From the NCBI GenBank assembly GCA_045120395.1, contig JBGVET010000026.1:5691-69690 (forward strand): a DNA stretch of 64,000 bases, in the 5' to 3' direction. A program made the translations under genes and the position numbers. The notes beneath the pieces are model-generated. The model did no database searches and was not told the origin of the DNA. It worked only from the letters and a program-made list of their open reading frames with translations. This document shows, in pieces, positions 1-64,000 of this stretch; position 1 is the first letter of the stretch; each line of letters opens with the position of its first letter. The stretch is from Candidatus Limimorpha sp. Its GTDB lineage: Bacteria > Bacteroidota > Bacteroidia > Bacteroidales > F082.

Positions 1-9
1 ACAATTACA

Positions 10-240
10 ATGACTGATGAATATCAAGATGAAAACAATATTATAACTAAAATTCAACAAGTGTTTTCTCCCGAATGGAAAATTGTTTTTGATAGAGATA
101 CTAATCAAAAAATAGCATTTAACAAGGAAGAAGTTATTAAAGTTAATAGTATAGGTTATGGCAAAATATTTGACCAAATTGTTTTTTATAAAAAAGGCTA
201 TGAAGAATTTTTAAATGAATATAATAATGTTATTTTATAA
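10..240 (+). CDS. hypothetical small protein (76 aa; frame open to base 1, may be the 3' part of a longer gene)
   Basis: ORF followed by hairpin+T-run terminators (266-290 weak, 357-388); no recognisable motif. Confidence 0.3.
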   Translation: MTDEYQDENNIITKIQQVFSPEWKIVFDRDTNQKIAFNKEEVIKVNSIGYGKIFDQIVFYKKGYEEFLNEYNNVIL

Positions 241-356
241 GGTAGTATATATATTGATTATATAGCTGTATCATTTTCTATACAGTTTTTGTATAATATT
301 TTTAATTTATATTTTTGTATTGTAGATTATTATATGTCATTTAACGAATGATTTCA

Positions 357-388
357 AGTCGGAAAAACATTTTATTCCGACTTTTTTA
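357..388 (+). terminator. rho-independent terminator
   Basis: AGTCGGAA (357-364) / TTCCGACT (375-382) stem followed by T-run. Confidence 0.5.
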
Positions 389-836
389 TTTAAATTTTAT
401 GACTTAAACATCTCCAAGTTATAGAGGACATAAGCACACGCTTAATGAATGTAACGGTGTGAATACCCTTCTTCCCCAATACTTTGCCGATATTTCAGCA
501 AAAGTTCATTAGGTCGATACTTTTTAGGGCAAAATCAACCGTTACTGGCTATACATCTCTGCCGCTCAAACTATATTATGTGATATACCAACAAAGTCGG
601 TCAAGGTCCTACTCTCTAAAACATGTGACCATAGTCTGCTGATATAGTCGAGCATACGATCCAACTTCGCTTATGATGTACACTCTTGCTCTGTAATGGC
701 GTTGGCACTCATAACTTCATACTCCGATGGTAAGGTTTCTTTCTCTTGCTTACACATTTTTTGTGAAAATAGTTTGTTGTTTTATTGCAATGATAAAATT
801 TGTTATACTTTTGTGCTTCAATAAAGATATCACTGT

Positions 837-1811
837 ATGAAAAGACCGAATTACAAATTATATTTTAGATTAAAACATATAGAGTTTATCGGGATTGTAC
901 TATTATTGATTTTATCAATTGTGGGATTATTGTTTGTTTGGGATACCACATATCCTTTCTTTAAATATACGTCTTTATTTAACTATATTGTATGTTTCAT
1001 ATTCTTTATACTATCTTTAATTGGACTTGTTTTTGTCGCAAGAAAATTTAAGTTGGAAAATTTTCAACAAGCATCTAAAACAAGTAAATTGAAATCCAGT
1101 TTTGCTGTTTTATTCTATAGCTTAGTAGCAATTATATCTATTGAATATGTTTTTTATTTGAAGAATATTGATAAAGTTGCAATAGACAAGGATATTCTAG
1201 AGTATTATATACAAGATGATCTTGATAATATAAACAATCATATTAATATAAACGAACAGTATGAATCCATATATGCTAAAATTTCACAAAACATTTGCGA
1301 TACCATATCATATTTGTGTTATTATGAAAATGAGGCATATTTCCTAGTAATAAACAATGATACAATAAAAATAAGATTGCACAGAAAGGCTGGTTCAACA
1401 CCACCAATGCACAAAAAACAACAAAGTAAAGAACTTGATTTCTATGGAGTCAATGAATGCGGAATCTCATTAAAAAACGAAAGTTATAATTTATCTCATC
1501 CTGCAAGTCACAATTTGATAACTGATATCATAAGTTGTGATAGTGTCTCGGGTAAAAATATTAAGACATTAATAGAACAGAAGATTCAATATTATAAAAA
1601 TCGTAAAAAATCCTTATGCCAAATTTTAGAGAAAGATAGCCATGTTTCTTTTGGGGATTTTTTAATTATTTGTTTATTAGACCAAGGTATCATAGATAGT
1701 AAGGCAAATATAGTCATTAGGCTATTGTTAGTAATACAAGCAATTGTTATAACATTTGTATCTGGATATATGTACCAAATCATATATAAAATATTAGACG
1801 GTGAAGACTAA
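837..1811 (+). CDS. hypothetical membrane protein (324 aa)
   Basis: Three hydrophobic helices in first ~110 aa and one near the C-terminus; AT-rich; no known motif. Confidence 0.5.
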   Translation: MKRPNYKLYFRLKHIEFIGIVLLLILSIVGLLFVWDTTYPFFKYTSLFNYIVCFIFFILSLIGLVFVARKFKLENFQQASKTSKLKSSFAVLFYSLVAIISIEYVFYLKNIDKVAIDKDILEYYIQDDLDNINNHININEQYESIYAKISQNICDTISYLCYYENEAYFLVINNDTIKIRLHRKAGSTPPMHKKQQSKELDFYGVNECGISLKNESYNLSHPASHNLITDIISCDSVSGKNIKTLIEQKIQYYKNRKKSLCQILEKDSHVSFGDFLIICLLDQGIIDSKANIVIRLLLVIQAIVITFVSGYMYQIIYKILDGED

Positions 1812-2056
1812 TTGATGATTTTGCGAAGCCATTTGTCTTGTCCTTATGAGTTCGTTTTTTTCTAACCAAGTGAGCGATGGGAGAACACATATTCCTCTGC
1901 GCTAGGGATGGAAGTGACACTTTGTATTAAGAAGAAATACCTCCACGTATCTCGATGATTTGCACGTATCTTTGAGGTCTATAGTTTCAGCAAGTTTAAT
2001 TTCGCTTAATTTGTTGAATTATAATTTATTACAATATATTTAAGAGATTTATTTTG

Positions 2057-2092
2057 GTCGGAATAATTGCATATTCCGACTTGTTTTTTTTA
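2057..2092 (+). terminator. rho-independent terminator-like hairpin
   Basis: 9-bp perfect stem GTCGGAATA (2057-2065) / TATTCCGAC (2072-2080) then TTGTTTTTTTT. Confidence 0.45.
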
Positions 2093-2378
2093 TTAAGACT
2101 TATAAGTCTGATATGACTAATAAATTTAATTGGGCTTAATTCCTCGATTTATCCTATTTTTCCAGATTGGGATTTGGTGGAAAATGCGTTATTTTAAAAG
2201 CATAAATTGTGTGTAGCAGAAGATTTATTCAAACCACAACCAGAGTTATGTCTAAAATTCGTTTTAATGATTTGATGGCAAAGGAAATATGTTTTTGATG
2301 TGATATTTATACCACAAATTCAGATATAAATTATCTGCAATTTTCAAAAAATATTGCCAATTATTTGTTTTTAAAATT

Positions 2379-2445
2379 ATGACATATAAGTATGATATGA
2401 TAATTTTTCTTCTTATAGATTATTATCATGAATATCATATGTCAT
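2379..2445. repeat. imperfect palindrome just upstream of the recombinase gene
   Basis: ATGACATAT...ATGATAAT (2379-2404) mirrored by ATTATCAT...ATATGTCAT (2422-2445); ends match perfectly, centre degenerate. Confidence 0.5.
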
Positions 2446-2488
2446 GTCTTCGCTATAATTGAAAAATATTAAAAACATATTAGACATT

Positions 2489-3685
2489 ATGGCAACAATA
2501 AAAGTAAAACTACGTCCTTCATTGGTGAAAGGGCGTGCTGGAACGATATTTTATCAAATATCACATCGTAGAACTACACAGCAAATAACAACCAGCATAA
2601 AATTGCATCCTCATGAATGGGATCCAGTTAAAGAACGAATTATGATAGATGTGAATAATAGAGTTATCGTTCAGAATCGTATTGACTGTGATACAGCGCT
2701 ATTAAAACACATTGTTAAAGATTTTGAGCATAAAGAAACAAATTATTCCGCCTATGATATTGTTAGACTTTATAAATCTATGGAATGTAATATATCTGTA
2801 TTTGATTTTATGCATACTCAAATACAGTTAATGCGTGATAGCAATCGTTTAGGCACAGCTTTGAACTATGAGAAAACATTGAAAAACTTCACGGAATTTC
2901 TTGGAGGTGTCGATTTACCTATACCTGTAATAAACGAACAACTCATAGCTGAATATAACGCATTTCTCATTAAGCGTGGAATGGTAAGAAATTCCATTTC
3001 ATTCTATATGCGTATAATGCGAGCTGTATATAATAAAGCTGTAAGGCAAAAACTAGTTAATCAAACATATCCATTTGCAGATGTTTATACAGGTATTGAT
3101 AAAACTCGTAAAAGAGCTGTTTCAGAATCTGTAATATCGCAGTTATATAAACTCAATTTAACTGAAAACAGTTCACTTGCACTTGCAAGGGATATATTCA
3201 TTTTTAGTTATTGTACTCGTGGAATGGCTTTCGTAGACATTGCATATTTAAAAAAGGAAAATATCCAAAATGATGTAATTTGCTATACTCGTCGCAAAAC
3301 AGGACAACTTTTAAGTATAAGAATAGAATCAAGCATACGATTGATTATTGACAGATATTCATCCAACCTATCACCTTATGTGTTCCCTATATTGACTTCT
3401 TTGGATATAAAGCAATCATACGAAGAGTATGTAACAGCAATTAACAACTACAATCGTTTGTTAAAAATATTATCAAAGATGTTACCTGATAGTTGTAAAC
3501 TTACCTCATACACTTCAAGGCATAGTTGGGCAACTGCCGCAAGAAATCATAACGTGCCAATTTCTGTTATCAGCGCAGGCATGGGACATTCTACAGAACT
3601 AACCACTCGTATTTATTTAAGTACATTGGAAAACTCAGTAATAGACGATGCTAACAAAGGAATAATCAAGGAATTACTTAAATAG
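2489..3685 (+). CDS. tyrosine site-specific recombinase (integrase/invertase type, IntDOT-like with N-terminal arm-binding domain)
   Basis: ATG at 2489 preferred over TTG 2459; N-term IKVKLRPSLVKGRAGTIFYQISHRR; catalytic region TRGMAFVDIA ... SRHSWATAARNHNVPISVISAGMGHSTELTTRIYL (R..HxxR..H..Y). Confidence 0.9.
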   Translation: MATIKVKLRPSLVKGRAGTIFYQISHRRTTQQITTSIKLHPHEWDPVKERIMIDVNNRVIVQNRIDCDTALLKHIVKDFEHKETNYSAYDIVRLYKSMECNISVFDFMHTQIQLMRDSNRLGTALNYEKTLKNFTEFLGGVDLPIPVINEQLIAEYNAFLIKRGMVRNSISFYMRIMRAVYNKAVRQKLVNQTYPFADVYTGIDKTRKRAVSESVISQLYKLNLTENSSLALARDIFIFSYCTRGMAFVDIAYLKKENIQNDVICYTRRKTGQLLSIRIESSIRLIIDRYSSNLSPYVFPILTSLDIKQSYEEYVTAINNYNRLLKILSKMLPDSCKLTSYTSRHSWATAARNHNVPISVISAGMGHSTELTTRIYLSTLENSVIDDANKGIIKELLK

Positions 3686-3703
3686 TTCCAAGAAAGAACT
3701 ATA
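3682..3703. repeat. left inverted repeat ATAGTTCCAAGAAAGAACTATA (overlaps recombinase stop codon)
   Basis: Exact reverse complement of 3942-3963; internally 7-bp arms ATAGTTC/GAACTAT around 7-nt spacer CAAGAAA. Confidence 0.9.
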
Positions 3704-3941
3704 ACTGAATTGCAAATGTATAAAAATAATAAGTAGTAATAAAGAAATGTAAAATTTTTTTTCTACATAACGACATTCATATAAACCAAATACAAATAGA
3801 ACTATAAATTATAAAGTTACAATATAATTTTGAGAAGAAAAACATCCTTTTATTTATGGTTTAAATCCACTTGAAATAAGTTTTAAAAAAAATCTTGATT
3901 CGTTTTATATAATATTATAAATCATACAATTAAGCAATTGC
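3704..3941. promoter_or_regulatory. candidate invertible promoter segment (inverton)
   Basis: 238 bp AT-rich, bracketed by perfect 22-bp IRs next to a tyrosine recombinase; TAATTTTG (3825-3832, + strand) and TACATTTG (minus strand, 3713-3720) match Bacteroides -7 consensus TAnnTTTG. Confidence 0.55.
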
Positions 3942-3963
3942 TATAGTTCTTTCTTGGAACTAT
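3942..3963. repeat. right inverted repeat TATAGTTCTTTCTTGGAACTAT
   Basis: Exact reverse complement of 3682-3703; 37 nt upstream of operon ATG at 4000. Confidence 0.9.
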
Positions 3964-3999
3964 ATATAATGATTTTTGAAATTTATTTAAACAGATAAA

Positions 4000-4458
4000 A
4001 TGATTGATAGTTTTATAGATACAACAGTTAATATAGAATATGGATTACTTATATCCATTGTTTTAGATGCGATGATATTACTTGTCCTATCATACGTTAA
4101 TAAAGGAAACAAGCTAAATGTCCTATCATATTTTATAGCATTAGCATTACTTATACCTCTTACAATACAAATAAGCCGTTTGATGGGAGCTTATGATCTT
4201 CTTAATACCACATCTGCAATTAATAGTATTGTTGAAGGTATATCACCAGCATTGAGTCAATATATATCAGGTACAGATAGCCACGATATAGAATGGTTTA
4301 TATTTAGACGTATTTTATGGTCTGTAATATTTATAATAATAGCATCTGTATGCATATATGTAACTATGGATAAGAAAAAAATAAGAAATCGTGATATACC
4401 TAACGGAGCTAATATAGGCAGAAGATATAGTTCAAATGTATCAAGAAGACGCAGATAA
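4000..4458 (+). CDS. small integral membrane protein (152 aa), first gene of tubulin-like operon
   Basis: Three to four hydrophobic helices, basic tail RRYSSNVSRRRR; 19 nt before next gene. Confidence 0.6.
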   Translation: MIDSFIDTTVNIEYGLLISIVLDAMILLVLSYVNKGNKLNVLSYFIALALLIPLTIQISRLMGAYDLLNTTSAINSIVEGISPALSQYISGTDSHDIEWFIFRRILWSVIFIIIASVCIYVTMDKKKIRNRDIPNGANIGRRYSSNVSRRRR

Positions 4459-4477
4459 TCATTAAAAAATAAATATT

Positions 4478-7400
4478 ATGGCAACATTAAAAACAAATCA
4501 CATTTTAATAGGTCTTGGTGGCACTGGAGGAAAAATCCTTCGTGCTTTCAAAATGCGAATGTTTGAGGAATTTCCAAACAAGGAAGAACGCGAAAAACAG
4601 CCAATAGCACTTCTCTATGTGGATTCAACAAGAGAAATGATGGGTATTGGAAGAGCGGATATGGATGTAATGGGACAAGACGCTTCATTTGGGGAAAATG
4701 AGTTTTTATATATAAAAGGATGTGACGTGCCAGACCTTCTGGATAACATTGACAATCATCCTGAACTTAAAGGTATTGTCAACAATGTAGGTGCTGTTCG
4801 TACTGCCATTGGAAATCTTGGCGAAGCTGCTGGTCAGAAACGTCGTGCTGGACGTCTTCTTTTTGCAGTTAATGCTCGTAAATACGTTGATGCTTTAAAA
4901 AACTGTTTTTCAAAGTGTAATGAACGTTCTCATAATAATACCAAACAAGTACATATATTTGCAGGTCTATGCGGTGGAACAGGTTCTGGTTCAATTATAG
5001 ATGCTATTGTTCAAGCTAGAAATATATCAGGTTGGGAAAATGCGCAGATAAACGTTTATGCTATGATTCCAGAACAAGATCTTCCTAAGGCTGATATGGA
5101 TAAAGGCAGATATTATGAAAATGGTTATGCCGCACTTAATGAATTGAATGCACTTCAATGTGGACGTTATAATCCATGTGATGTATTGGCAAGTGGTTCT
5201 CCGTTAAATGTATTCAGCGAACGAATCAAAGGTGTTGCAAATGGTATTGCTTTATATAGCAATGTTAATTCAAACGGTAGAATCGTTGATTCATTTGTGG
5301 AATTACCAAAGATAGTAAGTGATTATGTTTATTCTCGCATATTTCTTATAAATCAAGAAGCATCTGAATGTCATGATATTATCAGAGCTTTTAACTTTGA
5401 AAATATGGATGGTGCTGAGTTTGAGTATGATGAATGTGTTATTGCCAATGAAACTATGGCATCACAAGAATTACCAATTGCAAGGACTAAGAAATTATAT
5501 TCATTTGGTCTTAAACGTGTAATTTATCCAGAAATGCGTGTGCTTAAGCACATGACATACACCATTGGTCAAAATGTGCTTTATCAATTTAGATATAACA
5601 ATTGGCGTCCTAATATTGGTTTCATTGACGAAGAAGTTAATATAGACTATCGAGCAGAATATCTTAAAAATGATGTTTTAAATCGTTGGATGCTTGACGA
5701 ATCTCATCTCACATTAGAAGAAGAAATACTTACAGCAAAAGATGGTAACAAACATGAATCGTTTTCAAGAGAATGGCAAAGCAGAGTCAATGACTTTGCC
5801 GATTTCTGCAGTGAATCTGAATGCCCTTTGACAGAAATAAGTCGCCAAATGGATGGAATGTTTGAAGAAAGTTTCCGTAACGAGGGTGTCCGTAATTACT
5901 ATAGTAATAAACTTCGTTCCCTAAATTCTTTTGCTAAAGAAGTACGTTCTAATATAGAGAAAGAATTGTTTAACAAGTGGAGAGATGGACACATTTCTAT
6001 CATGGAACTTAGCCGTATAGGTGAATTGCTTGCCAATTATGTGGCTACTGACATGAAAAAGAAATTAGATGAATCTTTCGAAAACGCCAAAATAAAACTC
6101 GAAGATTCAGACTGCTTGCTTTCACAAATTTTGGATGATTGGACGCATGTAGGATTTATCGGTAAATTTGTGATGAAAAAGAAAAGCGACTACTATGTTG
6201 AATACCAAAATGAATTAGTTAATAATTTAAGTATCAGAACACTTCTTGTTGCATTGGATTTTGCTCATCAATTATCTTCTGAACTACAACGTGAAATTGG
6301 TAAGATGAGTGATGATATTAATTCCTTCAGCAAAATGCTTAATGATACTATTGACGAGACTAATCGCTTAATTACCGCTCAACAAAAAGTCAACAAAGGA
6401 CTTGAAGATATGCGCGGTGCAGTGATTGAAGTTAGTGAAGAAGAGCGTATGATTAAGTACGAAGAGGAATTGCGTTATGATAAAGAAGGTATGGGTAATA
6501 TTTCACGTCAACTTCGTGAAGCTATTCTTCCTGAAACAGAATTTAAAAACTTTGGTGATTTACTAACCCGTATTAATGAAAAGACCATCAAACATGTATT
6601 TGATGTCAGACTATCTGATATTATTCAGGCAAAACACGCTGATTTACCACCGTCATCAACTAAAATACTAGGTTTAAATATTCTTACACAATTACAACAA
6701 AAGTTAGGAAATAATTACCAAAAGATACAGGAATTTGCTCATGAAATTCTCGAACAAAGTGGTGCATATATCAATTTGGATCGTAATCAAATTATATCAA
6801 ACATTCGTAATAACGACCAACCTGATGAGAATAAGAATATCAATCTTCGCGAAGTTCTCATAAGCATACCATCACCTGATGACAATCCTGGATTAAAAGA
6901 ATTTGCCGAAGATTTAAAAAGAGCGTTTGAAAGTCAAGTTGAAAATGGAGTGAAACCTCCAAAAATCTTTATGGAAAGTTCTCGTAAGAATGAATTATCT
7001 ATCATCACTATAAACTACGCATTCCCAATGCGAGCAATTAGTTGGTTGTCTGGTTATAGAAAACGTTATGATAAATATCTTAACACAGGAAATGCCAGTC
7101 AAGATCTAAGTCGTTCTATATTACTTCACAGTGAAGGATTGGGCGATAATCTTCCTGATATTTTTGCAAAAACAGACGCTGAATTACGCAAAATAGATGA
7201 AGAGAACGCAAAGAAACACCCAATGGCTACTGCACCTGTGGGAAATACTGCTTTTCAGGCTCCGATGACAAATATGCCTCCAATGCCTGGCGCAGCTGTT
7301 CCTCCTCCGATGCAACCTGCGGAACCACAAGTACAAATGTTCTTATACATAGGTGGACAACAATATGGTCCTTATGATTTTAAAACATTAAAACAATTTG

Positions 7401-7576
7401 TTGCGACACAACAGTTAACACCTCAAACAATGGTATGGATGCAAGGCATGGCAGCATGGACACCAGCTGGACAAGTACCGGAATTACAAACTTTATTTGC
7501 TCCTACACCACCATCTCCTGGTATGCCTCCGATGCCTCCTACACCTGGTTCGGTACTACCTCCTATGAATATGTAA
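4478..7576 (+). CDS. tubulin/FtsZ-like GTPase (Tubulin_2-type) with long helical region and C-terminal proline-rich/GYF_2-like domain
   Basis: GLGGTGGK near N-terminus; FAGLCGGTGSGSIID resembles tubulin/FtsZ signature GGGTGSG; C-terminus PPMPGAAVPPPMQP, then YIGGQQYGPYDFKTLKQFVATQQLTPQTMVWMQGMAAWTPAGQVPEL (GYF_2-like), then PPSPGMPPMPPTPG. Confidence 0.75.
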   Translation: MATLKTNHILIGLGGTGGKILRAFKMRMFEEFPNKEEREKQPIALLYVDSTREMMGIGRADMDVMGQDASFGENEFLYIKGCDVPDLLDNIDNHPELKGIVNNVGAVRTAIGNLGEAAGQKRRAGRLLFAVNARKYVDALKNCFSKCNERSHNNTKQVHIFAGLCGGTGSGSIIDAIVQARNISGWENAQINVYAMIPEQDLPKADMDKGRYYENGYAALNELNALQCGRYNPCDVLASGSPLNVFSERIKGVANGIALYSNVNSNGRIVDSFVELPKIVSDYVYSRIFLINQEASECHDIIRAFNFENMDGAEFEYDECVIANETMASQELPIARTKKLYSFGLKRVIYPEMRVLKHMTYTIGQNVLYQFRYNNWRPNIGFIDEEVNIDYRAEYLKNDVLNRWMLDESHLTLEEEILTAKDGNKHESFSREWQSRVNDFADFCSESECPLTEISRQMDGMFEESFRNEGVRNYYSNKLRSLNSFAKEVRSNIEKELFNKWRDGHISIMELSRIGELLANYVATDMKKKLDESFENAKIKLEDSDCLLSQILDDWTHVGFIGKFVMKKKSDYYVEYQNELVNNLSIRTLLVALDFAHQLSSELQREIGKMSDDINSFSKMLNDTIDETNRLITAQQKVNKGLEDMRGAVIEVSEEERMIKYEEELRYDKEGMGNISRQLREAILPETEFKNFGDLLTRINEKTIKHVFDVRLSDIIQAKHADLPPSSTKILGLNILTQLQQKLGNNYQKIQEFAHEILEQSGAYINLDRNQIISNIRNNDQPDENKNINLREVLISIPSPDDNPGLKEFAEDLKRAFESQVENGVKPPKIFMESSRKNELSIITINYAFPMRAISWLSGYRKRYDKYLNTGNASQDLSRSILLHSEGLGDNLPDIFAKTDAELRKIDEENAKKHPMATAPVGNTAFQAPMTNMPPMPGAAVPPPMQPAEPQVQMFLYIGGQQYGPYDFKTLKQFVATQQLTPQTMVWMQGMAAWTPAGQVPELQTLFAPTPPSPGMPPMPPTPGSVLPPMNM

Positions 7577-7611
7577 TACGAATAATGAAATAATTATATA
7601 AAATAAAAGAT

Positions 7612-8211
7612 ATGGATAATAGAAATTCAGGACGTATTAAAAAATACGGTGTTTGTTTAAATGACAAATGTTCACAATACAAAGTAGTTCAAGAAATAAT
7701 GCATGGTAATCTTGAATGCCCAGAATGCAAGAAGAAACTTTCTCCTTGCGCTCCTCCAAAGAAGAAAAACAACTCAAAACCTATAGTTGTTGCACTTATA
7801 TCCTTACTGTGTATTGGTGCTATCATAGGAGGCATATTTGTATTTTCAAAAAAGACAGTTACTAATACAGAGCAAACTATAATCGAAAAAAGTATTGTTG
7901 AGAAAGTAGAAACACCTGTTGAACCGGAAAAGATTACTTCAGATGATGGTGTTCTTAATCTAAGTTACGGAACATACACAGGTGCAACTAAAGACGGATA
8001 TCCTCATGGACAAGGTCGTTTGACATACACAAAATCACGTCAAATCAACCGAAATGACATTAAGAATCGTATCGCAAATGAAGGCGATTATGTGATTGGT
8101 GAATTTTTTAATGGATTTGTTGTCTATGGAAAACTTTATGATTCCAATGGCAATCTACTACGTTCACTTAATTTCGGCATTGGTTCAGAAAACAGTTATG
8201 ATTCTAAATAA
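7612..8211 (+). CDS. Zn-ribbon / single-TM / MORN-repeat protein
   Basis: CLNDKC...CPECKKK; TM IVVALISLLCIGAIIGGIFVF; MORN-like YTGATKDGYPHGQGRLTY and GDYVIGEFFNGFVVYGKLY. Confidence 0.6.
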   Translation: MDNRNSGRIKKYGVCLNDKCSQYKVVQEIMHGNLECPECKKKLSPCAPPKKKNNSKPIVVALISLLCIGAIIGGIFVFSKKTVTNTEQTIIEKSIVEKVETPVEPEKITSDDGVLNLSYGTYTGATKDGYPHGQGRLTYTKSRQINRNDIKNRIANEGDYVIGEFFNGFVVYGKLYDSNGNLLRSLNFGIGSENSYDSK

Positions 8212-8233
8212 TTTTTGAACAATCAATTGGTAT

Positions 8234-9217
8234 ATGAGCAAAACAACTTATCATAGAATTCTAATATTGACTTTCGGTTTGTTCTTTTTTTCAAACACAA
8301 GTCATGCTCAAAAATTTTCTCTTTTCTCCAAAGAGGTTAAGAAAGATTATCCATCAGCAGTGTATAATTTTCTTGAAACATACCTTTACAAAATAGATAG
8401 TTTAGAAAGAGCAAATGAAAATATTGATAGGATTCTTCGTGATGATAAGGTGATATTTTTAGAAGGCTCCGCATCCTTGGCTCGTAATATTACACCAGAA
8501 ACATTGTGCAAAATAAAGACAATCGAAAACAAGTATTATGAAGTTTCTTGGCTTGACAATACAAATGAAACAATTTTATCTTTGGCTTTCCCAATGCAAT
8601 ATGAGTTATTGCTTGGCAGACCTAAAGTTGAATTAGAAAAAGAGTTGAAGTTTGTATTGTCGGTTTGTCAAGATTACATTCCTAAAAACGTGTCAAATAT
8701 CGATTTGTTCAATCAGGAAAATGGTGGTATTATGACCACATCAAGCTCAAACTACTATCTGGAAAATTTGAATACAACATCCTATTATATCATGTCGGAA
8801 ACAGGAGATACCATTCCTATTTTTTCTGATAAAGACAATTGGATGTCTGCTGTAAATTTATTCCAAGGATGTATTGATGATATATCCGAATACAAGTTGT
8901 ACATAGAACAAAATATGTATGGTTTTAAAAGTATTCAGTATACCATAACTTTACAACAATGGTTAGCATATTGTCAAAAGATGATGTTGACAACATATTT
9001 TGCTATAGAGGAAGAAAGAGAAGATGGATTTAAAGCCTTGCTTATTGCTGAAAGTCATGAATTAGGGTTTAATCATATGCTGTCATTGATAATTCCTTCA
9101 AACTTTGTTTCTAACAAACGTTCTGTTTTTAAGGCAACAATGAATGCATATATACCAACTCATAATGTAAAAGATTTGTATCAAGTATATGTTAAAAAAA
9201 CAAAGAAACAAATATGA
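8234..9217 (+). CDS. secreted hypothetical protein (signal peptide)
   Basis: N-terminal ILILTFGLFFFSNTSHAQ; operon context; no known motif. Confidence 0.55.
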   Translation: MSKTTYHRILILTFGLFFFSNTSHAQKFSLFSKEVKKDYPSAVYNFLETYLYKIDSLERANENIDRILRDDKVIFLEGSASLARNITPETLCKIKTIENKYYEVSWLDNTNETILSLAFPMQYELLLGRPKVELEKELKFVLSVCQDYIPKNVSNIDLFNQENGGIMTTSSSNYYLENLNTTSYYIMSETGDTIPIFSDKDNWMSAVNLFQGCIDDISEYKLYIEQNMYGFKSIQYTITLQQWLAYCQKMMLTTYFAIEEEREDGFKALLIAESHELGFNHMLSLIIPSNFVSNKRSVFKATMNAYIPTHNVKDLYQVYVKKTKKQI

Positions 9218-9918
9218 TGAGAAAATATATCATTATACTCACGATTTCTCTGATTATAGGGAATGTACACGCACAAAGTGAACAAGATAGAATAAATGAG
9301 ATAAAAAGCGACATTGGATATCTATATGCTACAGGGACGTCTATGAACAATGCAGATGAAGCTGCAAAAAACGCACAAGATTTACTTGCCGTAGAAATAG
9401 AGCAATGGTTAAAAGTAAATGTATCTGGTGATATTGCAGGTTACATAGCAAAGTCTCAGGGTAACTACTCTACAATACAAACAAGGCGTGGCAAGTTGTA
9501 TCGTGCGTTTGCATTTGTAAGCAAGATGGATATATTGCCATACTACCAAAAAGAAGATTTGATGCATGTTGAGTTTACAAATTCAGAAGAACAGCAAACA
9601 GAAAATAGCATAATTGAAGAAATATTATATTATCCAACTTCTGAAGAGCAACAAATGATGAACGTCAAAACTTTTACAGAGCTTAATGAATACATTAACC
9701 GAGGTAGAGAAGATAAAAGCATTATCGATGTCGGAAATTATGCAAATCTGCCACAAAATGGTGTTGTATATGTTTTTATTCATAACAGACAAGGTGAAGT
9801 GCCAGCTTGTATGAAAGTGACAGATGGCTTCGCTATCAATATTGCTACTGGCAAAGAGGATAATATATCAAAATATAAAGGATGCGGGGCGATATGGATT
9901 AAACAAAACAACAAATAA
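9214..9918 (+). CDS. secreted hypothetical protein (possibly LPP20-like)
   Basis: ATGA overlap with upstream gene; signal peptide IIILTISLIIGNVHAQ. Confidence 0.5.
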   Translation: MMRKYIIILTISLIIGNVHAQSEQDRINEIKSDIGYLYATGTSMNNADEAAKNAQDLLAVEIEQWLKVNVSGDIAGYIAKSQGNYSTIQTRRGKLYRAFAFVSKMDILPYYQKEDLMHVEFTNSEEQQTENSIIEEILYYPTSEEQQMMNVKTFTELNEYINRGREDKSIIDVGNYANLPQNGVVYVFIHNRQGEVPACMKVTDGFAINIATGKEDNISKYKGCGAIWIKQNNK

Positions 9919-9927
9919 AAGAAGTAT

Positions 9928-10914
9928 ATGAAAAAGATATTTTTAACATTAGTGTTATTGTCATTACTTTATAATGTCAATGCTACTGGAAAAGTTACAG
10001 TTCGTATTTCTGATGGTATTGAGAATACAACTGTCAAATCAAAAATGGAACAAGTTATTTCTAAAATTTTGACGGAAGCTAATGCTGCTCATAAAGAAAA
10101 AAGAGAATTAAATTATTCTATATTGGGAATACCTTCATCAGTACAAAGCTCTTTGGCTTCTCTTTGGGATAATTCTCCATTTATAAGTATGGATAATGAA
10201 ATTGTCGAACGCTGCATCACAACAGCTAATGGTTATCAGATAAGAAATATTCCTCTCATATTAAAACCGTTAAATTCTACAGATATAGAAGATGATGAAG
10301 ATTACCAAGAAGCTGTAGTCAGTTTTGATAAACAAGGAAACCTTACTTCATTTTATTTGTCTATCAGCATGAATCTATACATGAATGTAATCAGAGACAA
10401 TAAGGAAATAACAGATCTCCGTCGTCGTCAATTGATACTTGATTATGTAGAACAATTCAGAACTGCTTACAATCAGAAAGACCTTGATTTTTTAGAGGCG
10501 GTGTATAGTGACGATGCTCTTATTATAACAGGAAAGGTAATTAAAAGAAAACCTGTTGATGGTATAGTCATGCCAGATAAAATAGAGTATTCTCAGCAAA
10601 ATAAGAAGACATATCTAAACAATCTTGCTAAAATTTTCAATAGCAACAAACAGATTAGAGTACAATTTGATGAAGTTGAGGTAATGAGGCACGGTGTGTC
10701 TCCTGATATATATGGGGTTACATTGCATCAATCATGGACAACAGATACATATCATGATGATGGATATCTTTTCTTATTATGGGATTTCCGAGATGAAACA
10801 CACCCACAAATACACGTCAGAACTTGGCAACCAGATGCATATAACTCTGATGGCACTGGAACAAAACGTATCCCTAAAGATGAAATATTCAGTTTGAGCG
10901 ATTTTGATATATAG
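9928..10914 (+). CDS. secreted protein with C-terminal NTF2/SnoaL-like (DUF4440-like) region
   Basis: Signal peptide LTLVLLSLLYNVNATG; LDYVEQFRTAYNQKDLDFLEAVYSDDALIITG resembles NTF2-like fold starts. Confidence 0.5.
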   Translation: MKKIFLTLVLLSLLYNVNATGKVTVRISDGIENTTVKSKMEQVISKILTEANAAHKEKRELNYSILGIPSSVQSSLASLWDNSPFISMDNEIVERCITTANGYQIRNIPLILKPLNSTDIEDDEDYQEAVVSFDKQGNLTSFYLSISMNLYMNVIRDNKEITDLRRRQLILDYVEQFRTAYNQKDLDFLEAVYSDDALIITGKVIKRKPVDGIVMPDKIEYSQQNKKTYLNNLAKIFNSNKQIRVQFDEVEVMRHGVSPDIYGVTLHQSWTTDTYHDDGYLFLLWDFRDETHPQIHVRTWQPDAYNSDGTGTKRIPKDEIFSLSDFDI

Positions 10915-10960
10915 TATATCAACCATAACGAATTGTAAAATTACCTAAAATTGATATGAT

Positions 10961-11200
10961 ATGTGTAAAAAACAGATGAATGAGTTAAAAGAATTATTTA
11001 ATGCCTCCATACCTTCACCTGAAGAAACATCTACTGAAAAGATATTATTATCTAACGGTAGAATTTCTCTTCTCAAGAAAACAGATGGAACATTCTGTTT
11101 GAAAAATGAAATCGTGGGGTGTCAATATGGACATTTTTTAACAAAAAAAGAAGCAGAAGAATATTGGGAGGATATTGTTATTGATGACAACACCTTGTAA
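10961..11200 (+). CDS. small hypothetical cytoplasmic protein (79 aa)
   Basis: ORF in operon register, no signal peptide; weak support. Confidence 0.35.
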   Translation: MCKKQMNELKELFNASIPSPEETSTEKILLSNGRISLLKKTDGTFCLKNEIVGCQYGHFLTKKEAEEYWEDIVIDDNTL

Positions 11201-11252
11201 AAAGCTAAATTGTACAAAATTTGAAAAAATCAATTAAATAGGAGAAATAATA

Positions 11253-13355
11253 ATGAAGAGACTTTTTTTGTTATTGCTGTTTGTAAATAGTCTTGCTTAT
11301 GCTCAAAATTATAGTATAAGTAGCGTTATTGAACTTCAAAATGATTTGGCGGCCAGAAGAAATGTAGTGACTGACTCGTCGGGGATAGGTTGCGCTTTGA
11401 TTAGGGTAAACATTCCTTCTGTTAATAATATCAAATTTGATTCGTCAATAGTTGGCGAAGTAGAGTTTTTGCCAGGTGAATATAATGTTTATTTACCAGA
11501 ATATTCAAATTTATTATCAGTTTCAGTAGATGGAGAATGGTATGATATAGATTTTTCAAAATTCAATATTACGATTGAAGAGAAAAAATGCTATCGCATT
11601 ATTTTTAGGAAGAATATAAATACTAATGTACCTGTGGTTTCAAAAACTTCAATTAATGCAAATTATGACAACGTGGTGGTATTGATTGATGGTGTGCCTG
11701 TGGGACAAACTCCATTACAACTGGATAACATATCACTAGGAGAACATATTTTATCTGTCCCGAATACAAATGGAGTGACCATGCGTGATACAACTATTGT
11801 TTTCACAGAAAACAATATAATAAACTTGTTTCTGCACAAAGAGGATAAAAAAACAGTTATTGTTGACATGGCCACGCCAGGTGGGGATTCATGTGGATGG
11901 TATAATGTTTTTGGTACAAATATTAAAGAAGAAAATGGAAAAGTAGGTGTTGTTGAGTATACAGGAGATACAATTGTTCCCTTCGAATTTGATTATATAT
12001 ATCCAGGTATTCTGAATGGATATTATCTCGTGAATAAAGATGATAAATGGGGATTATACGATATGGATAAAGGCTTAGTTGTTCAGTGTGTATATGATAA
12101 TATAAGTGCATGGAAATCGTATGCTCATGATCAATATATGCCTGTTGCCCAGGATGATAAGTGGGGAGTTATTTCTCCAGAAGGGGAATTGATTATCCCT
12201 ATAAAATATGAAAATCATCCCCAACTATATGAAGATGTCATAAAAGTGGAATATATAGAACAAGAAAGTAAGAAAGAATTTTATGGAGTTTATTCATATG
12301 ATGGAGAAGAAATTATAAAACCTAAATACGAATATATGAATGAATTTGTTAATGGCTATGCTTTCTTTAGAAAGTATGATGACACAGTAGGTTTTGTTGA
12401 TATTTATGGAAATGAAACATATTTTCCAGAAGGTTATAGTGTTGGGAGTAGTTGGGGAATAGGTGGAACCATATTTAGGAGTAATCTCTTTAGAGTAAAA
12501 GATAAGGTATCAGGTAAATGGGGATACATGAACTCTCAACTTGAATTGGTTATTCCTTGTATTTATGATGCAATAAGTGAATACGACGCTGCACCTAATT
12601 TCAATAATGGAATAGTGCTATTAAAACTAAATGAAGATAAATTGGTATTGGACTCAAATGGTAACATTATTGTAAGTTGTAAAAATCATGGATACAGTGA
12701 TATTGAGATAGTTAGTCGTTCAAATTCCATATGGAATCATGGTCGTTTCTTTGAGTATCACGATTACTACGACATAGATAATAATACTCTTATTAAAGTT
12801 GTAAATTTAGATGCCAAATGTGGCCTTATAGATACAGATGGAAACATCATTGTTCCGTGCAAATATGAAGAAGATGACATACGATGGTTTTGTGATAATT
12901 ACACAAATTATTTTACTTTGTTAAATAACGATGAAGTAATTATATGTGACAAACATCAGAATGAGTTATTACGATTGCCTTCAAATCTTAGAATTCTTGA
13001 AATAACAGATGGATTCATTATGATTAAAGATGAAGAATCTGGATCTTATGGCTATCTTAATACAAAAGGTGAAATTTTAGCAAATTGTATTTATGGTAAT
13101 AGTTATAATGAACAACAGCTTGAAGGTGACAATGATGATAATGATGGGTATGACATGGCTAATGTTATAAATGAACAACCTATAACAGAAGGATTAGCAA
13201 TCTTAAATATAGGAGATAGATTTGGTTTTATTGATAATAATGGAAATGTTAAAGTGCCGCTTATTTATACTGCCGTAACACCATTTGAGAATGGTATGGC
13301 ATATGTTAGACAACAAAATGGAGAATGGAAAAAAATTTATAAAGACGAATTATGA
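11253..13355 (+). CDS. secreted PEGA-domain / WG (KWG) beta-repeat protein (700 aa)
   Basis: Signal peptide LLLFVNSLAYAQ; PEGA-like VVVLIDGVPVGQTPLQLDNISLGEHILSV; repeats DDKWGLYD, DDKWGVISPEGELIIP, SGKWGYMNSQLELVIP, KCGLIDTDGNIIVP, RFGFIDNNGNVKVP. Confidence 0.65.
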   Translation: MKRLFLLLLFVNSLAYAQNYSISSVIELQNDLAARRNVVTDSSGIGCALIRVNIPSVNNIKFDSSIVGEVEFLPGEYNVYLPEYSNLLSVSVDGEWYDIDFSKFNITIEEKKCYRIIFRKNINTNVPVVSKTSINANYDNVVVLIDGVPVGQTPLQLDNISLGEHILSVPNTNGVTMRDTTIVFTENNIINLFLHKEDKKTVIVDMATPGGDSCGWYNVFGTNIKEENGKVGVVEYTGDTIVPFEFDYIYPGILNGYYLVNKDDKWGLYDMDKGLVVQCVYDNISAWKSYAHDQYMPVAQDDKWGVISPEGELIIPIKYENHPQLYEDVIKVEYIEQESKKEFYGVYSYDGEEIIKPKYEYMNEFVNGYAFFRKYDDTVGFVDIYGNETYFPEGYSVGSSWGIGGTIFRSNLFRVKDKVSGKWGYMNSQLELVIPCIYDAISEYDAAPNFNNGIVLLKLNEDKLVLDSNGNIIVSCKNHGYSDIEIVSRSNSIWNHGRFFEYHDYYDIDNNTLIKVVNLDAKCGLIDTDGNIIVPCKYEEDDIRWFCDNYTNYFTLLNNDEVIICDKHQNELLRLPSNLRILEITDGFIMIKDEESGSYGYLNTKGEILANCIYGNSYNEQQLEGDNDDNDGYDMANVINEQPITEGLAILNIGDRFGFIDNNGNVKVPLIYTAVTPFENGMAYVRQQNGEWKKIYKDEL

Positions 13356-13996
13356 TCAGGTGTTTTTTTATCATTATAGCTACATTTATTAGTTTAAATT
13401 CGTTTGCGCAGAATTTAACTATAAATAGTTGCAAATATTGCAAGACGGATTCAACATATATTGTTTTACAGAGATATGACATAAATGATAATCCTTGTGC
13501 CATTATTAAAGTCTTCCCAAAAGATATTAAGGGAAAACTTGAATTTAAGGGTAATATTATAGGCGAAGTTATAAATAATGATGATCATTATGTTATTTAT
13601 GTCTTAAATAAGACTAAACGAATTAGTGTTTTCCATACAGATTATACTCCAGAAGTTATTGATTTTACAAAATATGATGATACTTCAATGGGTGTTGAAC
13701 AAAATAAAGTATATTATGTTCAGATAGCGGGAGATACTAAAAACACGTCGTCCTCAGATATGGTATACCCATCAGGATCTAGAGTACTATCATTTTCTTC
13801 AGATAATGAACTTAAGCAATTAGTTGTAAATGACATCGATTGGCAAATTGTTGATAATAGTGCAAAAAAGCTATTGCCATATGGGAAATATAAATATGAA
13901 GCAATCGATACTGAAGGACGATGTTTGAAGGGTGAAGTAGAGTTACTCCCTGCAATAGGGAGTAAGATTGTCAAATTAAATTTTGGTAATAATTAG
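13352..13996 (+). CDS. secreted hypothetical protein (214 aa)
   Basis: ATGA overlap with upstream gene; signal peptide FFIIIATFISLNSFAQ. Confidence 0.5.
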   Translation: MIRCFFIIIATFISLNSFAQNLTINSCKYCKTDSTYIVLQRYDINDNPCAIIKVFPKDIKGKLEFKGNIIGEVINNDDHYVIYVLNKTKRISVFHTDYTPEVIDFTKYDDTSMGVEQNKVYYVQIAGDTKNTSSSDMVYPSGSRVLSFSSDNELKQLVVNDIDWQIVDNSAKKLLPYGKYKYEAIDTEGRCLKGEVELLPAIGSKIVKLNFGNN

Positions 13997-14512
13997 ATGG
14001 AAAAATATAATCTTGAGGAATATGTGGTTAAAGCTTCTCCTAAAGTTAATCAATTATTGAGGGGTAATATTGATGCATCTGAATATACCTTTGACTCATT
14101 ATTTGAAAAAGGTATAGTATCCCAACCTCTTTATCGATTGATTAACAATGAGCATATTCACATTCAAGATGGAATCTTTGCTGATAAAGGATATTTGTCT
14201 TGTACAAGTGATTTTGATTCATTTATCCATCATGTAGATGGTGTAAATGTTGCATGTCTGCAATTTAATATACCCGATAGTTTTCAGAGAATAGATGTAC
14301 ACGCTTTATTGCCTGACCACACTGATGAAGGTGAAATAGTCCTTCCGAGAGGCCTTCAATTTAGGGTTGAAAGCGTACAAGAGTATGCGACTCCTAGTGA
14401 TATTCAAAATTTCTTGGATAATATAGGAAGTATCTCATCTGCTAAAGAAATTTGTGGTATATATGGAATAAAAACGATAACCTACTATAGATTATCACTA
14501 ATTCTGCATTAG
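13997..14512 (+). CDS. ADP-ribosyltransferase-like protein (C3/VIP2-type R-S-ExE pattern)
   Basis: VNQLLRG; PLYRLI (Arg); GYLSCTSD (STS-like); DEGEIVLPRGLQFRV (ExE + following LPRG); no signal peptide; ATG abuts upstream TAG. Confidence 0.65.
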   Translation: MEKYNLEEYVVKASPKVNQLLRGNIDASEYTFDSLFEKGIVSQPLYRLINNEHIHIQDGIFADKGYLSCTSDFDSFIHHVDGVNVACLQFNIPDSFQRIDVHALLPDHTDEGEIVLPRGLQFRVESVQEYATPSDIQNFLDNIGSISSAKEICGIYGIKTITYYRLSLILH

Positions 14513-14576
14513 AATATGCATTTATAGAGTTAATATATATCGTTAAGAACAACTATAAACCAAGCAACAGAAACAT

Positions 14577-15494
14577 ATGAATCCATTTGACGCAAACGAA
14601 AGACATAGATATATTATAGAATCTGGCGGCATCCCTGCATCTTCTAGAGAGGAGCAGGAGAAGGAAATGTGGGTTAACTCTATTAATGTTGATCTAGATA
14701 TTCCTATATATCGTTATATGAAATGGGAATATCTACAAAAGTTTTATTCCTCTACACGGCATGAATGGATATTAGCACATCCGTGTTTATGGCAAGATAA
14801 GTTTGAGCATTTTATATTTAAATGCGAGAAGGTCCATAGTTCGAAAATGAATATCGATATTGAAATATCAAATCTTGCAGATCATTATTATGCCCAATGT
14901 TGGACTATTGTTGAAGAATCTTCATTGCAATGGCAGGTTAATAAGCCCCATACTAATAGTTGTCACGATAATGTAGGGGATGATGAAAATGGAGAAATTT
15001 GGGTAAAAGTACGAACTACGCCGAGAAAACTATTAGGAGCAATGTTTTATTCTTCAGACAATCTTGTGGAAAATTCCTACAATATGATAACATACTTTAT
15101 CGGTAAAGTAGAATATCTTGCTAGTGAAGATATTGAAAACTTTAAGATAACAGATTCTAATCAGTTAATGGACCAAACAGGTTTACTGCAGGTTTTATTT
15201 CTTTTGCAAAAAAGAATGCCATATATACAAGAGCAAGAAGTTCGACTAATTATGCAAGTTGATAGTAATTTTTGCAACAAACATCCAGAAAATATAGTTG
15301 GAAGAAGTATTGACAATTGGTATGATTTGATTGATGAAATTGTTCTTGATCCATGGGTTACCCAAAGTCAGGAGGAGACAGTTAAGTCGTATTTGTTACA
15401 ATTAGCCCAGCAACAAAACCGAACACCTATTAATTGTTGGAAGTCTCATTTAAATGATCATCCCCAATATTTGGTACCTATCCTGGATATTTAA
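14577..15494 (+). CDS. DUF2971-like hypothetical protein
   Basis: IYRYMKWEYLQKFYSS...LAHPCLWQDKFEHF resembles DUF2971 N-terminal pattern (YRY..., ..D.FE); last + strand gene before terminator. Confidence 0.4.
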   Translation: MNPFDANERHRYIIESGGIPASSREEQEKEMWVNSINVDLDIPIYRYMKWEYLQKFYSSTRHEWILAHPCLWQDKFEHFIFKCEKVHSSKMNIDIEISNLADHYYAQCWTIVEESSLQWQVNKPHTNSCHDNVGDDENGEIWVKVRTTPRKLLGAMFYSSDNLVENSYNMITYFIGKVEYLASEDIENFKITDSNQLMDQTGLLQVLFLLQKRMPYIQEQEVRLIMQVDSNFCNKHPENIVGRSIDNWYDLIDEIVLDPWVTQSQEETVKSYLLQLAQQQNRTPINCWKSHLNDHPQYLVPILDI

Positions 15495-15501
15495 TATGAT
15501 T

Positions 15502-15539
15502 AAAATCCTCAGCAATCATACGACTACTGAGGATTTTTT
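15502..15539. terminator. bidirectional terminator between the operon and the Argonaute gene
   Basis: AAAATCCTCAG (15502-15512) / CTGAGGATTTT (15527-15537) perfect 11-bp arms with A-run and T-run on either side. Confidence 0.7.
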
Positions 15540-15543
15540 ATAT

Positions 15544-17742
15544 CTACAAAAACCATAAATGGTTAGTATCAATATCGTAATTATTTACATCGTTGAAGTA
15601 TGGTAGCATCTGGGCTATCATCTCTGGGTATTTGATTGTTACTGGTAGGTTTTGTTGTTTGACTGATTTCCAATAGATACGACTGAATTGATATACTTGG
15701 TCGATGAGCTGATTGATTGTTGTGGTGTCAATGTCGAGCATAGGGTCGTTGGGACAGTCTATCTTTATTTTTATCGGGAATGGGTATCCGTCGTATGGGT
15801 TTAACCTTGCATTTTCGTAGCGTGTGTTGTTGCATAAAAGATATGTCTTGTCGCCTAAATTAACGTATGTTCCGCTGTATGGCATTAGTTCTTTGTAATT
15901 GTCATCAAATACCACATAGTCTTCTGATTCTGTCTTGTTTATTGACAATACATAAAATGGTATATCAAGATTGAGGTTGTGCAGTGCTTTTTCGATGTGC
16001 GCTATTTCTTTGTGGTTCATAGTTTTGTAATAGTGTATGATTAGTCGTTGTGGTTTGCCGTTTGCAACTGCAAATTTAAGGATGGCATTTTCTATGGAAC
16101 CTGCCAGTTCTTCTAATTCATCATTTAAAAAGTAGGCAAAGGAGTTGAAAGAACCTGTGTTGTCGAATGAGAATGCGGAACCTATATATTGTGTGTTTGT
16201 CTCTGTATTGCGAAATGCTCCTACACCTACTATGAGTTCGTCCTGTTTAGGTGACGATAGTCGCCAAGGTGTTCCGCCGAGTTTGGCATTGATGGCTATA
16301 GACATGTTTTGAAGAGTGTAGGCAAAGTTTTTCAGAGGTTTGCCGTTGCTGTCAGTATTTGTATTGTCGTGTTCAATCATGCTGAGCATTTTGGATGTTT
16401 CAATGCATTGCGAGACGATATTGTATCTGAGCAGTCTTTCTTTTACTCTGTAATATATCTTACGTTCTTCCTTGTCGGATGTGTGTCTGCCTATCGGCGT
16501 CAGGTATATGGCGATTATCTTTTCATTATGATTAAAAGTCATATTTCTAAGGAAGTCGTTCAGTTCTCCCAAGATATTGTTTGTGTCTTGTATTTCAAGA
16601 AATTTATTTGAGAAAGAAAAATCTCTACCTATGTATAGTTTTAGTCCTTTGAACAGTTGTTTATAGTCATTTTTGAAATATCTGAGGAGGTTTCTTGCTG
16701 CTTCTCTGTCTTCTTTCGGGAATATCGCCAACATTGTAATAGATGGATATGGCGTTGGCTGAAACGGACCGTGGTTAACTCCGATTTGTGGATTATAGTT
16801 TGTTGTATTGCCTCCAAACATCAGCGATCTGCTTGCTGAATTGGTGTGACCTATCTGCAAAGGATTAAGTTTAGCAAATCCATCTTCGATATTTATCAGC
16901 TTACGGAATTCATCGTTGTTGATAGTCTTATAAAAAGCAGAAATTTTGTCAAAGTATCTTTTGTATTTGTTTCTTGGATATGTCTTTTTGTAAGATAATG
17001 GTTCTTCGATTTCGTCTTCATCGGCAAATTCTATTTGCAGATAGTTTATCAGTTCACGATTCATTATAGGATATGCGGCGTTTGAATCGAAGTTTTCTGT
17101 AAGAGATATTGAACTGTATTTATCTACAATGAATTTTGTGAATTTGTCTTTTCTTCTGTAAACGACTTTTCCGAAGAGTTCGGCTGATGGCTGTATCGGT
17201 GAAAATGGGTCGTCGGATGACTGCATAATCTTTGCCACCGAATATTTATACACCCATGTCGGACGGTCGTATGTGATGACGAGCTGCGGTGTGTTGTTAA
17301 ATCTATCGTAGTTGACTTTTAGAGTAAAACGGTCATATTTGATACATTCAGGATAAGGATTATCTCTACCATCTCTGAACCAAATCTGATTGTCTTTTGT
17401 TATTTTATTGGTTTCTATCAGAAAGTTCTTACTTACAAAATATTGGTAAATAAGTCTGTTGTAGTATCGTTTTGCGAATGCAAAATTTCTCGGGTCACGC
17501 AGGTCTATCTTGACAGGTGTGAATCCGTTAGTTTCGACTTCAAATGTTGAATAAATCTTGTCTCCATTTTTAAAATCAGGGAATGCTTCTTCCAATTCTA
17601 TGGGTTTGTTGTGATGCGTCAAGAATGGGAAGTTTATTCTATCAGTTGTGTGCAAGAAATAGAATGTTTGCGGTTCTTCAGGAAATTGAAAGCGAATGGC
17701 GTTCAAGAAGAGAGATTCTTGTGATGATTGATTGTTGTTCAT
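15544..17742 (-). CDS. prokaryotic Argonaute, long form, predicted catalytically inactive (long-B-like)
   Basis: PIWI-entry motif NMSIAINAKLGGTPWRL; MID-like YYRVKERLLRYNIVSQCIETSK; DEDX positions substituted (LIVGVGAF where GxDV expected, LIIHYYKT where RDG expected); 732 aa. Confidence 0.8.
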   Translation of the reverse strand: MNNNQSSQESLFLNAIRFQFPEEPQTFYFLHTTDRINFPFLTHHNKPIELEEAFPDFKNGDKIYSTFEVETNGFTPVKIDLRDPRNFAFAKRYYNRLIYQYFVSKNFLIETNKITKDNQIWFRDGRDNPYPECIKYDRFTLKVNYDRFNNTPQLVITYDRPTWVYKYSVAKIMQSSDDPFSPIQPSAELFGKVVYRRKDKFTKFIVDKYSSISLTENFDSNAAYPIMNRELINYLQIEFADEDEIEEPLSYKKTYPRNKYKRYFDKISAFYKTINNDEFRKLINIEDGFAKLNPLQIGHTNSASRSLMFGGNTTNYNPQIGVNHGPFQPTPYPSITMLAIFPKEDREAARNLLRYFKNDYKQLFKGLKLYIGRDFSFSNKFLEIQDTNNILGELNDFLRNMTFNHNEKIIAIYLTPIGRHTSDKEERKIYYRVKERLLRYNIVSQCIETSKMLSMIEHDNTNTDSNGKPLKNFAYTLQNMSIAINAKLGGTPWRLSSPKQDELIVGVGAFRNTETNTQYIGSAFSFDNTGSFNSFAYFLNDELEELAGSIENAILKFAVANGKPQRLIIHYYKTMNHKEIAHIEKALHNLNLDIPFYVLSINKTESEDYVVFDDNYKELMPYSGTYVNLGDKTYLLCNNTRYENARLNPYDGYPFPIKIKIDCPNDPMLDIDTTTINQLIDQVYQFSRIYWKSVKQQNLPVTIKYPEMIAQMLPYFNDVNNYDIDTNHLWFL

Positions 17743-17815
17743 GTTGTTGTTTTTAATTGTTAATAGAAATTAGCTTTGTTCAATTTCATAGAGTTAGGTT
17801 TTTTGAGTCTATAAG

Positions 17816-17823
17816 CAAATATA
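17816..17823 (-). promoter_or_regulatory. candidate -7 box (TATATTTG on minus strand) for the Argonaute gene
   Basis: CAAATATA on + strand = TAnnTTTG on minus, ~75 nt upstream of ATG 17742. Confidence 0.3.
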
Positions 17824-18028
17824 AAGAAATAGTTGCAATATTTTATGAATGTATGTAAATATTTATTAAGAAATTTTGATTGGAGTAATTAAAGTAATTG
17901 GAGTGATATTGCGGATGCTTTTAATTTTATAGGGTGATGATTCTACGATTATATTTCTTTAATAATAACATCACCAATACATAATAGTTATTTTTATAAA
18001 AACATTTGACATTTTAATATATTATATA

Positions 18029-18036
18029 TACTTTTG
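18029..18036 (+). promoter_or_regulatory. candidate -7 box TACTTTTG for the wHTH/NTase/phosphoesterase operon
   Basis: Matches Bacteroides TAnnTTTG, 33 nt upstream of ATG 18069. Confidence 0.4.
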
Positions 18037-18068
18037 CACATAATATTATATGTGATATAATTTGCAGA

Positions 18069-19031
18069 ATGAAATATAACATTAAAAAAATATCTGATTA
18101 TCTCAATAACCTAATTGGAAATGACATAAATGTATTTCCAACAGAAAAGGCTGTAATCAGCAAGCTTCCCTTTACTCTTGCCAAGAGTTATGATTTCCAC
18201 GATATGGAAATTATAGGTAATCACATTACGGTTGCTGTACCAACTGAACCTGACGAATGTTCTCCTATGCAATTAGCAAAACATCAGACTAAGATGATGG
18301 ATATATTTGAGCGTCCTGTTGTGTTTGTATTAGAAGAGATAGAATCTTATAATCTTACTCGACTTACACACGCAAGAGTGAATTTCATAGTTCCGAACAA
18401 GGTGGTGTTTGTTCCAAGTCTGATGATGGTTCTTAGGGAAGTAAGAAAGACCAATAAATCATTGTCTGATACCATGCCTCCGGTTGCGCAGTTGTTACTT
18501 CTTTATCATATCCAAGTGAAAAACCTTAATGGAATGACTACTGCTGAATTGGCAAATATTGTATCAATGGCATATCCGACTATCAATGTGGCTCTCCGTT
18601 GGTTGGAGAGAAATGGTCTTATAGAACTCATGGGAGGAAAGCAAAAGACAGTAAATTTTGTTGCAAATGGAAAAGAGCTATGGGATAAGGCACTCCCAAT
18701 GATGACTTCGCCTATTGAACGTACAATATATGCAAATACAAGACCTACAGATTCATTGTTTTCAAATGAAACAGCAATGGGACATCACACAATGTTGGCA
18801 GAACCAAATACTGAAATTGTAGCCATAAGCAAAACAACGGCAAAAGAATATGAGGTTTTTTTCAACAAACAATATGGCAATGTGAAAGTTGAAGTATGGA
18901 AATACGCCCCATCGCTTCTGTCGGGAAATGAATATGTGGATAGATTGTCGTTGTATTTGAGTTTAAGAGACAATGAAGATGAGCGAATACAAATTGAATG
19001 TGACACTTTAATTGAAGAAATGAAATGGTAA
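18069..19031 (+). CDS. winged-helix DNA-binding protein, AbiEi-like antitoxin/regulator candidate
   Basis: MarR-like wHTH MTTAELANIVSMAYPTINVALRWLERNGLIEL; translationally coupled (ATGGTAA) to a nucleotidyltransferase gene. Confidence 0.5.
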   Translation: MKYNIKKISDYLNNLIGNDINVFPTEKAVISKLPFTLAKSYDFHDMEIIGNHITVAVPTEPDECSPMQLAKHQTKMMDIFERPVVFVLEEIESYNLTRLTHARVNFIVPNKVVFVPSLMMVLREVRKTNKSLSDTMPPVAQLLLLYHIQVKNLNGMTTAELANIVSMAYPTINVALRWLERNGLIELMGGKQKTVNFVANGKELWDKALPMMTSPIERTIYANTRPTDSLFSNETAMGHHTMLAEPNTEIVAISKTTAKEYEVFFNKQYGNVKVEVWKYAPSLLSGNEYVDRLSLYLSLRDNEDERIQIECDTLIEEMKW

Positions 19032-19792
19032 CAGGACTTGACCGCTGGAGAGAGTATTTCGGCGAATATAAAGATAAATATGTATTGATTGGTGGTGCCG
19101 CCTGCAATCTTCTTGAAGAAGAATTGGATATGAATCCGAGAGCGACCAAAGACCTTGACCTCATTCTTGTAGTAGAGGCGCTTACCCCAGATTTCGGTTC
19201 TCGATTATGGGATTTCATAAAACATGCGAACTACACCAACAGGAACATTGGAGAAAACGAGCATAAGCATGAATACTATCGTTTTACAAATCCACAAGAC
19301 AAGACATACCCTAAACAAATAGAACTGTTTGCACGTAACACTGGTATCTTAAATCTTCCTGCTGACGCACATCTGGAACCAATAAGCTTAGGCGAAAACC
19401 TTTCCAGTCTGTCTGCAATACTGATGGATAATGATTATTATTCATTCACAATAGAACACAGCAGGAATATTGAAGACATTCATATCGCCAATCCTGAGTC
19501 TCTTATATGTCTTAAAGCAAAGGCTTATATCGAAATGCTTGAAAGAAATGAAAAGGGAGAGCGGGTTGACAATAGGGATATTGAAAAGCATAAGAAAGAT
19601 ATATTCCGACTTGTTGCAATGCTTCCACAAGACTCGCATTTCAATCTGCCAGAGAAGTTGCGTAATGATATGAACTTTTTTGTACAAAGAATCGGAGACA
19701 TACCTAATTCCGACTTCTTCAAAAGTGCTGGATTAAAGGGATTGAATGCAACAGACCTCTTAGATCTTTTAGTCAAAGCATTTGTATTATGA
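19025..19792 (+). CDS. nucleotidyltransferase-fold protein, AbiEii/AbiGii-toxin-like
   Basis: LIGGAACNLLEEELDMNPRATKDLDLILV (GG...R.TKDLDL NTase motif); C-terminal KAKAYIEML...RDIEKHKKDIFRL. Confidence 0.6.
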   Translation: MVTGLDRWREYFGEYKDKYVLIGGAACNLLEEELDMNPRATKDLDLILVVEALTPDFGSRLWDFIKHANYTNRNIGENEHKHEYYRFTNPQDKTYPKQIELFARNTGILNLPADAHLEPISLGENLSSLSAILMDNDYYSFTIEHSRNIEDIHIANPESLICLKAKAYIEMLERNEKGERVDNRDIEKHKKDIFRLVAMLPQDSHFNLPEKLRNDMNFFVQRIGDIPNSDFFKSAGLKGLNATDLLDLLVKAFVL

Positions 19793-20598
19793 TTTCAGAT
19801 TGCGGCATAAACGAATATTGTTTTCCAGAAGCCAAAAGCATTGTTGTTTCTGGAGATATTCATGGTGATTTCAATATGCTAATCAATAAAGTCTGCGTAC
19901 AATATCAGATGCAGGACACATTGATTATTGTGGCTGGCGATTGCGGTTTTGGTTTTGAAAACAAAGGATATTATGATAACATCGTGAAACGAAATGCCAA
20001 ACGAATGAACGAAGCTAACAATTGGATTGTGTTTGTTCGTGGCAATCATGATAACCCTGCATATTTTGATGGTAAAGCGTTTTTGCACAAGAGGTTTATG
20101 GCAGTGCCCGACTACTCAATAGTTAAAGCATGTGATAAAGCCATACTTTGTATAGGCGGAGCCATTTCCATTGACCGTAAATATCGTATGAATGCTTGGG
20201 AAGAGTATGTCAAGAAACATAGAGGGCATACTGATGATGGAGCATTGGCAAAAAACGTTTATTGGACTGATGAAGCTCCAATGTTAAATATGGATAAATT
20301 ACGTCAAATTAAAGATACATACAAGCTTAATGCTGTTGTAAGTCATACGGCACCATCTTTCTGTGAACTGCAAAATAAGAACGGACTTTGCTGTTATGCT
20401 TATAACGATGAGAATCTGATATATGATGTTAACAACGAAAGATTGGTTATGGATGAGATACATAATATCTTAAAAGGTCAAAATCATCCAATCACTCACT
20501 GGTGCTACGGTCACTTCCATCAAAGTTTTCATGCTTCCATAGATGGAATTTTGTTTAAAATGCTTGATATAATGGAACTTTATCAAATGGGATACTAA
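19789..20598 (+). CDS. calcineurin-like metallophosphoesterase
   Basis: All five motifs: VSGDIHGD, VAGDCGFG, VRGNHDNP, VSHTAP, YGHFHQ; ATGA overlap with NTase gene. Confidence 0.8.
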   Translation: MISDCGINEYCFPEAKSIVVSGDIHGDFNMLINKVCVQYQMQDTLIIVAGDCGFGFENKGYYDNIVKRNAKRMNEANNWIVFVRGNHDNPAYFDGKAFLHKRFMAVPDYSIVKACDKAILCIGGAISIDRKYRMNAWEEYVKKHRGHTDDGALAKNVYWTDEAPMLNMDKLRQIKDTYKLNAVVSHTAPSFCELQNKNGLCCYAYNDENLIYDVNNERLVMDEIHNILKGQNHPITHWCYGHFHQSFHASIDGILFKMLDIMELYQMGY

Positions 20599-20617
20599 CT
20601 TTCTCTAAATATAAAAA

Positions 20618-20656
20618 CACAACTGCCTGGCATAAAATCAGGCAGTTGTTGTTTTA
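20618..20656. terminator. bidirectional terminator
   Basis: CAACTGCCTG (20620-20629) / CAGGCAGTTG (20639-20648), flanked by A-run and T-rich tail. Confidence 0.65.
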
Positions 20657-20657
20657 T

Positions 20658-22541
20658 TTAGGATTTCCCATACCATCCGTGTTTAACACGGTTCAATTGG
20701 GCGGAGAGCGTCCATTGTTTGAGGTATCGCTCGGCTGTCTTGTGCGGTATGTTTAATGTTTGCGCTACCGACAAGGCTGTTTGTTTGTCGAAATGGTGTG
20801 GCAAAGCATCAAAATATTGCTGTTTGAGCTGGTTCTTGCCAATGGGTTGTTCTTCTGCATTGACAGGAAACGTCTGATAGACCTTAGCTGTGTGTTTGAG
20901 CAGTGTTTCTGCCATTGATATTGCAGTGCTGAAGTCTTTGTTGTTGCATAGCATCACGTTAGGGAATTCGCCGTTTTCAAGTATGCGCAATACAGACAGT
21001 GTCATTGCAAGACGGAATGTTATAAGTCCGAAACGTCTTATTGATGCCACGAAGTCGATACCAAAGCCTGAAGAATACTCCATCTGCATATTTTCAAAGA
21101 AGGAATGGAATTCTTTCTGCTGCGTTGCCGTAAATGAGAATCGTATTGGAGGTGATGTTTTCAAAAGTCGGTATAAGTCAAAGAACTCTCTTCCGTAATT
21201 CTTGAAATGTTCGTCGAGCGTCTCGTCCTGAACTGCAAACACATCGTACCACTCCAATCTGATATTCATGCAATAGAATATGAAACGACTGAATAGTCCG
21301 TTTTCCGCATCTGGTACAAGTGAAAGAATCTGACGAGGTGTTCCAGACAAAAGCGCTGACAGCTTAGGTCTTTCAATCTCAACGAATTCCTTGTCTTTTC
21401 GTCTGTTGTAAGAGATTGGCTCGTGATGAAAAGCTTTTCTAAATCCATCGGAGAAGTTTCCAAAATCTGATTTGAATGTATTTGCAAGTGTATCACCTTC
21501 GGTTTCAAAAATAAGTCCAACGCCTTTGTTGTCGTTCAACACTTGATAAACAGCCGTAGAACTACTGTTTGCTGGAATAAATAGCGTTTTAAGAGGTGGT
21601 TCTATTGGTTGTTCTGCATCTGGATTCTTTTTGTTGATAGAATAATCGACTTGTTGTCGTTTGAAAATCTCCATTTCTACTGCATATTCCTCACGAAGCT
21701 GTTTATGAATGGGATCTATAATAAAACGGCACAACGACAGGCGTCCTTTTCCTGCAGAGGCGTGTGCAGTGACGAAAAGGAAAAGATTAGGAAAGACTTC
21801 TCTGCCTGCGTAGATCCCGTAAATATTTGGCATACAAGCCGAGACAACTGTAAGGGTTCCTAAGATGAGCAGGTCGGAATCTTCATTGGAGATGGAGTCG
21901 CTTGCTATCTTTTTAAGAAATTCTGGAAGATTGTCTCTCACTTTATCACTAAAAGTGGGCATCTGCTCTAATGGTATCGTCTCGATTTCATCTAAAACCT
22001 CAATAACCTCAGTTGAGGTTTTTGAGGATATTGGGGAAATGGGAACTTGGGAACGGGTGTTGATTGTTATTCCTGCTTGTTTGGCGAGGTGGAATAATGT
22101 CTTGATGGTGATTCCGCTTCCGTGTGCTTTTAGGCATGAAGTGAATTGTTTGTCGGTTTCCTCGTAAGAATAGTTTGGATAGAATCTGCTGATACGATGG
22201 AAATATTCTCTTCCGTTTTCGCTGAGTTCTTCGGAAAGAGCAAATCCGAGGTCGCGCCATGACTGATAGTCGGGAGCGATATCGATGGCTTTGTTTTCTA
22301 TTTCCACTGTAAGAAGTTCGATTTCTTGCTGGAGGTCAACAGACAACGGACAATAGTCAACAGAACTTGGGGATACGCTTTTCCCTTGGTCCACGAATTG
22401 GCACGAATTGGTACGAATCATATTTTTGTCTCCACGTATTTCACGTATCTGCACGGATTTTTCTTGGTCTGTATTTTTCTGGTTTGTTGTATCTGGCTTT
22501 TTGTTGAGCCAGTCGGTCATATTAAATTGTTTCTTTGTCAT
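20658..22541 (-). CDS. DUF3987-domain protein (primase/helicase-like, mobile-element replication/mobilisation)
   Basis: PriCT-like SWRDLGFALSEELSENGREYFHRISRFYPNY; P-loop-like VTAHASAGKGRLS; typical partner of VirE_N-like gene in Bacteroidales elements. Confidence 0.65.
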   Translation of the reverse strand: MTKKQFNMTDWLNKKPDTTNQKNTDQEKSVQIREIRGDKNMIRTNSCQFVDQGKSVSPSSVDYCPLSVDLQQEIELLTVEIENKAIDIAPDYQSWRDLGFALSEELSENGREYFHRISRFYPNYSYEETDKQFTSCLKAHGSGITIKTLFHLAKQAGITINTRSQVPISPISSKTSTEVIEVLDEIETIPLEQMPTFSDKVRDNLPEFLKKIASDSISNEDSDLLILGTLTVVSACMPNIYGIYAGREVFPNLFLFVTAHASAGKGRLSLCRFIIDPIHKQLREEYAVEMEIFKRQQVDYSINKKNPDAEQPIEPPLKTLFIPANSSSTAVYQVLNDNKGVGLIFETEGDTLANTFKSDFGNFSDGFRKAFHHEPISYNRRKDKEFVEIERPKLSALLSGTPRQILSLVPDAENGLFSRFIFYCMNIRLEWYDVFAVQDETLDEHFKNYGREFFDLYRLLKTSPPIRFSFTATQQKEFHSFFENMQMEYSSGFGIDFVASIRRFGLITFRLAMTLSVLRILENGEFPNVMLCNNKDFSTAISMAETLLKHTAKVYQTFPVNAEEQPIGKNQLKQQYFDALPHHFDKQTALSVAQTLNIPHKTAERYLKQWTLSAQLNRVKHGWYGKS

Positions 22542-23097
22542 GTCTTAAGAATTTAGGGTTGATGATACAATGTGGGTCGTGTGGAAGGAAGCAGGCTCGT
22601 GAAATGTTTCTGCATTGCGGGTCTGCAACTAGAGAATAGGTGTGTGACAGATAGTTGGAAATGGAATCGAACCAGTCTTGGTGTGATGCCTCTGATATGT
22701 CTATTTCCACAATCCATTTCAGTCCGTCGCCTGATGGTGATACGAATAGCAGTTGTGTCTCGAAGTATTCGTCTTGAATTAGAATGTCCTTTACGTCTTC
22801 TATATTGTTGAGATGGTCGAAGTCGAGACATAAGAGTCCTGAATGTTGGATAAGCCCATCATCGCTACGTTTGTTGAAAGTACCGCTGAAAGTGCAGTAG
22901 TTGAAATTTCTCGCCTTATATTGACGAGCATAACTTTTGTCGGCTATTGCACGCAATGAATTGGTGCTGTGAGTCGCCTGATGTCCTACAATGTAATTGT
23001 AAGCGTCGAGCAAAGTGAAGACCTTGCTCGGCTTAGTGTTGGAGATTGGCAAACTGAAGAATGAGAACTTCTTGTTGTTATTGCTTTGATTTTCCAT
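22522..23097 (-). CDS. VirE N-terminal / BT4734-like domain protein
   Basis: CTFSGTFNKRSDDGLIQHSGLLCLDFDHL...LLFVSPSGDGLKWIV. Confidence 0.6.
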   Translation of the reverse strand: MENQSNNNKKFSFFSLPISNTKPSKVFTLLDAYNYIVGHQATHSTNSLRAIADKSYARQYKARNFNYCTFSGTFNKRSDDGLIQHSGLLCLDFDHLNNIEDVKDILIQDEYFETQLLFVSPSGDGLKWIVEIDISEASHQDWFDSISNYLSHTYSLVADPQCRNISRACFLPHDPHCIINPKFLRHDKETI

Positions 23098-23464
23098 ACT
23101 CGTTTCTGATTTTATACATTACATAATTGTCGGCAAGTATTTTCTGTATATCTTGACGGCGATAATAGATTTTGCCGTTGATACGAGAAAAAGGTAGAGT
23201 TCCGTTAGAACGGAGAGTTTGTAGTGTGCGAGGACTGATGTGCAGTGTTTCCATCACATCTTGATTGTCAATCCAATCATTAAGATGAGTATGTTTAACA
23301 AGATTATTAATTTCATTGTCACTAAGACCATCAAGACTTAACAATCCTTTACTAATCAATTCTGCCTGAATGAAAGGACATTTGACGATAGTCTTTCCGA
23401 TAGCATCATCCTTATCCATTGCCATTTCGCAAATGATGTCTTTCAACAATTTAGGTTCGCTCAT
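23078..23464 (-). CDS. helix-turn-helix (excisionase/MerR-like HTH_17) protein
   Basis: DVMETLHISPRTLQTLRSNGTLPFSRINGKIYYRRQDIQKIL. Confidence 0.6.
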   Translation of the reverse strand: MSEPKLLKDIICEMAMDKDDAIGKTIVKCPFIQAELISKGLLSLDGLSDNEINNLVKHTHLNDWIDNQDVMETLHISPRTLQTLRSNGTLPFSRINGKIYYRRQDIQKILADNYVMYKIRNEYGKSKQ

Positions 23465-23820
23465 CTCAAACCTCCTTTCTTGCTGTTGACATAAGCCAAT
23501 GCTTCTGCATGAAGTTCTGCAGCTGTTTTTCTTTGGTCAGATTTCAACCATACGTCAATCTCCGATTTCAAGAATTGCAGTTTCTTACCTTTCTTATGAT
23601 AAGGTACAGTATGATGAGCCACCCAGCCATAAACCGTTTGCTTTGCTGGTTTATCAGGGACATATTGGCATAGCTGGTCGATGTCAAACCATCTGTCGGG
23701 TTCTACCTTTGCATCGTGAACGGTTTGAAGCAATGACTTCAATTCGTTCACATCTTTCATAAGTTGTGATATTGCCTCTGGCAATTCGTTAAATGTTATG
23801 TTGTCAAATTTTTGTAACAT
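23461..23820 (-). CDS. helix-turn-helix (excisionase-like) protein
   Basis: RWFDIDQLCQYVPDKPAKQTVYGWVAHHTVPYHKKGKKLQFLKSEIDVWLK. Confidence 0.55.
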   Translation of the reverse strand: MLQKFDNITFNELPEAISQLMKDVNELKSLLQTVHDAKVEPDRWFDIDQLCQYVPDKPAKQTVYGWVAHHTVPYHKKGKKLQFLKSEIDVWLKSDQRKTAAELHAEALAYVNSKKGGLR

Positions 23821-23936
23821 GATAACTTATTTTTATGTTAGAAAAATTGGAACTCCACAACCGTCCGAGAGTTCCGTTTTCGGGCGATTGCTTGATGCAA
23901 AAGTAGAATGGAAAATATTGATAATTATAAGAATAG

Positions 23937-24059
23937 CACTCGGCGCCGAGTGACCGCCGAGCGCCGAGTGCTGCAAAGTGCTGATAATAAAAAAGACTAC
24001 CTTTTGAAGATAGTCTCATTATTCTTTTAAATAGATATTATATGTCGAGTGCCGAGTGG
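23937..24059. repeat. GCCGAGTG octamer word repeats including a 16-bp perfect palindrome
   Basis: CACTCGGCGCCGAGTG (23937-23952) then GACCGCCGAGCGCCGAGTG; GTCGAGTGCCGAGTGG at 24044-24059. Confidence 0.6.
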
Positions 24060-24064
24060 TATGT

Positions 24065-25066
24065 TTATGACATTAGATAAGCGAAATGCTTAATATCCGA
24101 CAGTGTTTTTATCGGATCCTTTTGTTTTCTCAGTACATTTATGCCAAATGGTTTGCCATTTTTGTCAACGAAACACGCATCTACAACATCCCATATTGTT
24201 TTACCTTTGGGAATTTTGAGAACTTTATGTTCGTTTACAAGTTGTTTAAACAGGTATGATAAATCACTTTTATTACCTATCCAAGTAATAGGTTTTTCAA
24301 CCTTAACTCCAGAAAAGAGATGCTTGAATTCTGTTATCGGTTCCTCTTTTGGAATGGCATTATGTTGCTTTAATTCATAGAATAAAGCGTTTATATTTTG
24401 ACTGTCAGTTTGTAGTTTCGTATATACAAAAGAAAGAACAACATCTTCATTAACATTCTTATCTTTCTTCACTTCATTTATTGGAGTGATTTCCAAGGTT
24501 GGAATAAGAGTGATATTGACATAATCGCTTTTTCTCCATTGAAGTATCTCAACAAAGAAACTGTCAATGGTTCTTTGCTTGCTTTCCTCAATATAATCAA
24601 TGAAATGCTGTTGAAACTCCATGTAAAATCTTATCAGAGCCAAGACGAGATAATGATATATATAAGTATTTTCATTGATATACAATGCTCCAGAATAATC
24701 CCTCGATATGAACAAAGCGTCTAAATCAAGATTGTTCGTTATGATGATTTCCCTGATTTCTTTTAAACCAGTCTGCACCAATCCTAATATAGATTTTCGA
24801 TAGAATAATGCAAGAGTATTAGAGTTCGTTTTAGAAAAAAAATCGTTCAGTTCGGTCGTGATTGCATTGTCTATCAGTTTCCTGTAGTATCTAACTTTTG
24901 CTGACACCTCAGGTGCGTTGAACTCAATTTTATAGTTACGAGAGAATTTCTCTTCAACCTTACCTAATTCTCGGAATTTGGGTTCGTAGTAGTCGTTACC
25001 TTGTTTGGTTTCTCTCAATGGACACAAGTCAAGTCGAATGATTGAATCTATAGTTTCTTTAAACAT
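24065..25066 (-). CDS. hypothetical protein, RteC-like (tentative)
   Basis: C-terminal ITWIGNKSDLSYLFKQLVNEHKV resembles the W.GSK..L.EL.YAL block of RteC-family proteins; position next to integrase. Confidence 0.4.
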   Translation of the reverse strand: MFKETIDSIIRLDLCPLRETKQGNDYYEPKFRELGKVEEKFSRNYKIEFNAPEVSAKVRYYRKLIDNAITTELNDFFSKTNSNTLALFYRKSILGLVQTGLKEIREIIITNNLDLDALFISRDYSGALYINENTYIYHYLVLALIRFYMEFQQHFIDYIEESKQRTIDSFFVEILQWRKSDYVNITLIPTLEITPINEVKKDKNVNEDVVLSFVYTKLQTDSQNINALFYELKQHNAIPKEEPITEFKHLFSGVKVEKPITWIGNKSDLSYLFKQLVNEHKVLKIPKGKTIWDVVDACFVDKNGKPFGINVLRKQKDPIKTLSDIKHFAYLMS

Positions 25067-25068
25067 AT

Positions 25069-26343
25069 CTATTCCTCCATATTAAGGTTGATGTTTTTCA
25101 AATTTTCAATGACAATAGCATTAGCAGCTGCTTCTTTCTTTTGGTCGACGATGTGAGCGTAGATCTGAGTCGTCTTAATGTCGGTGTGACCAAGCATTTT
25201 ACTTACAGTGTATATATCTGTACCGTGCGTTAGTTGTAATGTGGCGAATGTATGACGGAAGCAGTGGAAAGTTATATTGCGGTTGATACCAGCTGCTTTA
25301 ATCCACTTCTTTAATGGAGGTGAGATTTTGGTTACATCTGGAAGGTCGGCAAACACGAGTTGTTCCGGATGCTTTGGTTCGCCACAGATTTTATACGCTT
25401 GTTCGCTGATTGGCATATATTCAACACCTTTAGTTTTCTGCTGGGTGAAGTTGAGACGATATTTGTCACCGACTTTTTGCAACTCTCCCCATTTAAGTTT
25501 CTTGACATCGCAGTGGCGAAGACCTGTGAGAAGTGAAAAGAATGCGCCTTGTTTCACAACAGGTTTGTCACACTCGGTATTTACGAGAAGATTTATTTCT
25601 TCCAGTGTCAATGTTTCTCTGCGAGTGTCGAGTTCACGGATTCCCTTTGTCTTGGCAGAGAGGTCGATGGTCAGATAACCGTCAACGAAAGCTCTTTTAA
25701 GAACCGTCTTAAAAGTAGAGAAATAGTTAGATGCGGTATTTTGTGAGATTTCAACATTCTTACTGCCTGCGTTTGGTGCTTCAAGGAGGTATTTTCTGAA
25801 ACCTTCAATGAGTTTCATATTTATTTGTGAGAAAGCTACCACTTCGGATTTAGCGAATGCCTTAAACAATTCCAACACTCTTTTCGATGTGACAATCAAA
25901 GAACGTGACGCCTTCTTTTGTCGGTCGGTGATGAGTTTCAGGAAATATTCAATGAAGTTGCATTGTGACTTTAATTGTTGTTCTGCGAGCTCCGCTTCTT
26001 GGTCGGTGTAGAGTGCTTGGTTGTCGAACTCACGTTGACGGAGTTTCCGGACATTGTCGGCATAGATGCACACTTCTTGATCTGCGACACTACGGCATTG
26101 TATTATGCCGTTGATATCACGTTTGGGTTTGTATGTCGTTTTGGTGTCTGTTGTCCTTGCAGTGCGTGATTTATCCCAGATAGGAGTCGTTATTATCCTA
26201 TTGAGATATTCCCTTTCTCGTTTTACTTTAGTGCTGCCAGGAACAAACACTGGATATGACTCTAAATAGAGATACCATTCGTCGGCATATTCAGACTTCC
26301 TAAGTTTGACAGACACCTTTGTATTTATTATTGTTTTTCTCAT
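25069..26343 (-). CDS. tyrosine site-specific integrase
   Basis: TGLRHCDVKKL; HCFRHTFATLQLTHGTDIYTVSKMLGHTDIKTTQIYAH (R, HxxR, H, Y). Confidence 0.9.
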   Translation of the reverse strand: MRKTIINTKVSVKLRKSEYADEWYLYLESYPVFVPGSTKVKREREYLNRIITTPIWDKSRTARTTDTKTTYKPKRDINGIIQCRSVADQEVCIYADNVRKLRQREFDNQALYTDQEAELAEQQLKSQCNFIEYFLKLITDRQKKASRSLIVTSKRVLELFKAFAKSEVVAFSQINMKLIEGFRKYLLEAPNAGSKNVEISQNTASNYFSTFKTVLKRAFVDGYLTIDLSAKTKGIRELDTRRETLTLEEINLLVNTECDKPVVKQGAFFSLLTGLRHCDVKKLKWGELQKVGDKYRLNFTQQKTKGVEYMPISEQAYKICGEPKHPEQLVFADLPDVTKISPPLKKWIKAAGINRNITFHCFRHTFATLQLTHGTDIYTVSKMLGHTDIKTTQIYAHIVDQKKEAAANAIVIENLKNINLNMEE

Positions 26344-26891
26344 ATTGGATGTTGTTTGTAGAGTTTATGAATTTCTGTTTTTGGGACGTATATGCTTTTG
26401 CCTTGATGGCGCATTGGAATTCCGTGTTTACGGATGTGGTTGGAAACTGTAGGTATCGACAAATTGTATTTCTTAGCGACTTCACTGATGGTATAGCAGT
26501 TTTCCAATGAAAGGTCATAGAGCATTGGTTGTGATTCTTCTTTCTTTTGTTCTTGCCGAATTGGAAAGATGGATTCCAATTTTTGTCTGTCGATGCGTAG
26601 CAGTCGTGTTCCAAGGTTGATAGCGGGGATGTGTCCTGTGCGTATCAATCTATATAAGGTGCTTTTTGCAACTCCATATAAGGCGATTGCTTCTGGTACG
26701 GAGATGTAAGGTCTGTTGTCGGGAACTGACTCAGCGATGGCATTCAGTTCTTGTTGTCGTTTTTCTTCAGCCACCTTTCTCTTGTATGCTTTCCTTGAGC
26801 ATTTTTCGGAACAGTAGCGTGAGTTGATGGTCTTTGGAGCGAATTCAATTCCACAGATGGGACAGATTCTTTTTACTTTGGATAGTTTCAT
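26340..26891 (-). CDS. Zn-ribbon + double HTH DNA-binding protein (excisionase/regulator candidate)
   Basis: CPICGIEFAPKTINSRYCSEKC; two HTH_17-like blocks ISVPEAIALYGVAKSTLYRLIRTGHIPA and YTISEVAKKYNLSIPTVSNHIRKHGIP; ATGA overlap with integrase. Confidence 0.6.
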   Translation of the reverse strand: MKLSKVKRICPICGIEFAPKTINSRYCSEKCSRKAYKRKVAEEKRQQELNAIAESVPDNRPYISVPEAIALYGVAKSTLYRLIRTGHIPAINLGTRLLRIDRQKLESIFPIRQEQKKEESQPMLYDLSLENCYTISEVAKKYNLSIPTVSNHIRKHGIPMRHQGKSIYVPKTEIHKLYKQHPI

Positions 26892-26979
26892 TTTGATAAT
26901 AATTTAAGGTTTGACAAATGGCTTTTAGTGTTCATTGGTTTCAGTTCATAACATTTTTAGTTTCGGTACAATTATGGTA

Positions 26980-26987
26980 CAAATATA
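26980..26987 (-). promoter_or_regulatory. candidate -7 box (TATATTTG on minus) for the integrase operon
   Basis: CAAATATA on + strand, ~90 nt upstream of ATG 26891. Confidence 0.3.
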
Positions 26988-27036
26988 CGAAAAACTTTCA
27001 AGAAAAACAACATAATAACGATAATTTTTTATAAAT

Positions 27037-27071
27037 AAAAATAGTGTAACAGATTGTGTTACACTATTTTG
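27037..27071. repeat. perfect 10-bp-stem hairpin at island/core junction
   Basis: ATAGTGTAAC (27041-27050) / GTTACACTAT (27058-27067), AAAA before and TTTT after. Confidence 0.6.
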
Positions 27072-27178
27072 TAGTTAAAGTTGTTTATGAATTATTTTGA
27101 TGGAATTAACTAACTCCTAACTCCTAACTAAAAAAAACTTATTGTCTTATAGTCTTGTGGTCTTGTTGACTTTTTTCT

Positions 27179-27186
27179 TATCTTTG
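27179..27186 (+). promoter_or_regulatory. candidate -7 box TATCTTTG for lysS
   Basis: TAnnTTTG match 36 nt upstream of ATG 27222. Confidence 0.4.
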
Positions 27187-27221
27187 CAAGTTTAATAGAA
27201 TTTAAGAAATATCAACATATT

Positions 27222-28943
27222 ATGTTAAGCGAACAAGAACAAATAAGAAGGAACTCATTAAACGAGTTATACAAATTAGGCATCAATCCTTATCCACAGG
27301 CAGCTTACGAAGTCAATGTCAACACAGCACAAATCGCTGAAGAATTTGATGACAACGACTTATCAAAATTCGAGAACGTAAGCATCGGCGGTCGTATCAT
27401 GAGCCGTCGTATCATGGGCGCAGCTTCATTCTGCGAGCTTCAAGACGCTCACGGCCGTGTACAGATTTACATCAAACGCGACGAAATCTGCCCTGGCGAA
27501 GATAAGACATTATACAACGTGGTTTTCAAACGTCTCCTCGACATCGGCGACTTCATCGGCGTTAAAGGTTTCGTCTTCCGTACACAAGCCGGAGAAGTAT
27601 CTATCCACGTAAAAGAATTGACAGTGCTCAGCAAGTCATTGCGTCCACTTCCTATCGTAAAAGAAAAAGACGGCGTCATCTACGATGCTTTCACCGACCC
27701 AGAACAACGCTATCGTATGCGTTACGTCGACTTAGTCGTTAATGAAAATGTGAAGAACATCTTCATCGCTCGTACTAAGATCATCAACTCAATGCGTAAC
27801 TTCTTCAACGAAAGCGGCTACCTCGAAGTAGAAACTCCAATCTTACAATCAATCCCTGGCGGTGCAACAGCACGTCCTTTCATCACACACCACAACGCTC
27901 TCGACATCCCTATGTACATGCGTATCGCTAACGAGCTTTACCTCAAACGTCTTATCGTTGGTGGCTTCGACGGCGTATATGAGTTCTCTCGTAACTTCCG
28001 CAACGAAGGTATGGACCGCACTCACAACCCTGAGTTCACATGTATGGAAATCTATGTCGCTTACAAAGACTACATCTGGATGATGGACTTCACAGAAAGA
28101 ATGATTGAACGCGTCGTGACAGAAGTGTTCGGCACCGACACAGTGAAAGTCGGCGACAACGAAATATGCTTCAAACGTCCTTTCAAACGCATCTCTATGA
28201 TCGACTCTATCAAAGAAAAGACAGGCATCGACATCACAGGCATGGACGAAGCACAACTCCGTGAAGTTTGTAAAAAGCTCGAAATCGAAATCGACGACAC
28301 AATGGGTAAAGGCAAACTCATCGACGAGATCTTCGGAGCAAAATGCGAAGGCACTTACATCCAACCTACTTTCATCACAGACTATCCAGTCGAGATGTCA
28401 CCATTATGTAAACGTCACCGCGAGAACCCAGAACTCACAGAACGTTTTGAGTTGATGGTAAACGGTAAGGAACTCGCTAACGCTTATACTGAGTTGAACG
28501 ACCCTATCGACCAACGCGCTCGTTTCGAAGAACAAATGAAACTCTCAGAACGCGGCGACAACGAAGCTATGTTCATCGACCAAGACTTCTTACGCGCTAT
28601 GGAATATGGTATGCCTCCAACATCAGGTATGGGCATCGGCATCGACCGTCTCGTGATGTTACTCACAGGTCAGCTCGCAATCCAAGAAGTTCTCTTCTTC
28701 CCAACAATGCGTCCTGAAAAAGTCAAGAAAGTAGCTACAGAACAAGACTTCATGGCTATCGGCGTTCCAGAAGTATGGGCTAAGGTCCTCATCAACGCAG
28801 GTTACACTGCAGTAGAAATGCTGAAAGCTGAGAAACCAGCAGCTCTTCGTGAGAAGTTGAACGGACTCCGTAAGAAAAACAAGATGGACGTCCCTGCACT
28901 TCAACTCGAAGAAGTAACACAATGGATTGAAAACAATGCATAA
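27222..28943 (+). CDS. lysS: lysine--tRNA ligase (class II)
   Basis: Full-length 573 aa; [58 protein letters not shown] class II motifs. Confidence 0.95.
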
Positions 28944-28980
28944 TTCATAATTTATAATGCATAATTAGGAATGAAGGAAG

Positions 28981-29016
28981 TCTAACTCCTAATTCCTAAC
29001 TCCTAACTCCTAACTG
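28981..29016. repeat. CTCCTAA heptamer tandem array
   Basis: TCTAACTCCTAATTCCTAACTCCTAACTCCTAACTG directly before holB ATG. Confidence 0.8.
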
Positions 29017-29019
29017 AAT

Positions 29020-30156
29020 ATGTTGTTTTCTCAGATTATAGGTCACGAAGACATTAAGAAAAAACTCATACAGAGCGTAAAGGAAAATCGTATTGCCCAT
29101 GCGCAGTTGTTCTTGGGTCCGGAAGGAACAGGGAAACTCGCATTGGCAATCGCCTATGCGCAGTATATCAATTGTACCAACAAAGGAGAAAACGACAGCT
29201 GCGGAGAATGTCCTTCATGCAGAAAATTCAACAACCTGGCACATCCCGACTTACATTTTATTTTTCCTTCAACGACAAATAAAAATATCAAGAAGGACCC
29301 AGAATCGGATCTCTTCTTGACAGAATGGCGTGAATATCTGGAGTCGTGCGATTGCTACGCCAACCTTTCAAATTGGCATAACGTACTGGATGCTGAAAAC
29401 AAACAAGGACTCATCAACGTACGTGACGCTTCTACAATAATAAGAAAGTTAAACCTAAAGACTTACGAGTCAGAATACAAAGTAGCTATAATTTGGATGG
29501 CAGAAAGACTTAATATCGAAGCTGCCAACAAGCTACTCAAATTATTAGAAGAACCACCAGAGAAAACCTTATTTATCCTAGTATCGGAAAATCAAGAGGA
29601 ATTACTTATGACGATACGTTCTCGTACCGTCTTGATGAAGATTCCTAAACTATCATATAACGAAGTCAGAGACGCACTCGCAAAGAAGTACAACTGCAAT
29701 GCTGAAACGATTCATAACGCAGCAGTCTTATCAGATGGCAACTGGATTCTGGCGAACAACTACATCGACAATCAAGATGATGAGAAGATATATTTCACTT
29801 GTTTCCAGAAATGGATGCGCTACTGCTTCAAATTCAGCGCACCCGAACTCATCGACTTTATCGCCAACGACATAAAACCTCTTGGTAGAGAGAAACAAAA
29901 GGAGTTCCTTGCATACGGACTCAACATATTCCATAATGCCTTGTTTATCAACAATGGCTTGATGAACAACGTATTACTTCCAGAAGATGAAAAAGCCTTC
30001 TTGAAAAACTTCGCTCCTTTCATTTCAAACAACAACATCGACTTGATCACAGAGCTGTTTGAAGAAAGCATAAACCAGATAGAACGCAATGGCAATGCTT
30101 CTTTGATATTCCTTGACGACAGCTTTAAGATTTTTAACTATTTCAAAATGAAGTGA
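29020..30156 (+). CDS. holB: DNA polymerase III subunit delta-prime
   Basis: HAQLFLGPEGTGKLALAIAYAQYINC, Zn module CGECPSCRKF, SRT-like TIRSRT. Confidence 0.85.
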   Translation: MLFSQIIGHEDIKKKLIQSVKENRIAHAQLFLGPEGTGKLALAIAYAQYINCTNKGENDSCGECPSCRKFNNLAHPDLHFIFPSTTNKNIKKDPESDLFLTEWREYLESCDCYANLSNWHNVLDAENKQGLINVRDASTIIRKLNLKTYESEYKVAIIWMAERLNIEAANKLLKLLEEPPEKTLFILVSENQEELLMTIRSRTVLMKIPKLSYNEVRDALAKKYNCNAETIHNAAVLSDGNWILANNYIDNQDDEKIYFTCFQKWMRYCFKFSAPELIDFIANDIKPLGREKQKEFLAYGLNIFHNALFINNGLMNNVLLPEDEKAFLKNFAPFISNNNIDLITELFEESINQIERNGNASLIFLDDSFKIFNYFKMK

Positions 30157-30722
30157 TGAAGAATATTAGCAAGATTTCTTTAGCTTTGTTAAGCGGCCTT
30201 TTGATTGCAGCATCATGGCCGACCTCAGGTTTTACACCTTTGATTTTCATCGCTTTCGTTCCACTGATTTTTTTAGAAGACTACAAGTCAACAAGACAAC
30301 AAGACAACAAGAGAGATGGTATTTTCGGTCTTTCGTTTTTGACGTTTTTGGTGTGGAACTCACTAACAACGTGGTGGGTTTGGAACAGCACTCCAGCAGG
30401 TTCCATCACTATGATATTGCTCAACAGCACCTTCATGGCGATGACATTCTGGCTTTATCATATCACAAGAAAAAAGATATTTCATAACAAAGGTGGATTT
30501 TTCCTTCTGATATTATTTTTCTTAGCCTTTGAGAACCTGCATCTTACATGGCAGCTCAACTGGCCTTGGCTCAACATAGGAAACGTATTCTCACATAACC
30601 ACACCTGGGTTCAATGGTACGAGTTCACCGGAACAGCAGGCGGAACAATCTGGGTCTTGCTTGCTAACATACTAGCGTATAAAGCTATAAAATCTCAGAA
30701 ACTCAGAAACTCAACAACTTAG
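30156..30722 (+). CDS. lnt: apolipoprotein N-acyltransferase, N-terminal membrane fragment (gene disrupted at octamer repeat)
   Basis: ATG overlaps holB TGA; multiple TM helices; ends KSQKLRNSTT* inside AATCTCAG/AAACTCAG array. Confidence 0.7.
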   Translation: MKNISKISLALLSGLLIAASWPTSGFTPLIFIAFVPLIFLEDYKSTRQQDNKRDGIFGLSFLTFLVWNSLTTWWVWNSTPAGSITMILLNSTFMAMTFWLYHITRKKIFHNKGGFFLLILFFLAFENLHLTWQLNWPWLNIGNVFSHNHTWVQWYEFTGTAGGTIWVLLANILAYKAIKSQKLRNSTT

Positions 30723-30784
30723 CAATCCCTCAAATCCTACTCTTCCTTGCTGTTGTTATCATTCCTATAATTGTAAGTAAGATA

Positions 30785-31741
30785 ATGTATCATTCTTATG
30801 AAGAGAAAGGAGAAGCAGTAGAAGTCGTTGTTGCACAACCTAATATAGACCCATGGAAAGAGGAATTCCGTCTTAGAGCATCTGAGATTTTAAATCGTAA
30901 CTTCGGCGTTGCAGAGCCACTTATAACAGAAAACACACGTTTTGTTGTAAGTCCAGAATCGACCATTCATGAAAGTATCTGGTTGGAAAAGATAAAATTC
31001 TATCGTTCTATAAACGAGTCTAAACTTTTTTCAAGGAACAATAACATTACATATATCGTAGGAGCTAGCACTTTAGGAATGGCATACGACAAAGACGACT
31101 TCGCAGCGCGTAAGTTCCACGATGCAGACGAATATTACTACTCATATAACACAGCCTTGTCTATCAACGACACCGCTGACATTCAGATACATCAGAAGTC
31201 GAGGCTGACACCTGGCGTCGAGATGATGCCATCGTGGTGGTTCCTGCGACCTATTAAAAATCTCGCCATTGACTTAGGCGGAACAGTAGGTACATTAAAG
31301 TCAGAAGATACGGTGACAGTGTTTGATTACGGAAGATATAAAGTAGCTCCAATGATATGTTACGAGTCAGTCTTTGGTGGTTATGTCACTGATTTTGTAA
31401 GAAATGGAGCTAACATGATATTTGTCATCACCAACGACGGATGGTGGGGCGACACACCAGGTCACAGGCAGCATTTCGAGATGTCGAAGCTTCGTGCCAT
31501 CGAGAACCGTCGTAGCGTAGCACGTTCTGCCAACACCGGCATCTCAGGCTTCATCAATCAGAGAGGCGACGTTGTTGAATGTAGCAACTACTGGGAGCCA
31601 ACTGCACTACGCAACACTATAAATGTCAATGACGAGATGACTTTCTATTCGCGTCATGGCGATTATATTTATAGAGCTGCTTCTTTCATAGCAATACTCG
31701 TCTTATGTTTCACTTTCGTAATATCAATAAAAAAGAAATGA
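30785..31741 (+). CDS. lnt: apolipoprotein N-acyltransferase, C-terminal CN-hydrolase fragment (frame open from 30683)
   Basis: CN-hydrolase E-K-C pattern: VVAQPNIDPWKEEF, HQKSRLTPGVE, MICYESVF; C-terminal TM. Confidence 0.75.
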   Translation: MYHSYEEKGEAVEVVVAQPNIDPWKEEFRLRASEILNRNFGVAEPLITENTRFVVSPESTIHESIWLEKIKFYRSINESKLFSRNNNITYIVGASTLGMAYDKDDFAARKFHDADEYYYSYNTALSINDTADIQIHQKSRLTPGVEMMPSWWFLRPIKNLAIDLGGTVGTLKSEDTVTVFDYGRYKVAPMICYESVFGGYVTDFVRNGANMIFVITNDGWWGDTPGHRQHFEMSKLRAIENRRSVARSANTGISGFINQRGDVVECSNYWEPTALRNTINVNDEMTFYSRHGDYIYRAASFIAILVLCFTFVISIKKK

Positions 31742-32700
31742 TAACCTTAAGTTTAGCCCCATTTCAAGGCATCACCGATGCGGTATATCGCAACCTTTTC
31801 AAGGAATATTTCAGTGGAATAGATAAGTTCTACACTCCATTCTTCACTGGCATCCACAAAGAAAACAGCAGAAGCCTGAGAGGCGAAGAGATTGACATCA
31901 ACTTCAACGATGTCAACACTTTAACGCCACAGATACTTGGCAACGACGCTGAGGAGATAATACGCTTCGCCAACCAATGTCAGATGATGGGCTACAAGGA
32001 AATCAACCTTAACATGGGCTGCCCTTTCCCAAGAGTAGCCAACAAGACAAGAGGCTGCGGTCTCATGGCAGAGCCTCAGAAAGTGAGAGAGATTTTTGAT
32101 AAGGTATTCAACAATATTGATATAAAATTCAGTCTTAAATGCCGTCTCGGTTATTTCAAAGACACTGAGATTGACGAGCTTATCGACAGCTTCAACGACT
32201 ATCCTTTCAGCGAGATCATCATTCATCCAAGAATAGGAAAACAGCTTTACACTGGCAACGCCGACGTGGACAGATTCGCTGAGATAGCTCCGCTCATCAA
32301 ACGCCCTTTGGTTTATAACGGCGACATCTTCTCTGTCGATGACTTCAAACGCATCAGCGAGAAACTACCTTCAGTGTCGATGTTTATGCTCGGCAGAGGC
32401 TTGTTAACCAATCCGTTCCTCGCCGATGAGATAAAAGGAAAGACATTCGACGATGAAGAAAGAAAGAAGAAACTGCATCACTTCATAGTATCGCTTTATC
32501 TTGAAAGACTACGTCACGCTGGCGGAAGCCCTAAGATCATTGGCTGCATGAAAGAACTCTGGTCGTATCTGATGAACTCCTTTGAAGACCCACAAAATAT
32601 CTGGAGAAAGGTGAAGAAAATAAACAACTTAGATGTTTATGAAGAAACAGTGGAGTTGATATTCAGAGACGAAAAACTTAAGTCAATTCATAATGCATAA
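31738..32700 (+). CDS. tRNA-dihydrouridine synthase family protein
   Basis: ATGA overlap with lnt stop; LAPFQGITDAVYRNLF, INLNMGCPFPRVANKTRGCGLM. Confidence 0.8.
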   Translation: MITLSLAPFQGITDAVYRNLFKEYFSGIDKFYTPFFTGIHKENSRSLRGEEIDINFNDVNTLTPQILGNDAEEIIRFANQCQMMGYKEINLNMGCPFPRVANKTRGCGLMAEPQKVREIFDKVFNNIDIKFSLKCRLGYFKDTEIDELIDSFNDYPFSEIIIHPRIGKQLYTGNADVDRFAEIAPLIKRPLVYNGDIFSVDDFKRISEKLPSVSMFMLGRGLLTNPFLADEIKGKTFDDEERKKKLHHFIVSLYLERLRHAGGSPKIIGCMKELWSYLMNSFEDPQNIWRKVKKINNLDVYEETVELIFRDEKLKSIHNA

Positions 32701-32723
32701 TGCATAATTCATAATTAAAATTG

Positions 32724-32775
32724 GTAGAGACGCGTCAATGTAACCTAAAATATAAACACACATTGACACGTCTAA
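32724..32775. repeat. palindromic element of the GTAGAGACG..TCAATG family (copy P1)
   Basis: AGACGCGTCAATGT ... ACATTGACACGTCT arms; related to 33979-34030, 46922-46972, 52983-53034. Confidence 0.7.
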
Positions 32776-32813
32776 CAGTTCTTAGTTCAACAGTTTTAGT
32801 TCTTAGTTAAAAC

Positions 32814-33947
32814 ATGAAAATACTCGTAATTCGTTTTAGTTCAATAGGTGACATAGTGCTGACCACACCAGTGATTCGTTGTCTGAAGAATCAGATTGAC
32901 AAGGTGGAGATTCATGTTCTTACAAAAAAGAAGTTCAGCAGTCTGTACAAGACAAATCCTTATATTAATAAGGTATACGAATACGACAATTCATTAAAGA
33001 AAAACATAGAAGAACTAAAACTCGAAAATTACGATTATATAGTTGATTTACAGAAGAACAAAAGAAGCTTAAGAGTCACACGCGCTTTACACAAACCACA
33101 TAGTTCTTTCCCGAAACTCAATTTCAAGAAGTTCTTGCTCACGACTTTCAAAATAAACCTCATGCCCGACATTCATATCGTCGACAGATATTTCAAAGCC
33201 GTTGAGAAATTAGGAGTAAAAAATGACTATCAAGGCCTTGACTTTTTTATATCAGAAAAAAATGATTATCCTTTGAGTGAACTACCAGAAAATTTTCAAG
33301 AAGGATATCACGCTTTCGTCATCGGGGGAACTTATAAAACCAAGATACTTCCTGCAGTAAAAATCGTTGAAATAATTCAGAAGTTAAACGAGCCAGTCAT
33401 ACTTCTCGGAGGTCCTGATGACGTGGAGAGAGCGAATGAGATTTTATCTAAAATCTCAAAATCTCAAAATCTCAGAATCTCAGAATCTCAAAATCTCAGA
33501 ATCTCAGAATCTCAAAATCTCAGAATCTCAGAATCTCAGAATCTCAAAATCTCAAATCCTCAGAATCTCAGAATCTCAAAATCTCAAATCCTCAGAATCT
33601 CAGAATCTCAGCAACTCATAAGTTTAGTCGGCAAGATAAATCTGGAGCAGTCTGCTTCTATTGTGAAAAAGGCGAAGTCTGTCTTGACAAACGACACTGG
33701 TTTGATGCACATCGCTGCTGCGTTTCATAAAAACATCGTCTCCGTATGGGGCAACACAGTCCCTGAACTTGGCATGTATCCATATCTTCCAAAAGAAAAA
33801 GAGAAATGTCATATCGTCGAATGTAAAGACGTTAAATGCCGTCCTTGCAGCAAGTTAGGGTTTAAGGAATGTCCAAGAAAACATTTCAACTGCATGATGA
33901 AAATCGATTGCGACACCGTTGTTGAAAGGCTAAAGGCTAAGGGCTAA
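32814..33947 (+). CDS. glycosyltransferase family 9 (LPS heptosyltransferase-like) with internal octamer-repeat insertion
   Basis: MKILVIRFSSIGDIVLTTPVIRCLK; C-terminal LTNDTGLMHIAAAF; repeat-encoded SQNLRISE run in between. Confidence 0.8.
   Translation: MKILVIRFSSIGDIVLTTPVIRCLKNQIDKVEIHVLTKKKFSSLYKTNPYINKVYEYDNSLKKNIEELKLENYDYIVDLQKNKRSLRVTRALHKPHSSFPKLNFKKFLLTTFKINLMPDIHIVDRYFKAVEKLGVKNDYQGLDFFISEKNDYPLSELPENFQEGYHAFVIGGTYKTKILPAVKIVEIIQKLNEPVILLGGPDDVERANEILSKISKSQNLRISESQNLRISESQNLRISESQNLKISNPQNLRISKSQILRISESQQLISLVGKINLEQSASIVKKAKSVLTNDTGLMHIAAAFHKNIVSVWGNTVPELGMYPYLPKEKEKCHIVECKDVKCRPCSKLGFKECPRKHFNCMMKIDCDTVVERLKAKG
33452..33611. repeat. 20 tandem units of octamer AATCTCAR inside the GT9 ORF
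   Basis: Counted by eye: AATCTCAA/AATCTCAG (two ATCCTCAG variants), 160 nt; all three forward frames stay open across it. Confidence 0.9.
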
Positions 33948-33978
33948 GGGTTAAAGTCCCTACAATTCCTAATTAATA

Positions 33979-34030
33979 AGACGCATCAACGACATATTAT
34001 TTATTTTTAAATGTGTCGATATGTCTCTAC
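33979..34030. repeat. palindromic element (copy P2, reverse orientation, degenerate)
   Basis: AGACGCATCAACGACAT ... ATGTGTCGATATGTCTCTAC. Confidence 0.55.
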
Positions 34031-34075
34031 TCCTTTATCTTGTTGTCTTAGAGACTCTGTGTCTCAGTGACTTAT

Positions 34076-34165
34076 TTTTGGGCGTTCCGGCAAAGCCGTC
34101 GGGCTTTCCGCTATATCTTTTTCCGCTGCGCTCCAAAAGGATGCCGCTCCAATCCCTAACGCTTC
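34076..34165 (-). repeat. ~92-bp dispersed element, copy A (reverse orientation)
   Basis: Reverse complement nearly identical to 39706-39800: GCGTTAGGGATTGGAGCGGCATCCTTTTGGAGCGCAGCGGAAAAAGATATAGCGGAAAGCCCGACGG...GGAACGCCCAAAA. Confidence 0.85.
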
Positions 34166-34179
34166 CATCCTATTATAAA

Positions 34180-34247
34180 AATTCAAAATCTCAAAAACTC
34201 AGAAACTCAAAAATTTTGAGGTTTTGAAGTTCTGAATTTCTGAGATT
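34180..34247. repeat. octamer (AAWCTCAR) array arranged as a long imperfect palindrome
   Basis: AAAATTCAAAATCTCAAAAACTCAGAAACTCAAAAATTTTGAGGTTTTGAAGTTCTGAATTTCTGAGATT. Confidence 0.75.
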
Positions 34248-34335
34248 CTAAAAAGTCACATAGTGACAACAGACAATAGCTTTAGTTCATATAAAATTTC
34301 TCTAAAACATTATCCTTTCATTTCTGTTTTTTTAT

Positions 34336-34343
34336 TACTTTTG
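34336..34343 (+). promoter_or_regulatory. candidate -7 box TACTTTTG for the Hdr-like operon
   Basis: TAnnTTTG match 68 nt upstream of ATG 34411. Confidence 0.4.
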
Positions 34344-34410
34344 CGTTCGTTTTAAAAATAGTAAACATTTTTACTATATATTATTTTACTTAATAAAAAC
34401 AACAGAATCT

Positions 34411-35133
34411 ATGTCGTCAGACACATTATATAAAGGACATCTTTACGAGAAATTACAGGAAGACTATCGCATCAAGGAAGGCTTGAAAGCCTGCATGAAC
34501 TGCGGAGTTTGTACTGCCGTTTGTCCTGCAGCAGAGTTTTATAAATATAATCCGAAGAATATCGTCAATATCGTTCAGCGTAAGGACGAGGACGAACTTG
34601 AAGCATTATTGAAAAGCGACACTATCTGGTACTGCGGCGAGTGCATGTCGTGCGTCACACGCTGTCCTCGCGGCAACGCCCCTGGTCTCATCATCATGGC
34701 ATTACGCAAACTAGCGATGCTGACCGGATATTACATGGAATCGGAGAAGGGACGTCAGCAATATATCTTAGTTAAAGACCTATGTGGCAACATCCTCAAT
34801 CACGGATATTGCATCTATCCTCGTAACTTCAGCTACGACGAGCACAAGGAATTCGGCACTGTCGGCAAATGGATAAATGAAAACCTCGACGACATACATC
34901 AACGTATGGGTTCCAACCTCGATGGCGACGGTCCAGGCGGACTGCGTAAGATTCCACAAGAGAGCCTCGACCAACTGAAAAACATCTTCGACGTGACAGG
35001 CGCGACAGAGCTGATGAACAAAGTCATCGACGACGCTCATCGTCAAGCAGAGAAAGAAAACCTTAGCGACGAAGAGTATTTCAAAAAGGTTTATACAGTC
35101 AACAATAATGAAAAACACCTTAACAACGGATAA
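34411..35133 (+). CDS. 4Fe-4S dicluster protein, HdrC-like
   Basis: CMNCGVCTAVCP and CGECMSCVTRCP cluster motifs. Confidence 0.75.
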   Translation: MSSDTLYKGHLYEKLQEDYRIKEGLKACMNCGVCTAVCPAAEFYKYNPKNIVNIVQRKDEDELEALLKSDTIWYCGECMSCVTRCPRGNAPGLIIMALRKLAMLTGYYMESEKGRQQYILVKDLCGNILNHGYCIYPRNFSYDEHKEFGTVGKWINENLDDIHQRMGSNLDGDGPGGLRKIPQESLDQLKNIFDVTGATELMNKVIDDAHRQAEKENLSDEEYFKKVYTVNNNEKHLNNG

Positions 35134-35135
35134 TC

Positions 35136-36206
35136 ATGATAGTTGAAGGAAAGCAAAAAATTTGGGCAGATTATCAGAAAGATATTCCTGACGATCATTA
35201 CTTCTACGTAAGAAGCTGCATCCGTCAGTCGTTCTTCCCAGCATCGGAAGTGACATTTTTAGATATCACAAGAAATAAGTTAGGCAAAGACTTTTACGAG
35301 AGTGCCTACCACACCACATGCGGCGGCATCGCATATCACAGCGACAGCATCCCACAAGAGACTGCCATGACCATCATAGCACGTCAGTTTGCACTTATGC
35401 ACGAAAGCGGCTACGAGAACTATGTCTGCTCATGCATCACCTCATTCGGTTGTTATACCGAGACCTTAGAGACATGGCACGAGTTTCCTGAGTTGGAAGC
35501 CAAGATTCGTCAATATCTCTGGGACTCATGCAAGAAAGAATTCGCGAAGCCAAAATATCTCGCTCACGCCAGCGACATCATCTATAAATTCCGTCACGAG
35601 ATTGCGAAGCAAGCCAAATATAAACTCGTCAATGTCAAGACAGGAAGACCTCTTAAAGTAGTTGAACACATCGGCTGTCATTATGCCAAGATGTTCCCTT
35701 CCAAAGGCTTCGGCGGCGCGGAATATCCACACGTACTTGCCGGCATGATAGAAGCCTGGGGCGGCGAAGTCGTCGACTACCCAGAACGCCGTCAGTGCTG
35801 CGGCTTCGGATTCCGTCAGTATTTCATACAAGCCAACCGCGGATACTCATTATCCAACACATATAAGAAATTCGAGTCTATGGAGCCATACGAACCCGAC
35901 TTGATAATCACCAACTGTCCTGGCTGCCCTTACTTCCTCGACCGCTGGCAATATGTCATCGCAGAACAGACTGGTAAGACATACGGCAAGAACGGCTACG
36001 GAATACCAGCCCTCACCTACGAAGAAGTGGCAGGTCTCGTCATGGGTTATAACCCTTGGGACTTAGGATTACAGATGCACCAAGTGGCAATAGAACCTTT
36101 ATTGGAAAAAATGGGAATAGAATACGACCCTAAAGCTAAATACAAAGGCGTCAACAATAAAGAACTTGGAACACCAATAAATCCAATAAACATAAAATTA
36201 CAATAA
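35136..36206 (+). CDS. CCG-domain protein, heterodisulfide reductase subunit B-like
   Basis: Cys-rich CCG motifs (QCCGFGF, CPGCPYF); follows HdrC-like gene by 2 nt. Confidence 0.7.
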   Translation: MIVEGKQKIWADYQKDIPDDHYFYVRSCIRQSFFPASEVTFLDITRNKLGKDFYESAYHTTCGGIAYHSDSIPQETAMTIIARQFALMHESGYENYVCSCITSFGCYTETLETWHEFPELEAKIRQYLWDSCKKEFAKPKYLAHASDIIYKFRHEIAKQAKYKLVNVKTGRPLKVVEHIGCHYAKMFPSKGFGGAEYPHVLAGMIEAWGGEVVDYPERRQCCGFGFRQYFIQANRGYSLSNTYKKFESMEPYEPDLIITNCPGCPYFLDRWQYVIAEQTGKTYGKNGYGIPALTYEEVAGLVMGYNPWDLGLQMHQVAIEPLLEKMGIEYDPKAKYKGVNNKELGTPINPINIKLQ

Positions 36207-36267
36207 AGCCTGAAAGGCTTAAATATATATAACGGATGGCATCGCCATACGGCTAACACATGCAACT

Positions 36268-37281
36268 ATGAAAGACCATAAAATACTCATCATCGGCGCA
36301 GGTCCTGCAGGACTAGAGACAGCTCATCAGCTGAAAAGCCTCGGACTCACTCCTATCATCATCGAGAGAAGCGACAAGATAGGCGGACATCTTGCACAAT
36401 GGGATAGACTTTTCCCTTCAAGCGACAATGCCGAAGAGCTTCTCGAAAGATTAAAAGAACAAGTGAAAGACGTCGAGATTAAGTTAAATTCTCGTATCAG
36501 TAATATAGAAAAAGAAGGCGATATATTCCATGTAACGCTTTCTAACAACAAGACTTACGACGTATCAGCAGTCGTCGTCTGCACAGGCTTCGACCTTTTC
36601 AAAGCAGAGAAGAAACAAGAATACGGCTACGGCATTTACAATAATGTCATCACCAATGCCGAATTAGAAAAATATTTCAAGACACATCAGGACGAACGCA
36701 TCGACGAGCCAAAACGCATCGGCTTTGTGCATTGCGTAGGTTCGAGAGACGTGAAAGTCAACAACACTTATTGTTCTAAAGTTTGTTGCGCTACAGCTTT
36801 GAAGCAAGCCTGCGAGATAAAAGACGAATTCCCTGATGCCGATGTCTATTGTTTCTATATGGACTTACGTATGTTCGGCAAAGGCTACGAAGACCTTTAT
36901 CTCAAGGCACAGAAAGACTTCGACATCAAATGTGTGAGAGGACGCGTCTGTGAGGTGTCAGAAAACATCGAAGGCAAACTCGTCATCAAGGCTGAAGACA
37001 CTTTACTAGGAACACCGATGAAAATGACTTTGGATTTATTGGTGCTGATGTGCGGCATGGAGAAATCCGAAGGCGTTGAGAGAATACAGAACATGCTCAA
37101 CATCAAGAGTAACAGCGACGGTTTCATCGAGAGCCGCGACATCTTCACTGGCTTGAACCTCACCAAAGAAAGAGGCGTCTTCGTGGCAGGAGCTTGCACC
37201 TCACCAAAGACATTGCCAGAGACATTGGCAGAAGCACGCTCCGCCGCAGTGGAAGTGTTTCAATATTTAGTTAGGAGTTAG
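36268..37281 (+). CDS. FAD-dependent oxidoreductase, HdrA-like
   Basis: ILIIGAGPAGLETA dinucleotide fold; YCSKVCCATALKQA as in HdrA-type proteins. Confidence 0.7.
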   Translation: MKDHKILIIGAGPAGLETAHQLKSLGLTPIIIERSDKIGGHLAQWDRLFPSSDNAEELLERLKEQVKDVEIKLNSRISNIEKEGDIFHVTLSNNKTYDVSAVVVCTGFDLFKAEKKQEYGYGIYNNVITNAELEKYFKTHQDERIDEPKRIGFVHCVGSRDVKVNNTYCSKVCCATALKQACEIKDEFPDADVYCFYMDLRMFGKGYEDLYLKAQKDFDIKCVRGRVCEVSENIEGKLVIKAEDTLLGTPMKMTLDLLVLMCGMEKSEGVERIQNMLNIKSNSDGFIESRDIFTGLNLTKERGVFVAGACTSPKTLPETLAEARSAAVEVFQYLVRS

Positions 37282-37359
37282 GAGTTAGGAATTAGGAGTT
37301 AAAGGTTCAAAGTTAAAAGTTCAGAGTTCAGAGTTCAAAGTTCAAAGTTCAAAGTTCAA
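37267..37359. repeat. TTAGGAG heptamer then AGTTCARAG word array filling an intergenic spacer
   Basis: TTAGTTAGGAGTTAGGAGTTAGGAATTAGGAGTTAAAGGTTCAAAGTTAAAAGTTCAGAGTTCAGAGTTCAAAGTTCAAAGTTCAAAGTTCAA; overlaps last codons of upstream gene. Confidence 0.85.
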
Positions 37360-37361
37360 CC

Positions 37362-37697
37362 ATGATTGATTTCGGTTTCAGCATATCAAAGAGTTCGCAC
37401 ATCATGATGGATGATGTCGACATGAAATTATTTAACAAGTTGGAAACATTAAATCCAGACATAAAGACTTGCATGGCTTGCGGCTTATGCACAGCCACTT
37501 GTACAGCTGGCAGGTTCACCGATGTCAGTTTCCGACAGATAATCCTGATGTTACAACGCGGCAAGGAAAAAGAAGCCGTGGAGAAAGTCAAGAAATGTAT
37601 GATGTGCGGGAAATGCATGTTGGTATGCAGTCGCGGCATCAACACAAGAAACATATTACTTTCAATAACAAGAATTTATAACGAGCAAAATATATGA
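37362..37697 (+). CDS. 4Fe-4S dicluster protein (small HdrC-like)
   Basis: CMACGLCTATCTAG and CMMCGKCMLVCSRG. Confidence 0.65.
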   Translation: MIDFGFSISKSSHIMMDDVDMKLFNKLETLNPDIKTCMACGLCTATCTAGRFTDVSFRQIILMLQRGKEKEAVEKVKKCMMCGKCMLVCSRGINTRNILLSITRIYNEQNI

Positions 37698-39610
37698 GAC
37701 CACTATTCGACCCATTCGTATTGCCTTTCGTTATAAGCATGACATTCGTGCTTCTGTATTGTCTCATAGGCATGATACGCATTGTTTTTCAATTACCAAA
37801 GGAAGACCGACGCAAGTTCTTACGCTCACTCATCTATCCTAAGTCGGCATTGAAAAACTTCAGAGACCTCGTCAACGACTGTCTCCTTCACACAAAGATA
37901 TGGAAACGCAAACCGCTCCTAGGTTATATGCACATGTCCATCGCTTTAGGATGGTTTATGATTATCATCGTCGGACACTTCGAAAGCATAGCATTCTCAC
38001 CTTTGAGAGGATTGGAAGTTCCTTTCATGCCGAAATTGATGTCTAACTTATACCTCCCGATTTTCTTCCGTTACTTCGCACTTGAAGACTTAAGTCTCAA
38101 AGCGCAGATATTCAGCTTCCTGATGGATTTCTTCTTGCTGATGATAATAAGCGGCATCTTCATCGCTGCTGTCAAGAAGAAAAAACCTAGGAAAGTCGGA
38201 TTGAAACGCGTCACCAAATTTGGTCTTAAAGAAGACTTGGTGCGCCTATCATTATGGACCATTTTCCCATTACGTTTCTTGGCAGAGTCATCAATGGCTA
38301 ACATAGCAGGAGGTTCGTTCCTGACAAAATATATCGGTTTTGAATTAGTGTTCGGAGGCAATTATAACGAGACATTAAGCATGGTTTTCTGGTGGTTATA
38401 TTCCATCGACTTAGCCATCTTCATGACATTATTGCCATTCTCACGATATATGCACATACCAGCAGAAGCCTTGTTGATATTGCTTCGCAACGCAGGCTTG
38501 AAGACGACAGAACCTCGTAAAGGCTACGCTTTGGCAGAGATATATTCCTGTCCGAGCTGCGGACTCTGCATCGATGTATGCCCTATGAGCGAGGTGAAAG
38601 ACAACTACAAAAACACAGCAGTCTATTTCATCCGTAACATCAGAAAAGGAAAGAGAAGAAGAGACGTCAAAGCCATGACAGAGAAATGTCTGATGTGCGG
38701 CAAATGCATCGAGGTATGTCCTTTAGGAATTGAATCCCTGAATATCAAGATAGCACAACGTAACAAGACTTATTACAAAATAAAATCAGATTTTGAGTAT
38801 TTAAAAAGTCAACAAGCTTTGGTGTCTGAGCCTGTCGAAGGCAAAAACATCGGCACTTCGACAAGCTCAGTGACCGAAACAACAAAAAACTCAGAATCTC
38901 AGCAACTCAACAACTCAGCAACTCTATATTTCGCTGGCTGCATGTCGCATCTCACTCCGACTATCACACGTTCGATGAAGAAGATTTTTGAGATTGCTAA
39001 AGAGAATTACGAATTCCTCGATGCGGAAGGAAGCATCTGCTGCGGACGTCCTATGATGCTCACTGGCAAAGTGGAGGAAGCTAAGGCATTGATAGAGAAA
39101 AACACCGAGCTGATAAAGAACTCTGGCGCGAAAAGACTAGTACTCTCCTGCCCTATCTGTTATAAGGTCTTCAAAGAAGAATATCAGCTTGAAGGAATTG
39201 AGGTCTTACATCATACTCAATACATAAACAAATTGATTGAAAGTGATAAGTTAGAAATCGACAGAGACGACAAGCGTTATGTCTATCACGACCCATGTGA
39301 GTTAGGACGCGCCTTTGATATTTACGATGAACCACGTAATATCATCGATAACATTGGTTTGTTGACACCTGGCAAGTCGAACAAAGACATGTCTGTCTGT
39401 TGCGGAGGCAGCATCGGAAGCATCACCATGACATTAGAAGAGCGTGACGAAATAACGAAGAACTCTATTAAAGACTTGATGCATAACAATCCTGAGGAAA
39501 TAGTGACAGCCTGTCCTTTATGCCTGAAGACATTCGCGCGATTGGCACCTGTCAAGGTGAAAGACATTGCGGAGATTGTAGCGAAAAACATTGTGGAATT
39601 GAGGGTATGA
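37694..39610 (+). CDS. membrane-anchored Fe-S oxidoreductase (N-terminal TM domain + 2x[4Fe-4S] + two CCG domains, HdrD/GlpC-like)
   Basis: Five or more TM helices; CPSCGLCIDVCP, CLMCGKCIEVCP; CCGRPMM, CPICYKVF, CCGGS, CPLCLKTF; 40-nt octamer insertion at 38887-38926. Confidence 0.7.
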   Translation: MRPLFDPFVLPFVISMTFVLLYCLIGMIRIVFQLPKEDRRKFLRSLIYPKSALKNFRDLVNDCLLHTKIWKRKPLLGYMHMSIALGWFMIIIVGHFESIAFSPLRGLEVPFMPKLMSNLYLPIFFRYFALEDLSLKAQIFSFLMDFFLLMIISGIFIAAVKKKKPRKVGLKRVTKFGLKEDLVRLSLWTIFPLRFLAESSMANIAGGSFLTKYIGFELVFGGNYNETLSMVFWWLYSIDLAIFMTLLPFSRYMHIPAEALLILLRNAGLKTTEPRKGYALAEIYSCPSCGLCIDVCPMSEVKDNYKNTAVYFIRNIRKGKRRRDVKAMTEKCLMCGKCIEVCPLGIESLNIKIAQRNKTYYKIKSDFEYLKSQQALVSEPVEGKNIGTSTSSVTETTKNSESQQLNNSATLYFAGCMSHLTPTITRSMKKIFEIAKENYEFLDAEGSICCGRPMMLTGKVEEAKALIEKNTELIKNSGAKRLVLSCPICYKVFKEEYQLEGIEVLHHTQYINKLIESDKLEIDRDDKRYVYHDPCELGRAFDIYDEPRNIIDNIGLLTPGKSNKDMSVCCGGSIGSITMTLEERDEITKNSIKDLMHNNPEEIVTACPLCLKTFARLAPVKVKDIAEIVAKNIVELRV

Positions 39611-39705
39611 GGATTTGAGGGTATGAGGGGTTGAGCCCTGAAGGGGCGAGACAAATATAGGATAAGGCAACGCCTTATTAGTTAGGAGTTAGGAGTTAGT
39701 AGCTC

Positions 39706-39800
39706 CCAATGCGTTAGGGATTGGAGCGGCATCCTTTTGGAGCGCAGCGGAAAAAGATATAGCGGAAAGCCCGACGGCGATAGCCGGAACGCCCAAAAAA
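39706..39800 (+). repeat. ~92-bp dispersed element, copy B (forward)
   Basis: CCCAATGCGTTAGGGATTGGAGCGGCATCCTTTTGGAGCGCAGCGGAAAAAGATATAGCGGAAAGCCCGACGGCGATAGCCGGAACGCCCAAAAAA. Confidence 0.85.
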
Positions 39801-39842
39801 GACACCAAGACACCGAGACACCAAGTCTCTAAGTCTCCAAGA
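39801..39842. repeat. GACACCAA octamer word array
   Basis: GACACCAAGACACCGAGACACCAAGTCTCTAAGTCTCCAAGA. Confidence 0.8.
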
Positions 39843-39870
39843 TTATGTTATAATCAAAAGCCAACAAGCA

Positions 39871-39907
39871 AAAAGACATCGTCAAAAAATGACGATGTCT
39901 TTTTTAT
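39871..39907. terminator. bidirectional terminator (Hdr-like operon / fucP)
   Basis: GACATCGTC (39875-39883) / GACGATGTC (39891-39899), A-run before and T-run after. Confidence 0.65.
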
Positions 39908-39949
39908 TTCCATTATTTAAAAAAGTTCAAAAGCCTTAGCTCAGAAACC

Positions 39950-41248
39950 TTAGTTCTTAACAATTCGGCTTGTTCTAAATCCGTAAACGAATATCACGAC
40001 GAAGCAGATGAATGGAAGTATGAATGAGAAGTTCACTGCCGGGAGACTTCCCACTGTTCCGAGGTCGATAATCATGCCTTGAAGTGGTGGCATCAACGCG
40101 CCGCCGACGATAGCCATGACTAAGAATGCTGCGCCTAATGAGCTGTCTTCTATGCTGACATTTTCCAATGCTATACCGTAAATCGTTGGGAACATAAGCG
40201 ACATGAAGACTGAAATAGCCATCAAGCAGTAAAGTCCCATAACGCCGTCAATCAAAATTGTTCCTGCAGTAGCAAGCATCGCTCCGATGGCGAAGAACAT
40301 TAACAACTTACGAGAGTTGACATATTTCATCAAGAAGGTGCTGATGAAACGACCGCATAAGAACATTCCCATCGCGATGATATTATACAATTGAGCAGTA
40401 GCTTTGTCGATGCCAAGACGATCAGCATACTGTATGATGAAAGTCCATGTCATGATTTGAGCTGCCACGTAGAACAACTGAGTGATGACGCCTTCTCGAT
40501 ATACCTTATTAGAGAAAAGACGCTTTAATGTGCCTTTGTTATTAGTATTTTCTTTTGTTTCATTATTTTGATTTTTCACAAAAATAGCGATGATGACGAA
40601 GACGAACAGCACCACGCAACCTAATGCGACGTACGGATTACGGATGATATCGAGGTCGTGTTCGCGTATTGAGAGTTTTGTCATCTCGTCTAAGTTACTG
40701 AAGCCCACCTCGCGCACTGCTGCTGTATCGGATTCAAGTTTAGCGAGTACTATTCTTGAAGCGACGAACATACCCATAAGAGAACCGATTGGGTTGAAAG
40801 CCTGAGCGAGGTTGAGGCGACGTGTTGAAGTCTCTTTGCTACCTAACAACAAGATATAAGGGTTAGCTGTTGTTTCGAGGAAAGCAAGTCCGAAGGTGAG
40901 GACGTACAACGATACGCAGAAGAATCCGAACTCCTGACGGTTAGCGGCTGGGATAAACATAAACGCGCCGATAGCATAGAGGATGAGTCCGAGCAAGATA
41001 CCTTTTTTGTAGCTGTAACGTCTAGCGAAGAGAGCTGCAGGTATCGCCATCGTGGCATAGCCGCCATAGAAAGCGAATTGCACGAGAGATGCCTTTGCGG
41101 CTGACAGCTCCATGACTGTCTGGAATGCAGCGACCATAGGATTGGTGATGTCGTTAGCGAAGCCCCACAAGGCGAATAATGATGTTATCAAAATGAATGT
41201 CAAGAGATATTTCTTCTCGACGAGTTTCGATTGTAGATTTTGTGTCAT
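39950..41248 (-). CDS. fucP: L-fucose:H+ symporter-type MFS permease
   Basis: 12-TM MFS, 432 aa; N-terminal FILITSLFALWGFANDITNPMV typical of FucP/glucose-galactose transporters; fucose operon context. Confidence 0.75.
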   Translation of the reverse strand: MTQNLQSKLVEKKYLLTFILITSLFALWGFANDITNPMVAAFQTVMELSAAKASLVQFAFYGGYATMAIPAALFARRYSYKKGILLGLILYAIGAFMFIPAANRQEFGFFCVSLYVLTFGLAFLETTANPYILLLGSKETSTRRLNLAQAFNPIGSLMGMFVASRIVLAKLESDTAAVREVGFSNLDEMTKLSIREHDLDIIRNPYVALGCVVLFVFVIIAIFVKNQNNETKENTNNKGTLKRLFSNKVYREGVITQLFYVAAQIMTWTFIIQYADRLGIDKATAQLYNIIAMGMFLCGRFISTFLMKYVNSRKLLMFFAIGAMLATAGTILIDGVMGLYCLMAISVFMSLMFPTIYGIALENVSIEDSSLGAAFLVMAIVGGALMPPLQGMIIDLGTVGSLPAVNFSFILPFICFVVIFVYGFRTSRIVKN

Positions 41249-41367
41249 ATTTTTTTTACTTTGAACCTTGAACTATGAATTATGAGTTGTGAGCTACAGC
41301 TACTAAATTAATTTCCACAAAGATAGTAAAAGGCTAAAGTCTAATGACAAAAGGCTAAAGATTTTTT

Positions 41368-41426
41368 AATAAAAAAACAAGTCACCGAATCTCCAAGATT
41401 GTATCCTCTTTGGAGACTCGGTGACC
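41368..41426 (-). terminator. terminator hairpin downstream of the T9SS protein gene
   Basis: GTCACCGAATCTCCAA ... TTGGAGACTCGGTGAC long stem; T-run follows on the minus strand. Confidence 0.6.
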
Positions 41427-41485
41427 TTTAATTCTTAACTGTCAAAAGCCAATAGCCAAAAACCAATAGCCTTAGTTCAACAGCC

Positions 41486-44400
41486 TTAGTTCTTGACAAT
41501 TCTCTTCACGACTTCACCTTCGTTTGTAACAAGTTTCACGAAGTAAACACCGCAATTCAAGTTTGTTAAATCAATTACTAAACTACCTTGGAGACTTGGT
41601 GTCTCGGTGACTTGGTGTCTTCCATAAGCGTCATAAACGACAACTTTTCCAACTTCAACTTCAGTTTCAATATAAAGTTTATCATTGACAGGATTTGGAT
41701 AGACATTGAATGAAGCTTCAAATTCTGCAATGCTTTCTGTTGATTCAGGCAATGTATTAACAACTATTGCTTCCGACTTCACTTCTCTTCCATTACGTAA
41801 TGATGACACCACAAATGTATATTCAGTATCTGCATCCAAATCTTCAACAGTATAGCTTGTTGATGTCACGTTTGCTAGCAACTCTTCACCTTTGTAAACG
41901 TTATAGCTCAATGCGTTTTCGACTTCGTCCCATGAGAGAGTTACTGAAGATGTATTTATTGAGTCTGCTTTCAAGTTTGATGGACTCTCTATAGGCATCA
42001 CTATTTCATAGTAGAACACAAATTCATTTGTGGAGACAAGCAACTGTGGGTCATCGTTAAACACCAAATATTTACGAGGAATTACCAAGGCATACTTACC
42101 TTCTTCTGTAATCTCTGTCATTTCATCTTCTTCGATATATAAGCTCAATTGTTTTGCTTGACCATCAACGCTTTCAAGTCTAGCAGCAGCTATTTGTTCC
42201 AATGAGTTGTTTTCACCTACCAACGCGATATAAGGTATATTATATGAATATTCATCCACGACGACAGATTCTACATTTTCAAATGTCACGGTAAACTTAT
42301 CTAGCTTCTCTACCACACCTTCTTCTGGATTCACTGTGGCTGTTACGTCTAACAACTCAACAGCTACTCCACCATAAAGCTCGATATTATCAAGGATTAG
42401 ATGTTCACAGTTTTCAGAGCGGAGACGGAAAGCGATATAAATATCCTGACCGCTGTACTCACTCAAGCTGATGCCACGAGTCTTAAATTCTGCTGATTCA
42501 GAAACGATTTCTTCTTCTGTAAAATAATACCATGAGTCGTCACCATTAGATGAAATCATCACAGAATAACTCTCTAGGAAATTAGGATTGAATGAAGCAG
42601 CATCCCATACGAGGAATGACTCTTCTGTAGGAGTAAACGGAGGCAAGATACACCAGCGGTCAGCCTTCTCTGTTCCATCGAGCCATGATGTTCCAGCTAA
42701 AAGATGTTCACCGTAAAGTTCATGCTGTTGGATGTTAAATATTCCCCATCCATATTCATTAAACTCCTCTCCTGCCGATGGATTCACAGTACCTTCATCT
42801 TCAACACGGAAAGCAAAATCAGCAGGAAGCTGTCCGTCTTCAAAATCCCATGACATAACAGGATTTTCAAGGACTTGGAATTCAAATGTCTTCTTATTGT
42901 TTTCTGTATTTACATCAGCATCAAGGAGGACCTCTACAGAGATTTCATGTTTTCCTGCAGCAAGATTATTCAAAGCATTTCCCAATACTACATCTTTAAT
43001 CTCCTGAGCAACAACATTAATTTCTTCTTCGTAAATGACTTCCTCATCAATCATAACGCGAAGTGTTGATGTCACGTCTATAATACCTAGATTTCTAAGA
43101 GCGAAGTTTATATCTTTCTTGCTTCCTTTATGAACATATTGCTGTGGATTGGTAATTGGAAGTACTGCCATATCAACAGATTCTGCATCAATTTTCTCAA
43201 AAACAACATCATCAACACAGAGCCAGTTCTCGTCTTTATCGCTGAAGGCGTAGAATCCGATGCATACGGTCTGAGGCTGATCGACGTAGATGATATTGAT
43301 TGATTCTTCGTACTCACCTCTAGCAAAAGGAGCATACTCCACTATTTTGTTTGTCATGCTTTCTGGTGTAGCTTCATTGCCGTAGTACACTGCAAGTTTT
43401 TCTGGATGAGTATCATCACCTGAGTACCAGAACTTCAGCACATAATAACCAGGCTCTTCCACTGTGATAGGCTCAAGTATTGCCCAGTCGTTGGCATTAT
43501 TGTTTTTATCATAATTATATGCGAGGCAGTAGTCGCCAGTGTGCGCCAATGACCACCATGGATCTGTATATAAATCCCAGTTGCCTTCGTCTTCATTCAA
43601 GTTAAACATTGTAATGCCATCGGTATATTCATTAGCTTCGAATCCCATTGAGTATGGCACTGATGCTGGTGCTTTATGAAGTACTGTTACAGAACATGCA
43701 TCATTAGTTGAGTTAACATCATCAGTATGTGATGTCCATGCTTTCAATGTAAATGTCTTACGAGGCTCCGACAAATCCGCTTTAGCTGTGAAAGTATATT
43801 CCATCTCGCCACCGACGGCAAGAGGCTGATTCACTGTCTCTGTAGCGATTACATTGCCATCAACAGAGAATGTGATATCGAATGAATTCACATCCACATT
43901 GCCTGTGTTTTTCACTTTAACAATAACCGTTTCTTGGTCAAGGCCGAAATCTGTCACAGGAGATACAAACGCCGCTGCTTGTATATCGACAGGATTGGTT
44001 GTAAATTCAACACTCACATCACAGAGGTAGAGACGCCATTTATCGGCATCGCTGCAAGCGTGGAATCCCAGATACAAAGGCTCGTTTGCGTTGACATTAA
44101 TTAAATAAAGGTGATGTGTAATTTCATTGCCCAATGATATGACATCAGACAGTCTGTTTGTCATTGCTTCTGCAGTCTGTTCATTGCCATAAAACACCTC
44201 GATTTTCTCGACATAGTAACTACCTTGTACAGAGAAGCTAACGGCAAGAGTACCAGTTTCTGCCGATGTTATAGCTGGAGAGATAAACCAGTCGTCAGCA
44301 GCATTGGTTGAGTGATAGTTGTAGAACGTCTTAGAAGGTTCTGCATAGGGATCGAATTGCCAAGTATTCTCATCGGCATTATTGTCGACGACGAGCCATT

Positions 44401-44503
44401 GTTGGAATTCTGTTTCAGTTTGAAAATTTGTTTGAAAAATTTCTTGTGCAGAGATGATGAAAGGGCACAAGAATGCGATTAGGAGTAATGATAATTTTTT
44501 CAT
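41486..44503 (-). CDS. large secreted protein with FN3 domain and T9SS C-terminal sorting domain (1005 aa)
   Basis: Signal peptide LLLIAFLCPFIISAQ; FN3-like PSNLKADSINTSSVTLSWDEV; C-terminal FNVYPNPVNDKLYIE...GVYFVKLVTNEGEVVKRIV (Por secretion tail). Confidence 0.75.
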   Translation of the reverse strand: MKKLSLLLIAFLCPFIISAQEIFQTNFQTETEFQQWLVVDNNADENTWQFDPYAEPSKTFYNYHSTNAADDWFISPAITSAETGTLAVSFSVQGSYYVEKIEVFYGNEQTAEAMTNRLSDVISLGNEITHHLYLINVNANEPLYLGFHACSDADKWRLYLCDVSVEFTTNPVDIQAAAFVSPVTDFGLDQETVIVKVKNTGNVDVNSFDITFSVDGNVIATETVNQPLAVGGEMEYTFTAKADLSEPRKTFTLKAWTSHTDDVNSTNDACSVTVLHKAPASVPYSMGFEANEYTDGITMFNLNEDEGNWDLYTDPWWSLAHTGDYCLAYNYDKNNNANDWAILEPITVEEPGYYVLKFWYSGDDTHPEKLAVYYGNEATPESMTNKIVEYAPFARGEYEESINIIYVDQPQTVCIGFYAFSDKDENWLCVDDVVFEKIDAESVDMAVLPITNPQQYVHKGSKKDINFALRNLGIIDVTSTLRVMIDEEVIYEEEINVVAQEIKDVVLGNALNNLAAGKHEISVEVLLDADVNTENNKKTFEFQVLENPVMSWDFEDGQLPADFAFRVEDEGTVNPSAGEEFNEYGWGIFNIQQHELYGEHLLAGTSWLDGTEKADRWCILPPFTPTEESFLVWDAASFNPNFLESYSVMISSNGDDSWYYFTEEEIVSESAEFKTRGISLSEYSGQDIYIAFRLRSENCEHLILDNIELYGGVAVELLDVTATVNPEEGVVEKLDKFTVTFENVESVVVDEYSYNIPYIALVGENNSLEQIAAARLESVDGQAKQLSLYIEEDEMTEITEEGKYALVIPRKYLVFNDDPQLLVSTNEFVFYYEIVMPIESPSNLKADSINTSSVTLSWDEVENALSYNVYKGEELLANVTSTSYTVEDLDADTEYTFVVSSLRNGREVKSEAIVVNTLPESTESIAEFEASFNVYPNPVNDKLYIETEVEVGKVVVYDAYGRHQVTETPSLQGSLVIDLTNLNCGVYFVKLVTNEGEVVKRIVKN

Positions 44504-44657
44504 AGTTTTTTTCAGCTGGGCTCAATAGTTAGGGCTAGTATAAGGAGAGAGCCCGTTAATCCTTGTTAGCGCAAAATTAGATAGCAAATTTAAGGATTTC
44601 AATTTAAAAAAACAAGAAAAAAAATTGAGATTTTGAGTCTAAAAAGTCACATAGTGA

Positions 44658-44757
44658 CGACAGTTTCCAGGCAGGTATGGAGAGCGAAGCTCGGAATGCC
44701 TGCAATAAAGACCAGATATTAATCAGAGTGCCGAAGGTACGACAGAAAGATTTGATT
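44658..44757 (+). repeat. REP-like element, dispersed copy of the repeats flanking the RAYT gene
   Basis: CGACAGTTTCCAGGCAGGTATGGAGAGCGAAGCTCGGAATGCCTGCAATAAAGACC...AGTGCCGAAGGTACGACAG = reverse complement of 61650-61745 with few mismatches. Confidence 0.8.
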
Positions 44758-44769
44758 TCACCATCAAAA

Positions 44770-44798
44770 ACAAAAAAAAGACGCGATAAATCGCGTCC
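44770..44798 (-). terminator. rho-independent terminator of fucK
   Basis: GACGCGA (44780-44786) / TCGCGTC (44791-44797); A8 on + strand gives U-run on the minus transcript. Confidence 0.65.
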
Positions 44799-44807
44799 CT
44801 ATAACTC

Positions 44808-46217
44808 CTAACTCCTAACTCCTAACTGAACTAAGATATTTCCCATCGCTGTGGCTTCCACTTCGCCTCTTATCACCTCACATCCTGTGTGTTCTGCGGT
44901 GAGTTTGTTCAGCAGTTGGTTTCTTGAACCGCCGCCAACGATGTAAATCTTGTTTATCTTCTTGTTTGTGCAACGTTCCATCTGTGTCTTCACCTCAGCA
45001 TATTTCTTAGCTAATGAGATACAGATACATCTCATGAAGTCACCTTTGGTAACAGGGAGTTCTTCATTATTTTCTTTGAGAAATGAAACAATCGCTTCCG
45101 ACATCTTTTCTGGATTCATGAAACGAGCGTCATCTACATCGAATGATGATGATAATGTTGACTGCTCAGCTTCTTTCACTAATTCTGAATAGTCGCATTT
45201 GTAGCCTTCGCTTTCCCACTCTTTGACGAGCTGTTGTATGAGCCAGAGTCCTGTTATGTTTTTGAGGAAACGTATCCTTCCGTCTGTCATGCCTTCATTG
45301 GTGAAGTCGGATTCGAGGGCTTCTTTTGATATGATTGGTTCTTTTGTCGGTGTTCCCATGAGCGACCATGTACCGGAGCTGATGAAAGCCCAGTCGTCAT
45401 TGGTGTCGCTGATGGATGCGACGGCACTCGCGGTGTCGTGCGAGCCGACAGCGACGACATTGAGGTTGCCACCCACTTCTTCGGCGAGCTCATCGCTGAG
45501 TCGTCCTATCACAGTGCCAGGATAAATGATTTCCTGCATCAAGTGTTTTGGCAATCCTAATCTTTCAAAGATGACATCGTCCCACTGATGTGTCAGCAAG
45601 CTCATCAACTGCGATGTCGATGCAATGGTGAATTCGTTATAACATTTTCCTGTGAGGAAATAGTTGAACAAATCTGGCATGAATAATAGCCTTTTAGCTC
45701 GTATGACGTCGTCATCAATGGTGCCTGAGCTTGTCGAAGACTCCTGTGGTTTCGACGAGCTCAACCACCGCATACTCAATAATTGAAACGCTGTGTTTAT
45801 CTCCATAAACTGATTAGCAGCATGTTGGAAAAATTCTTCCTTTGGCAACTTTTGAAATGCTAATTCTAACATTCCTTTGGTTCTGTCGTCGCGGTAACAT
45901 ATTGGAGTGGAAATTAATTTTCCATCTTTATCCAAAAGGCCATAATCAACGCCCCAGGTGTCGATGCCGATGCTTTCGATTTCGTTGCCGTATTTGGCAA
46001 AAGCTTTCTTCAAACCAATTTTAAGTTCATTGAAAAGAGCCTCGAAATCCCAACGCAGATGACCGTCAATCATCTTTTGATTATTCTCGAAACGATGTAT
46101 TTCTTCTAATTGTATAGACGCAATATTTTGTTGAGACGCAATATTTTGCGTCTCTACGGTTCCAACGATGACACGACCGCTGCCAGCACCGAAGTCTGCT
46201 GCTAAAAATCTTTTCAT
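44808..46217 (-). CDS. fucK: FGGY-family kinase, L-fuculokinase/rhamnulokinase type
   Basis: MKRFLAADFGAGSGRVIVG, GIDTWGVDYGLL, IYIVGGGSRNQLLNKL; operon with fucI/fucA; in-frame palindrome insertion near the N-terminus. Confidence 0.75.
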   Translation of the reverse strand: MKRFLAADFGAGSGRVIVGTVETQNIASQQNIASIQLEEIHRFENNQKMIDGHLRWDFEALFNELKIGLKKAFAKYGNEIESIGIDTWGVDYGLLDKDGKLISTPICYRDDRTKGMLELAFQKLPKEEFFQHAANQFMEINTAFQLLSMRWLSSSKPQESSTSSGTIDDDVIRAKRLLFMPDLFNYFLTGKCYNEFTIASTSQLMSLLTHQWDDVIFERLGLPKHLMQEIIYPGTVIGRLSDELAEEVGGNLNVVAVGSHDTASAVASISDTNDDWAFISSGTWSLMGTPTKEPIISKEALESDFTNEGMTDGRIRFLKNITGLWLIQQLVKEWESEGYKCDYSELVKEAEQSTLSSSFDVDDARFMNPEKMSEAIVSFLKENNEELPVTKGDFMRCICISLAKKYAEVKTQMERCTNKKINKIYIVGGGSRNQLLNKLTAEHTGCEVIRGEVEATAMGNILVQLGVRS

Positions 46218-46218
46218 A

Positions 46219-46863
46219 TTATTTTTTCTTTCCTAAAACGTAAACGTCTAAATCTTCAATCTCTTCTTGTGTCAAGGTTGAATAATTGCCGCCTGACTGT
46301 ACTATTATTCTGCAAGCCATCTCGAAGAATGTAGCGCGTTCGAAGACCTCGTCGAAGCTCTTGCCGCATACCACCTGACCATGGTTTGTCATGAGACATG
46401 AGTTGTGGTCTTTCATCGCTTCAAGAACAGCCTTTGCCAATTCTGGAGAACCTGGTCTGTAATAAGGAATCACTGGAATCTCTCTTCCGACATGGATTGG
46501 AATCTCAGCTGTGACGTTGAAGTTTGTTGGTTTCTCTTTCATGCAAGCTATCGCTGTGGCGTATTCTGACTGGAAATGGAACACCACATTGACTTCAGGA
46601 CGCTGACGCATGATTCCGAGGTGGAATGTGCTTTCCATTGAAGGCTTCACGCCATTGAGAAATTCGCCAGTCTCGATATTGCAGAGAGAGATGTTTTCTT
46701 CTTTTAAGGTAGGAACCCATGATCCTGTTCCTGAAACGAGAGCGAGGTTGTCATCGATACGCCATGAGAGATTGCCGCTGCTGCATAAAGTCAACTTAGC
46801 ATCACCATAACGATGAGCCTGTTTCAAGAATTCTGTATAATGTTTTTCGTCTATGATACTCAT
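46219..46863 (-). CDS. fucA: class II aldolase, L-fuculose-phosphate aldolase type
   Basis: ATG at 46863 (MSIIDEKHY) preferred; SSGNLSWR, SMESTFHLGI, HFQSEYATA metal/His motifs. Confidence 0.75.
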   Translation of the reverse strand: MSIIDEKHYTEFLKQAHRYGDAKLTLCSSGNLSWRIDDNLALVSGTGSWVPTLKEENISLCNIETGEFLNGVKPSMESTFHLGIMRQRPEVNVVFHFQSEYATAIACMKEKPTNFNVTAEIPIHVGREIPVIPYYRPGSPELAKAVLEAMKDHNSCLMTNHGQVVCGKSFDEVFERATFFEMACRIIVQSGGNYSTLTQEEIEDLDVYVLGKKK

Positions 46864-46921
46864 GATTGTTTTTTTAGTCAACGGACTACAGACAACAGTC
46901 AACAGTCCCTAATTATTAAAA

Positions 46922-46972
46922 TGAGACGCATCAATGTGTTTTTATTTTTTTGTTACATTGATACGTCTCTAC
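46922..46972. repeat. palindromic element (copy P3, reverse orientation)
   Basis: GAGACGCATCAATGT ... ACATTGATACGTCTCTAC. Confidence 0.7.
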
Positions 46973-46983
46973 GATATTGTCAA

Positions 46984-48777
46984 TTATTTATACATTGGTC
47001 CGAAGTTAGCGCAAGCTCTGAAGTCTTGACCTTCTTTATCCATGCCGAAGGCGTTCCATACTGAAGGACGGAAGATTTTTTCTTCTGGCACGTTGTGCAT
47101 TGATACAGGGATGCGTAACATTGAGCATAATGTGATGAGGTCAGCGCCGATGTGACCATAGCTGATAGCTCCGTGGTTTGCGCCCCAGTTGTTCATCACT
47201 TCGTAAGCTGTTGTGAAAGCGCCTTTACCTGTTGTGCGTGGTGCGAACCATGTGCAAGGCCATGTGTAGTCAGTGCGTTTCCATAATGTGTCTGACACTT
47301 TTTCTGGGAGGTTGACAGTCCAGCCTTCAGCTATTTGGATGCATGGTCCGAGGCCTTTGACGAGGTTGAGACGAATCATTGTGACAGGCATTTCTGCTTT
47401 TGTCTCAAAGCGTGATGAGTAACCGCCACCACGGAAGTAACCGTAGTCAGCAGAGCACCATTCTGTGGCGTTCATCATTGCGTCTTGGTCAGCTTCTGTT
47501 ACATCCCACCATTGTTTCATTACGTTGTTACCGTTTTCATCTTTGCAAACGCCAGAAGCGTCAACGCAGCAAGCACCTGAATTAATAAGGTGAATGATAC
47601 CGCCTGATTGTTGAGCTACGCCTTCTAAGTCGTAACCTGTTGCGCCTTTCACTGCTTCAGGACTCCAGTAAGTACGAACGTCGGCGAACATCTGTGGACG
47701 ATTTGTCAACAGTTTCATGAATAACATGCCTATGCCGTTAAGGACGTCGTTTTCTGTTGCGAGGATATAAGGCTCACGTGCGCCGTTCCAGTCGAATGAT
47801 GAGTTGAGCATTGACTCAGCGAAGTCGCCGTTTGGATAGAAGTCGGTCCATTGACGTTGACCTTGGAAGCCAGCAGCGATGGCGTTGTGACCTACCATTT
47901 CTTCTTCGCAGCCTTCAGGGAGGTTAGGGTTGCCGTTCATCATGTCTTTGATGATGACCATCATCTTAACGACGAATTCCCACATCTCTTCTTTCTCAGC
48001 AGCTGTCTTCTTAAGATATTCTGGGTTTTTATCGAGACCTTCTATGCATTTAGCTTTAGTCCAAGCGAGAGCTTTTTCGTATTCGTTCTTATCGTATATT
48101 CCGTTAGTCATGCGGCGGATGATTTCCACTTCGTCGACAGACTCGACGCGCATTCCGAGATATTCTTCGATGAAGTTAGGGTCGATGATTGAGCCACCGA
48201 TACCCATACAGATAGAACCAATTTGGAGGTATGACTTTCCACGCATTGAAGCTGCAGCGACGGCAGCGCGAGCGAAGCGTAAGAGTTTCTCTTGTACGTC
48301 AGCTGGGATTGTAGTGTCGTCAGCGTTTTGTACGTCATGACCATAGATACCGAAAGCTGGCAAACCTTTTTGAGCATGTGTTGCTAAAACTGATGCGAGA
48401 TATACAGCACCTGGACGTTCTGTTCCGTTGAAACCCCAGACGCCTTTGATTGTCATTGGATCCATGTCCATTGTCTCAGCGCCGTAGCACCAGCAAGGAG
48501 TGACAGTAAGAGTGATGTCGACGCCTTCTTTTCTGAATTTGTCGGCACAAGCAGCGGCTTCTGCAACGCGACCTATTGTAGTGTCAGCTATGACGACTTT
48601 AACAGGTTCTCCGTTAGAATATTTCAAGTTATCTGTGAAAAGCTTAGCAGCAGCTTTTGCCATATTCATTGTTTGATCTTCAAGAGATTCGCGTACTTTA
48701 AGAGCACCACGACGGCCGTCGATGGTTGGGCGGATTCCGATGACAGGATAATCGCCTATGAGTCTGTTTTTTGCCAT
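46984..48777 (-). CDS. fucI: L-fucose isomerase
   Basis: 597 aa; [24 protein letters not shown]-terminus and overall length typical of FucI. Confidence 0.9.
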
Positions 48778-48937
48778 GATATTTTAAGTTATTAAGTTTC
48801 TAAGTTACTAAGATACTGAGATGATGATATTAAGTCAGCATCTCTTGTCATAAGACATCTACAAAGATATAAAAAGTCAATAGACAACAGACAATGGACA
48901 ACAGATTTTTTTTAATTAAAATAGAAAAAAAAGAAAA

Positions 48938-48962
48938 CCCCAGCACAATGCCGAGGTTCCCA
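48938..48962 (-). terminator. terminator hairpin downstream of the 5S-like sequence
   Basis: On minus strand CCUCGGCA-UUG-UGCUGGGG (8 bp incl. 2 GU) followed by UUUUCUUUUUUUU. Confidence 0.5.
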
Positions 48963-48968
48963 TTATAT

Positions 48969-49066
48969 GGTGGCGACGACCTACTTTCCCACAACTTAAT
49001 GCAGTATCATCGGCTCTGCGGGACCTAACTTCTCTGTTCGGAATGGGAAGAGGTAGACTCACCATG
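48969..49066 (-). rRNA. 5S rRNA-like sequence, orphan and apparently 5'-defective
   Basis: Minus strand reads CCUCUUCCCAUUCCGAACAGAGAAGUUAGGUCCCGCAGAGCCGAUGAUACUGCAUUAAGUUGUGGGAAAGUAGGUCGUCGCCACC (loop C/helix III-V and 3' end of 5S); no GCUCUGCGGG partner strand for helix II upstream; no 23S/16S nearby. Confidence 0.55.
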
Positions 49067-49084
49067 TGTATCTAAACAAGCAAA

Positions 49085-49480
49085 TTAGTATATCTCTACA
49101 CCTAATTTTTTACATTGTTTTTCATATTCTTCTTCGTAAGTCAAATAATCTGTATCATTATATTTATTCTCAATAAATGTTTCTAAATCATCTAATTCAT
49201 CTTCCAATTTAATGATTTGATTTTCTATTTTATCAGCTTTATCATCATCATATTCTTCTTCCCAAAGAATTTCTAAATCTTCAATCTTTTTTAATAATTC
49301 AGCCACTTTTTTAGCATCTGCCACTATTTTCTTATAGTTGTCTTCTGGTTCAGGGGTTGTAACAACTGGAGTCGTTTCTGGTTGTACATTTTCTTTGTTA
49401 GCATTATTGTTTGAACCACTACCACATGATGTTAACAAAAACATTGAGAAACAAATTAAAGCAAAAAAAACTTTTTTCAT
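49085..49480 (-). CDS. acidic lipoprotein (131 aa)
   Basis: Lipobox FLLTSC; Glu/Asp-rich helical remainder. Confidence 0.55.
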   Translation of the reverse strand: MKKVFFALICFSMFLLTSCGSGSNNNANKENVQPETTPVVTTPEPEDNYKKIVADAKKVAELLKKIEDLEILWEEEYDDDKADKIENQIIKLEDELDDLETFIENKYNDTDYLTYEEEYEKQCKKLGVEIY

Positions 49481-49627
49481 AACTACAAATTTTAAATTAT
49501 TACTTTATTTAGATTTAAGTTAAACATGTCGCAAAAATATACATTAAAGAAATCCAAAAAATTGTCTTTTGTTGTCTTTTTCAATCTGTCCGTTAACCTT
49601 CGATTTTCCATTTGTTAGATACTCATC

Positions 49628-49726
49628 TCCCAATGCGTTAGGGATTGAAGCGGCATCCTTTTGGAAGAGACGCAATATTTTGCGTCTATACATTAGCGGA
49701 AAGCCCGACGCAAAGCGGAACGCCCA
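49628..49726 (+). repeat. ~92-bp dispersed element, copy C, with nested GAGACGCAATATTTTGCGTCT palindrome
   Basis: CCCAATGCGTTAGGGATTGAAGCGGCATCCTTTTGGAAGAGACGCAATATTTTGCGTCTATACATTAGCGGAAAGCCCGACGCAAAGCGGAACGCCCAGA. Confidence 0.8.
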
Positions 49727-49837
49727 GATAAAGTTAGAGTGTAGAGTGTAGAGTTGAGAGTGTAGAGTTTATTGAAAATTTATACTATGGAAAGTGAAAA
49801 ATAATATATATATTGCGGTGTCTAAAAATCTTATGTT

Positions 49838-51781
49838 ATGAAAAAGTATTTACTCATTATTATTGCCATTATGATTGGCAGCAATATCATAAATGCGCAG
49901 GTTGAGGTGATTGACAACAAAGGCAACAGAAACCAGACTTATCCTTTGGTAACAGAAGTAAATCCTACTATTGTTGAGATGCTCAGTCAGGTGGACACAA
50001 TTAATTTGTATAACACCATCGACTGGATGCAGCAATATATTCGCGACGCAAGGAAGCCTGAAGCTCTCATTACACAAAATTATCTCCTCGACAGATTTGA
50101 AGAGATAGGATTGGAGACTTACATCCATAATCACACTGCGACTATCGGCGGAACCGACACTCTCGAAGCAGGCAATATCATAGCTGTGCAACTCGGAACA
50201 GAGTTTCCAGACGAATATATTATTATATCCTCCCACTACGACCATCCTGACGGCCCTGGCGCAGATGACAACGCTTCTGGAACTGCAGGGGTTTTGGAAT
50301 GTGCCAGAATCTTAAGCCAGCATGAATTCAAACGCAGCATACTTTACATACCATTCAATGGTGAGGAAAGATGGATGGTCGGAAGCTATCCTTTTGTACA
50401 GAAATGCGCTCGTGAGAATATGAATATACTCGGTGTTTTCAACCTTGATATGCTTGGATTTTGGCCTGGTCCTGAATATGGTGCACTCACTATGTATTCT
50501 GGATATTCTTATATCTCGAAACAGCTGTTCGATTATTATCAACATGTAGCCAACCTTTATATTCCTGAGATACCGACATATTATTTCACAGAAGTGATAG
50601 ATTCCTACGGAGGCGACCACATGCCTTTCAACATCTATGAATATCCAGCATTATATATCGGCGACACTGAATACCAAGATGAAAACATACATTACCACAA
50701 ACCTTCCGATACCATAGGCGCAGGAGTGAACTGCTTCGCATTGGCACAAGGTTTTGTAAAAGCAACAATAGCAACTACTGCAGAACTCGCCGACGGATGG
50801 CTCGCACCACAAGACTTCAGTGCCATTATAAAAGATGGTGAAGTGCTCCTTAGTTGGGACGAGGCGGCTGAAACTGAATTTTACAGACTTTTTAAAAATG
50901 ATGAGCTTTTAGTAGAAACGACAAACAACTCTTTCGTTGACAAAGACTTCATCGACAACGAATGGCATCGTTATTATGTGAAAGGCGTTCATGCCGACAG
51001 TAAGGAAAGTCCTGCTTCAAATCCAGATTCTGTATTTACCAGACGAGAACTTAAGCTCCCTGTATTTTACGACTTTGAAGGCGACACAGTAGAAGGTATA
51101 TTCTTAAACAATAATAACTGGAGTCTTAGCAGTTACGAAGCAGAAAACTGTTTGAAATCTGAGACTTATACTCACGACAACATCCTGCAAATTATAGAAT
51201 TCCAATGTTTCTCAATCCCTGACAGCATTGAAAACGTCACCCTTGGATTGAAAATAATAAATACAAATTCTGTAACATGGTCACCTTACAACGGCAATGC
51301 ATATGTAGAAGTCACTACCGACAGAAAGACTTGGCATAAATTAGCGATGATATCCAAAACAGGACAAGAATGGAAAGAGGTTTTAGTTTCATTAAATGAT
51401 TATATTGGATACGATTACGTCCAGGCTAGAATACGATACGAAAGCAGTGGTGAAGGAGAAATATTATCTTTGAGTAGAGATATTTACATCGATGATTTGT
51501 TTATCAACTTCGAGTCTATTGACGATACTCCAGAAACTCCTACACAAGAAAAATTCGATCTGTCGATATCGCCTAATCCATCAAATGGCATAGTCACAAT
51601 CAAGTCTGGTGTGAAACAAAAATACAGTCTCTCCATTTACAACATACTTGGTGAAAGACTATTCTCAGACGACAGCTTCTCTGATGGAACACTAGATTTG
51701 AAATTCCTTCCAAAAGGAACATACTTCATCTCTATAAATAATGGCGTTGAGAGAATCTCAAAAAGAGTTGTGATAAGATAG
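49838..51781 (+). CDS. M28-family aminopeptidase with T9SS C-terminal sorting domain
   Basis: SSHYDHPDGPGADDNASGTAGVLECARIL; C-terminal LSISPNPSNGIVTIKS...GTYFISINNGVERISKRVVIR. Confidence 0.8.
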   Translation: MKKYLLIIIAIMIGSNIINAQVEVIDNKGNRNQTYPLVTEVNPTIVEMLSQVDTINLYNTIDWMQQYIRDARKPEALITQNYLLDRFEEIGLETYIHNHTATIGGTDTLEAGNIIAVQLGTEFPDEYIIISSHYDHPDGPGADDNASGTAGVLECARILSQHEFKRSILYIPFNGEERWMVGSYPFVQKCARENMNILGVFNLDMLGFWPGPEYGALTMYSGYSYISKQLFDYYQHVANLYIPEIPTYYFTEVIDSYGGDHMPFNIYEYPALYIGDTEYQDENIHYHKPSDTIGAGVNCFALAQGFVKATIATTAELADGWLAPQDFSAIIKDGEVLLSWDEAAETEFYRLFKNDELLVETTNNSFVDKDFIDNEWHRYYVKGVHADSKESPASNPDSVFTRRELKLPVFYDFEGDTVEGIFLNNNNWSLSSYEAENCLKSETYTHDNILQIIEFQCFSIPDSIENVTLGLKIINTNSVTWSPYNGNAYVEVTTDRKTWHKLAMISKTGQEWKEVLVSLNDYIGYDYVQARIRYESSGEGEILSLSRDIYIDDLFINFESIDDTPETPTQEKFDLSISPNPSNGIVTIKSGVKQKYSLSIYNILGERLFSDDSFSDGTLDLKFLPKGTYFISINNGVERISKRVVIR

Positions 51782-51976
51782 AACGAAGAACTTTTTTTGA
51801 TGTCAGGACGGCTTTGCCGAAACGCCCAAAAAAAGACTAAAGTCGAAAGGCTAATGACTAAAGTTCTTAGTTCAACAGCCTTAGTTCTTAGTTTTAAAAA
51901 AACTCCTAACTCCTCATTCCTAACTCCTAACTAAAATAAATTTTACTTTATTAATATAAAGCTTCACTAAAAAGTT

Positions 51977-51984
51977 TATTTTTG
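51977..51984 (+). promoter_or_regulatory. candidate -7 box TATTTTTG for trxB
   Basis: TAnnTTTG match 37 nt upstream of ATG 52021. Confidence 0.4.
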
Positions 51985-52020
51985 CAAAAAGAAAAAATTT
52001 TAACATAAAAATATAAAACA

Positions 52021-52971
52021 ATGAGCGAAAATTTAGAAAGAGTACAATGTCTTATCCTCGGCTCAGGTCCTGCAGGATACACAACAGCGATTTATACATG
52101 TCGTGCTGACCTCAAAACTGTCATCTACGAAGGTCCTATCACAGGCGGTCAGTTGATGCAGACAACAGAAATTGAGAACTTCCCTGGTTACCCACAAGGC
52201 GTACACGGCGGACAAATGATGCAAGACATCCGTCAACAAGCTGAACGTTTCGGCGTTGAGTTCCGCATGGGTTCTATCGTTGAAGTCGACACAACATCAC
52301 GTCCTTTCAGAGTAAAATCAGAGACAGGCGATGAATTGTTAGCAGACACTATCGTTGTTGCTACAGGCGCATCAGCACGTTGGTTAGGCGTTAAAGGTGA
52401 AGAGCAATTCAAAGGCGGCGGCGTTTCAGCATGCGCTACATGCGATGGTTTCTTCTTCAAAGGCAGAGACGTTGCTGTTGTTGGCGGCGGCGACACAGCT
52501 TGCGAAGACGCTACATACCTCTCACACCTCTGCAACAAAGTTTATTTGATTGTACGTCGTGACGTTCTCCGCGCTTCTAAAGCTATGCAACACAGAGTTC
52601 TCAACACACCTAACATCGAAGTCCTTTGGAACACACAAACAAAAGAATTATTCGGCGAATCAGAAGGCTTCATGGCAACATTACAAGGCGCAGTTGTCGT
52701 CAATAGCGTAACAAACGAAGAACGCACTCTCAACATCGACGGTTTCTTCGAAGCAATCGGCAACACACCTAACACAGCTATCTTCAAAGATAAACTCGAA
52801 ATGGACGAAGCTGGTTACATCATCACAAAACCTAAATCAACAGCAACAAGCGTTCCTGGTATCTTCGCAGCAGGCGACTGCCAAGACAGATTGTTCCGTC
52901 AAGCTATCATCGCTGCAGGTTCAGGTGCAACAGCTGGTATGGAAGTTGAAAGATTCCTCATGGAGAATTAA
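52021..52971 (+). CDS. trxB: thioredoxin-disulfide reductase
   Basis: ILGSGPAGYTTAIY (FAD), ACATCDGFFF (redox CxxC), VVGGGDTACEDA (NADPH), AAGDCQD. Confidence 0.95.
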   Translation: MSENLERVQCLILGSGPAGYTTAIYTCRADLKTVIYEGPITGGQLMQTTEIENFPGYPQGVHGGQMMQDIRQQAERFGVEFRMGSIVEVDTTSRPFRVKSETGDELLADTIVVATGASARWLGVKGEEQFKGGGVSACATCDGFFFKGRDVAVVGGGDTACEDATYLSHLCNKVYLIVRRDVLRASKAMQHRVLNTPNIEVLWNTQTKELFGESEGFMATLQGAVVVNSVTNEERTLNIDGFFEAIGNTPNTAIFKDKLEMDEAGYIITKPKSTATSVPGIFAAGDCQDRLFRQAIIAAGSGATAGMEVERFLMEN

Positions 52972-52982
52972 GAATTTACAAT

Positions 52983-53034
52983 GTAGAGACGTATCAATGA
53001 TTCCTGCAATATAAATACACATTGATGCGTCTTT
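52983..53034. repeat. palindromic element (copy P4, forward)
   Basis: GTAGAGACGTATCAATG ... CATTGATGCGTCT. Confidence 0.7.
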
Positions 53035-53068
53035 TTAATTGACAGTTGACAATTAACAATTTACAATT

Positions 53069-53102
53069 AGAGGTCGGGGAATTTTTTCCGACCTCTTTTT
53101 AT
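53069..53102 (+). terminator. rho-independent terminator
   Basis: AGAGGTCGG (53069-53077) / CCGACCTCT (53088-53096) then T-run; near-duplicate at 59024-59054. Confidence 0.65.
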
Positions 53103-53513
53103 TTATATGGATTATAAATTGTATACCTTACATCCTTTCCAAGTTCCATGCGGGAACAACCTCTATTTTTAAACCATCATGCTCTGTTGTTCTGTTTTGA
53201 TTGAATGTAATAATTTTACATTCTTTACATTTGGTAACATTAGACGCAGCAACTAAGCCTTCTATCTCTCGTTTTCCTTCTTATAAGGAAAAGAATCATA
53301 ACTTTTTTCCTTATAAAAAGGAAATTCATAACCCCATACTCCATCAATTATGCATTATGAATTATGCATTGTTAATTGTGTCTTATTTAGGGACAGTTTT
53401 ATGGCTTATTTAGGGATAGTGTAAGTTGTTGATAAATAGGAAAAATGGATAATATTGCATATCCACTACTATTGAAGAGATAACAAACGAAAAATTCATA
53501 AAATAAATACGTC

Positions 53514-54530
53514 ATGAAGAAAGAATATTTCTACTATCTCCTTATCACATTGGCTTTTGTGATAATGGCAACATTCAACGCCTGCAAGCCAGAACCAGAA
53601 CCACAAACTCCGGGAAGTGTTAAGGTAACCACAAGTTCCGTTTCTAATATCACAGAGACGAGTGCCAAATGCGGCGGCACGGTGACAGCTTCCGGTTATT
53701 CTGTAGGAAATTGCGGACTATGCTATAGCGAGTTACCTAATCCTACTGTAAGTTCGTATATAACATCAGACCAAGTAGGAACTGGAACCTTCACCTCCAC
53801 TATGAGCGGCTTGGAACCAGGAACAAAATATTACGTGAGAGCATACGCCACCACAAGCTCCGGAACATTATACGGAGAACAAAAAGAATTTACGACTTTA
53901 GGAGATGACAACGGTGGTGGAAATGGAGGAGGAAACGGAGATGATGATGACGAGCCGACCACTGGAACAATTAACGGACACGAATGGGTTGACCTCGGTT
54001 TGCCATCAGGTTTGAAATGGGCAACATGCAATGTAGGAGCGGATTCTCCAGAAGATTATGGTAACTATTACGCTTGGGGCGAGACAACGACAAAATCGAC
54101 TTACACAGAAGATAATAGTCTTACCTACGGACTTAATGAGTCGCAGCTGCAATCGCAAGGCTATATAGACGGAAGTGGCAATCTCACTCCATCACATGAT
54201 GCTGCCACAGCCAATTGGGGCGGAAGCTGGAGGATGCCTACAAAATTAGAAATGGAAGAATTGATTCTTAATTGTTCATGGAAACTTATCAATCAGAATG
54301 GTATTTATGGTTGTCTGTTAACAGGATCTAACGGATCATCAATATTCCTTCCAGCTGCTGGACTAATATATAATTCATCGTCAGATCATGTAGGAAAAGT
54401 TGGGAGATACTATGGTTCTACACCAAGTGATGACAGTGCATATACAATTAATTTCGGTCAAAATTTGGGTTGTTATGTTGATGATTATATACGTTATTGG
54501 GGGAAAAGCATCCGTCCTGTCTCAAATTGA
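53514..54530 (+). CDS. lipoprotein, N-terminal Ig/FN3-like module + Gly/Asp linker + DUF1566/Fib_succ_major-like C-terminal domain
   Basis: Lipobox TFNAC; GHEWVDLGLPSGLKWATCNVGA, YYAWGE, GSWRMPTKLEMEEL; paralog of 56619-57644. Confidence 0.65.
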   Translation: MKKEYFYYLLITLAFVIMATFNACKPEPEPQTPGSVKVTTSSVSNITETSAKCGGTVTASGYSVGNCGLCYSELPNPTVSSYITSDQVGTGTFTSTMSGLEPGTKYYVRAYATTSSGTLYGEQKEFTTLGDDNGGGNGGGNGDDDDEPTTGTINGHEWVDLGLPSGLKWATCNVGADSPEDYGNYYAWGETTTKSTYTEDNSLTYGLNESQLQSQGYIDGSGNLTPSHDAATANWGGSWRMPTKLEMEELILNCSWKLINQNGIYGCLLTGSNGSSIFLPAAGLIYNSSSDHVGKVGRYYGSTPSDDSAYTINFGQNLGCYVDDYIRYWGKSIRPVSN

Positions 54531-54569
54531 TTATAGTCAATTAAATATTAAAATAAACAAATAAAAATC

Positions 54570-54962
54570 ATGAAAAAATTAAAATTCGTTTTGATGGTAG
54601 TATTATGTCTCTCACTATCATCTTGTAGTCCCGAGTTTTGGGGAGCCTTGTTGATAGGCTTAACCACTCCGACATACAACAGCTATTCTTCGTATAGCAG
54701 CTACTCGACCACCCCATCATATTCCTCATCAAGCAGTTCGTATTCTGGTTCTACATATTCTTCTGGTTCTTCTTCGAGTTCATCATCAAGCAGTAGTAAC
54801 AAAGGACAAAGAACATGTAGCCAGTGTAATGGTACCGGTCAAGTGATAAAGAGTACAACTGGTTTCGGCAATAGAAAATGGTGCAGCATCTGCGGAAAGG
54901 AAGTCGCAGACAGCCACTATCACGGAACATGTCCTGGCTGCAAGGGAACAGGAAAATGGTAA
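54570..54962 (+). CDS. lipoprotein with Ser-rich linker and CxxCxGxG zinc-finger pair
   Basis: Lipobox LSLSSC; SSSSSYSGSTYSSGSSSSSSSSSS; CSQCNGTGQV and CPGCKGTGKW. Confidence 0.55.
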   Translation: MKKLKFVLMVVLCLSLSSCSPEFWGALLIGLTTPTYNSYSSYSSYSTTPSYSSSSSSYSGSTYSSGSSSSSSSSSSNKGQRTCSQCNGTGQVIKSTTGFGNRKWCSICGKEVADSHYHGTCPGCKGTGKW

Positions 54963-54996
54963 TTTAGAATTATAAACAGAATTAAAATAACACATT

Positions 54997-55530
54997 ATGA
55001 AAAAGACATTATTAATTTTAGCGATGGTTGTAACTTGCATGACAACTTCTTGCAAGAAGGACAACAATGACAATAACAACTTATCTAACGGTACTGATGA
55101 AGAACAATATACCGTTAATCCTACAATTGAAGCTAATTCTTCTTTTCTTTTCGGGACAACTTGGGAACATGATAAAAAGGAAGAATATGACGAAAAAGGA
55201 AAATTAGAAAGTACAGGAACTAGTTATATTGATTTCACATTAACATTTACTTCAGAACTACTCAAAGATAATTGTTATGTATTAGATATAAATGAATCTT
55301 ATGTTCCAGGGATGTACACCTGGTGGCATGTTGATGAAAATGGTTTATTAACATATTTTGCAGATGGATATGCCACTTATCTCGGTTATAGTGGAGTACA
55401 AGTCGGTCGATGGCTGGCCTCAGGCGGTTTTGTACATGAAGCAACGATTATAAAAAAAGCAGATAAATTAATTCTAAAAATGAATTATGATAGCGGCGGG
55501 TATACACTGCATTACTACACTCAAAAATAA
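54997..55530 (+). CDS. hypothetical lipoprotein
   Basis: MKKTLLILAMVVTCMTTSC signal/lipobox shared with neighbours. Confidence 0.55.
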   Translation: MKKTLLILAMVVTCMTTSCKKDNNDNNNLSNGTDEEQYTVNPTIEANSSFLFGTTWEHDKKEEYDEKGKLESTGTSYIDFTLTFTSELLKDNCYVLDINESYVPGMYTWWHVDENGLLTYFADGYATYLGYSGVQVGRWLASGGFVHEATIIKKADKLILKMNYDSGGYTLHYYTQK

Positions 55531-55595
55531 TAACAAGCTATGATAGGTTTATAATAGCAATGTTTAATAACAACATAACATCAACAAATTAAATT

Positions 55596-56189
55596 ATGAA
55601 AAAGACATTTATCAAATTATTCAGCATTTTTGCTATTGTGGCATTATTGGTTTCTTGTAATAAGGATGATGAAAACTATAATTATCAAACTCCAACAGAA
55701 CAAGGTGATAACAATGACAATAACAATAATAATGATGAAGAAGATAATATTCATCAAATAGTATCACAAAATGTTCGTGTAAATGTTAACTACCAGGATT
55801 ATGCATGGAGAATTTCAGGTACAACATCTTTAAGTTCTGTATTGAATGGGCAAGAAATAAAATATAAAATACAATGCGGATATTATATCGATGACAATCT
55901 ATCTTTTCAAGAATATTATATTGATAATATAACTTATAGTATCGATCATTTAGCACCTGTATTTCAACCTGGAATAGGCGATTTTATAGAACTTGCATTT
56001 TATTGGAGGTCATATTTAGCATTGATTGAAGAGCCTGAATTATCCCAATCAGAACAAGATTTGTATGACTCCATAATAGATCTGTTTGAAGATTATGAAT
56101 ACGAAGCCAAGTATAATTACTGGGGACGTTTTGTAGTAGAAATTGATGGTATTGATTATATCGTTAAAAAATTTGGATTAGAATTATAA
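55596..56189 (+). CDS. hypothetical lipoprotein
   Basis: Lipobox ALLVSC; Asn/Asp-rich linker. Confidence 0.55.
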   Translation: MKKTFIKLFSIFAIVALLVSCNKDDENYNYQTPTEQGDNNDNNNNNDEEDNIHQIVSQNVRVNVNYQDYAWRISGTTSLSSVLNGQEIKYKIQCGYYIDDNLSFQEYYIDNITYSIDHLAPVFQPGIGDFIELAFYWRSYLALIEEPELSQSEQDLYDSIIDLFEDYEYEAKYNYWGRFVVEIDGIDYIVKKFGLEL

Positions 56190-56210
56190 ACAGAATTAAA
56201 ATAACACATT

Positions 56211-56564
56211 ATGAAAAAGACATTATTGATTTTAACTATGGTTATTAGCTGTATGCTGACTTCTTGCAATAAGGACAATAATAATGAATCAAGCAATCCT
56301 TTTGTAGGCATATGGAAGCACTGTGACGACGACAAGATGGAATTCAAGGAAAATGGAGAATTTATTCTAATTTATAATTATTATTCAAATAATCCATCGA
56401 TGAAAAAAGGAAGTTATGCTTATAATAGTCAAACAAGCACCCTTTCTTTATCATACGACTCTGGATATACCCAATTAGCAATAGTACAATCTTGTAGCTA
56501 TGATAAAATTGTATATTATGATGCTGACGATCTGTATACATATACATTAATACGAGTTGAGTAA
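56211..56564 (+). CDS. small lipoprotein (lipocalin-like, tentative)
   Basis: MKKTLLILTMVISCMLTSC; FVGIWKH motif. Confidence 0.5.
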   Translation: MKKTLLILTMVISCMLTSCNKDNNNESSNPFVGIWKHCDDDKMEFKENGEFILIYNYYSNNPSMKKGSYAYNSQTSTLSLSYDSGYTQLAIVQSCSYDKIVYYDADDLYTYTLIRVE

Positions 56565-56618
56565 TAAATAGACATCTATAATTTTTAATATCAAGTATAA
56601 TTAAACTCAATTCAAATC

Positions 56619-57644
56619 ATGAAAAAGACATTATTAATTTTGGCAGTGATTGTAACATCAATGATGTTCTCCTGTAATCCTGAAAAAGATGAAAACAATA
56701 ACGTTTTGGTGACGACTGGTTCCGTGTCTGACATAACAGAGACGAGTGCGAAATGCGGCGGCACGGTGACTGCATCAGGTTATTCTGTAGGAAGTTGCGG
56801 ATTATGTTATAGCGAAACTCCTAATCCTACTGTAAGTTCTTACATAACATCTGACCAAGTAGGAACTGGAACCTTCACCTCCACTATAAGTGGCTTGGAA
56901 CCAGGCACAAAATATTACGTTAGAGCATACGCCAATGCAGGATCTGAAATATTCTACGGAGATCAGAAAGAATTTACGACTTTAGGAGATGACAATGACG
57001 GTGATGATGACAATGATGATAATGGTGGCGGAAACGGAGGTGACGATAATGGCGGTGGTGATGAACCCACAACTGGAACAATTAACGGCCACGAATGGGT
57101 TGACATTGGTTTGCCATCAGGTTTGAAATGGGCGACATATAACGTAGGCGCATCTTCAAAAGAAGATTATGGTGATTATTTTGCATGGGGCGAGACTGAG
57201 ACAAAGTCTACTTATACAGATAGTAATAGTATTACCTACGAAGTAGAAATGAGTAACATAAGTGGTAATTCACAATACGATGCTGCCACAGCCAACTGGG
57301 GCAGTACATGGAGAATGCCGACAGAACAAGAGATGAATGAATTGGTTGACAATTGTAAATGGGAATGGACACAGGTAAATGGAGTTAACGGCTCAAAGAT
57401 TATAGGACCAAACGGTAACTTTATTTTCCTTCCAGCTGCGGGCAACCGTGACGGTTCATCGCTCTACGAAGACGGAGTGGAAGGTAGCTATTGGAGTTCC
57501 ACGCCATTCAATGATGAGTCTGCAACTTTTCATCATAGAGTAGCATTCAACCTCGTCTTTGACAATAGTTTTGCGTTTGTGACTATAAATAACATGAGCT
57601 GTGCTCGCTACTGTGGTCAGCCTGTTCGTCCTGTCTCAGAATAA
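56619..57644 (+). CDS. lipoprotein, paralog of 53514-54530
   Basis: ~90% nucleotide identity by eye over the N-terminal module; same GHEWVD.GLPSGLKWAT and WRMPT..EM.EL motifs. Confidence 0.65.
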   Translation: MKKTLLILAVIVTSMMFSCNPEKDENNNVLVTTGSVSDITETSAKCGGTVTASGYSVGSCGLCYSETPNPTVSSYITSDQVGTGTFTSTISGLEPGTKYYVRAYANAGSEIFYGDQKEFTTLGDDNDGDDDNDDNGGGNGGDDNGGGDEPTTGTINGHEWVDIGLPSGLKWATYNVGASSKEDYGDYFAWGETETKSTYTDSNSITYEVEMSNISGNSQYDAATANWGSTWRMPTEQEMNELVDNCKWEWTQVNGVNGSKIIGPNGNFIFLPAAGNRDGSSLYEDGVEGSYWSSTPFNDESATFHHRVAFNLVFDNSFAFVTINNMSCARYCGQPVRPVSE

Positions 57645-57911
57645 GGCAAAGTAGAGTTTTAAAAATAATACATTATAACTTGTATAAATAAACATTAAAA
57701 TAAATAAGGGGACATCTATAAATTGCTTTGCAAATGATTTGTGAATATTTATTGAGAAGATTTTTATATGTCTTGAGAGAGCATGGCGGGTTATGCGATT
57801 AAGAGAAAGACGAAAAGACTCCGATAAAAAATATAAAACATGCAAAAGTTTTTACTATCACGGTCAAAACATATTAAAACGAGGAGTTTATAGAGGTCCC
57901 CATCAATAACA

Positions 57912-58475
57912 ATGAAACGATATATATTACTGATATCATTTGTGATAAGCTATCTTATAACTTCAGCTCAATATACAGAGAATAAGAATTCAGAAATAGA
58001 TCCAGGTTATTTTTCTCACTGAGGATTTGAATATACAGCCTGATTTAAAGCTGCAGGTTATGGAAGTTATTCTTACAATATTCAAGTCATTGGACTGTCA
58101 GGTTTTGGTGCGGAATGGGGTATGGGTGCAAACTTTGGATTAATTGACTCAGATTTTTCAGGAGTTTTTTTCAGAGCTGGTGCTGTATATGGATATGCAT
58201 TCTCGGATTTTGCTATGCTTTCAACATCTTTTGGATTTGATGGTAGCTATCACGGGACTGGAACATATATTAGTTATGAGCAAGCTTCGTCGGGTAATTA
58301 TTATCCTATTACTCGTAGTGGAAATATGAAATTTGACTGGGGACTTTCCTTAAAATCACAGATAATATTAAAAGCTGGAAAGATATTACCTCATGCAGGT
58401 TTGACATTTAGTTGGTCAAAGATTACAAGTAGGATAGGGATAGGCTTTGTTGTTGGAATAGGTTTTACTTTATGA
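57912..58475 (+). pseudogene. small outer-membrane beta-barrel (porin-family-like) gene with two in-frame TGA codons
   Basis: Signal peptide MKRYILLISFVISYLITSAQ; TGA at 58020-58022 and 58041-58043 in the frame that continues into ORF 58122-58475; alternating aromatic/Gly beta-strand pattern. Confidence 0.55.
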
Positions 58476-58655
58476 GTTAAGTATAGCCATAGTCAGAAGA
58501 GTTCAAAAAAGAAGTTAATTTTACTTTGTCGTACGACAATTGTCATTTTTTCATTAACTTTGCTTCGTTAACATTTAAAAATAATTTTATAGAAAAGAAG
58601 TAAGAAAAATAAAAATATAACATATTATAAACATAGCGTTTAAAGCATTTTCTTT

Positions 58656-58771
58656 GATTACTCGAAATCGCCAAATTTCAAATTTTCCACAAAGAAAGCA
58701 TGAACGCTTGCGGGTTATATCCGTGAGCTTTCTTGTTTGTGGAAATAGGTTTTGGCGAGCCTTGAGTAATC
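58656..58771. repeat. ~116-nt imperfect hairpin upstream of HTH gene
   Basis: Arm GATTACTCGAAATCGCCAAA...TTTTCCACAAAGAAAGC (58656-58699) vs GCTTTCTTGTTTGTGGAAA...TTTGGCGAGCCTTGAGTAATC (58727-58771). Confidence 0.6.
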
Positions 58772-58793
58772 AACAAGTACTCACGGTTTTTTT

Positions 58794-59018
58794 ATGCAGT
58801 CCGAAATTATAGATATACATATAGGAAAACTGATACGTCAGAAACTCAGGGAGCAGGGCAGAACGGTGACATGGTTCGCTGCTCAGATTCCATGTACCCG
58901 GAAACATGCATATAGAATCTTCAACAATCCCAATATCAACACGGAGCTTCTGATAAGGATAAATGAAATATTAGGATGTAATTTCTTTGAATATTATATT
59001 TGCCTAGATTACAATTAA
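58794..59018 (+). CDS. small XRE-type helix-turn-helix protein
   Basis: IGKLIRQKLREQGRTVTWFAAQIPCTRKHAYRIFNNPNINTELLIRINEIL. Confidence 0.55.
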   Translation: MQSEIIDIHIGKLIRQKLREQGRTVTWFAAQIPCTRKHAYRIFNNPNINTELLIRINEILGCNFFEYYICLDYN

Positions 59019-59023
59019 TAATT

Positions 59024-59054
59024 AGAGGTCGGAAATTTTCAGACCTCTTTTTTA
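59024..59054 (+). terminator. rho-independent terminator (near-duplicate of 53069-53102)
   Basis: AGAGGTC (59024-59030) / GACCTCT (59042-59048) + T-run. Confidence 0.6.
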
Positions 59055-59138
59055 TTACTTATAAGTCTAGCCCTAAAATATCGTTACAACAAAAAACTAT
59101 ATCATCATTTTTTTATATAAAACTTTTCATTATATTTT

Positions 59139-59684
59139 ATGTCATCTGACAAAATATATAAAGGTCATTTATACGAAGAACTGGAAAAAGATTATCGTAT
59201 AAAAGAAGGTTTGAAAGCATGCATGAACTGCGGTGTTTGCACTGCTGAACGTTTCGGCGTTGAGTTCCGCATGGGTTCTATCGTTGAAGTCGACACAACA
59301 TCACGTCCTTTCAGAGTAAAATCAGAGACAGGCGATGAGTTGTTAGCAGACACTATCGTTGTTGCTACAGGCGCATCAGCACGTTGGTTAGGCATTAAAG
59401 GCGAAGACCAATTCAAAGGCGGCGGCGTTTCAGCTTGCGCTACATGCAACGGTTTCTTCGAAGCAATCGGCAACACACCTAACACAGCTATCTTCAAAGA
59501 TAAACTCGAAATGGACGAAGCTGGTTACATCATCACAAAACCTAAATCAACAGCAACAAGCGTTCCTGGCATCTTCGCAGCAGGCGACTGCCAAGACAGA
59601 TTGTTCCGTCAAGCTATCATCGCTGCAGGTTCAGGCGCAACAGCTGGTATGGAAGTTGAAAGATTCCTCATGGAGAATGCATGA
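59139..59684 (+). CDS. chimeric ORF: HdrC-like N-terminus (36 aa) fused in frame to an internally deleted trxB copy; probable gene remnant
   Basis: 59139-59246 ~75% identical to 34411-34518; 59247-59459 and 59460-59678 nearly identical to trxB 52243-52455 and 52750-52968. Confidence 0.7.
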   Translation: MSSDKIYKGHLYEELEKDYRIKEGLKACMNCGVCTAERFGVEFRMGSIVEVDTTSRPFRVKSETGDELLADTIVVATGASARWLGIKGEDQFKGGGVSACATCNGFFEAIGNTPNTAIFKDKLEMDEAGYIITKPKSTATSVPGIFAAGDCQDRLFRQAIIAAGSGATAGMEVERFLMENA

Positions 59685-59800
59685 TAAAGTTTTGAGCAAT
59701 AAGCCTTGAGCTCTGAGCTAAAAATAGAAAAAAACGATGTCTTTATGAAGGCATCGTTTTTTTATTGTCAAAAATATTATTTTTGTCAAAAATTATAATT

Positions 59801-60910
59801 ATGAATAACTGGAATGAAATTGTAGATATTCTTTCTTCAAATATTACACTTGATATAAGTGAAGGTATCTATCAAAGAGAGATTGTTAACTGCTTAAGAA
59901 TGTTAGGTTGGAGAAGTAAAGAAGGAACTCTGAAAGAACAAGTTACTTTACATATTGGAAATAATAATTCAATTCGTCCAGATATTGTGCTTTATAAAGA
60001 TAATCAACCAGTACTTCCTATTGAAATTAAGCGACCTACAAACATAAGTTCCTCAAAAGAAGAAAAACAATTAATGTCATATATGCGCCAATTGAAATTA
60101 AATGTAGGTCTTTATATTGGTAATAATATTCAATTATATTACGATAATCCGTCTGACCTTGATTTGCCAGTTTGTGTTTTGAAAGCTGAATTTAAAGAAA
60201 ATGACAATAATGGCATTTATCTTTGTAAAATGTTAACATACGACACATTTTATCTAAATGATATAGAAGAAAATTGTAAAAAATTATATAAAAATATCAT
60301 AAGCCAGAATTGCTTACAAAATAAATTAAATGATTTTTTATCAATTGAAAATATCGACAATAACATTAAGGAATTGATAAAGAATAAATTTATCGCCGAA
60401 GGTTTTGATGAAGAAATATTAGAAAGTGAACTCAATAATTTCTCGATAGAAGTAAAATCAAATAAAACGATTTCCTATCATTCAAACACAAAAACTATTA
60501 CTGACATAAAACACAATCAAAACTATAACAATAATAGCAAAGAAAAATCACAGTTTTCTATAGACGGAGTAAATTATTGGGGTGTTGGGCCATTTGTTCA
60601 TCATGTAGTTAAGCAATATGTTACAGATCATCCAAATATAACCTTTGAAGAATTAAAAAATGTATTTCCACCACATCTTAGTCAAGGGAAAAATGGTGTT
60701 ATCATGACATTGTCATCTTTTGAAAAATTATTATTGAATCAGCCTGATTTGGAAAGGAGATTTTTCTATAAGAAAGATAGAATAATATTATTAAAAGATA
60801 ACACAGCTGTTGTCGTTTTTTCGCAATGGGGAAATTCGGGTTATATAAAACAATATTTTCAAGGTTTTCTTAAACATATTGAATCATTCTATAAAGTGTA
60901 TCAAAGATAA
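59801..60910 (+). CDS. PD-(D/E)xK nuclease-fold protein (HsdR-N-terminal-like domain) with uncharacterised C-terminal domain
   Basis: ATG 59801 preferred over TTG 59765; IRPDIVLYKDNQPVLPIEIKRP (D...E.K core). Confidence 0.5.
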   Translation: MNNWNEIVDILSSNITLDISEGIYQREIVNCLRMLGWRSKEGTLKEQVTLHIGNNNSIRPDIVLYKDNQPVLPIEIKRPTNISSSKEEKQLMSYMRQLKLNVGLYIGNNIQLYYDNPSDLDLPVCVLKAEFKENDNNGIYLCKMLTYDTFYLNDIEENCKKLYKNIISQNCLQNKLNDFLSIENIDNNIKELIKNKFIAEGFDEEILESELNNFSIEVKSNKTISYHSNTKTITDIKHNQNYNNNSKEKSQFSIDGVNYWGVGPFVHHVVKQYVTDHPNITFEELKNVFPPHLSQGKNGVIMTLSSFEKLLLNQPDLERRFFYKKDRIILLKDNTAVVVFSQWGNSGYIKQYFQGFLKHIESFYKVYQR

Positions 60911-61073
60911 AATCTTGTAAAGAATTTTATCCCTATCTAAATATGCAACTTTGAGGAAATTAAATTTCATCAAAGTTGTTTTTTTATAAAATTTCAACAA
61001 TCGTTATTTCTTAAAATATTTTAACTCAATGCTATTTAATTAGTTGTTATTTTTGCAATTCAGATATGGGATA

Positions 61074-61178
61074 AGCGCCGAAGGTGCGACAGTTCCCAGG
61101 CAGGTGATGAAGCACGCAGTGCGAAATCCCTGCAAACATTAACCAAGTAGAATCAAAGTCCTGAAAGGACGACAGAAA
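61074..61178 (+). repeat. REP-like element upstream of RAYT gene
   Basis: GCGCCGAAGGTGCGACAGTTCCCAGGCAGGTGATGAAGCACGCAGTGCGAAATCCCTGCAA...CTGAAAGGACGACAG. Confidence 0.7.
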
Positions 61179-61191
61179 AACCAAAATAAAT

Positions 61192-61647
61192 ATGGCAAGC
61201 GCATTAGTGAAAATAAACGTGCATATCATATTCCATGTAAAAAGCAATGGGATAAGAATGAGAGAAAATGACCTGAAAAGAATCTTCTCATATATCAGTG
61301 GAATCATAAACGGAATTGGTGGTGTTACAATGGATGTTGGAGGCGTTGTTGATCACGTTCATATAGTGGCATCGTTACCTAAAACGAAATCATTATCAGA
61401 TTTTGTGAAAATCATTAAATCAGACAGCAGCAGATGGATAAAATCCATTGATTCATATTATGACAAATTCGCATGGCAAGAAGGTTATGGCGCGTTCTCT
61501 GTTAGTCCGACCTTGCTTGACAAAACAATAAACTATGTCAAAAACCAATCAAATCATCATAAAACAATGTCATTCCGCGAAGAATATGAATCGTTTTTGA
61601 AAGCATACGGAATACAATATGATGAGAGATATGCTTTTGATGATTGA
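61192..61647 (+). CDS. IS200/IS605-type Y1 (HUH) transposase, REP-associated (RAYT-like)
   Basis: HUH motif DHVHIVASL; catalytic Tyr region FAWQEGYGAFSVS; YVKNQSNHH; flanked by inverted REP-like repeats. Confidence 0.8.
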   Translation: MASALVKINVHIIFHVKSNGIRMRENDLKRIFSYISGIINGIGGVTMDVGGVVDHVHIVASLPKTKSLSDFVKIIKSDSSRWIKSIDSYYDKFAWQEGYGAFSVSPTLLDKTINYVKNQSNHHKTMSFREEYESFLKAYGIQYDERYAFDD

Positions 61648-61649
61648 TA

Positions 61650-61752
61650 TTCTGTCGTACCTTCGGCACTCTGATTAATATTCGGTCTTTATTGCAGGCA
61701 TTCCGAGCTACGCTCTCCATACCTGCCTGGGGACTGTCGTTCCTTCGGAATT
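61650..61752 (-). repeat. REP-like element downstream of RAYT gene (inverted relative to 61074-61178 and 44658-44757)
   Basis: CTGTCGTACCTTCGGCACTC...ATTGCAGGCATTCCGAGCTACGCTCTCCATACCTGCCTGGGGACTGTCGTTCCTTCGGAAT. Confidence 0.8.
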
Positions 61753-61770
61753 TCTATAGTATCCTATTAT

Positions 61771-61836
61771 TTTTATTGCAGGGGTTCCGTGCTTCGCACT
61801 TCACCGCCTGACTATATACTGACGCCCATACTGGGC
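61771..61836 (-). repeat. second, degenerate REP-like unit
   Basis: TTTATTGCAGGGGTTCCGTGCTTCGCACTTCACCGCCTG parallels the ATTGCAGGCATTCCGAGC...CCTGCCTG core. Confidence 0.5.
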
Positions 61837-61851
61837 TTTCTTATAACAAAA

Positions 61852-61888
61852 CAAAAATCGTCTCTGACATTTCAGAGACGATTTTTTG
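61852..61888. terminator. bidirectional terminator
   Basis: ATCGTCTCTGA (61857-61867) / TCAGAGACGAT (61872-61882), A-run before and T-run after. Confidence 0.65.
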
Positions 61889-61931
61889 TTTCGTAGTCTA
61901 AGTTCAAGGCTCACAGCCCATAGCTCAAGGC

Positions 61932-64000: not shown

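Follow-up and report, generated by a model that had tools for sequence, protein, structure and literature searches.

We found that the 732-aa open reading frame in the 64,000-nucleotide stretch of Candidatus Limimorpha sp. DNA analysed here (the window) is a genuine, catalytically dead long Argonaute (pAgo), inherited stably along with the other genes of a Bacteroidota integrative-element family. Its immediate neighbours were shown to be either exchangeable cargo, in the form of an AbiE-like operon, or part of a separate island, and the partner genes suggested for it in an earlier note are cargo unrelated to it. The overall interpretation in that note was right about a lone, dead long pAgo lacking an operonic effector, and was not borne out on novelty or on either neighbour pairing. 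The note had also given the feature as 15544-18068; the gene fills 15544..17742 and the rest is intergenic. The gene and its flanks comprise:

15544..17742, minus strand: pAgo, catalytically inactive, probable long-B type, 732 aa, ATG start (Pfam, PADLOC, AlphaFold model)
Y430, K434, Q445, K487 and C-terminal W730-F731-L732 of the minus-strand pAgo gene: MID 5'-phosphate pocket (alignments)
G508, E542, Y572, E707 of the minus-strand pAgo gene: former slicer positions (mapped against TtAgo)
17743..18068, no strand: divergent intergenic region, 326 bp (gene layout)
17816-17823, minus strand: candidate TAnnTTTG -7-type motif, 73 nt before the pAgo ATG (motif match only)
18029-18036, plus strand: candidate TAnnTTTG -7-type motif, 32 nt before the wHTH ATG (motif match only)
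15505-15538, no strand: hairpin in the 49-bp gap past the pAgo stop, with a 9-bp stem and T-runs on either strand

The layout was as the note had described it, with a divergent upstream neighbour 326 bp off, a convergent downstream neighbour 49 bp off and, within the latter gap, a hairpin that has T-runs on either strand. Gene order also bore out that the dead long pAgo is transcribed alone here, its operon lacking any nuclease, SIR2 or membrane effector. TAnnTTTG is the Bacteroidetes-type -7 pattern, and both occurrences are candidate motifs identified by pattern match.

The protein matched the Pfam Piwi family at 9.5e-17, and the PADLOC pAgo model PDLC02385 spanned its whole length (1.5e-211). 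Its AlphaFold model (AF2; pLDDT 82.9, pTM 0.78) was superposed on full-length Argonautes, hAgo2 included, with the whole length aligned and TM scores of 0.58-0.66 overall (0.63-0.66 for RsAgo, 0.62-0.65 for PIWI-clade Argonautes and about 0.59 for TtAgo). This superposition revealed that pAgo carries its own N-terminal half, that is, a full-length architecture. As a proxy for a MID-PIWI tree of curated references we took the significant PDB matches among prokaryotic Argonautes. The best sequence/profile matches were AfAgo (7e-20), EcAgo (1e-16) and RsAgo (8e-15), all of them long-B; these searches gave no long-A Argonaute and one marginal short-pAgo match. Ryazansky et al. are said to have marked out long-B proteins in 2018 by the lack of a DEDX tetrad, a full-length N-L1-PAZ/PAZ*-L2-MID-PIWI architecture and a YK-type MID motif.

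Next, we examined the slicer site and the guide pocket. The motifs quoted from the open reading frame are real (AINAKLGGTPW at 482-492, VGVGAF at 505-510, IHYYK at 569-573 and Y430..K434..Q445), and alignment to TtAgo, in a sequence identical to PDB 3DLB_A over 685/685 residues, confirmed the loss of the DEDX tetrad: D478 and D546 are replaced by G508 and Y572, while E512 maps to E542 and, by a manual extension of the alignment, D660 to E707. Among 132 family representatives the first aspartate position is G, S, A or N and the third Y, F, H or N, with Asp in none. The pocket residues, on the other hand, are conserved: Y430 in 129/132, K434 in 126/132, and Q445 and K487 in 132/132, K487 pairing with K163 of the AfAgo SKLGG motif. 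The C-terminal end falls at a common alignment column in 129/132. The alignments show a pAgo predicted to be unable to slice, with the 5'-phosphate guide pocket and the position of the C-terminal carboxylate retained, and this pocket and C-terminus are strongly constrained over about 130 divergent clusters. The ex-catalytic region carries a strictly conserved motif of its own, specific to the clade (G506 and H570 in 100% and K573 in 95% of the 132 representatives). dN/dS in the pAgo comparisons was 0.045-0.085, and pAgo in L002, a related locus whose protein is 90% identical, is under purifying selection. That the gene is a relic or a pseudogene in decay was also rejected, the frame being intact, the invariant residues kept and dN/dS about 0.07-0.085.

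The pAgo gene is the last gene of a block that also occurs elsewhere:

15545..27131, minus strand: integrative element, ~11.6 kb, with pAgo as terminal gene (DNA common to locus L001, at another genomic site)
18069..19031, plus strand: wHTH-like protein, 320 aa, first cargo-operon gene (AbiEi-like by position; HTH matches below Pfam cut-offs)
19025..19792, plus strand: putative nucleotidyltransferase, 255 aa (GG...DLD by eye; AbiEii PF08843 E 0.01, below cut-off)
19789..20598, plus strand: calcineurin-like metallophosphoesterase, 269 aa (Pfam)
20658..22541, minus strand: PriCT_2-DUF3987 helicase, AgaPH-type, cluster c1 (Pfam, locus clusters)
22522..23097, minus strand: BT4734-like_N / VirE_N-type PrimPol, AgaPP-type, cluster c3, 191 aa (Pfam)
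23078-23464, minus strand: small HTH_17 (excisionase-like) gene, c6 (Pfam, clusters)
23461-23820, minus strand: small HTH_17 (excisionase-like) gene, c5 (Pfam, clusters)
24065..25066, minus strand: DUF6617-related protein, cluster c2, 333 aa (part of the backbone, inherited together with pAgo)
25069..26343, minus strand: tyrosine integrase (Arm-DNA-bind_5, Phage_int_SAM_5, Phage_integrase)
26340..26891, minus strand: HTH_17 DNA-binding protein c8, first element gene (Pfam, clusters)
27111..27131, plus strand: (TAACTCC)3 heptamer repeat at the integrase-side junction (sequence)

The L001 copy, a 98%-identical one, shared DNA with the window at 94-97% identity over exactly 15545-27131, with sharp junctions, and the homology ends at the pAgo stop codon. 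The cluster behaves like mobile DNA: an integrase stands at its far end, and L001 carries the same 11.6-kb block at another genomic site. The element reads HTH_17, tyrosine integrase, DUF6617, two HTH_17 genes, PrimPol, PriCT2-DUF3987 helicase, variable defence cargo and pAgo, which puts PrimPol at -5 and the helicase at -4 relative to pAgo in the window. The 191-aa PrimPol covers residues 131-309 of 309-aa homologues. Around 15545-27131 we found no convincing att-type direct repeats, and (TAACTCC)n at the integrase side alone stood out. No tRNA gene was detected in the window, and no Rfam family in positions 1-30000 or in four related loci, which leaves the junctions without an explanation by a tRNA att site or a known RNA.

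The two proposed neighbour pairings were judged as follows. The divergent wHTH/NTase/metallophosphoesterase operon (18069-20598) had been put forward as an effector module of pAgo; the two have the 326-bp divergent promoter region in common, and both L001 and contigs of the same strain keep the operon beside pAgo. However, among 80 related loci it is present in L001 only, which is the same element at 97% nucleotide identity. In L002 it is down to 74-aa and 32-aa remnants beside an unrelated 1320-aa secreted protein, and yet the L002 pAgo is intact with a dN/dS of 0.07. Furthermore, the first two divergent genes resemble a self-sufficient AbiEi/AbiEii toxin-antitoxin pair (with a weak AbiEii match, E 0.01), and the operon looks like a self-contained AbiE-like module; its 255-aa nucleotidyltransferase gave no PDB sequence match. 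This pairing is already close to refuted, and we hold it to be highly improbable. The open reading frames downstream of pAgo in L002 look spurious (GC-rich in sequence and Arg/Ser/Pro-rich in translation), have no homologues in the window and were set aside.

The convergent PDC-S31 ('DUF2971-like') and ART genes, the other proposed effector, are linked to pAgo by proximity alone, through the 49-bp gap and the common hairpin. The PDC-S31/ART/tubulin genes lie outside the element, beyond the point where homology to L001 stops, and the PDC-S31 and ART genes occur in 0/80 loci. They form the distal end of a separate block with its own integrase:

2459-3685, plus-strand block: integrase of the left block, or second island (Pfam)

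In PADLOC, moreover, PDC-S31 is a single-gene candidate system. As a conserved pairing this one is already refuted, and we give it practically no credence. The hairpin at 15505-15538, which an automated terminator scan passed over on account of a loop of more than 8 nt and which was examined by eye and with ViennaRNA, falls in DNA absent from L001 and so is part of the adjacent island or of the junction.

Tabulating the neighbourhoods of the homologues, as the earlier note had suggested, revealed no constant wHTH-NTase-MPE, DUF2971 or ART gene among the 80 loci, and the genes adjoining pAgo vary from locus to locus. The 52 non-redundant proteins encoded immediately downstream (+1) contained 74 Pfam families, none in more than 3 of the 52, and neither SIR2, TIR nor RecB-type families were among the 25 most frequent. 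Pfam and PADLOC in the window and the 25 most frequent families in the census of +1 neighbours likewise gave no APAZ, TIR or SIR2 neighbour. In these 80 loci the pAgo family has no conserved effector. The DUF6617 gene and the PrimPol-helicase module are the only genes that travel with pAgo. Within 10 kb of it, 45/80 loci have a primase/helicase module (29 of the 41 with full flanks) and 35/80 have DUF6617. The same backbone was found in the Flavobacteriia loci L050, L054 and L068. The link to the element is not universal, since 12/41 full-flank loci are without the backbone module within 10 kb. Divergence of pAgo correlated with that of the helicase (rho 0.76), PrimPol (0.81), DUF6617 (0.86) and the integrase (0.68). 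Closer relatives of pAgo sit after type I or type II restriction-modification genes, and restriction-modification, McrBC-like, GmrSD, PIN and RhuM genes are common in the surroundings, a defence-island context. Viral contigs (IMG/VR) gave one match to the family and PLSDB plasmids only four distant ones (22-27% identity over at most 60% of the query), indicating that the family is tied to chromosomal integrative elements.

The co-inheritance of DUF6617 provides a new lead, for in 16/80 loci it starts 3-24 nt (mostly 12) past the pAgo stop. These loci belong to a Prevotella-type subgroup and continue with the PrimPol-helicase set or a DnaG-like primase set. This spacing, and the tight co-inheritance with DUF6617, PrimPol and helicase, could mean that pAgo is not autonomous. 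The element might encode a multi-gene module in which pAgo is one subunit, with DUF6617, alone or together with PrimPol-helicase, as its true partner; DUF6617 would then be a new kind of effector, or would supply or process guides, and in the window it would be encoded 6 kb away beside the integrase, outside the pAgo operon. The pAgo-then-DUF6617 order is that of pAgo and partner in the BPAN/BPAS/BPAM systems, and DUF6617 has the strongest of the divergence correlations. In the excised circle, as we infer it, the pAgo stop would come to lie about 240 bp from c8-integrase-DUF6617, on one strand throughout. Co-evolution of pAgo, AgaPP and integrase is reported in the available text of PMC11724360.

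To view the same association from the other side, we anchored a search on DUF6617 itself. In 17 metagenome loci, the integrase, PrimPol and helicase were present wherever the flanks allowed, but pAgo was found in only 4 of about 12 loci with 4-6 kb past the helicase. These counts indicate that DUF6617 behaves as a backbone gene of the element, and the correlations with pAgo may merely reflect common descent of one element. The confidently predicted structure of DUF6617 (pLDDT 86.5) lacks features of a nuclease, an NADase or a membrane protein; a Foldseek comparison with PDB gave no similar fold, the matches from a profile search of PDB sequences were all marginal and without biological relation (best E 0.023), and our literature search returned nothing on DUF6617. 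The partnership is proposed from gene order and co-divergence, and we regard it as unlikely. A fuller version, in which pAgo, DUF6617 and PrimPol-helicase make up one functional unit, with DUF6617 a new, non-toxic type of partner or effector or with PrimPol primers serving as guides, appears rather improbable. If the primer-loading variant were true, it would be a primase-fed Argonaute pathway by which an integrative element recognises rival replicons.

The explanation that we favour overall, and rate somewhat above an even chance, is an effector-less VirE_N/AgaPP-associated long-B pAgo that acts by guide-directed binding on an integrative element; the most likely mode, by analogy, would be that of RsAgo. 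Like RsAgo and EcAgo, the protein would load small guides with a 5'-phosphate, RNA being the most probable kind, and the loaded pAgo would bind matching DNA when plasmids, phages or rival elements enter the cell. Interference might come from binding itself, or from passing the bound target to non-dedicated nucleases, either those of the host or the restriction systems that often precede pAgo. Element and host would in this way be protected without abortive infection. The analogy with RsAgo and EcAgo rests on 14-16% identity in structural alignment, and binding alone leaves the conserved G506/H570/K573 motif unexplained.

The pAgo may instead serve the life cycle of the element, in control of replication or excision or in exclusion of related elements, with guides derived from the element or from its rivals. 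Consistent with this, pAgo is conserved and co-diverges with the element while the surrounding defence cargo turns over, it stands at the element terminus in the window, and its family is almost missing from viral contigs and has distant plasmid matches only. On the other side, the usual setting of pAgo is a defence island, and to our knowledge all characterised pAgos act on invading DNA. We consider a life-cycle role instead of host defence rather doubtful, though it is compatible with guide-directed binding and the two are not mutually exclusive.

The locus was then compared with known systems. The situation, which the earlier note had set apart from described inactive pAgo systems, is not a new one: the same architecture is published. 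According to the available text of PMC10620215, a long-B subclade is linked to a VirE_N protein (og_54) encoded 2-8 genes upstream, and long-B pAgos without an operonic partner have been reported. The available text of PMC11724360 describes a mobile element of integrase, AgaPP PrimPol, PriCT-DUF3987 helicase and long-B pAgo, considers AgaPP-associated pAgos unlikely to work via abortive infection and leaves their function open. By gene architecture the window pAgo probably belongs to this og_54/AgaPP-associated subclade, with indirect support from the backbone shared by Flavobacteriia loci of its family. Like the window, these elements (for example the Seonamhaeicola sp. S2-3 cluster) have an integrase, a VirE_N/BT4734-like PrimPol with the PriCT-DUF3987 helicase directly downstream, and HTH and defence genes between. 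Their pAgo, whose PIWI domain is inactive and whose operon encodes no toxic effector, follows PrimPol on the same strand at a distance of 2-8 genes (5 genes in the window). The window differs in its short PrimPol frame (191 aa) and in having another integrase island, not a tRNA gene, beyond pAgo. The DUF6617 backbone and its 3-24 nt adjacency to pAgo are not mentioned in the available text of either paper.

Other Argonaute systems resemble the window in part. RsAgo, the long-B protein of Rhodobacter sphaeroides, is likewise full-length with an inactive PIWI and a YK-type 5'-phosphate pocket. It acts without a dedicated co-encoded effector and is not described within a PrimPol/helicase integrative element; it belongs to another subclade and host phylum, with 14-16% identity in structural alignment. 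BPAN/BPAS/BPAM systems such as EcAgo-EcbAgaN are also long-B with a dead tetrad, but their defining downstream effector (og_15 RecB-like nuclease, og_44 SIR2 or og_100 membrane protein) is absent beside pAgo in the window, where the downstream gene is convergent, and does not recur in the 52 non-redundant downstream neighbours. The split long-B AfAgo of Archaeoglobus fulgidus gave the best match to the PIWI half (1e-18 to 7e-20) and has the same pattern of G for D; it consists of MID and PIWI and has N-L1-L2 in a second, partner protein, whereas the window pAgo has its N-terminal half in the same protein. DdmE-DdmD of Vibrio cholerae, an inactive pAgo-like protein with a helicase-containing partner, is a conceptual parallel to the multi-gene module. 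DdmD combines helicase and nuclease, and its gene stands with that of DdmE in a single defence module; the window helicase is of the replicative PriCT2-DUF3987 type, paired with PrimPol and not adjoining pAgo. Finally, unlike the short systems SPARTA, SPARSA and SPARDA, in which a MID-PIWI pAgo has an APAZ-effector partner, the window pAgo is full-length and has no such partner.

How dead long-B Argonautes act without an adjacent toxic effector is stated as an open question in the available text of PMC10620215 and PMC11724360. The locus leaves the overall picture unchanged and adds a clean and compact case, in which the element spans 11.6 kb and both ends are sharp. Comparison among loci narrows the search by excluding the adjacent cargo genes as partners, by revealing the strong constraint on guide pocket and C-terminus, and by singling out DUF6617 and PrimPol-helicase. 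If pAgo does act in this family through binding alone, or through a primase-linked route, pAgo immunity would have a third mode in addition to slicing and abortive infection.

We found that the pAgo gene is a genuine open reading frame, placed as follows:

15544-17742, minus strand: pAgo, ATG start, 732 aa

The earlier note had carried it on to 18068, a span that also takes in the 326 bp between it and the divergent gene; the motifs quoted there were all found in the 732-aa translation. Pfam Piwi matched residues 425-713 (9.5e-17), and the PADLOC pAgo model PDLC02385 covered the protein end to end (1.5e-211). An AlphaFold2 model with 28 homologues as input was confident (pLDDT 82.9, pTM 0.78) and showed a predicted Argonaute fold, with whole-length superposition on full-length Argonautes giving TM scores of 0.63-0.66 for RsAgo, 0.62-0.65 for PIWI-clade proteins and ~0.59 for TtAgo. 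By sequence and profile, significant relatives among solved prokaryotic structures were limited to the long-B proteins AfAgo, EcAgo (the Argonaute of the BPAN system) and RsAgo and one marginal short pAgo; no long-A pAgo was among the significant solved-structure matches of either kind. The family comprised 234 cluster representatives at E<=1e-30 out of 1.84 billion, and the dN/dS of pAgo (0.045-0.085) revealed strong purifying selection.

The catalytic tetrad was mapped on a TtAgo reference identical to PDB 3DLB chain A (685/685 residues). The family profile alignment placed D478 at G508, E512 at E542 and D546 at Y572, and D660 fell on E707 when the alignment was extended by hand (LPAPLHLAD versus LPVTIKYPE). 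Residue conservation was counted in 132 representatives of 50%-identity clusters: the first Asp position was G/S/A/N and the third Y/F/H/N, with Asp in 0/132 at either, which bears out the loss of the DEDX tetrad previously read from the sequence. The 5'-phosphate pocket was conserved (Y430 in 129, K434 in 126, Q445 and K487 in all 132), K487 aligning with AfAgo K163, and 129 of the 132 ended at the same column, with W-F-L. In the AfAgo and RsAgo structures the C-terminal carboxylate reaches the MID pocket, and by analogy the conserved pAgo C-terminus would fit the same arrangement. The slicer site is dead, and the guide 5'-phosphate pocket and C-terminus are intact. The dead site also keeps a clade-specific motif, G-x-G...H-[YF]-Y-K (residues 506-510 and 569-573, window ~16024-16227), conserved among the 132 representatives at G506 (100%), H570 (100%) and K573 (95%), which hints at a retained, non-slicing role.

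A genome scan with pAgo yielded 80 related loci. One of these, L001, from another Bacteroidales MAG, has a pAgo 98% identical to that of the window. DNA homology between the two was confined to 15545-27131 (94-97% identity), and the remainder of the 22-kb locus had no match. The left limit is the pAgo stop codon (TAG in the window, TAA in L001) and the right limit falls where a (TAACTCC)3 repeat (27111-27131) ends. On the pAgo strand the shared block encodes an HTH_17 protein, a tyrosine integrase, a DUF6617-related protein, two small HTH_17 proteins, a BT4734-like_N (VirE_N-type) PrimPol and a PriCT_2-DUF3987 helicase, followed by an oppositely oriented three-gene operon and, last, pAgo. We conclude that pAgo is the terminal gene of a mobile/integrative element. 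At 191 aa the PrimPol-like ORF (22522-23097, minus strand) is short, and its alignment with 309-aa homologues spans their residues 131-309; the window and L001 alike lack the N-terminal ~125 aa, so the replication module of the window's element may be altered. Further intergenic (TAACTCC)n heptamers lie at 28983-29017, 37267-37301, 39678-39698, 44802-44829 and 51914-51934, with 11 matches observed in the window versus 0 expected. Copies flank the L001 junction on both sides, and the integrase-side junction of the window ends exactly at one copy; the heptamer may be a host intergenic repeat serving as integrase target.

A second block, left of 15545, is transcribed towards pAgo, and its first gene is its own integrase:

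2459-15494, plus strand: integrase-led island, abutting the pAgo stop codon
2459-3685, plus strand: integrase
4478-7576, plus strand: Tubulin_2+GYF_2 protein, 1032 aa
within 2459-15494, plus strand: MORN-like protein
11253-13355, plus strand: WG-repeat/PEGA protein, 700 aa
13997-14512, plus strand: ADP-ribosyltransferase
14577-15494, plus strand: PDC-S31 candidate (PADLOC)

None of the Tubulin_2/GYF, WG-repeat, ADP-ribosyltransferase and PDC-S31 genes was found in any of the 80 loci, and the terminator hairpin once taken as shared with pAgo sits in foreign DNA left of the element. An 84-nt stretch (1820-1903) is 82% identical to 12330-12413 of L002, a locus whose pAgo protein is 90% identical, 137-220 nt 3' of the L002 pAgo. 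This match suggests that the second island inserted 3' of pAgo, ahead of the sequence that succeeds pAgo in L002. The adjoining L002 region (12400-13200) is GC-rich and apparently non-coding, and Rfam gave no match there.

The earlier note had offered two readings, one without an effector and one with a new pAgo-effector pairing. Its observation and the first reading were correct at the window locus; the pairings, divergent and convergent alike, were refuted by the comparative data. The neighbourhood tabulation that it proposed revealed no conserved effector. The convergent island genes are ruled out as partners by the L001 junction. The divergent operon (wHTH-like protein, 255-aa protein and metallophosphoesterase) was present only in the window, same-strain contigs and L001. 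In L002 it is reduced to 74 codons of gene 1 and 32 of gene 2, adjoining an unrelated 1320-aa secreted protein, beside an intact pAgo under purifying selection, and it was rejected as the effector. The 255-aa protein has a GG...DLD motif and an AbiEii match below threshold (E 0.01), and the operon looks like a self-contained AbiE-type module with a phosphoesterase.

For the census, ORFs were called in the 80 loci and the window, clustered by BLASTP and positioned relative to pAgo. No gene family adjoined pAgo throughout. The downstream neighbours (52 non-redundant proteins) fell into 74 Pfam families, none in more than three proteins, and SIR2, TIR and RecB-type families were absent from the 25 most frequent ones listed; pAgo has no conserved adjacent effector. 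What recurred was a same-strand upstream backbone of helicase (38 loci), DUF6617 (35), PrimPol (28) and integrase (18). A primase/helicase module lay <=10 kb from pAgo at 45/80 loci, and at 29/41 with full flanks. Divergence of pAgo correlated with that of the backbone (Spearman 0.76 for helicase, 0.81 for PrimPol, 0.86 for DUF6617 and 0.68 for integrase). Exchangeable genes between backbone and pAgo included type I and type III restriction-modification, a Dcm/McrB/McrC-like trio, RhuM and ImmA-PIN pairs, and in closer relatives (61-74% identity) pAgo was preceded by HsdMSR or a type II-like methylase set.

Near-identical pairs (92-99% nucleotide identity; L049/L050, L042/L047, L047/L048, L056/L065, L071/L076 and window/L001) lost homology 0-4 nt from the pAgo stop, and several also at its start codon. 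L049 and L050 were 99.4% identical across 6.7 kb upstream and pAgo, and unrelated past it. This loss indicates that conserved DNA gives way to variable DNA at pAgo. At the pAgo stop of L049 and L050 an identical ATGA overlap starts distinct regulator genes (Fur-like versus AraC/HMA-like). An unannotated 212-aa protein, c9, with no homologue in the window, is encoded on the same strand 1.6-8.7 kb 3' of pAgo at 13 loci, for example:

L002 13942-14580, pAgo strand: c9
L075 19419-20060, pAgo strand: c9

In L075 the genes directly after it are HTH_17 and integrase of a next element, so c9 may be the last gene in longer element variants.

The long-B group as defined by Ryazansky et al. 2018 consists entirely of inactive pAgos, nearly always YK-type, and RND efflux genes occur in 14% of its operons; these efflux genes agree with downstream genes at related loci. 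Song et al. 2023 (PMC10620215) showed that long-B pAgos associated with nucleases, SIR2 or membrane proteins each fall into a subclade of their own; the same study reports a further long-B subclade linked to a VirE_N protein 2-8 genes upstream, and long-B pAgos that lack an operonic partner. PMC11724360 (NAR 2025) characterises this VirE_N-type PrimPol, AgaPP, and its PriCT-DUF3987 helicase, AgaPH, describes integrase, AgaPP, AgaPH and long-B pAgo as conserved mobile-element parts among which other genes turn over, and judges abortive infection unlikely as the mode of AgaPP-linked long-B pAgos. The window agrees with this element feature by feature in architecture, and its pAgo is a further case of an already described, functionally uncharacterised long-B subclade. 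Our literature search found no paper testing a pAgo of the AgaPP-associated kind.

In a Prevotella/Bacteroidaceae subgroup (L030-L044, L052, L064, L069) pAgo heads an operon-like array (for example L032 10001-13315), with no integrase between its members. At 16/80 loci, of this type, the gap from the pAgo stop to the DUF6617 start is 3-24 nt (mostly 12 nt), and PrimPol-helicase or a c18/c19/DnaG-like primase set comes next, an order that would suit DUF6617 and/or the PrimPol-helicase pair being functional partners of pAgo. Circularisation of the window element would also place the pAgo stop ~240 bp from the same-strand genes for c8 (the first HTH_17 gene), integrase and DUF6617. However, DUF6617 homologues had integrase, PrimPol and helicase alongside in 17/17 metagenome loci and pAgo in only 4 of ~12 with usable downstream sequence, and the DUF6617 model, although confident (pLDDT 86.5), had no resemblance in the PDB. 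We regard such a partnership, the main rival reading, as unlikely.

We lean slightly towards the long-B identity and element context of pAgo combined with guide-directed binding like that of RsAgo and EcAgo. By analogy with these two, pAgo would load 5'-phosphorylated small RNAs and, once loaded, would recognise incoming replicons through complementarity to their DNA; either the binding would interfere by itself, or nucleases other than dedicated partners would act. The remaining interest lies in how the AgaPP-associated subclade works and in its link to DUF6617 and PrimPol.

Follow-up and report, generated by a model that had tools for sequence, protein, structure and literature searches.

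A translated octanucleotide microsatellite in a loop of a GT9 glycosyltransferase from a ruminant-gut Bacteroidales, with natural in-frame and frameshifted alleles

Envelope-glycan genes are the classical target class of phase variation. Well-known contingency tracts of LOS/LPS biosynthesis are the tetranucleotide repeats of Haemophilus influenzae lic2A, lgtC and lex2A and the homopolymers of the Neisseria lgt genes, and the classical tracts are pure. The locus described here raises the question whether an octanucleotide array in the middle of a heptosyltransferase-like gene is a switch of this kind or an insert that the enzyme tolerates. It lies in a stretch of 64,000 nucleotides (hereafter the window, meaning the whole stretch of DNA that was analysed), for which a preliminary description made from the sequence alone had proposed a potential contingency locus. 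The source is an uncultured ruminant-gut Bacteroidales near Candidatus Limimorpha.

The call of the carrier ORF as a GT9 glycosyltransferase was confirmed by Pfam and by structural comparison. The match to PF01075 (Glyco_transf_9; E 1.9e-22, 80.2 bits with a cutoff of 22) falls in two stretches parted by the repeat insert. An AlphaFold2 (AF2) model computed from an alignment of 50 sequences has high confidence over both domains (pLDDT 85.5, pTM 0.83) and shows a GT-B two-Rossmann fold nearest to solved heptosyltransferases, the best PDB matches found by Foldseek being WaaF 1psw (E 7e-18), the GT9 structure 3tov and WaaC 2gt1/2h1h. The equivalog level of WaaC, WaaF or WaaQ was not reached by the NCBIfam cutoffs (TIGR02193, 101 vs a cutoff of 185; TIGR02195, 92 vs 135; TIGR02201, 74 vs 170). 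The genome also encodes a full-length GmhA-like ORF (205 bits, just under the cutoff of 209.45) and a full-length RfaE domain-I-like ORF (329 bits, just under 345), so that synthesis of a heptose donor is plausible as judged by homology. This ORF is the sole GT9 gene found in the genome.

In the phmmer alignment to 3tov, query residues 3-213 correspond to chain residues 11-238 and query residues 269-318 to chain residues 244-293, and 55 query residues stand where 3tov has a loop of about five. This loop, on the C-terminal Rossmann domain, runs from where the helix behind the LLGGPDD strand ends to where the LVGKINL strand begins, i.e. it is a helix-to-strand loop, and from Rossmann-fold topology it would face away from the catalytic cleft. 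Low AF2 confidence is confined to the array-encoded insert, whose successive blocks have pLDDT of 58, 49, 40 and 38, with values below 50 across residues 236-264. It had been suggested that structure prediction be used to ask whether a loop of about 53 aa is tolerated at this position; the 3tov alignment, the AF2 model and the insert-bearing relatives described below all indicate that it is.

The features of the locus are collected in Table 1. TRF finds a single array of period 8 there (20.0 copies, 90% matches, score 246, consensus AATCTCAG), and the array of AATCTCAR x20 in the preliminary description is therefore real, except that its units are not identical: read unit by unit, the 20 units counted in the assembly comprise 18 AATCTCAR units and two ATCCTCAG variants, and the last bases of successive units follow the pattern AAGGAGGAGGGAAgGAAgGG. 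Identity at lag 8 is 88.8%, so the tract is impure, and period 8 is kept perfectly over no more than 31 nt (about 3.9 units) at a time; a long uninterrupted tract of identical units, which is expected of a contingency locus because it makes slippage frequent, was not found in the AATCTCAR array. Two longer periods, of three and of five units, are perfect over part of the tract (Table 1). The last residues of the protein (LKAKG, followed by the stop codon) come from the AAAGGCT array, and C-terminal tails vary among homologues. Compensation between heptamer and octamer arrays was considered as the cause of 5-aa length differences and was rejected, as these differences sit in the C-terminal tail.

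Table 1. Repeat and coding features of the GT9 locus (window coordinates)
Feature	Position	Strand	Description	Evidence
GT9 (heptosyltransferase-like) glycosyltransferase ORF	32814..33947	+	377 aa, intact	ORF list, Pfam, AF2
Octamer array	33452..33611	+	20 units AATCTCAR, 160 nt, residues ~213-266	TRF, unit listing, three-frame translation
Degenerate 21st unit CAACTCAT	33612..33619	+	closes the array in all alleles examined	
Perfect period-24 stretch	33460..33538	+	79 nt; 3 units = 8 codons, in frame	autocorrelation, longest-run computation
Perfect period-40 stretch	33519..33578	+	60 nt; duplicated 5-unit block	autocorrelation, longest-run computation
C-terminal enzyme part	33620..33947	+	lost on any 1- or 2-unit change	invariant columns of alignment A1, in-silico unit changes
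Heptamer/14-mer array, AGTTCTT-type	32774..32808	+	ends 5 nt before the GT9 start codon	TRF
AAAGGCT x4.6 array	33925..33956	+	spans the GT9 stop codon	TRF

Translation of the array bears out three further statements of the preliminary description. The array encodes SQNLRISE-type octapeptides directly N-terminal to the conserved region LISLVGKINLEQSA...NDTGLMHIAAA; on the forward strand none of the three frames meets a stop within it, and each of the three reverse frames contains stops; and a change by a single unit shifts the frame, both in silico and in the natural alleles described below. The array is intragenic, and its 8-nt unit is not divisible by 3. When one or two units are added or removed in silico, the resulting proteins are 263-310 aa long and have lost the C-terminal half of the enzyme; a change by three units keeps the GT9 frame. 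The C-terminal part carries the invariant motif D294-T295 ... M298-H299-I300-A301-A302-A303 as well as four invariant Cys (alignment A1).

Natural alleles were compared by counting units on DNA rather than on protein. The comparison of unit number across strains that the preliminary description had called for shows that it is not invariant, the alleles having 5, 6, 8, 11 and 20 units. Four are in frame (ON): L215 with 5 units (335 aa), L217 with 8 units (345 aa), L216 with 11 units (353 aa) and the window itself with 20 units (377 aa). In L120 and L121, with 6 units, the N- and C-terminal halves are in different frames (OFF). These two contigs come from separate samples, but their flanks are 99.8% identical, and they probably represent not independent events but one OFF lineage in two samples, whose nearest ON relative is the 8-unit L217 (98.7% identity). 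In a sister species, two further contigs are OFF by comparison with the ON contigs L135 and L139, L117 by loss of one GACAACN heptamer (7 nt) and L116 by a change of an octamer block (8 nt). There are therefore four frameshifted contigs that arose in three different arrays of one loop, i.e. three independent array-length frameshifts at consensus level in natural samples, and because L116, L117, L120 and L121 are OFF, frameshifts of the slippage type do occur in nature. Contig L119, a chimera of low coverage, was dropped from the candidate OFF alleles, and in L118 the C-domain is interrupted by a TAG nonsense codon unconnected with the arrays. Sampling of alleles through the Fer4 protein of the window gave only short Logan contigs that ended about 276 nt before the Fer4 gene and never reached GT9, and for the Dus protein of the window no record was found.

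OFF alleles make up only a few percent of assembled contigs, in consensus assemblies that mask minorities and in which a per-sample OFF fraction of 1-10% would go unseen. The best 120 N-domain matches are all full length. In the 47-member cluster of L116 and L117 the gene is ON on 74 contigs vs OFF on 2 among the members listed, a ratio that is rough because 90% protein clusters conceal truncated members within full-length clusters; for the same reason ON:OFF counts from cluster representatives were rejected as unreliable.

This series of alleles can be read as that of a true contingency locus, in which the tract would be kept for stochastic, reversible ON/OFF switching of GT9 and so of a core sugar of LPS/LOS; by analogy with Haemophilus and Neisseria, ON and OFF sub-populations would then evade phage or host recognition. 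That OFF alleles exist, the 6-unit one in two samples, means that loss of the enzyme can persist, as a contingency gene predicts. The unit length, the range of unit numbers, the recurrence of frameshifts in three arrays of one loop and the absence of a second GT9 gene from the genome as found all favour this reading, and the mechanics of the locus allow switching in both directions. The impurity of the tract and the rarity of OFF alleles speak against it: the tract is interrupted, with perfect runs shorter than four units, unlike the pure classical tracts. We consider a true contingency locus possible though doubtful, for reasons that also include the distribution of the repeats over the genome.

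A second envelope gene, lnt, lies 2 kb upstream. In the window it is divided at an octamer array (30683-30722) into an upstream ORF with a complete LNT_N domain and a downstream ORF with the CN-hydrolase half. The near-identical strain L215 has an intact Lnt of 541 aa with two more units (16 nt) at this array, and in 13 of 13 relatives examined Lnt is an open frame of 484-623 aa. The split may reflect a true null allele of this envelope gene, caused by array length, or else a wrong unit count at that array in the assembly. If real, this neighbouring frameshift would count for the contingency reading of GT9. A geometric screen for array-split genes returned mostly ordinary gene junctions, and lnt was the only one confirmed.

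An error of assembly, by which a low-complexity tract of 160 nt would have been collapsed or expanded in a short-read MAG, giving a false number of units or a false frame and some OFF contigs that match no real molecule, has some observations on its side. The lnt frameshift is seen in the window assembly only, several contigs start or stop in or beside arrays (L118, Logan contigs), and scaffolds L111-L114 have N-gaps within the homologous array; the last appeared to be OFF only as a result of these gaps and were left out of the counts. Against an artefact at the GT9 array, the OFF alleles have arrays of just 48 nt in L120 and L121 and of about 16-30 nt in L116 and L117, far below the assembly k-mer of 141 and typical read length, and a mis-assembly of L120 and L121 is therefore unlikely. 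Moreover, the ON alleles of 5, 8 and 11 units obey the mod-3 rule exactly, and the window array is in frame with a non-trivial interspersion pattern. We regard an artefact as very unlikely.

The loop was next compared among relatives, the closest named records being a 'Candidatus Limimorpha sp.' faecal MAG and many 'Bacteroidales bacterium' MAGs from the colon or caecum of cattle, yak, buffalo and deer. Orthologues at 66-70% identity (L144, L148, L150, L152, L153; 322-323 aa) have a short repeat-free loop, EILSSVNDNVVSLVGKINL. In nearer species the same loop is filled with differing repeats, all of them in frame: TCAGCTR heptamers; GACAACN heptamers followed by CTCAG-type octamers; CAACTCAG; CAGATCCT octamers; CAGATTYT octamers arranged in a 42-nt higher-order unit; and GTCAACAA octamers. 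Some relatives have a palindromic, REP-like element, likewise in frame, that is translated as PEPVEGTTGEFGTSTSSVTE. GT9 is in frame in 29 of 29 species representatives, and each of the orthologues in the genomes of 39 relatives is a single open frame. A scan of JGI metagenomes found L031 and L032 as the only close relatives, the other matches being at most 71% identical and free of arrays.

Since some insert is present in this loop in every close relative, and AF2 prolongs the preceding helix into the insert (H201-238), it might be supposed that the repeat peptide is functional, e.g. as a flexible spacer, an oligomerisation helix or a membrane-association segment, and that its length is tuned by selection. 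We think this extremely unlikely. Between sister species the inserts share neither sequence nor length (8 to >70 aa), more distant orthologues apparently manage with a loop of 5-10 aa, and the insert is modelled with the low pLDDT given above. In addition, the SQNLRISE, SQKLRNSE, QQPTANS and QQTTDNR peptides turn up in numerous unrelated proteins across the genome.

The genome (2.36 Mb, 53 contigs, 38.6% G+C) was searched for arrays of the same kind. TRF finds 858 arrays of period 7 and 790 of period 8 (1,522 after merging, 2.1% of the DNA), and periods 3-5 are nearly lacking. A shuffled control gave 61 and 69 arrays, respectively (130 vs 1,522 real), and in the block-shuffled whole genome no 7/8-nt array above 4.0 copies or above a score of 40 was found. 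The vocabulary of motifs is small (AACTCCT in 90 arrays, AATTATG in 80, AACAGAC in 69, AAACTCAG in 59 and the GT9-array consensus in 42), and about 72% of the arrays lie outside long ORFs and about 195 (~13%) inside ORFs. In its excess over chance, limited vocabulary and mostly non-coding location this population agrees with the long-SSR class. The AGTTCTT-type array upstream of GT9 is a member of it.

No other array within an ORF of this genome is as long as the one in GT9, a point that we count for a contingency locus. The next-longest are in the genes of PolA (DNA polymerase I), DnaX, a fusion of MurF with alanine racemase (MurF-Alr), a PP-loop (TilS-like) enzyme, AroA (EPSP synthase), AroE (shikimate dehydrogenase), ATP synthase gamma (atpG) and a MiaB-like enzyme. 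Among the longest in-ORF arrays no preference for surface or host-interaction genes over housekeeping genes was found. Because housekeeping genes carry arrays too, insertion of the repeats into ORFs is not aimed at surface genes, and arrays in essential genes, for which an OFF state would be useless, can have no off-switch role there; this tells against the contingency reading of GT9.

Taken together, we think it probable that the GT9 array is a microsatellite prone to slippage that a permissive loop tolerates, a by-product of repeat proliferation and not a dedicated contingency switch. This reading is favoured because the repeat class reaches essential genes, because the tract is impure and has an in-frame periodicity, and because ON alleles are dominant; counted against it are the length of the array, the greatest of any in an ORF, and its residence in an envelope-glycan gene. 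Of the contingency locus in the preliminary description, the GT9 identity, the unit that is not a multiple of 3 and the existence of ON and OFF alleles stand. The proposal of a switch fares less well, with some 1,520 arrays in the genome including those in housekeeping genes, an impure tract and ON dominance.

The course of events under the tolerated-microsatellite reading may be pictured as follows. A member of the genome-wide 7/8-nt repeat class would have expanded within the permissive helix-to-strand loop of GT9. As the octamer is stop-free in every frame on the coding strand, it would be translated into a hydrophilic, probably disordered segment of 53 aa, and the enzyme would stay intact. 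Replication slippage or unequal recombination would change the unit number; steps of three units or in-frame higher-order steps (24 nt here, 42 nt in a sister species) would persist as length polymorphism, while changes of one or two units would throw the gene out of frame, with loss of the half that binds the nucleotide sugar, giving null alleles at low natural frequency in which enzyme activity is presumably lost. Purifying selection would hold the array in frame, and we infer that it is the reason for the dominance of ON alleles, just as slippage is the likely mutational process behind the allele series.

A wider proposal is that the dense 7/8-nt microsatellites of this lineage form a genome-wide SSR 'phasome' in which slippage reversibly switches envelope genes such as GT9 and lnt. 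Phase variation in gut Bacteroidales and Bacteroides is described as based on invertases or promoter inversion (2025 review, PMC11868660). The phasome, which we consider unlikely, would be the first repeat-slippage phase variation in an order known for DNA-inversion switches, with units that are unusually long (8 nt) and embedded in protein loops. If switching were real and frequent, gut Bacteroidales would gain a slippage route to surface variation beside invertible promoters, and metagenome assemblies would systematically misreport the ON/OFF state of envelope genes. On the conservative reading, the locus offers a clean natural series of microsatellites, with units not a multiple of 3, colonising a protein loop, and the series shows how frame is kept through 3-unit or higher-order steps with an occasional gene knockout. 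For annotation, genes that appear 'split' at 7/8-nt arrays in these MAGs (e.g. lnt) are probably array-length variants and not ancient pseudogenes.

Among known systems, the SSR loci of Haemophilus and Neisseria share with GT9 a translated repeat, of a unit that is not a multiple of 3, within the ORF of an envelope glycosyltransferase, a unit number that depends on the strain, and natural alleles of which some are frameshifted. The likeness is one of sequence alleles. The GT9 array differs in its 8-nt unit, in the interruption of its tract and in its position mid-gene in a structural loop, not 5'-proximal; it differs further in the rarity of OFF alleles, in its host, a gut Bacteroidales, and in belonging to a repeat class that extends beyond surface genes. 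In H. influenzae, intragenic hepta- and octanucleotide tracts are themselves candidate switches, heptanucleotide tracts with frameshifts, such as those in hmw1A and in a TonB-dependent receptor gene, being accepted candidates (PMC2651432), and this precedent lends weight to the contingency reading.

The genome as a whole resembles those with long SSRs. Prokaryotic genomes with long SSRs of 5-11-nt units were reported by Mrazek, Guo and Shah in 2007 (as cited in PMC4679880), heptamer repeats are found in Xanthomonas and Nostoc (Rehm 2015, PMC4692102), and TAACTGA repeats occur in Beggiatoaceae, Cyanobacteria and a few Bacteroidetes (PMC4679880). As in those genomes, there are hundreds to thousands of 7/8-nt arrays with limited motifs, mostly intergenic and variable in copy number between strains. 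In these surveys, units in coding regions are mainly multiples of 3 and heptamers are under-represented in ORFs (PMC4679880, PMC4692102). Unlike in those surveys, about 13% of the arrays here lie in ORFs, essential genes included, and visibly yield frameshift alleles. The GT9 insert may also be set beside the Rickettsia palindromic elements, which are in-frame insertions of repeat elements in protein loops. In both cases a conserved enzyme has taken up a dispersed repeat in one of its surface loops, with the frame kept and the enzyme not destroyed, and in some relatives the very site of the GT9 insert is taken by the palindromic REP-like element. Unlike the Rickettsia elements, the insert in the window is a tandem microsatellite that gains and loses units, and it is thus capable of shifting the frame of the gene that carries it.

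An octamer array is the exact point at which the lnt gene (apolipoprotein N-acyltransferase) is broken in the window, leaving one ORF with the LNT_N domain and another with the CN-hydrolase domain. Lnt is unbroken in all 13 of the relatives examined, and in the near-identical strain L215 it is a protein of 541 aa whose gene has two more 8-nt units at the array than the window. The split is either a genuine null allele due to array length or the product of an array miscounted in assembly. Tandem arrays of 7- or 8-nt units (7-16 copies), translated in frame, are also found in essential housekeeping genes of the same genome (G000), among them the four tabulated below, and the slip of one unit there would presumably be lethal.

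Features inside coding sequences (C, contigs of G000; GT9, family-9 glycosyltransferase)
Feature	Position	Gene or context
lnt, split	window 30156-31741	octamer array at 30683-30722
7/8-nt array	C46:72911-73019	polA
7/8-nt array	C47:28968-29047	dnaX
7/8-nt array	C36:29776-29859	murF-alr
7/8-nt array	C30:20778-20834	TilS-like gene
REP-like palindromic element, CTGAGCCTGTCGAAGG ... CTTCGACAAGCTCAG	window 38826-38870	linker of Fe-S oxidoreductase gene
C342, C345, C353, C360 (CRPC...C......C)	window about 33837-33893	GT9, 4 invariant Cys
AAAGGCT x4.6 array	window 33925-33956	spans GT9 stop codon
TAG nonsense codon (VK*AKS)	L118:94-99 (ERZ27303451 contig)	GT9 C-domain, related strain

The REP-like element is translated in frame as SEPVEGKNIGTSTSSVTE, is followed immediately by an octamer array, and occurs at no fewer than seven further sites in the genome; in related strains the GT9 loop carries this element as well, again in frame (PEPVEGTTGEFGTSTSSVTE). 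In L112 and L113, ENA ruminant scaffolds of one sister lineage, CAGATTYT/CAGATTCAAAAAGACTCT repeats, interrupted by scaffold gaps, take up over 400 nt of the GT9 loop and would add well over 100 residues. The TAG codon of L118 is either a second route to GT9 inactivation, independent of the repeats, or a sequencing error.

The four C-terminal cysteines are invariant in 50 Bacteroidota GT9 homologues, and this conservation suggests a putative metal-binding knuckle. The final GT9 residues are encoded by the AAAGGCT array, and accordingly the C-terminal tails vary among close homologues (ERLKAKG, EKLKFEN, ERLKTKN and ESIILKKHCL, among others).

Follow-up and report, generated by a model that had tools for sequence, protein, structure and literature searches.

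An in-frame hdrC–trxB chimeric ORF in Candidatus Limimorpha, probably a junction remnant from the horizontal acquisition of a genomic island

The window (the whole 64,000-nt stretch of DNA analysed) contains an open reading frame in which the start of an hdrC-like gene is fused to two parts of trxB. It stands between a complete trxB with the island that follows it and a peptidase S46 gene, in the following arrangement.

34411–37281, + strand: resident hdrCBA-like operon (Fer4 dicluster, CCG and Pyr_redox_2 matches in Pfam)
52021–52971, + strand: intact trxB, low-Mr thioredoxin reductase, 316 aa (TIGR01292), the left direct repeat
52921–53107, + strand: left boundary, the trxB 3' terminus (~50 nt, ending MEN*) plus 136 nt of 3' flank, of the type seen in genome G173
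53108–58793, + strand: island cargo of this strain (ORFs and Pfam matches)
53514–54530 and 56619–57644, + strand: paralogous Lcl_C/fn3-like lipoproteins (Pfam)
58122–58475, + strand: a cargo ORF from the ORF list, with further small ORFs in the island
58794–59018, + strand: small HTH-like ORF, 74 aa, the conserved right end of the island
59004–59138, + strand: spacer assigned to the donor HTH–hdrC intergenic region by comparison with G173
59139–59684, + strand: hdrC–trxB chimeric ORF, 181 aa, open
59139–59245, + strand: hdrN, the hdrC-derived start (codons 1–36), 107/107 nt identical to G173 hdrC
59244–59459, + strand: trxB segment 1 (trxB nt 220–435, aa 74–145, including CATC; blastn)
59460–59684, + strand: trxB segment 2 (aa 244–316, including GIFAAGD, ending MENA*; blastn)
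59685–59731, + strand: native trxB 3' flank kept behind the chimera, like that of genome G009
59765–61647, + strand: strain-specific insert between the chimera and the S46 gene (Pfam matches)
59765–60910, + strand: HSDR_N/PD-(D/E)XK-like ORF, 381 aa, in that insert (Pfam)
61192–61647, + strand: IS200/Y1 transposase-like gene, in the same insert (Pfam)
61932–63998, − strand: peptidase S46 gene, by the G009 layout the ancestral right neighbour of trxB

The chimera is open and in frame over 181 aa, as an earlier note on this DNA had described, and consists of hdrC-like nt 1–107 followed by trxB nt 220–435 and trxB nt 730–951, with both junctions preserving the frame. Blastn of the locus against the window matched 59138–59245 to the hdrC-like gene at 34410–34517 (79.6% identity, 22 mismatches in 108 nt), 59244–59459 to trxB at 52240–52455 (96.8%, 7 mismatches) and 59449–59678 to trxB at 52739–52968 (99.1%, 2 mismatches). 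The total of 9 substitutions against trxB agrees with the roughly ten reported before, and the hdrC part is indeed no copy of the local gene, at 79.6% identity rather than the ~75% estimated by eye. A 9-bp direct repeat had been proposed to bound the 294-nt internal deletion, and both copies of GGTTTCTTC were located in trxB (52447–52455 and 52741–52749), with the single copy left in the chimera at 59451–59459 forming the deletion junction; the repeat lengthens to CGAYGGTTTCTTC if one mismatch is allowed. The 8-nt microhomology of GCTGAACG type proposed for the 5' junction had to be abandoned, as GCTGAACG is plain trxB sequence and the real overlap is 2–4 nt. This overlap is the GC at 59244–59245, shared over 2 nt with the closest donor-type hdrC (G173, ...ACTGCG/GTT) and likewise with the hdrC of genome G172; extending it to 4 nt (GCTG) would take a true donor with GCT. 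A third scar lies directly upstream of the chimera ATG, where 82 nt of the hdrC 5' leader are deleted. The events were correctly described as illegitimate or short-repeat recombination, and their number is revised from two to three deletion/fusion scars.

TrxB contributes 145 of the 181 residues of the predicted protein (aa 74–145 and 244–316), including the CATC motif and the C-terminal GD FAD motif that it shares with low-Mr thioredoxin reductases (TIGR01292; E. coli 1TDE). The predicted protein differs from these enzymes in having no N-terminal GxGxxG FAD fold, no NADPH domain and a score far below the family cut-off. TrxB aa 1–73, with GSGPAG and the GxGxxG FAD Rossmann unit, are replaced by 36 hdrC residues; aa 146–243, with the NADPH domain, GGGDTA and an HRRD-type motif, are deleted together with the PF00070 match, leaving only two fragments covered by Pfam; and TIGR01292 scores 148.2 bits in two separate stretches against a cut-off of 343.45, compared to 375.8 for the intact trxB. 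The observation that CATC is kept while both dinucleotide-binding motifs are lost is borne out by the absence of GSGPAG and GGGDTA. The catalytic-acid Asp beside CATC is Asn in this strain's chimera and in cluster proteins P0125, P0126 and P0129 and Asp in the other strains, and the Gly after this position is Cys in P0123. On the hdrC side, hdrN keeps C28, C31 and C34, three of the four Cys of the first CX2CX2CX3CP motif; an HdrC has two CX2CX2CX3C(P) motifs (Fer4 dicluster domain), which the chimera does not have, and a search for a Fer4 match to the chimera in Pfam gave none, whereas the resident 240-aa hdrC-like gene matches Fer4_8, Fer4_9 and Fer4_10. Judged by these motifs, the predicted protein can be neither a thioredoxin reductase nor an HdrC. 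The intact trxB upstream matches E. coli thioredoxin reductase 1TDE with E = 1.6e-80 and has a dN/dS of 0.02–0.05 against relatives.

The same 181-aa architecture recurs in 13 proteins clustered at 90%, which come from independent assemblies in ENA and NCBI; several assemblers had been used for these, as seen from SPAdes-type NODE, MEGAHIT-type k141 and scaffold records. Chimera-bearing contigs reach 193,888 and 190,346 bp, and all three junctions are common to all fetched DNA loci. The earlier note had asked whether the ORF was a chimera of assembly or whether related genomes have a full-length second trxB here: the independent assemblies carry identical junctions, and a full second trxB occurs here in none of the relatives. 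A false join between trxB copies or co-occurring strains can be given almost no credence. The genome is MAG-like, with 53 contigs, and short low-coverage ‘recombinant’ contigs exist that are possibly graph cross-overs (L020 at 1.3x coverage, L023 and L050). However, the three junctions occur in at least 8 independently assembled loci, on contigs of 41–194 kb from different studies and assemblers; the junction homologies of 2–4 nt and 9–13 nt are far below any assembler k-mer, and repeats of 2–13 nt are unable to produce de Bruijn mis-joins; and the copy is set apart by private substitutions and a 3' end of its own. We therefore regard the chimera as no assembly artefact, because the same junctions stand on independent metagenome contigs of up to 194 kb. 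L023 is a three-part mosaic of the chimera 5' end, this species' trxB to ~nt 640 and a G172-type trxB–hdrC, and we did not take it or L020 to prove that an undeleted intermediate existed, since both are possibly assembly cross-overs or real recombinants. L050 and P0130, too, could by their sequences be either.

Relatives preserve two contrasting layouts of this region. In the sister species G009, trxB (6833–7780) is followed directly by the S46 gene (7974–10037, minus strand), with no island and no chimera. The same-genus species G173 has the order trxB–island–small HTH gene–spacer–intact hdrCBA; alone among 150 genus genomes, it carries the trxB–island–HTH–hdrC arrangement, and in G172, G175 and G119 hdrCBA comes directly after trxB. 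Within the window's own genome and the first 40 relatives, nothing above 82% identity was found as a donor of the hdrC piece, and the donor type was reached via the odd JGI contig L023, which led to a family-wide search. The donor search suggested for the hdrC start thus had a positive outcome: hdrN is identical to G173 hdrC over its whole length, behind the same upstream HTH gene and spacer, compared to 88% identity for the hdrC of G172 and 79.6% for the resident copy at 34411. A degenerate pattern for the junction (CGVCTAERFG) had no match in JGI metagenome contigs or GTDB species genomes, a scan that only shows that no other species representative appears to carry the fusion.

The resident operon matches the NCBIfam HdrC, HdrB and HdrA models below all of their cut-offs and is 78–84% identical to orthologues in G009, G172, G173, G175 and G119 (82.5% to G173); by these identities, it is not the donor of the chimera start.

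Both ends of the island can be placed against these relatives. In 60-nt windows, identity of the intact trxB to G173 rises from 77–93% over nt 1–900 to 95–100% over nt 901–1080, and identity to G009 falls from 82–98% to 83% and then to no homology, placing a switch from G009-like to G173-like sequence at nt ~900–945 that persists through the 3' flank. This 136-nt flank, which includes a terminator hairpin at 53056–53100, is 97.8% identical to G173 and 98.5–100% identical to other strains. Behind the chimera the reverse holds: 59449–59731 (283 nt) is 95% identical to the trxB 3' end and flank of G009, to which the flank of the window's intact trxB has no match, and the MENA ending of the chimera is shared with trxB of G009 and of contigs L048/L049, whereas the intact window copy ends MEN*. 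On contig L048 the island is absent and trxB, at 98% identity, has the native MENA end; the contig serves in part as an empty site, being followed by an IS200-like gene and a different gene, not by S46. The HSDR_N/IS200 insert on the right is absent in L019, L021, L022 and L051–L053, in which S46 begins ~120–185 nt past the chimera.

Island cargo varies between strains: that of L021 is similar to the window's, and in L019 and L022 there is a radical-SAM/Cxxx-repeat peptide cluster with TatA/TatC. In these two loci the cargo is 94–97% identical to the G173 island, compared to 85–89% for flanking core genes, and the island ends and cargo are 94–100% G173-like overall. No integrase, replication function or circular form is evident in the island. 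The 74-aa HTH-like ORF at its right end, for which a Pfam/NCBIfam search gave no match, is 94.6% identical at the amino acid level in L019, L021, L022 and G173, and in G173 it lies just upstream of the intact hdrC. The region 58788–59142 is 95% identical to G173, and the spacer forms a hairpin (59004–59070) of which 59011–59052 is 82% identical to the trxB terminator at 53056–53100. With an HTH–spacer identity of 95–96% and not 100%, G173 is by sequence just the nearest sampled relative of the donor. The 82 nt before the hdrC ATG are present in G173 and G172/L023 and missing from every chimera locus. They contain TACTTTTG, which matches TAnnTTTG, the Bacteroidetes -7 promoter consensus, and is the sole such box near hdrC in G173, so that the deletion likely took out the hdrC promoter box; a sigma-70 promoter/terminator scan was uninformative for this phylum. 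Because G173 keeps the 82-nt leader and the chimera is without it, transfer went from the donor type to this species and not the reverse.

Taken together, these comparisons suggest that the chimera is probably the right-hand junction of a horizontally acquired island between trxB and the displaced 3' part of trxB, and that the ORF is probably a pseudogene remnant of that junction, open by chance. The ancestral state would have been trxB directly adjoining the convergent S46 gene, as in G009, and the donor state that of G173. A contiguous donor stretch of roughly 6–9 kb, beginning near trxB nt 900, spanning the island and ending at hdrC nt 107, would have been imported by homologous recombination within the trxB 3' end on the left, with hdrC nt 107 joined illegitimately on the right to recipient trxB nt 220 at the GC(TG) microhomology. 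As an outcome, trxB nt 220 to ~900 (~690 nt) would be present twice, the upstream copy being a complete working trxB and the downstream copy keeping its native position, stop and flank, headed by 36 hdrC codons. This topology, with the 5' end of a downstream gene set on the 3' part of an upstream gene between direct repeats, would demand one of two routes: a circularised donor segment integrating by a Campbell-type single crossover, with later homogenisation, or one-sided homology-facilitated illegitimate recombination (HFIR) involving a sister chromosome. No donor-type (G173-like) SNPs were found in the duplicated trxB part, even right at the junction. This weakens the simple Campbell model, in which a G173-like circle would leave some such SNPs, unless they were erased by conversion or trxB of the real donor resembled this species'. 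Later steps would have been the loss of 82 nt of hdrC leader, the loss of 294 nt through slippage or recombination between the 9-bp repeats, the build-up of point mutations such as D104N in the CATCD of this strain, and sporadic sequence exchange between remnant and intact trxB.

The changes private to the chimera are consistent with relaxed constraint, with 4 non-synonymous (G9S, V86I, D104N and C151F) versus 2 synonymous, though the numbers are small; dN/dS for trxB between species is, by contrast, 0.02–0.05. Cluster members known as proteins only add the private replacements G105C, A167T, M171R, S2A and K17Q. In L022, a 1-nt insertion in an A-run frameshifts and truncates the ORF. Two 153-aa alleles, P0123 and P0129, begin at the same internal Met, which is consistent with N-terminal damage, as read from DNA for the P0129 locus (L022) alone. 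Relaxed constraint and disrupted alleles in the population, the signs of a pseudogene, are thus both present, again in small numbers. Segment 1 differs from same-species trxB alleles at 0–6 positions and from G173 trxB at 23–27; at chimera nt 359, 441 and 444, the window and L022 have the derived allele in both of their copies, and in L021 segment 1 is identical in both copies. Most likely, occasional exchange with the intact trxB 7 kb upstream keeps the copies 97–100% alike, although this evidence consists of few sites in metagenome consensus sequences in which reads from the two copies could be mixed. The high identity of chimera and trxB is then partly due to exchange between copies.

Between the expressed neo-ORF and the pseudogene left side by side in the earlier note, the evidence favours the pseudogene. 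A functional neo-gene, with a 181-aa product made and kept under selection, seems unlikely from sequence. Such a product might, for instance, be a small redox protein rich in Cys (CxxCxxC and CATC), or a fragment binding to or interfering with the thioredoxin reductase dimer or thioredoxin. A functional gene would account for an ORF left open in the majority of strains, 11 of the 13 cluster members, with both junctions in frame, an outcome with a chance of about 1 in 9 that counts against the pseudogene reading, and for the retention of CATC and GIFAAGD in a locus that is 97–99% conserved across strains whose adjoining S46 differs by 6–10%. This conservation is, however, accounted for by exchange with trxB and recent spread. 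The private substitutions are mostly non-synonymous and fall at conserved residues of the compared thioredoxin reductases (D104N, G105C), at least one allele is frameshifted and two lack the N-terminus, the probable promoter box is deleted, and a stable fold is doubtful because the FAD domain has lost its first Rossmann beta-alpha-beta unit and the NADPH domain is almost entirely gone. The remnant most likely has no function and is not expressed at useful levels.

A purely intragenomic origin is very unlikely. By this account, an ancestor with the trxB–island–hdrCBA layout underwent a tandem duplication from trxB nt 220 to hdrC nt 107, with no interspecies transfer, and rearrangements later moved hdrCBA away. 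Tandem duplications classically leave a junction of this kind, with the 5' end of a downstream gene on the 3' part of an upstream one; both trxB copies belong to the type of this species; and the distance between trxB and hdrCBA is 0.3–26 kb in many genus members, in a heavily rearranged region. However, hdrN is 100% identical to the hdrC of G173 and far from the species' own hdrC, itself a normal orthologue; the island resembles G173 much more closely than the core flanks do; and what comes after the chimera is the native flank of G009 type and then S46, not a second island copy or hdrC.

The trxB/trxB' repeats and the HTH–spacer–hdrN arm may also act as a standing recombination cassette for excision, re-integration and swapping of the island, a possible but doubtful extension. 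The island would then be swapped repeatedly between strains and species by homologous recombination, and an excision crossover in segment 2 would restore a clean trxB while one in segment 1 would leave trxB with the 294-nt deletion, a knockout. Under this reading, the short contigs with hdrN::full-length trxB' (L020, L023) and with trxB-N::deletion (L050, P0130) would represent genuine circles, duplications or excision products and not assembly cross-overs.

The acquisition reading would make this locus a clean natural case of a non-mobile island, without integrase or transposase, crossing species boundaries in uncultured gut or rumen-type Bacteroidales-like bacteria through one homologous junction in a housekeeping gene and one illegitimate junction elsewhere. 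Because donor-type and recipient-type layouts are both extant in sampled genomes, a base-by-base reconstruction of the event is possible. The locus also indicates that in-frame chimeric ORFs can be by-products of island insertion, that exchange with the parent gene can make them appear ‘young’, and that they are annotated as genes in many assemblies, as in the 13-member protein cluster here. The ORF at 59139–59684 should be flagged as a trxB/hdrC remnant and not as a reductase; it probably records how the island arrived, and a new gene is improbable.

Among known systems, HFIR has been described during foreign DNA uptake in Acinetobacter, S. pneumoniae and P. stutzeri (summarised in PMC6382021) and has been invoked for displaced genes (PMC5361080). 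As in HFIR, one island end is anchored by homology, with its junction inside the shared trxB 3' end, the other end lies at a very short microhomology in unrelated sequence (hdrC nt 107 to trxB nt 220), and kilobases of foreign DNA are inserted beside the anchor. The microhomology with the nearest donor is 2 nt here, compared to 3–10 bp in HFIR (PMC6382021). The present locus differs further in that ~690 nt of recipient target are duplicated, not deleted, and under HFIR, with its RecA-dependent integration of linear DNA taken up by the cell, such a duplication would presuppose a circular intermediate or a sister chromosome. To our knowledge, target duplication is not the usual HFIR outcome. Campbell-type integration, in which a circle bearing an internal or 3' gene fragment enters by a single crossover and forms a merodiploid, resembles the locus in leaving an intact gene, inserted DNA and a truncated second copy as direct repeat, with the closure point of the circle becoming the fusion (hdrN::trxB') and the insert losable via recombination between the repeats. 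It differs in that no circle, replication function or integrase is evident, the expected donor-type SNPs are unseen, and the circle itself would require illegitimate recombination in the donor. Rhs, CDI and T6SS effector loci contain orphan or displaced 3' gene fragments (PMC5361080 and references therein), and share with this locus that incoming DNA recombines in a conserved gene and pushes the old 3' part downstream, where it persists at its native position. Those loci, however, are toxin–immunity modules in which fragments are thought to be retained for immunity, whereas the displaced piece here comes from a housekeeping redox enzyme and brings no evident benefit.

The open, in-frame reading frame that the earlier note had described is present as claimed, fusing an hdrC-like start (hdrN) to two segments of a neighboring thioredoxin reductase gene:

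59139-59684, + strand: chimeric ORF, 181 aa
52021-52971, + strand: intact trxB, 375.8 bits on TIGR01292 (cut-off, 343 bits)

In blastn of the locus against the window, 59138-59245 matched the hdrC-like gene at 34410-34517 (79.6%, 22 mismatches in 108 nt), 59244-59459 matched trxB 52240-52455 (96.8%, 7 mismatches), and 59449-59678 matched trxB 52739-52968 (99.1%, 2 mismatches). The proposed 294-nt internal deletion between direct repeats was borne out, with GGTTTCTTC at 52447-52455 and 52741-52749 in trxB and a single copy left in the chimera at 59451-59459. The GCTGAACG microhomology proposed for the hdrC/trxB joint did not hold, as the best donor-type hdrC shares only GC (2 nt) at this point. 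From trxB, the chimera retains aa 74-145 (with CATC) and aa 244-316 (with GIFAAGD), and from hdrC three of the four cysteines of the first cluster motif; it lacks GSGPAG and the NADPH domain, and scores only 148 bits on TIGR01292, split over two fragments. Intact trxB, which aligns with E. coli 1TDE nearly 1:1 in numbering (E = 1.6e-80), is a bona fide low-Mr thioredoxin reductase, and the resident hdrCBA operon (34411-37281, +) is an ordinary orthologue with 78-84% identity to all relatives.

The window's genome is a 53-contig assembly, and we judged the question of artefact from independent assemblies. A protein search found a 13-member, 90%-identity cluster with the same architecture as the chimera, on ENA contigs (40,762, 193,888 and 190,346 bp, and several shorter) from different studies and assemblers. 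Comparison with related strains found the hdrN::trxB fusion at all fetched DNA loci, together with the 9-bp deletion junction and an 82-nt upstream deletion, and the chimera copy has private substitutions and a 3' end of its own. Because repeats of 2-13 nt cannot yield de Bruijn mis-joins and the same junctions recur on independently assembled contigs, the assembly chimera that the note had raised as an alternative is scarcely credible. Judged from these contigs, the chimeric ORF is real, species-wide and mostly open.

Gene order in every strain runs from intact trxB through a 6-8.5 kb island, a 74-aa HTH-like ORF and a spacer to the chimera and a convergent S46 peptidase gene. Island cargo consists of paralogous lipoproteins in the window and contig locus L021, and of a radical-SAM/Cxxx-repeat peptide cluster with TatA/TatC in contig loci L019 and L022; no integrase or transposase gene is present in the island. 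The window's Lcl_C/fn3-like lipoproteins (53514-54530 and 56619-57644) share their N-terminal ~130 aa, and L021 and L022 hold other combinations of this family. In the RiPP-like cargo (L019:1737-7280, L022:4583-9277 and G173:C128, between trxB and HTH), TatA/TatC and several small ORFs accompany a radical SAM/SPASM-type enzyme and its likes' Cxxx-repeat radical-SAM target peptide (PF27846). A terminator-like hairpin after trxB (53056-53100) recurs before the chimera (59011-59052; 82% over 45 nt), so that the cargo is bracketed by a short direct repeat. The window alone carries an insert between chimera and S46 (59765-61781), in which a gene resembling IS200/Y1 transposases follows a 381-aa HSDR_N/PD-(D/E)XK-like ORF. 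A copy of the IS200-like unit (97%) lies at L048:2210-3033, directly 3' of trxB. On this contig, trxB is 98% identical, has the native ending MENA and is not accompanied by an island; we rejected the contig as a clean empty site, because what lies downstream is an IS200-like gene plus a different gene.

In the sister species (G009), S46 directly follows trxB, with neither island nor chimera. The chimera's end (MENA*) and 47-nt 3' flank match the G009 trxB end at 95% over 283 nt, indicating that the chimera's trxB part lies where the 3' end of trxB natively sits. Intact trxB of the window has the ending MEN*, with a flank unrelated to that of G009; it is G009-like (82-98% per 60-nt window) and then G173-like (95-100%) from nt ~900-945, a likeness that continues across the whole 136-nt flank with its terminator. 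A family-wide search, prompted by an odd JGI contig (L023), found hdrCBA immediately 3' of trxB in three other species of the genus (G172, G175 and G119), and the arrangement trxB-island-HTH-spacer-hdrCBA only in a fourth, G173, among 150 genus genomes. The chimera begins with the same 107 nt as intact G173 hdrC, which upholds the claim that this start is no copy of the local hdrC-like gene. Between G173 and this species, the HTH ORF is 94.6% identical (aa) and the spacer 95-96%; L019/L022 cargo matches the G173 island at 94-97%, and identity in the core flanks (trxB, S46) is 85-89%. Since G173 retains the 82-nt leader missing at all chimera loci, and its spacer is homologous to the G172 trxB-hdrC spacer, the hdrC piece is native to G172/G173-type genomes and foreign to this species; an intragenomic origin without transfer is very unlikely. 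Block order and orientation vary between species of the genus: comparison of window 34297-64000 with G009:C63, G172:C11 and G173:C128 shows hdrCBA, 39968-41249, 44827-48777 (fucose genes), trxB and S46 in permuted or inverted arrangements. The window and G009 have 18-26 kb separating trxB from hdrCBA, which are direct neighbors in G172, G175 and G119.

Relative to the G009-type locus, one unbroken stretch of donor type, spanning trxB nt ~900 to hdrC nt 107, has been inserted, with one homologous and one illegitimate junction; trxB nt 220 to ~900 stands on both sides of it. At the illegitimate junction, the 5' end of a downstream gene meets the 3' part of an upstream one, the polarity of circle closure or tandem duplication. 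In a Campbell-type route, the donor segment would have been circularised by illegitimate recombination and integrated by a single crossover into recipient trxB. Alternatively, homology-facilitated illegitimate recombination, which combines a homologous anchor on one side with a microhomology joint on the other (summarised in PMC6382021) and has been invoked for displaced genes (PMC5361080), could have acted here; duplication would then need the illegitimate end to join a sister copy. Donor-type SNPs, which the Campbell-type route predicts in one trxB copy, do not remain, even beside the junction; either conversion erased them or the true donor's trxB resembled this species'. Both routes fit the insertion.

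Short contigs L020 (ERZ2227431 NODE_9049; 1,040 bp, 1.3x) and L023 (JGI 3300041678; 1,585 bp) have hdrN joined to a trxB 3' part that is undeleted; next comes the island-side flank in L020, and G172-type spacer and hdrC in L023. Contig locus L050 (ERZ27297452 k141_112464) and protein P0130 show the reciprocal form, with the trxB 5' part joined to the 294-nt-deleted copy adjoining S46. These forms are precisely what recombination between the direct repeats should yield (circle or duplication, and excision), and graph cross-overs of near-identical paralogues and co-occurring species would give them as well. Comparison of window 52021-52971 with L019:1-817, L020, G009 and G172 reveals trxB alleles as cross-species mosaics (L019 segment 1 differs from conspecific alleles at 12-16 positions and from G009 at 11; in L020, nt ~293-408 form a G172-type patch), suggesting that interspecies homologous recombination is frequent in trxB.

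Later changes, common to all chimera loci or polymorphic, comprise the 82-nt leader deletion, the 294-nt deletion and point changes. Inside the deleted leader lies TACTTTTG, in G173 the sole match near hdrC to the Bacteroidetes -7 consensus. The window and L022 each have the derived alleles at chimera nt 359, 441 and 444 in both trxB copies, the two copies in L021 agree throughout segment 1, and the G009-like segment 1 of L019 trxB is missing from the L019 chimera; by these allele patterns, sequence is exchanged between the two copies. S46 (61932-63998, -) differs by 6-10% (nt) from that of L019, L021, L022 and L051-L053, and the adjacent chimera locus by 1-2.5%. The chimera's 97-99% conservation between such contigs is attributable to this exchange and recent spread; the contrast itself reflects either recent recombinational spread of island and chimera through the species or an unusually variable S46.

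Across seven DNA sequences, the chimera has four private non-synonymous changes (G9S, V86I, D104N and C151F) and two synonymous ones, which at trxB-level constraint (dN/dS = 0.02-0.05) would predict fewer than one replacement; although these counts are small, they indicate relaxed constraint. Members known as protein only add G105C, A167T, M171R, S2A and K17Q. A 1-nt insertion in an A-run truncates the ORF in L022; P0123 and P0129 are 153-aa alleles with an internal Met start, the DNA having been read for the P0129 locus (L022) only. Between the expressed neo-ORF and the pseudogene that the earlier note had left side by side, relaxed constraint and the L022 truncation favor the latter, and a functional neo-gene, for which the mostly open frame might speak, is unlikely. 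The chimera is probably a junction pseudogene, left where an island from another species was inserted. The value of the case lies in its unusually complete reconstruction; the chimera itself belongs with the gene remnants already known from recombination junctions.
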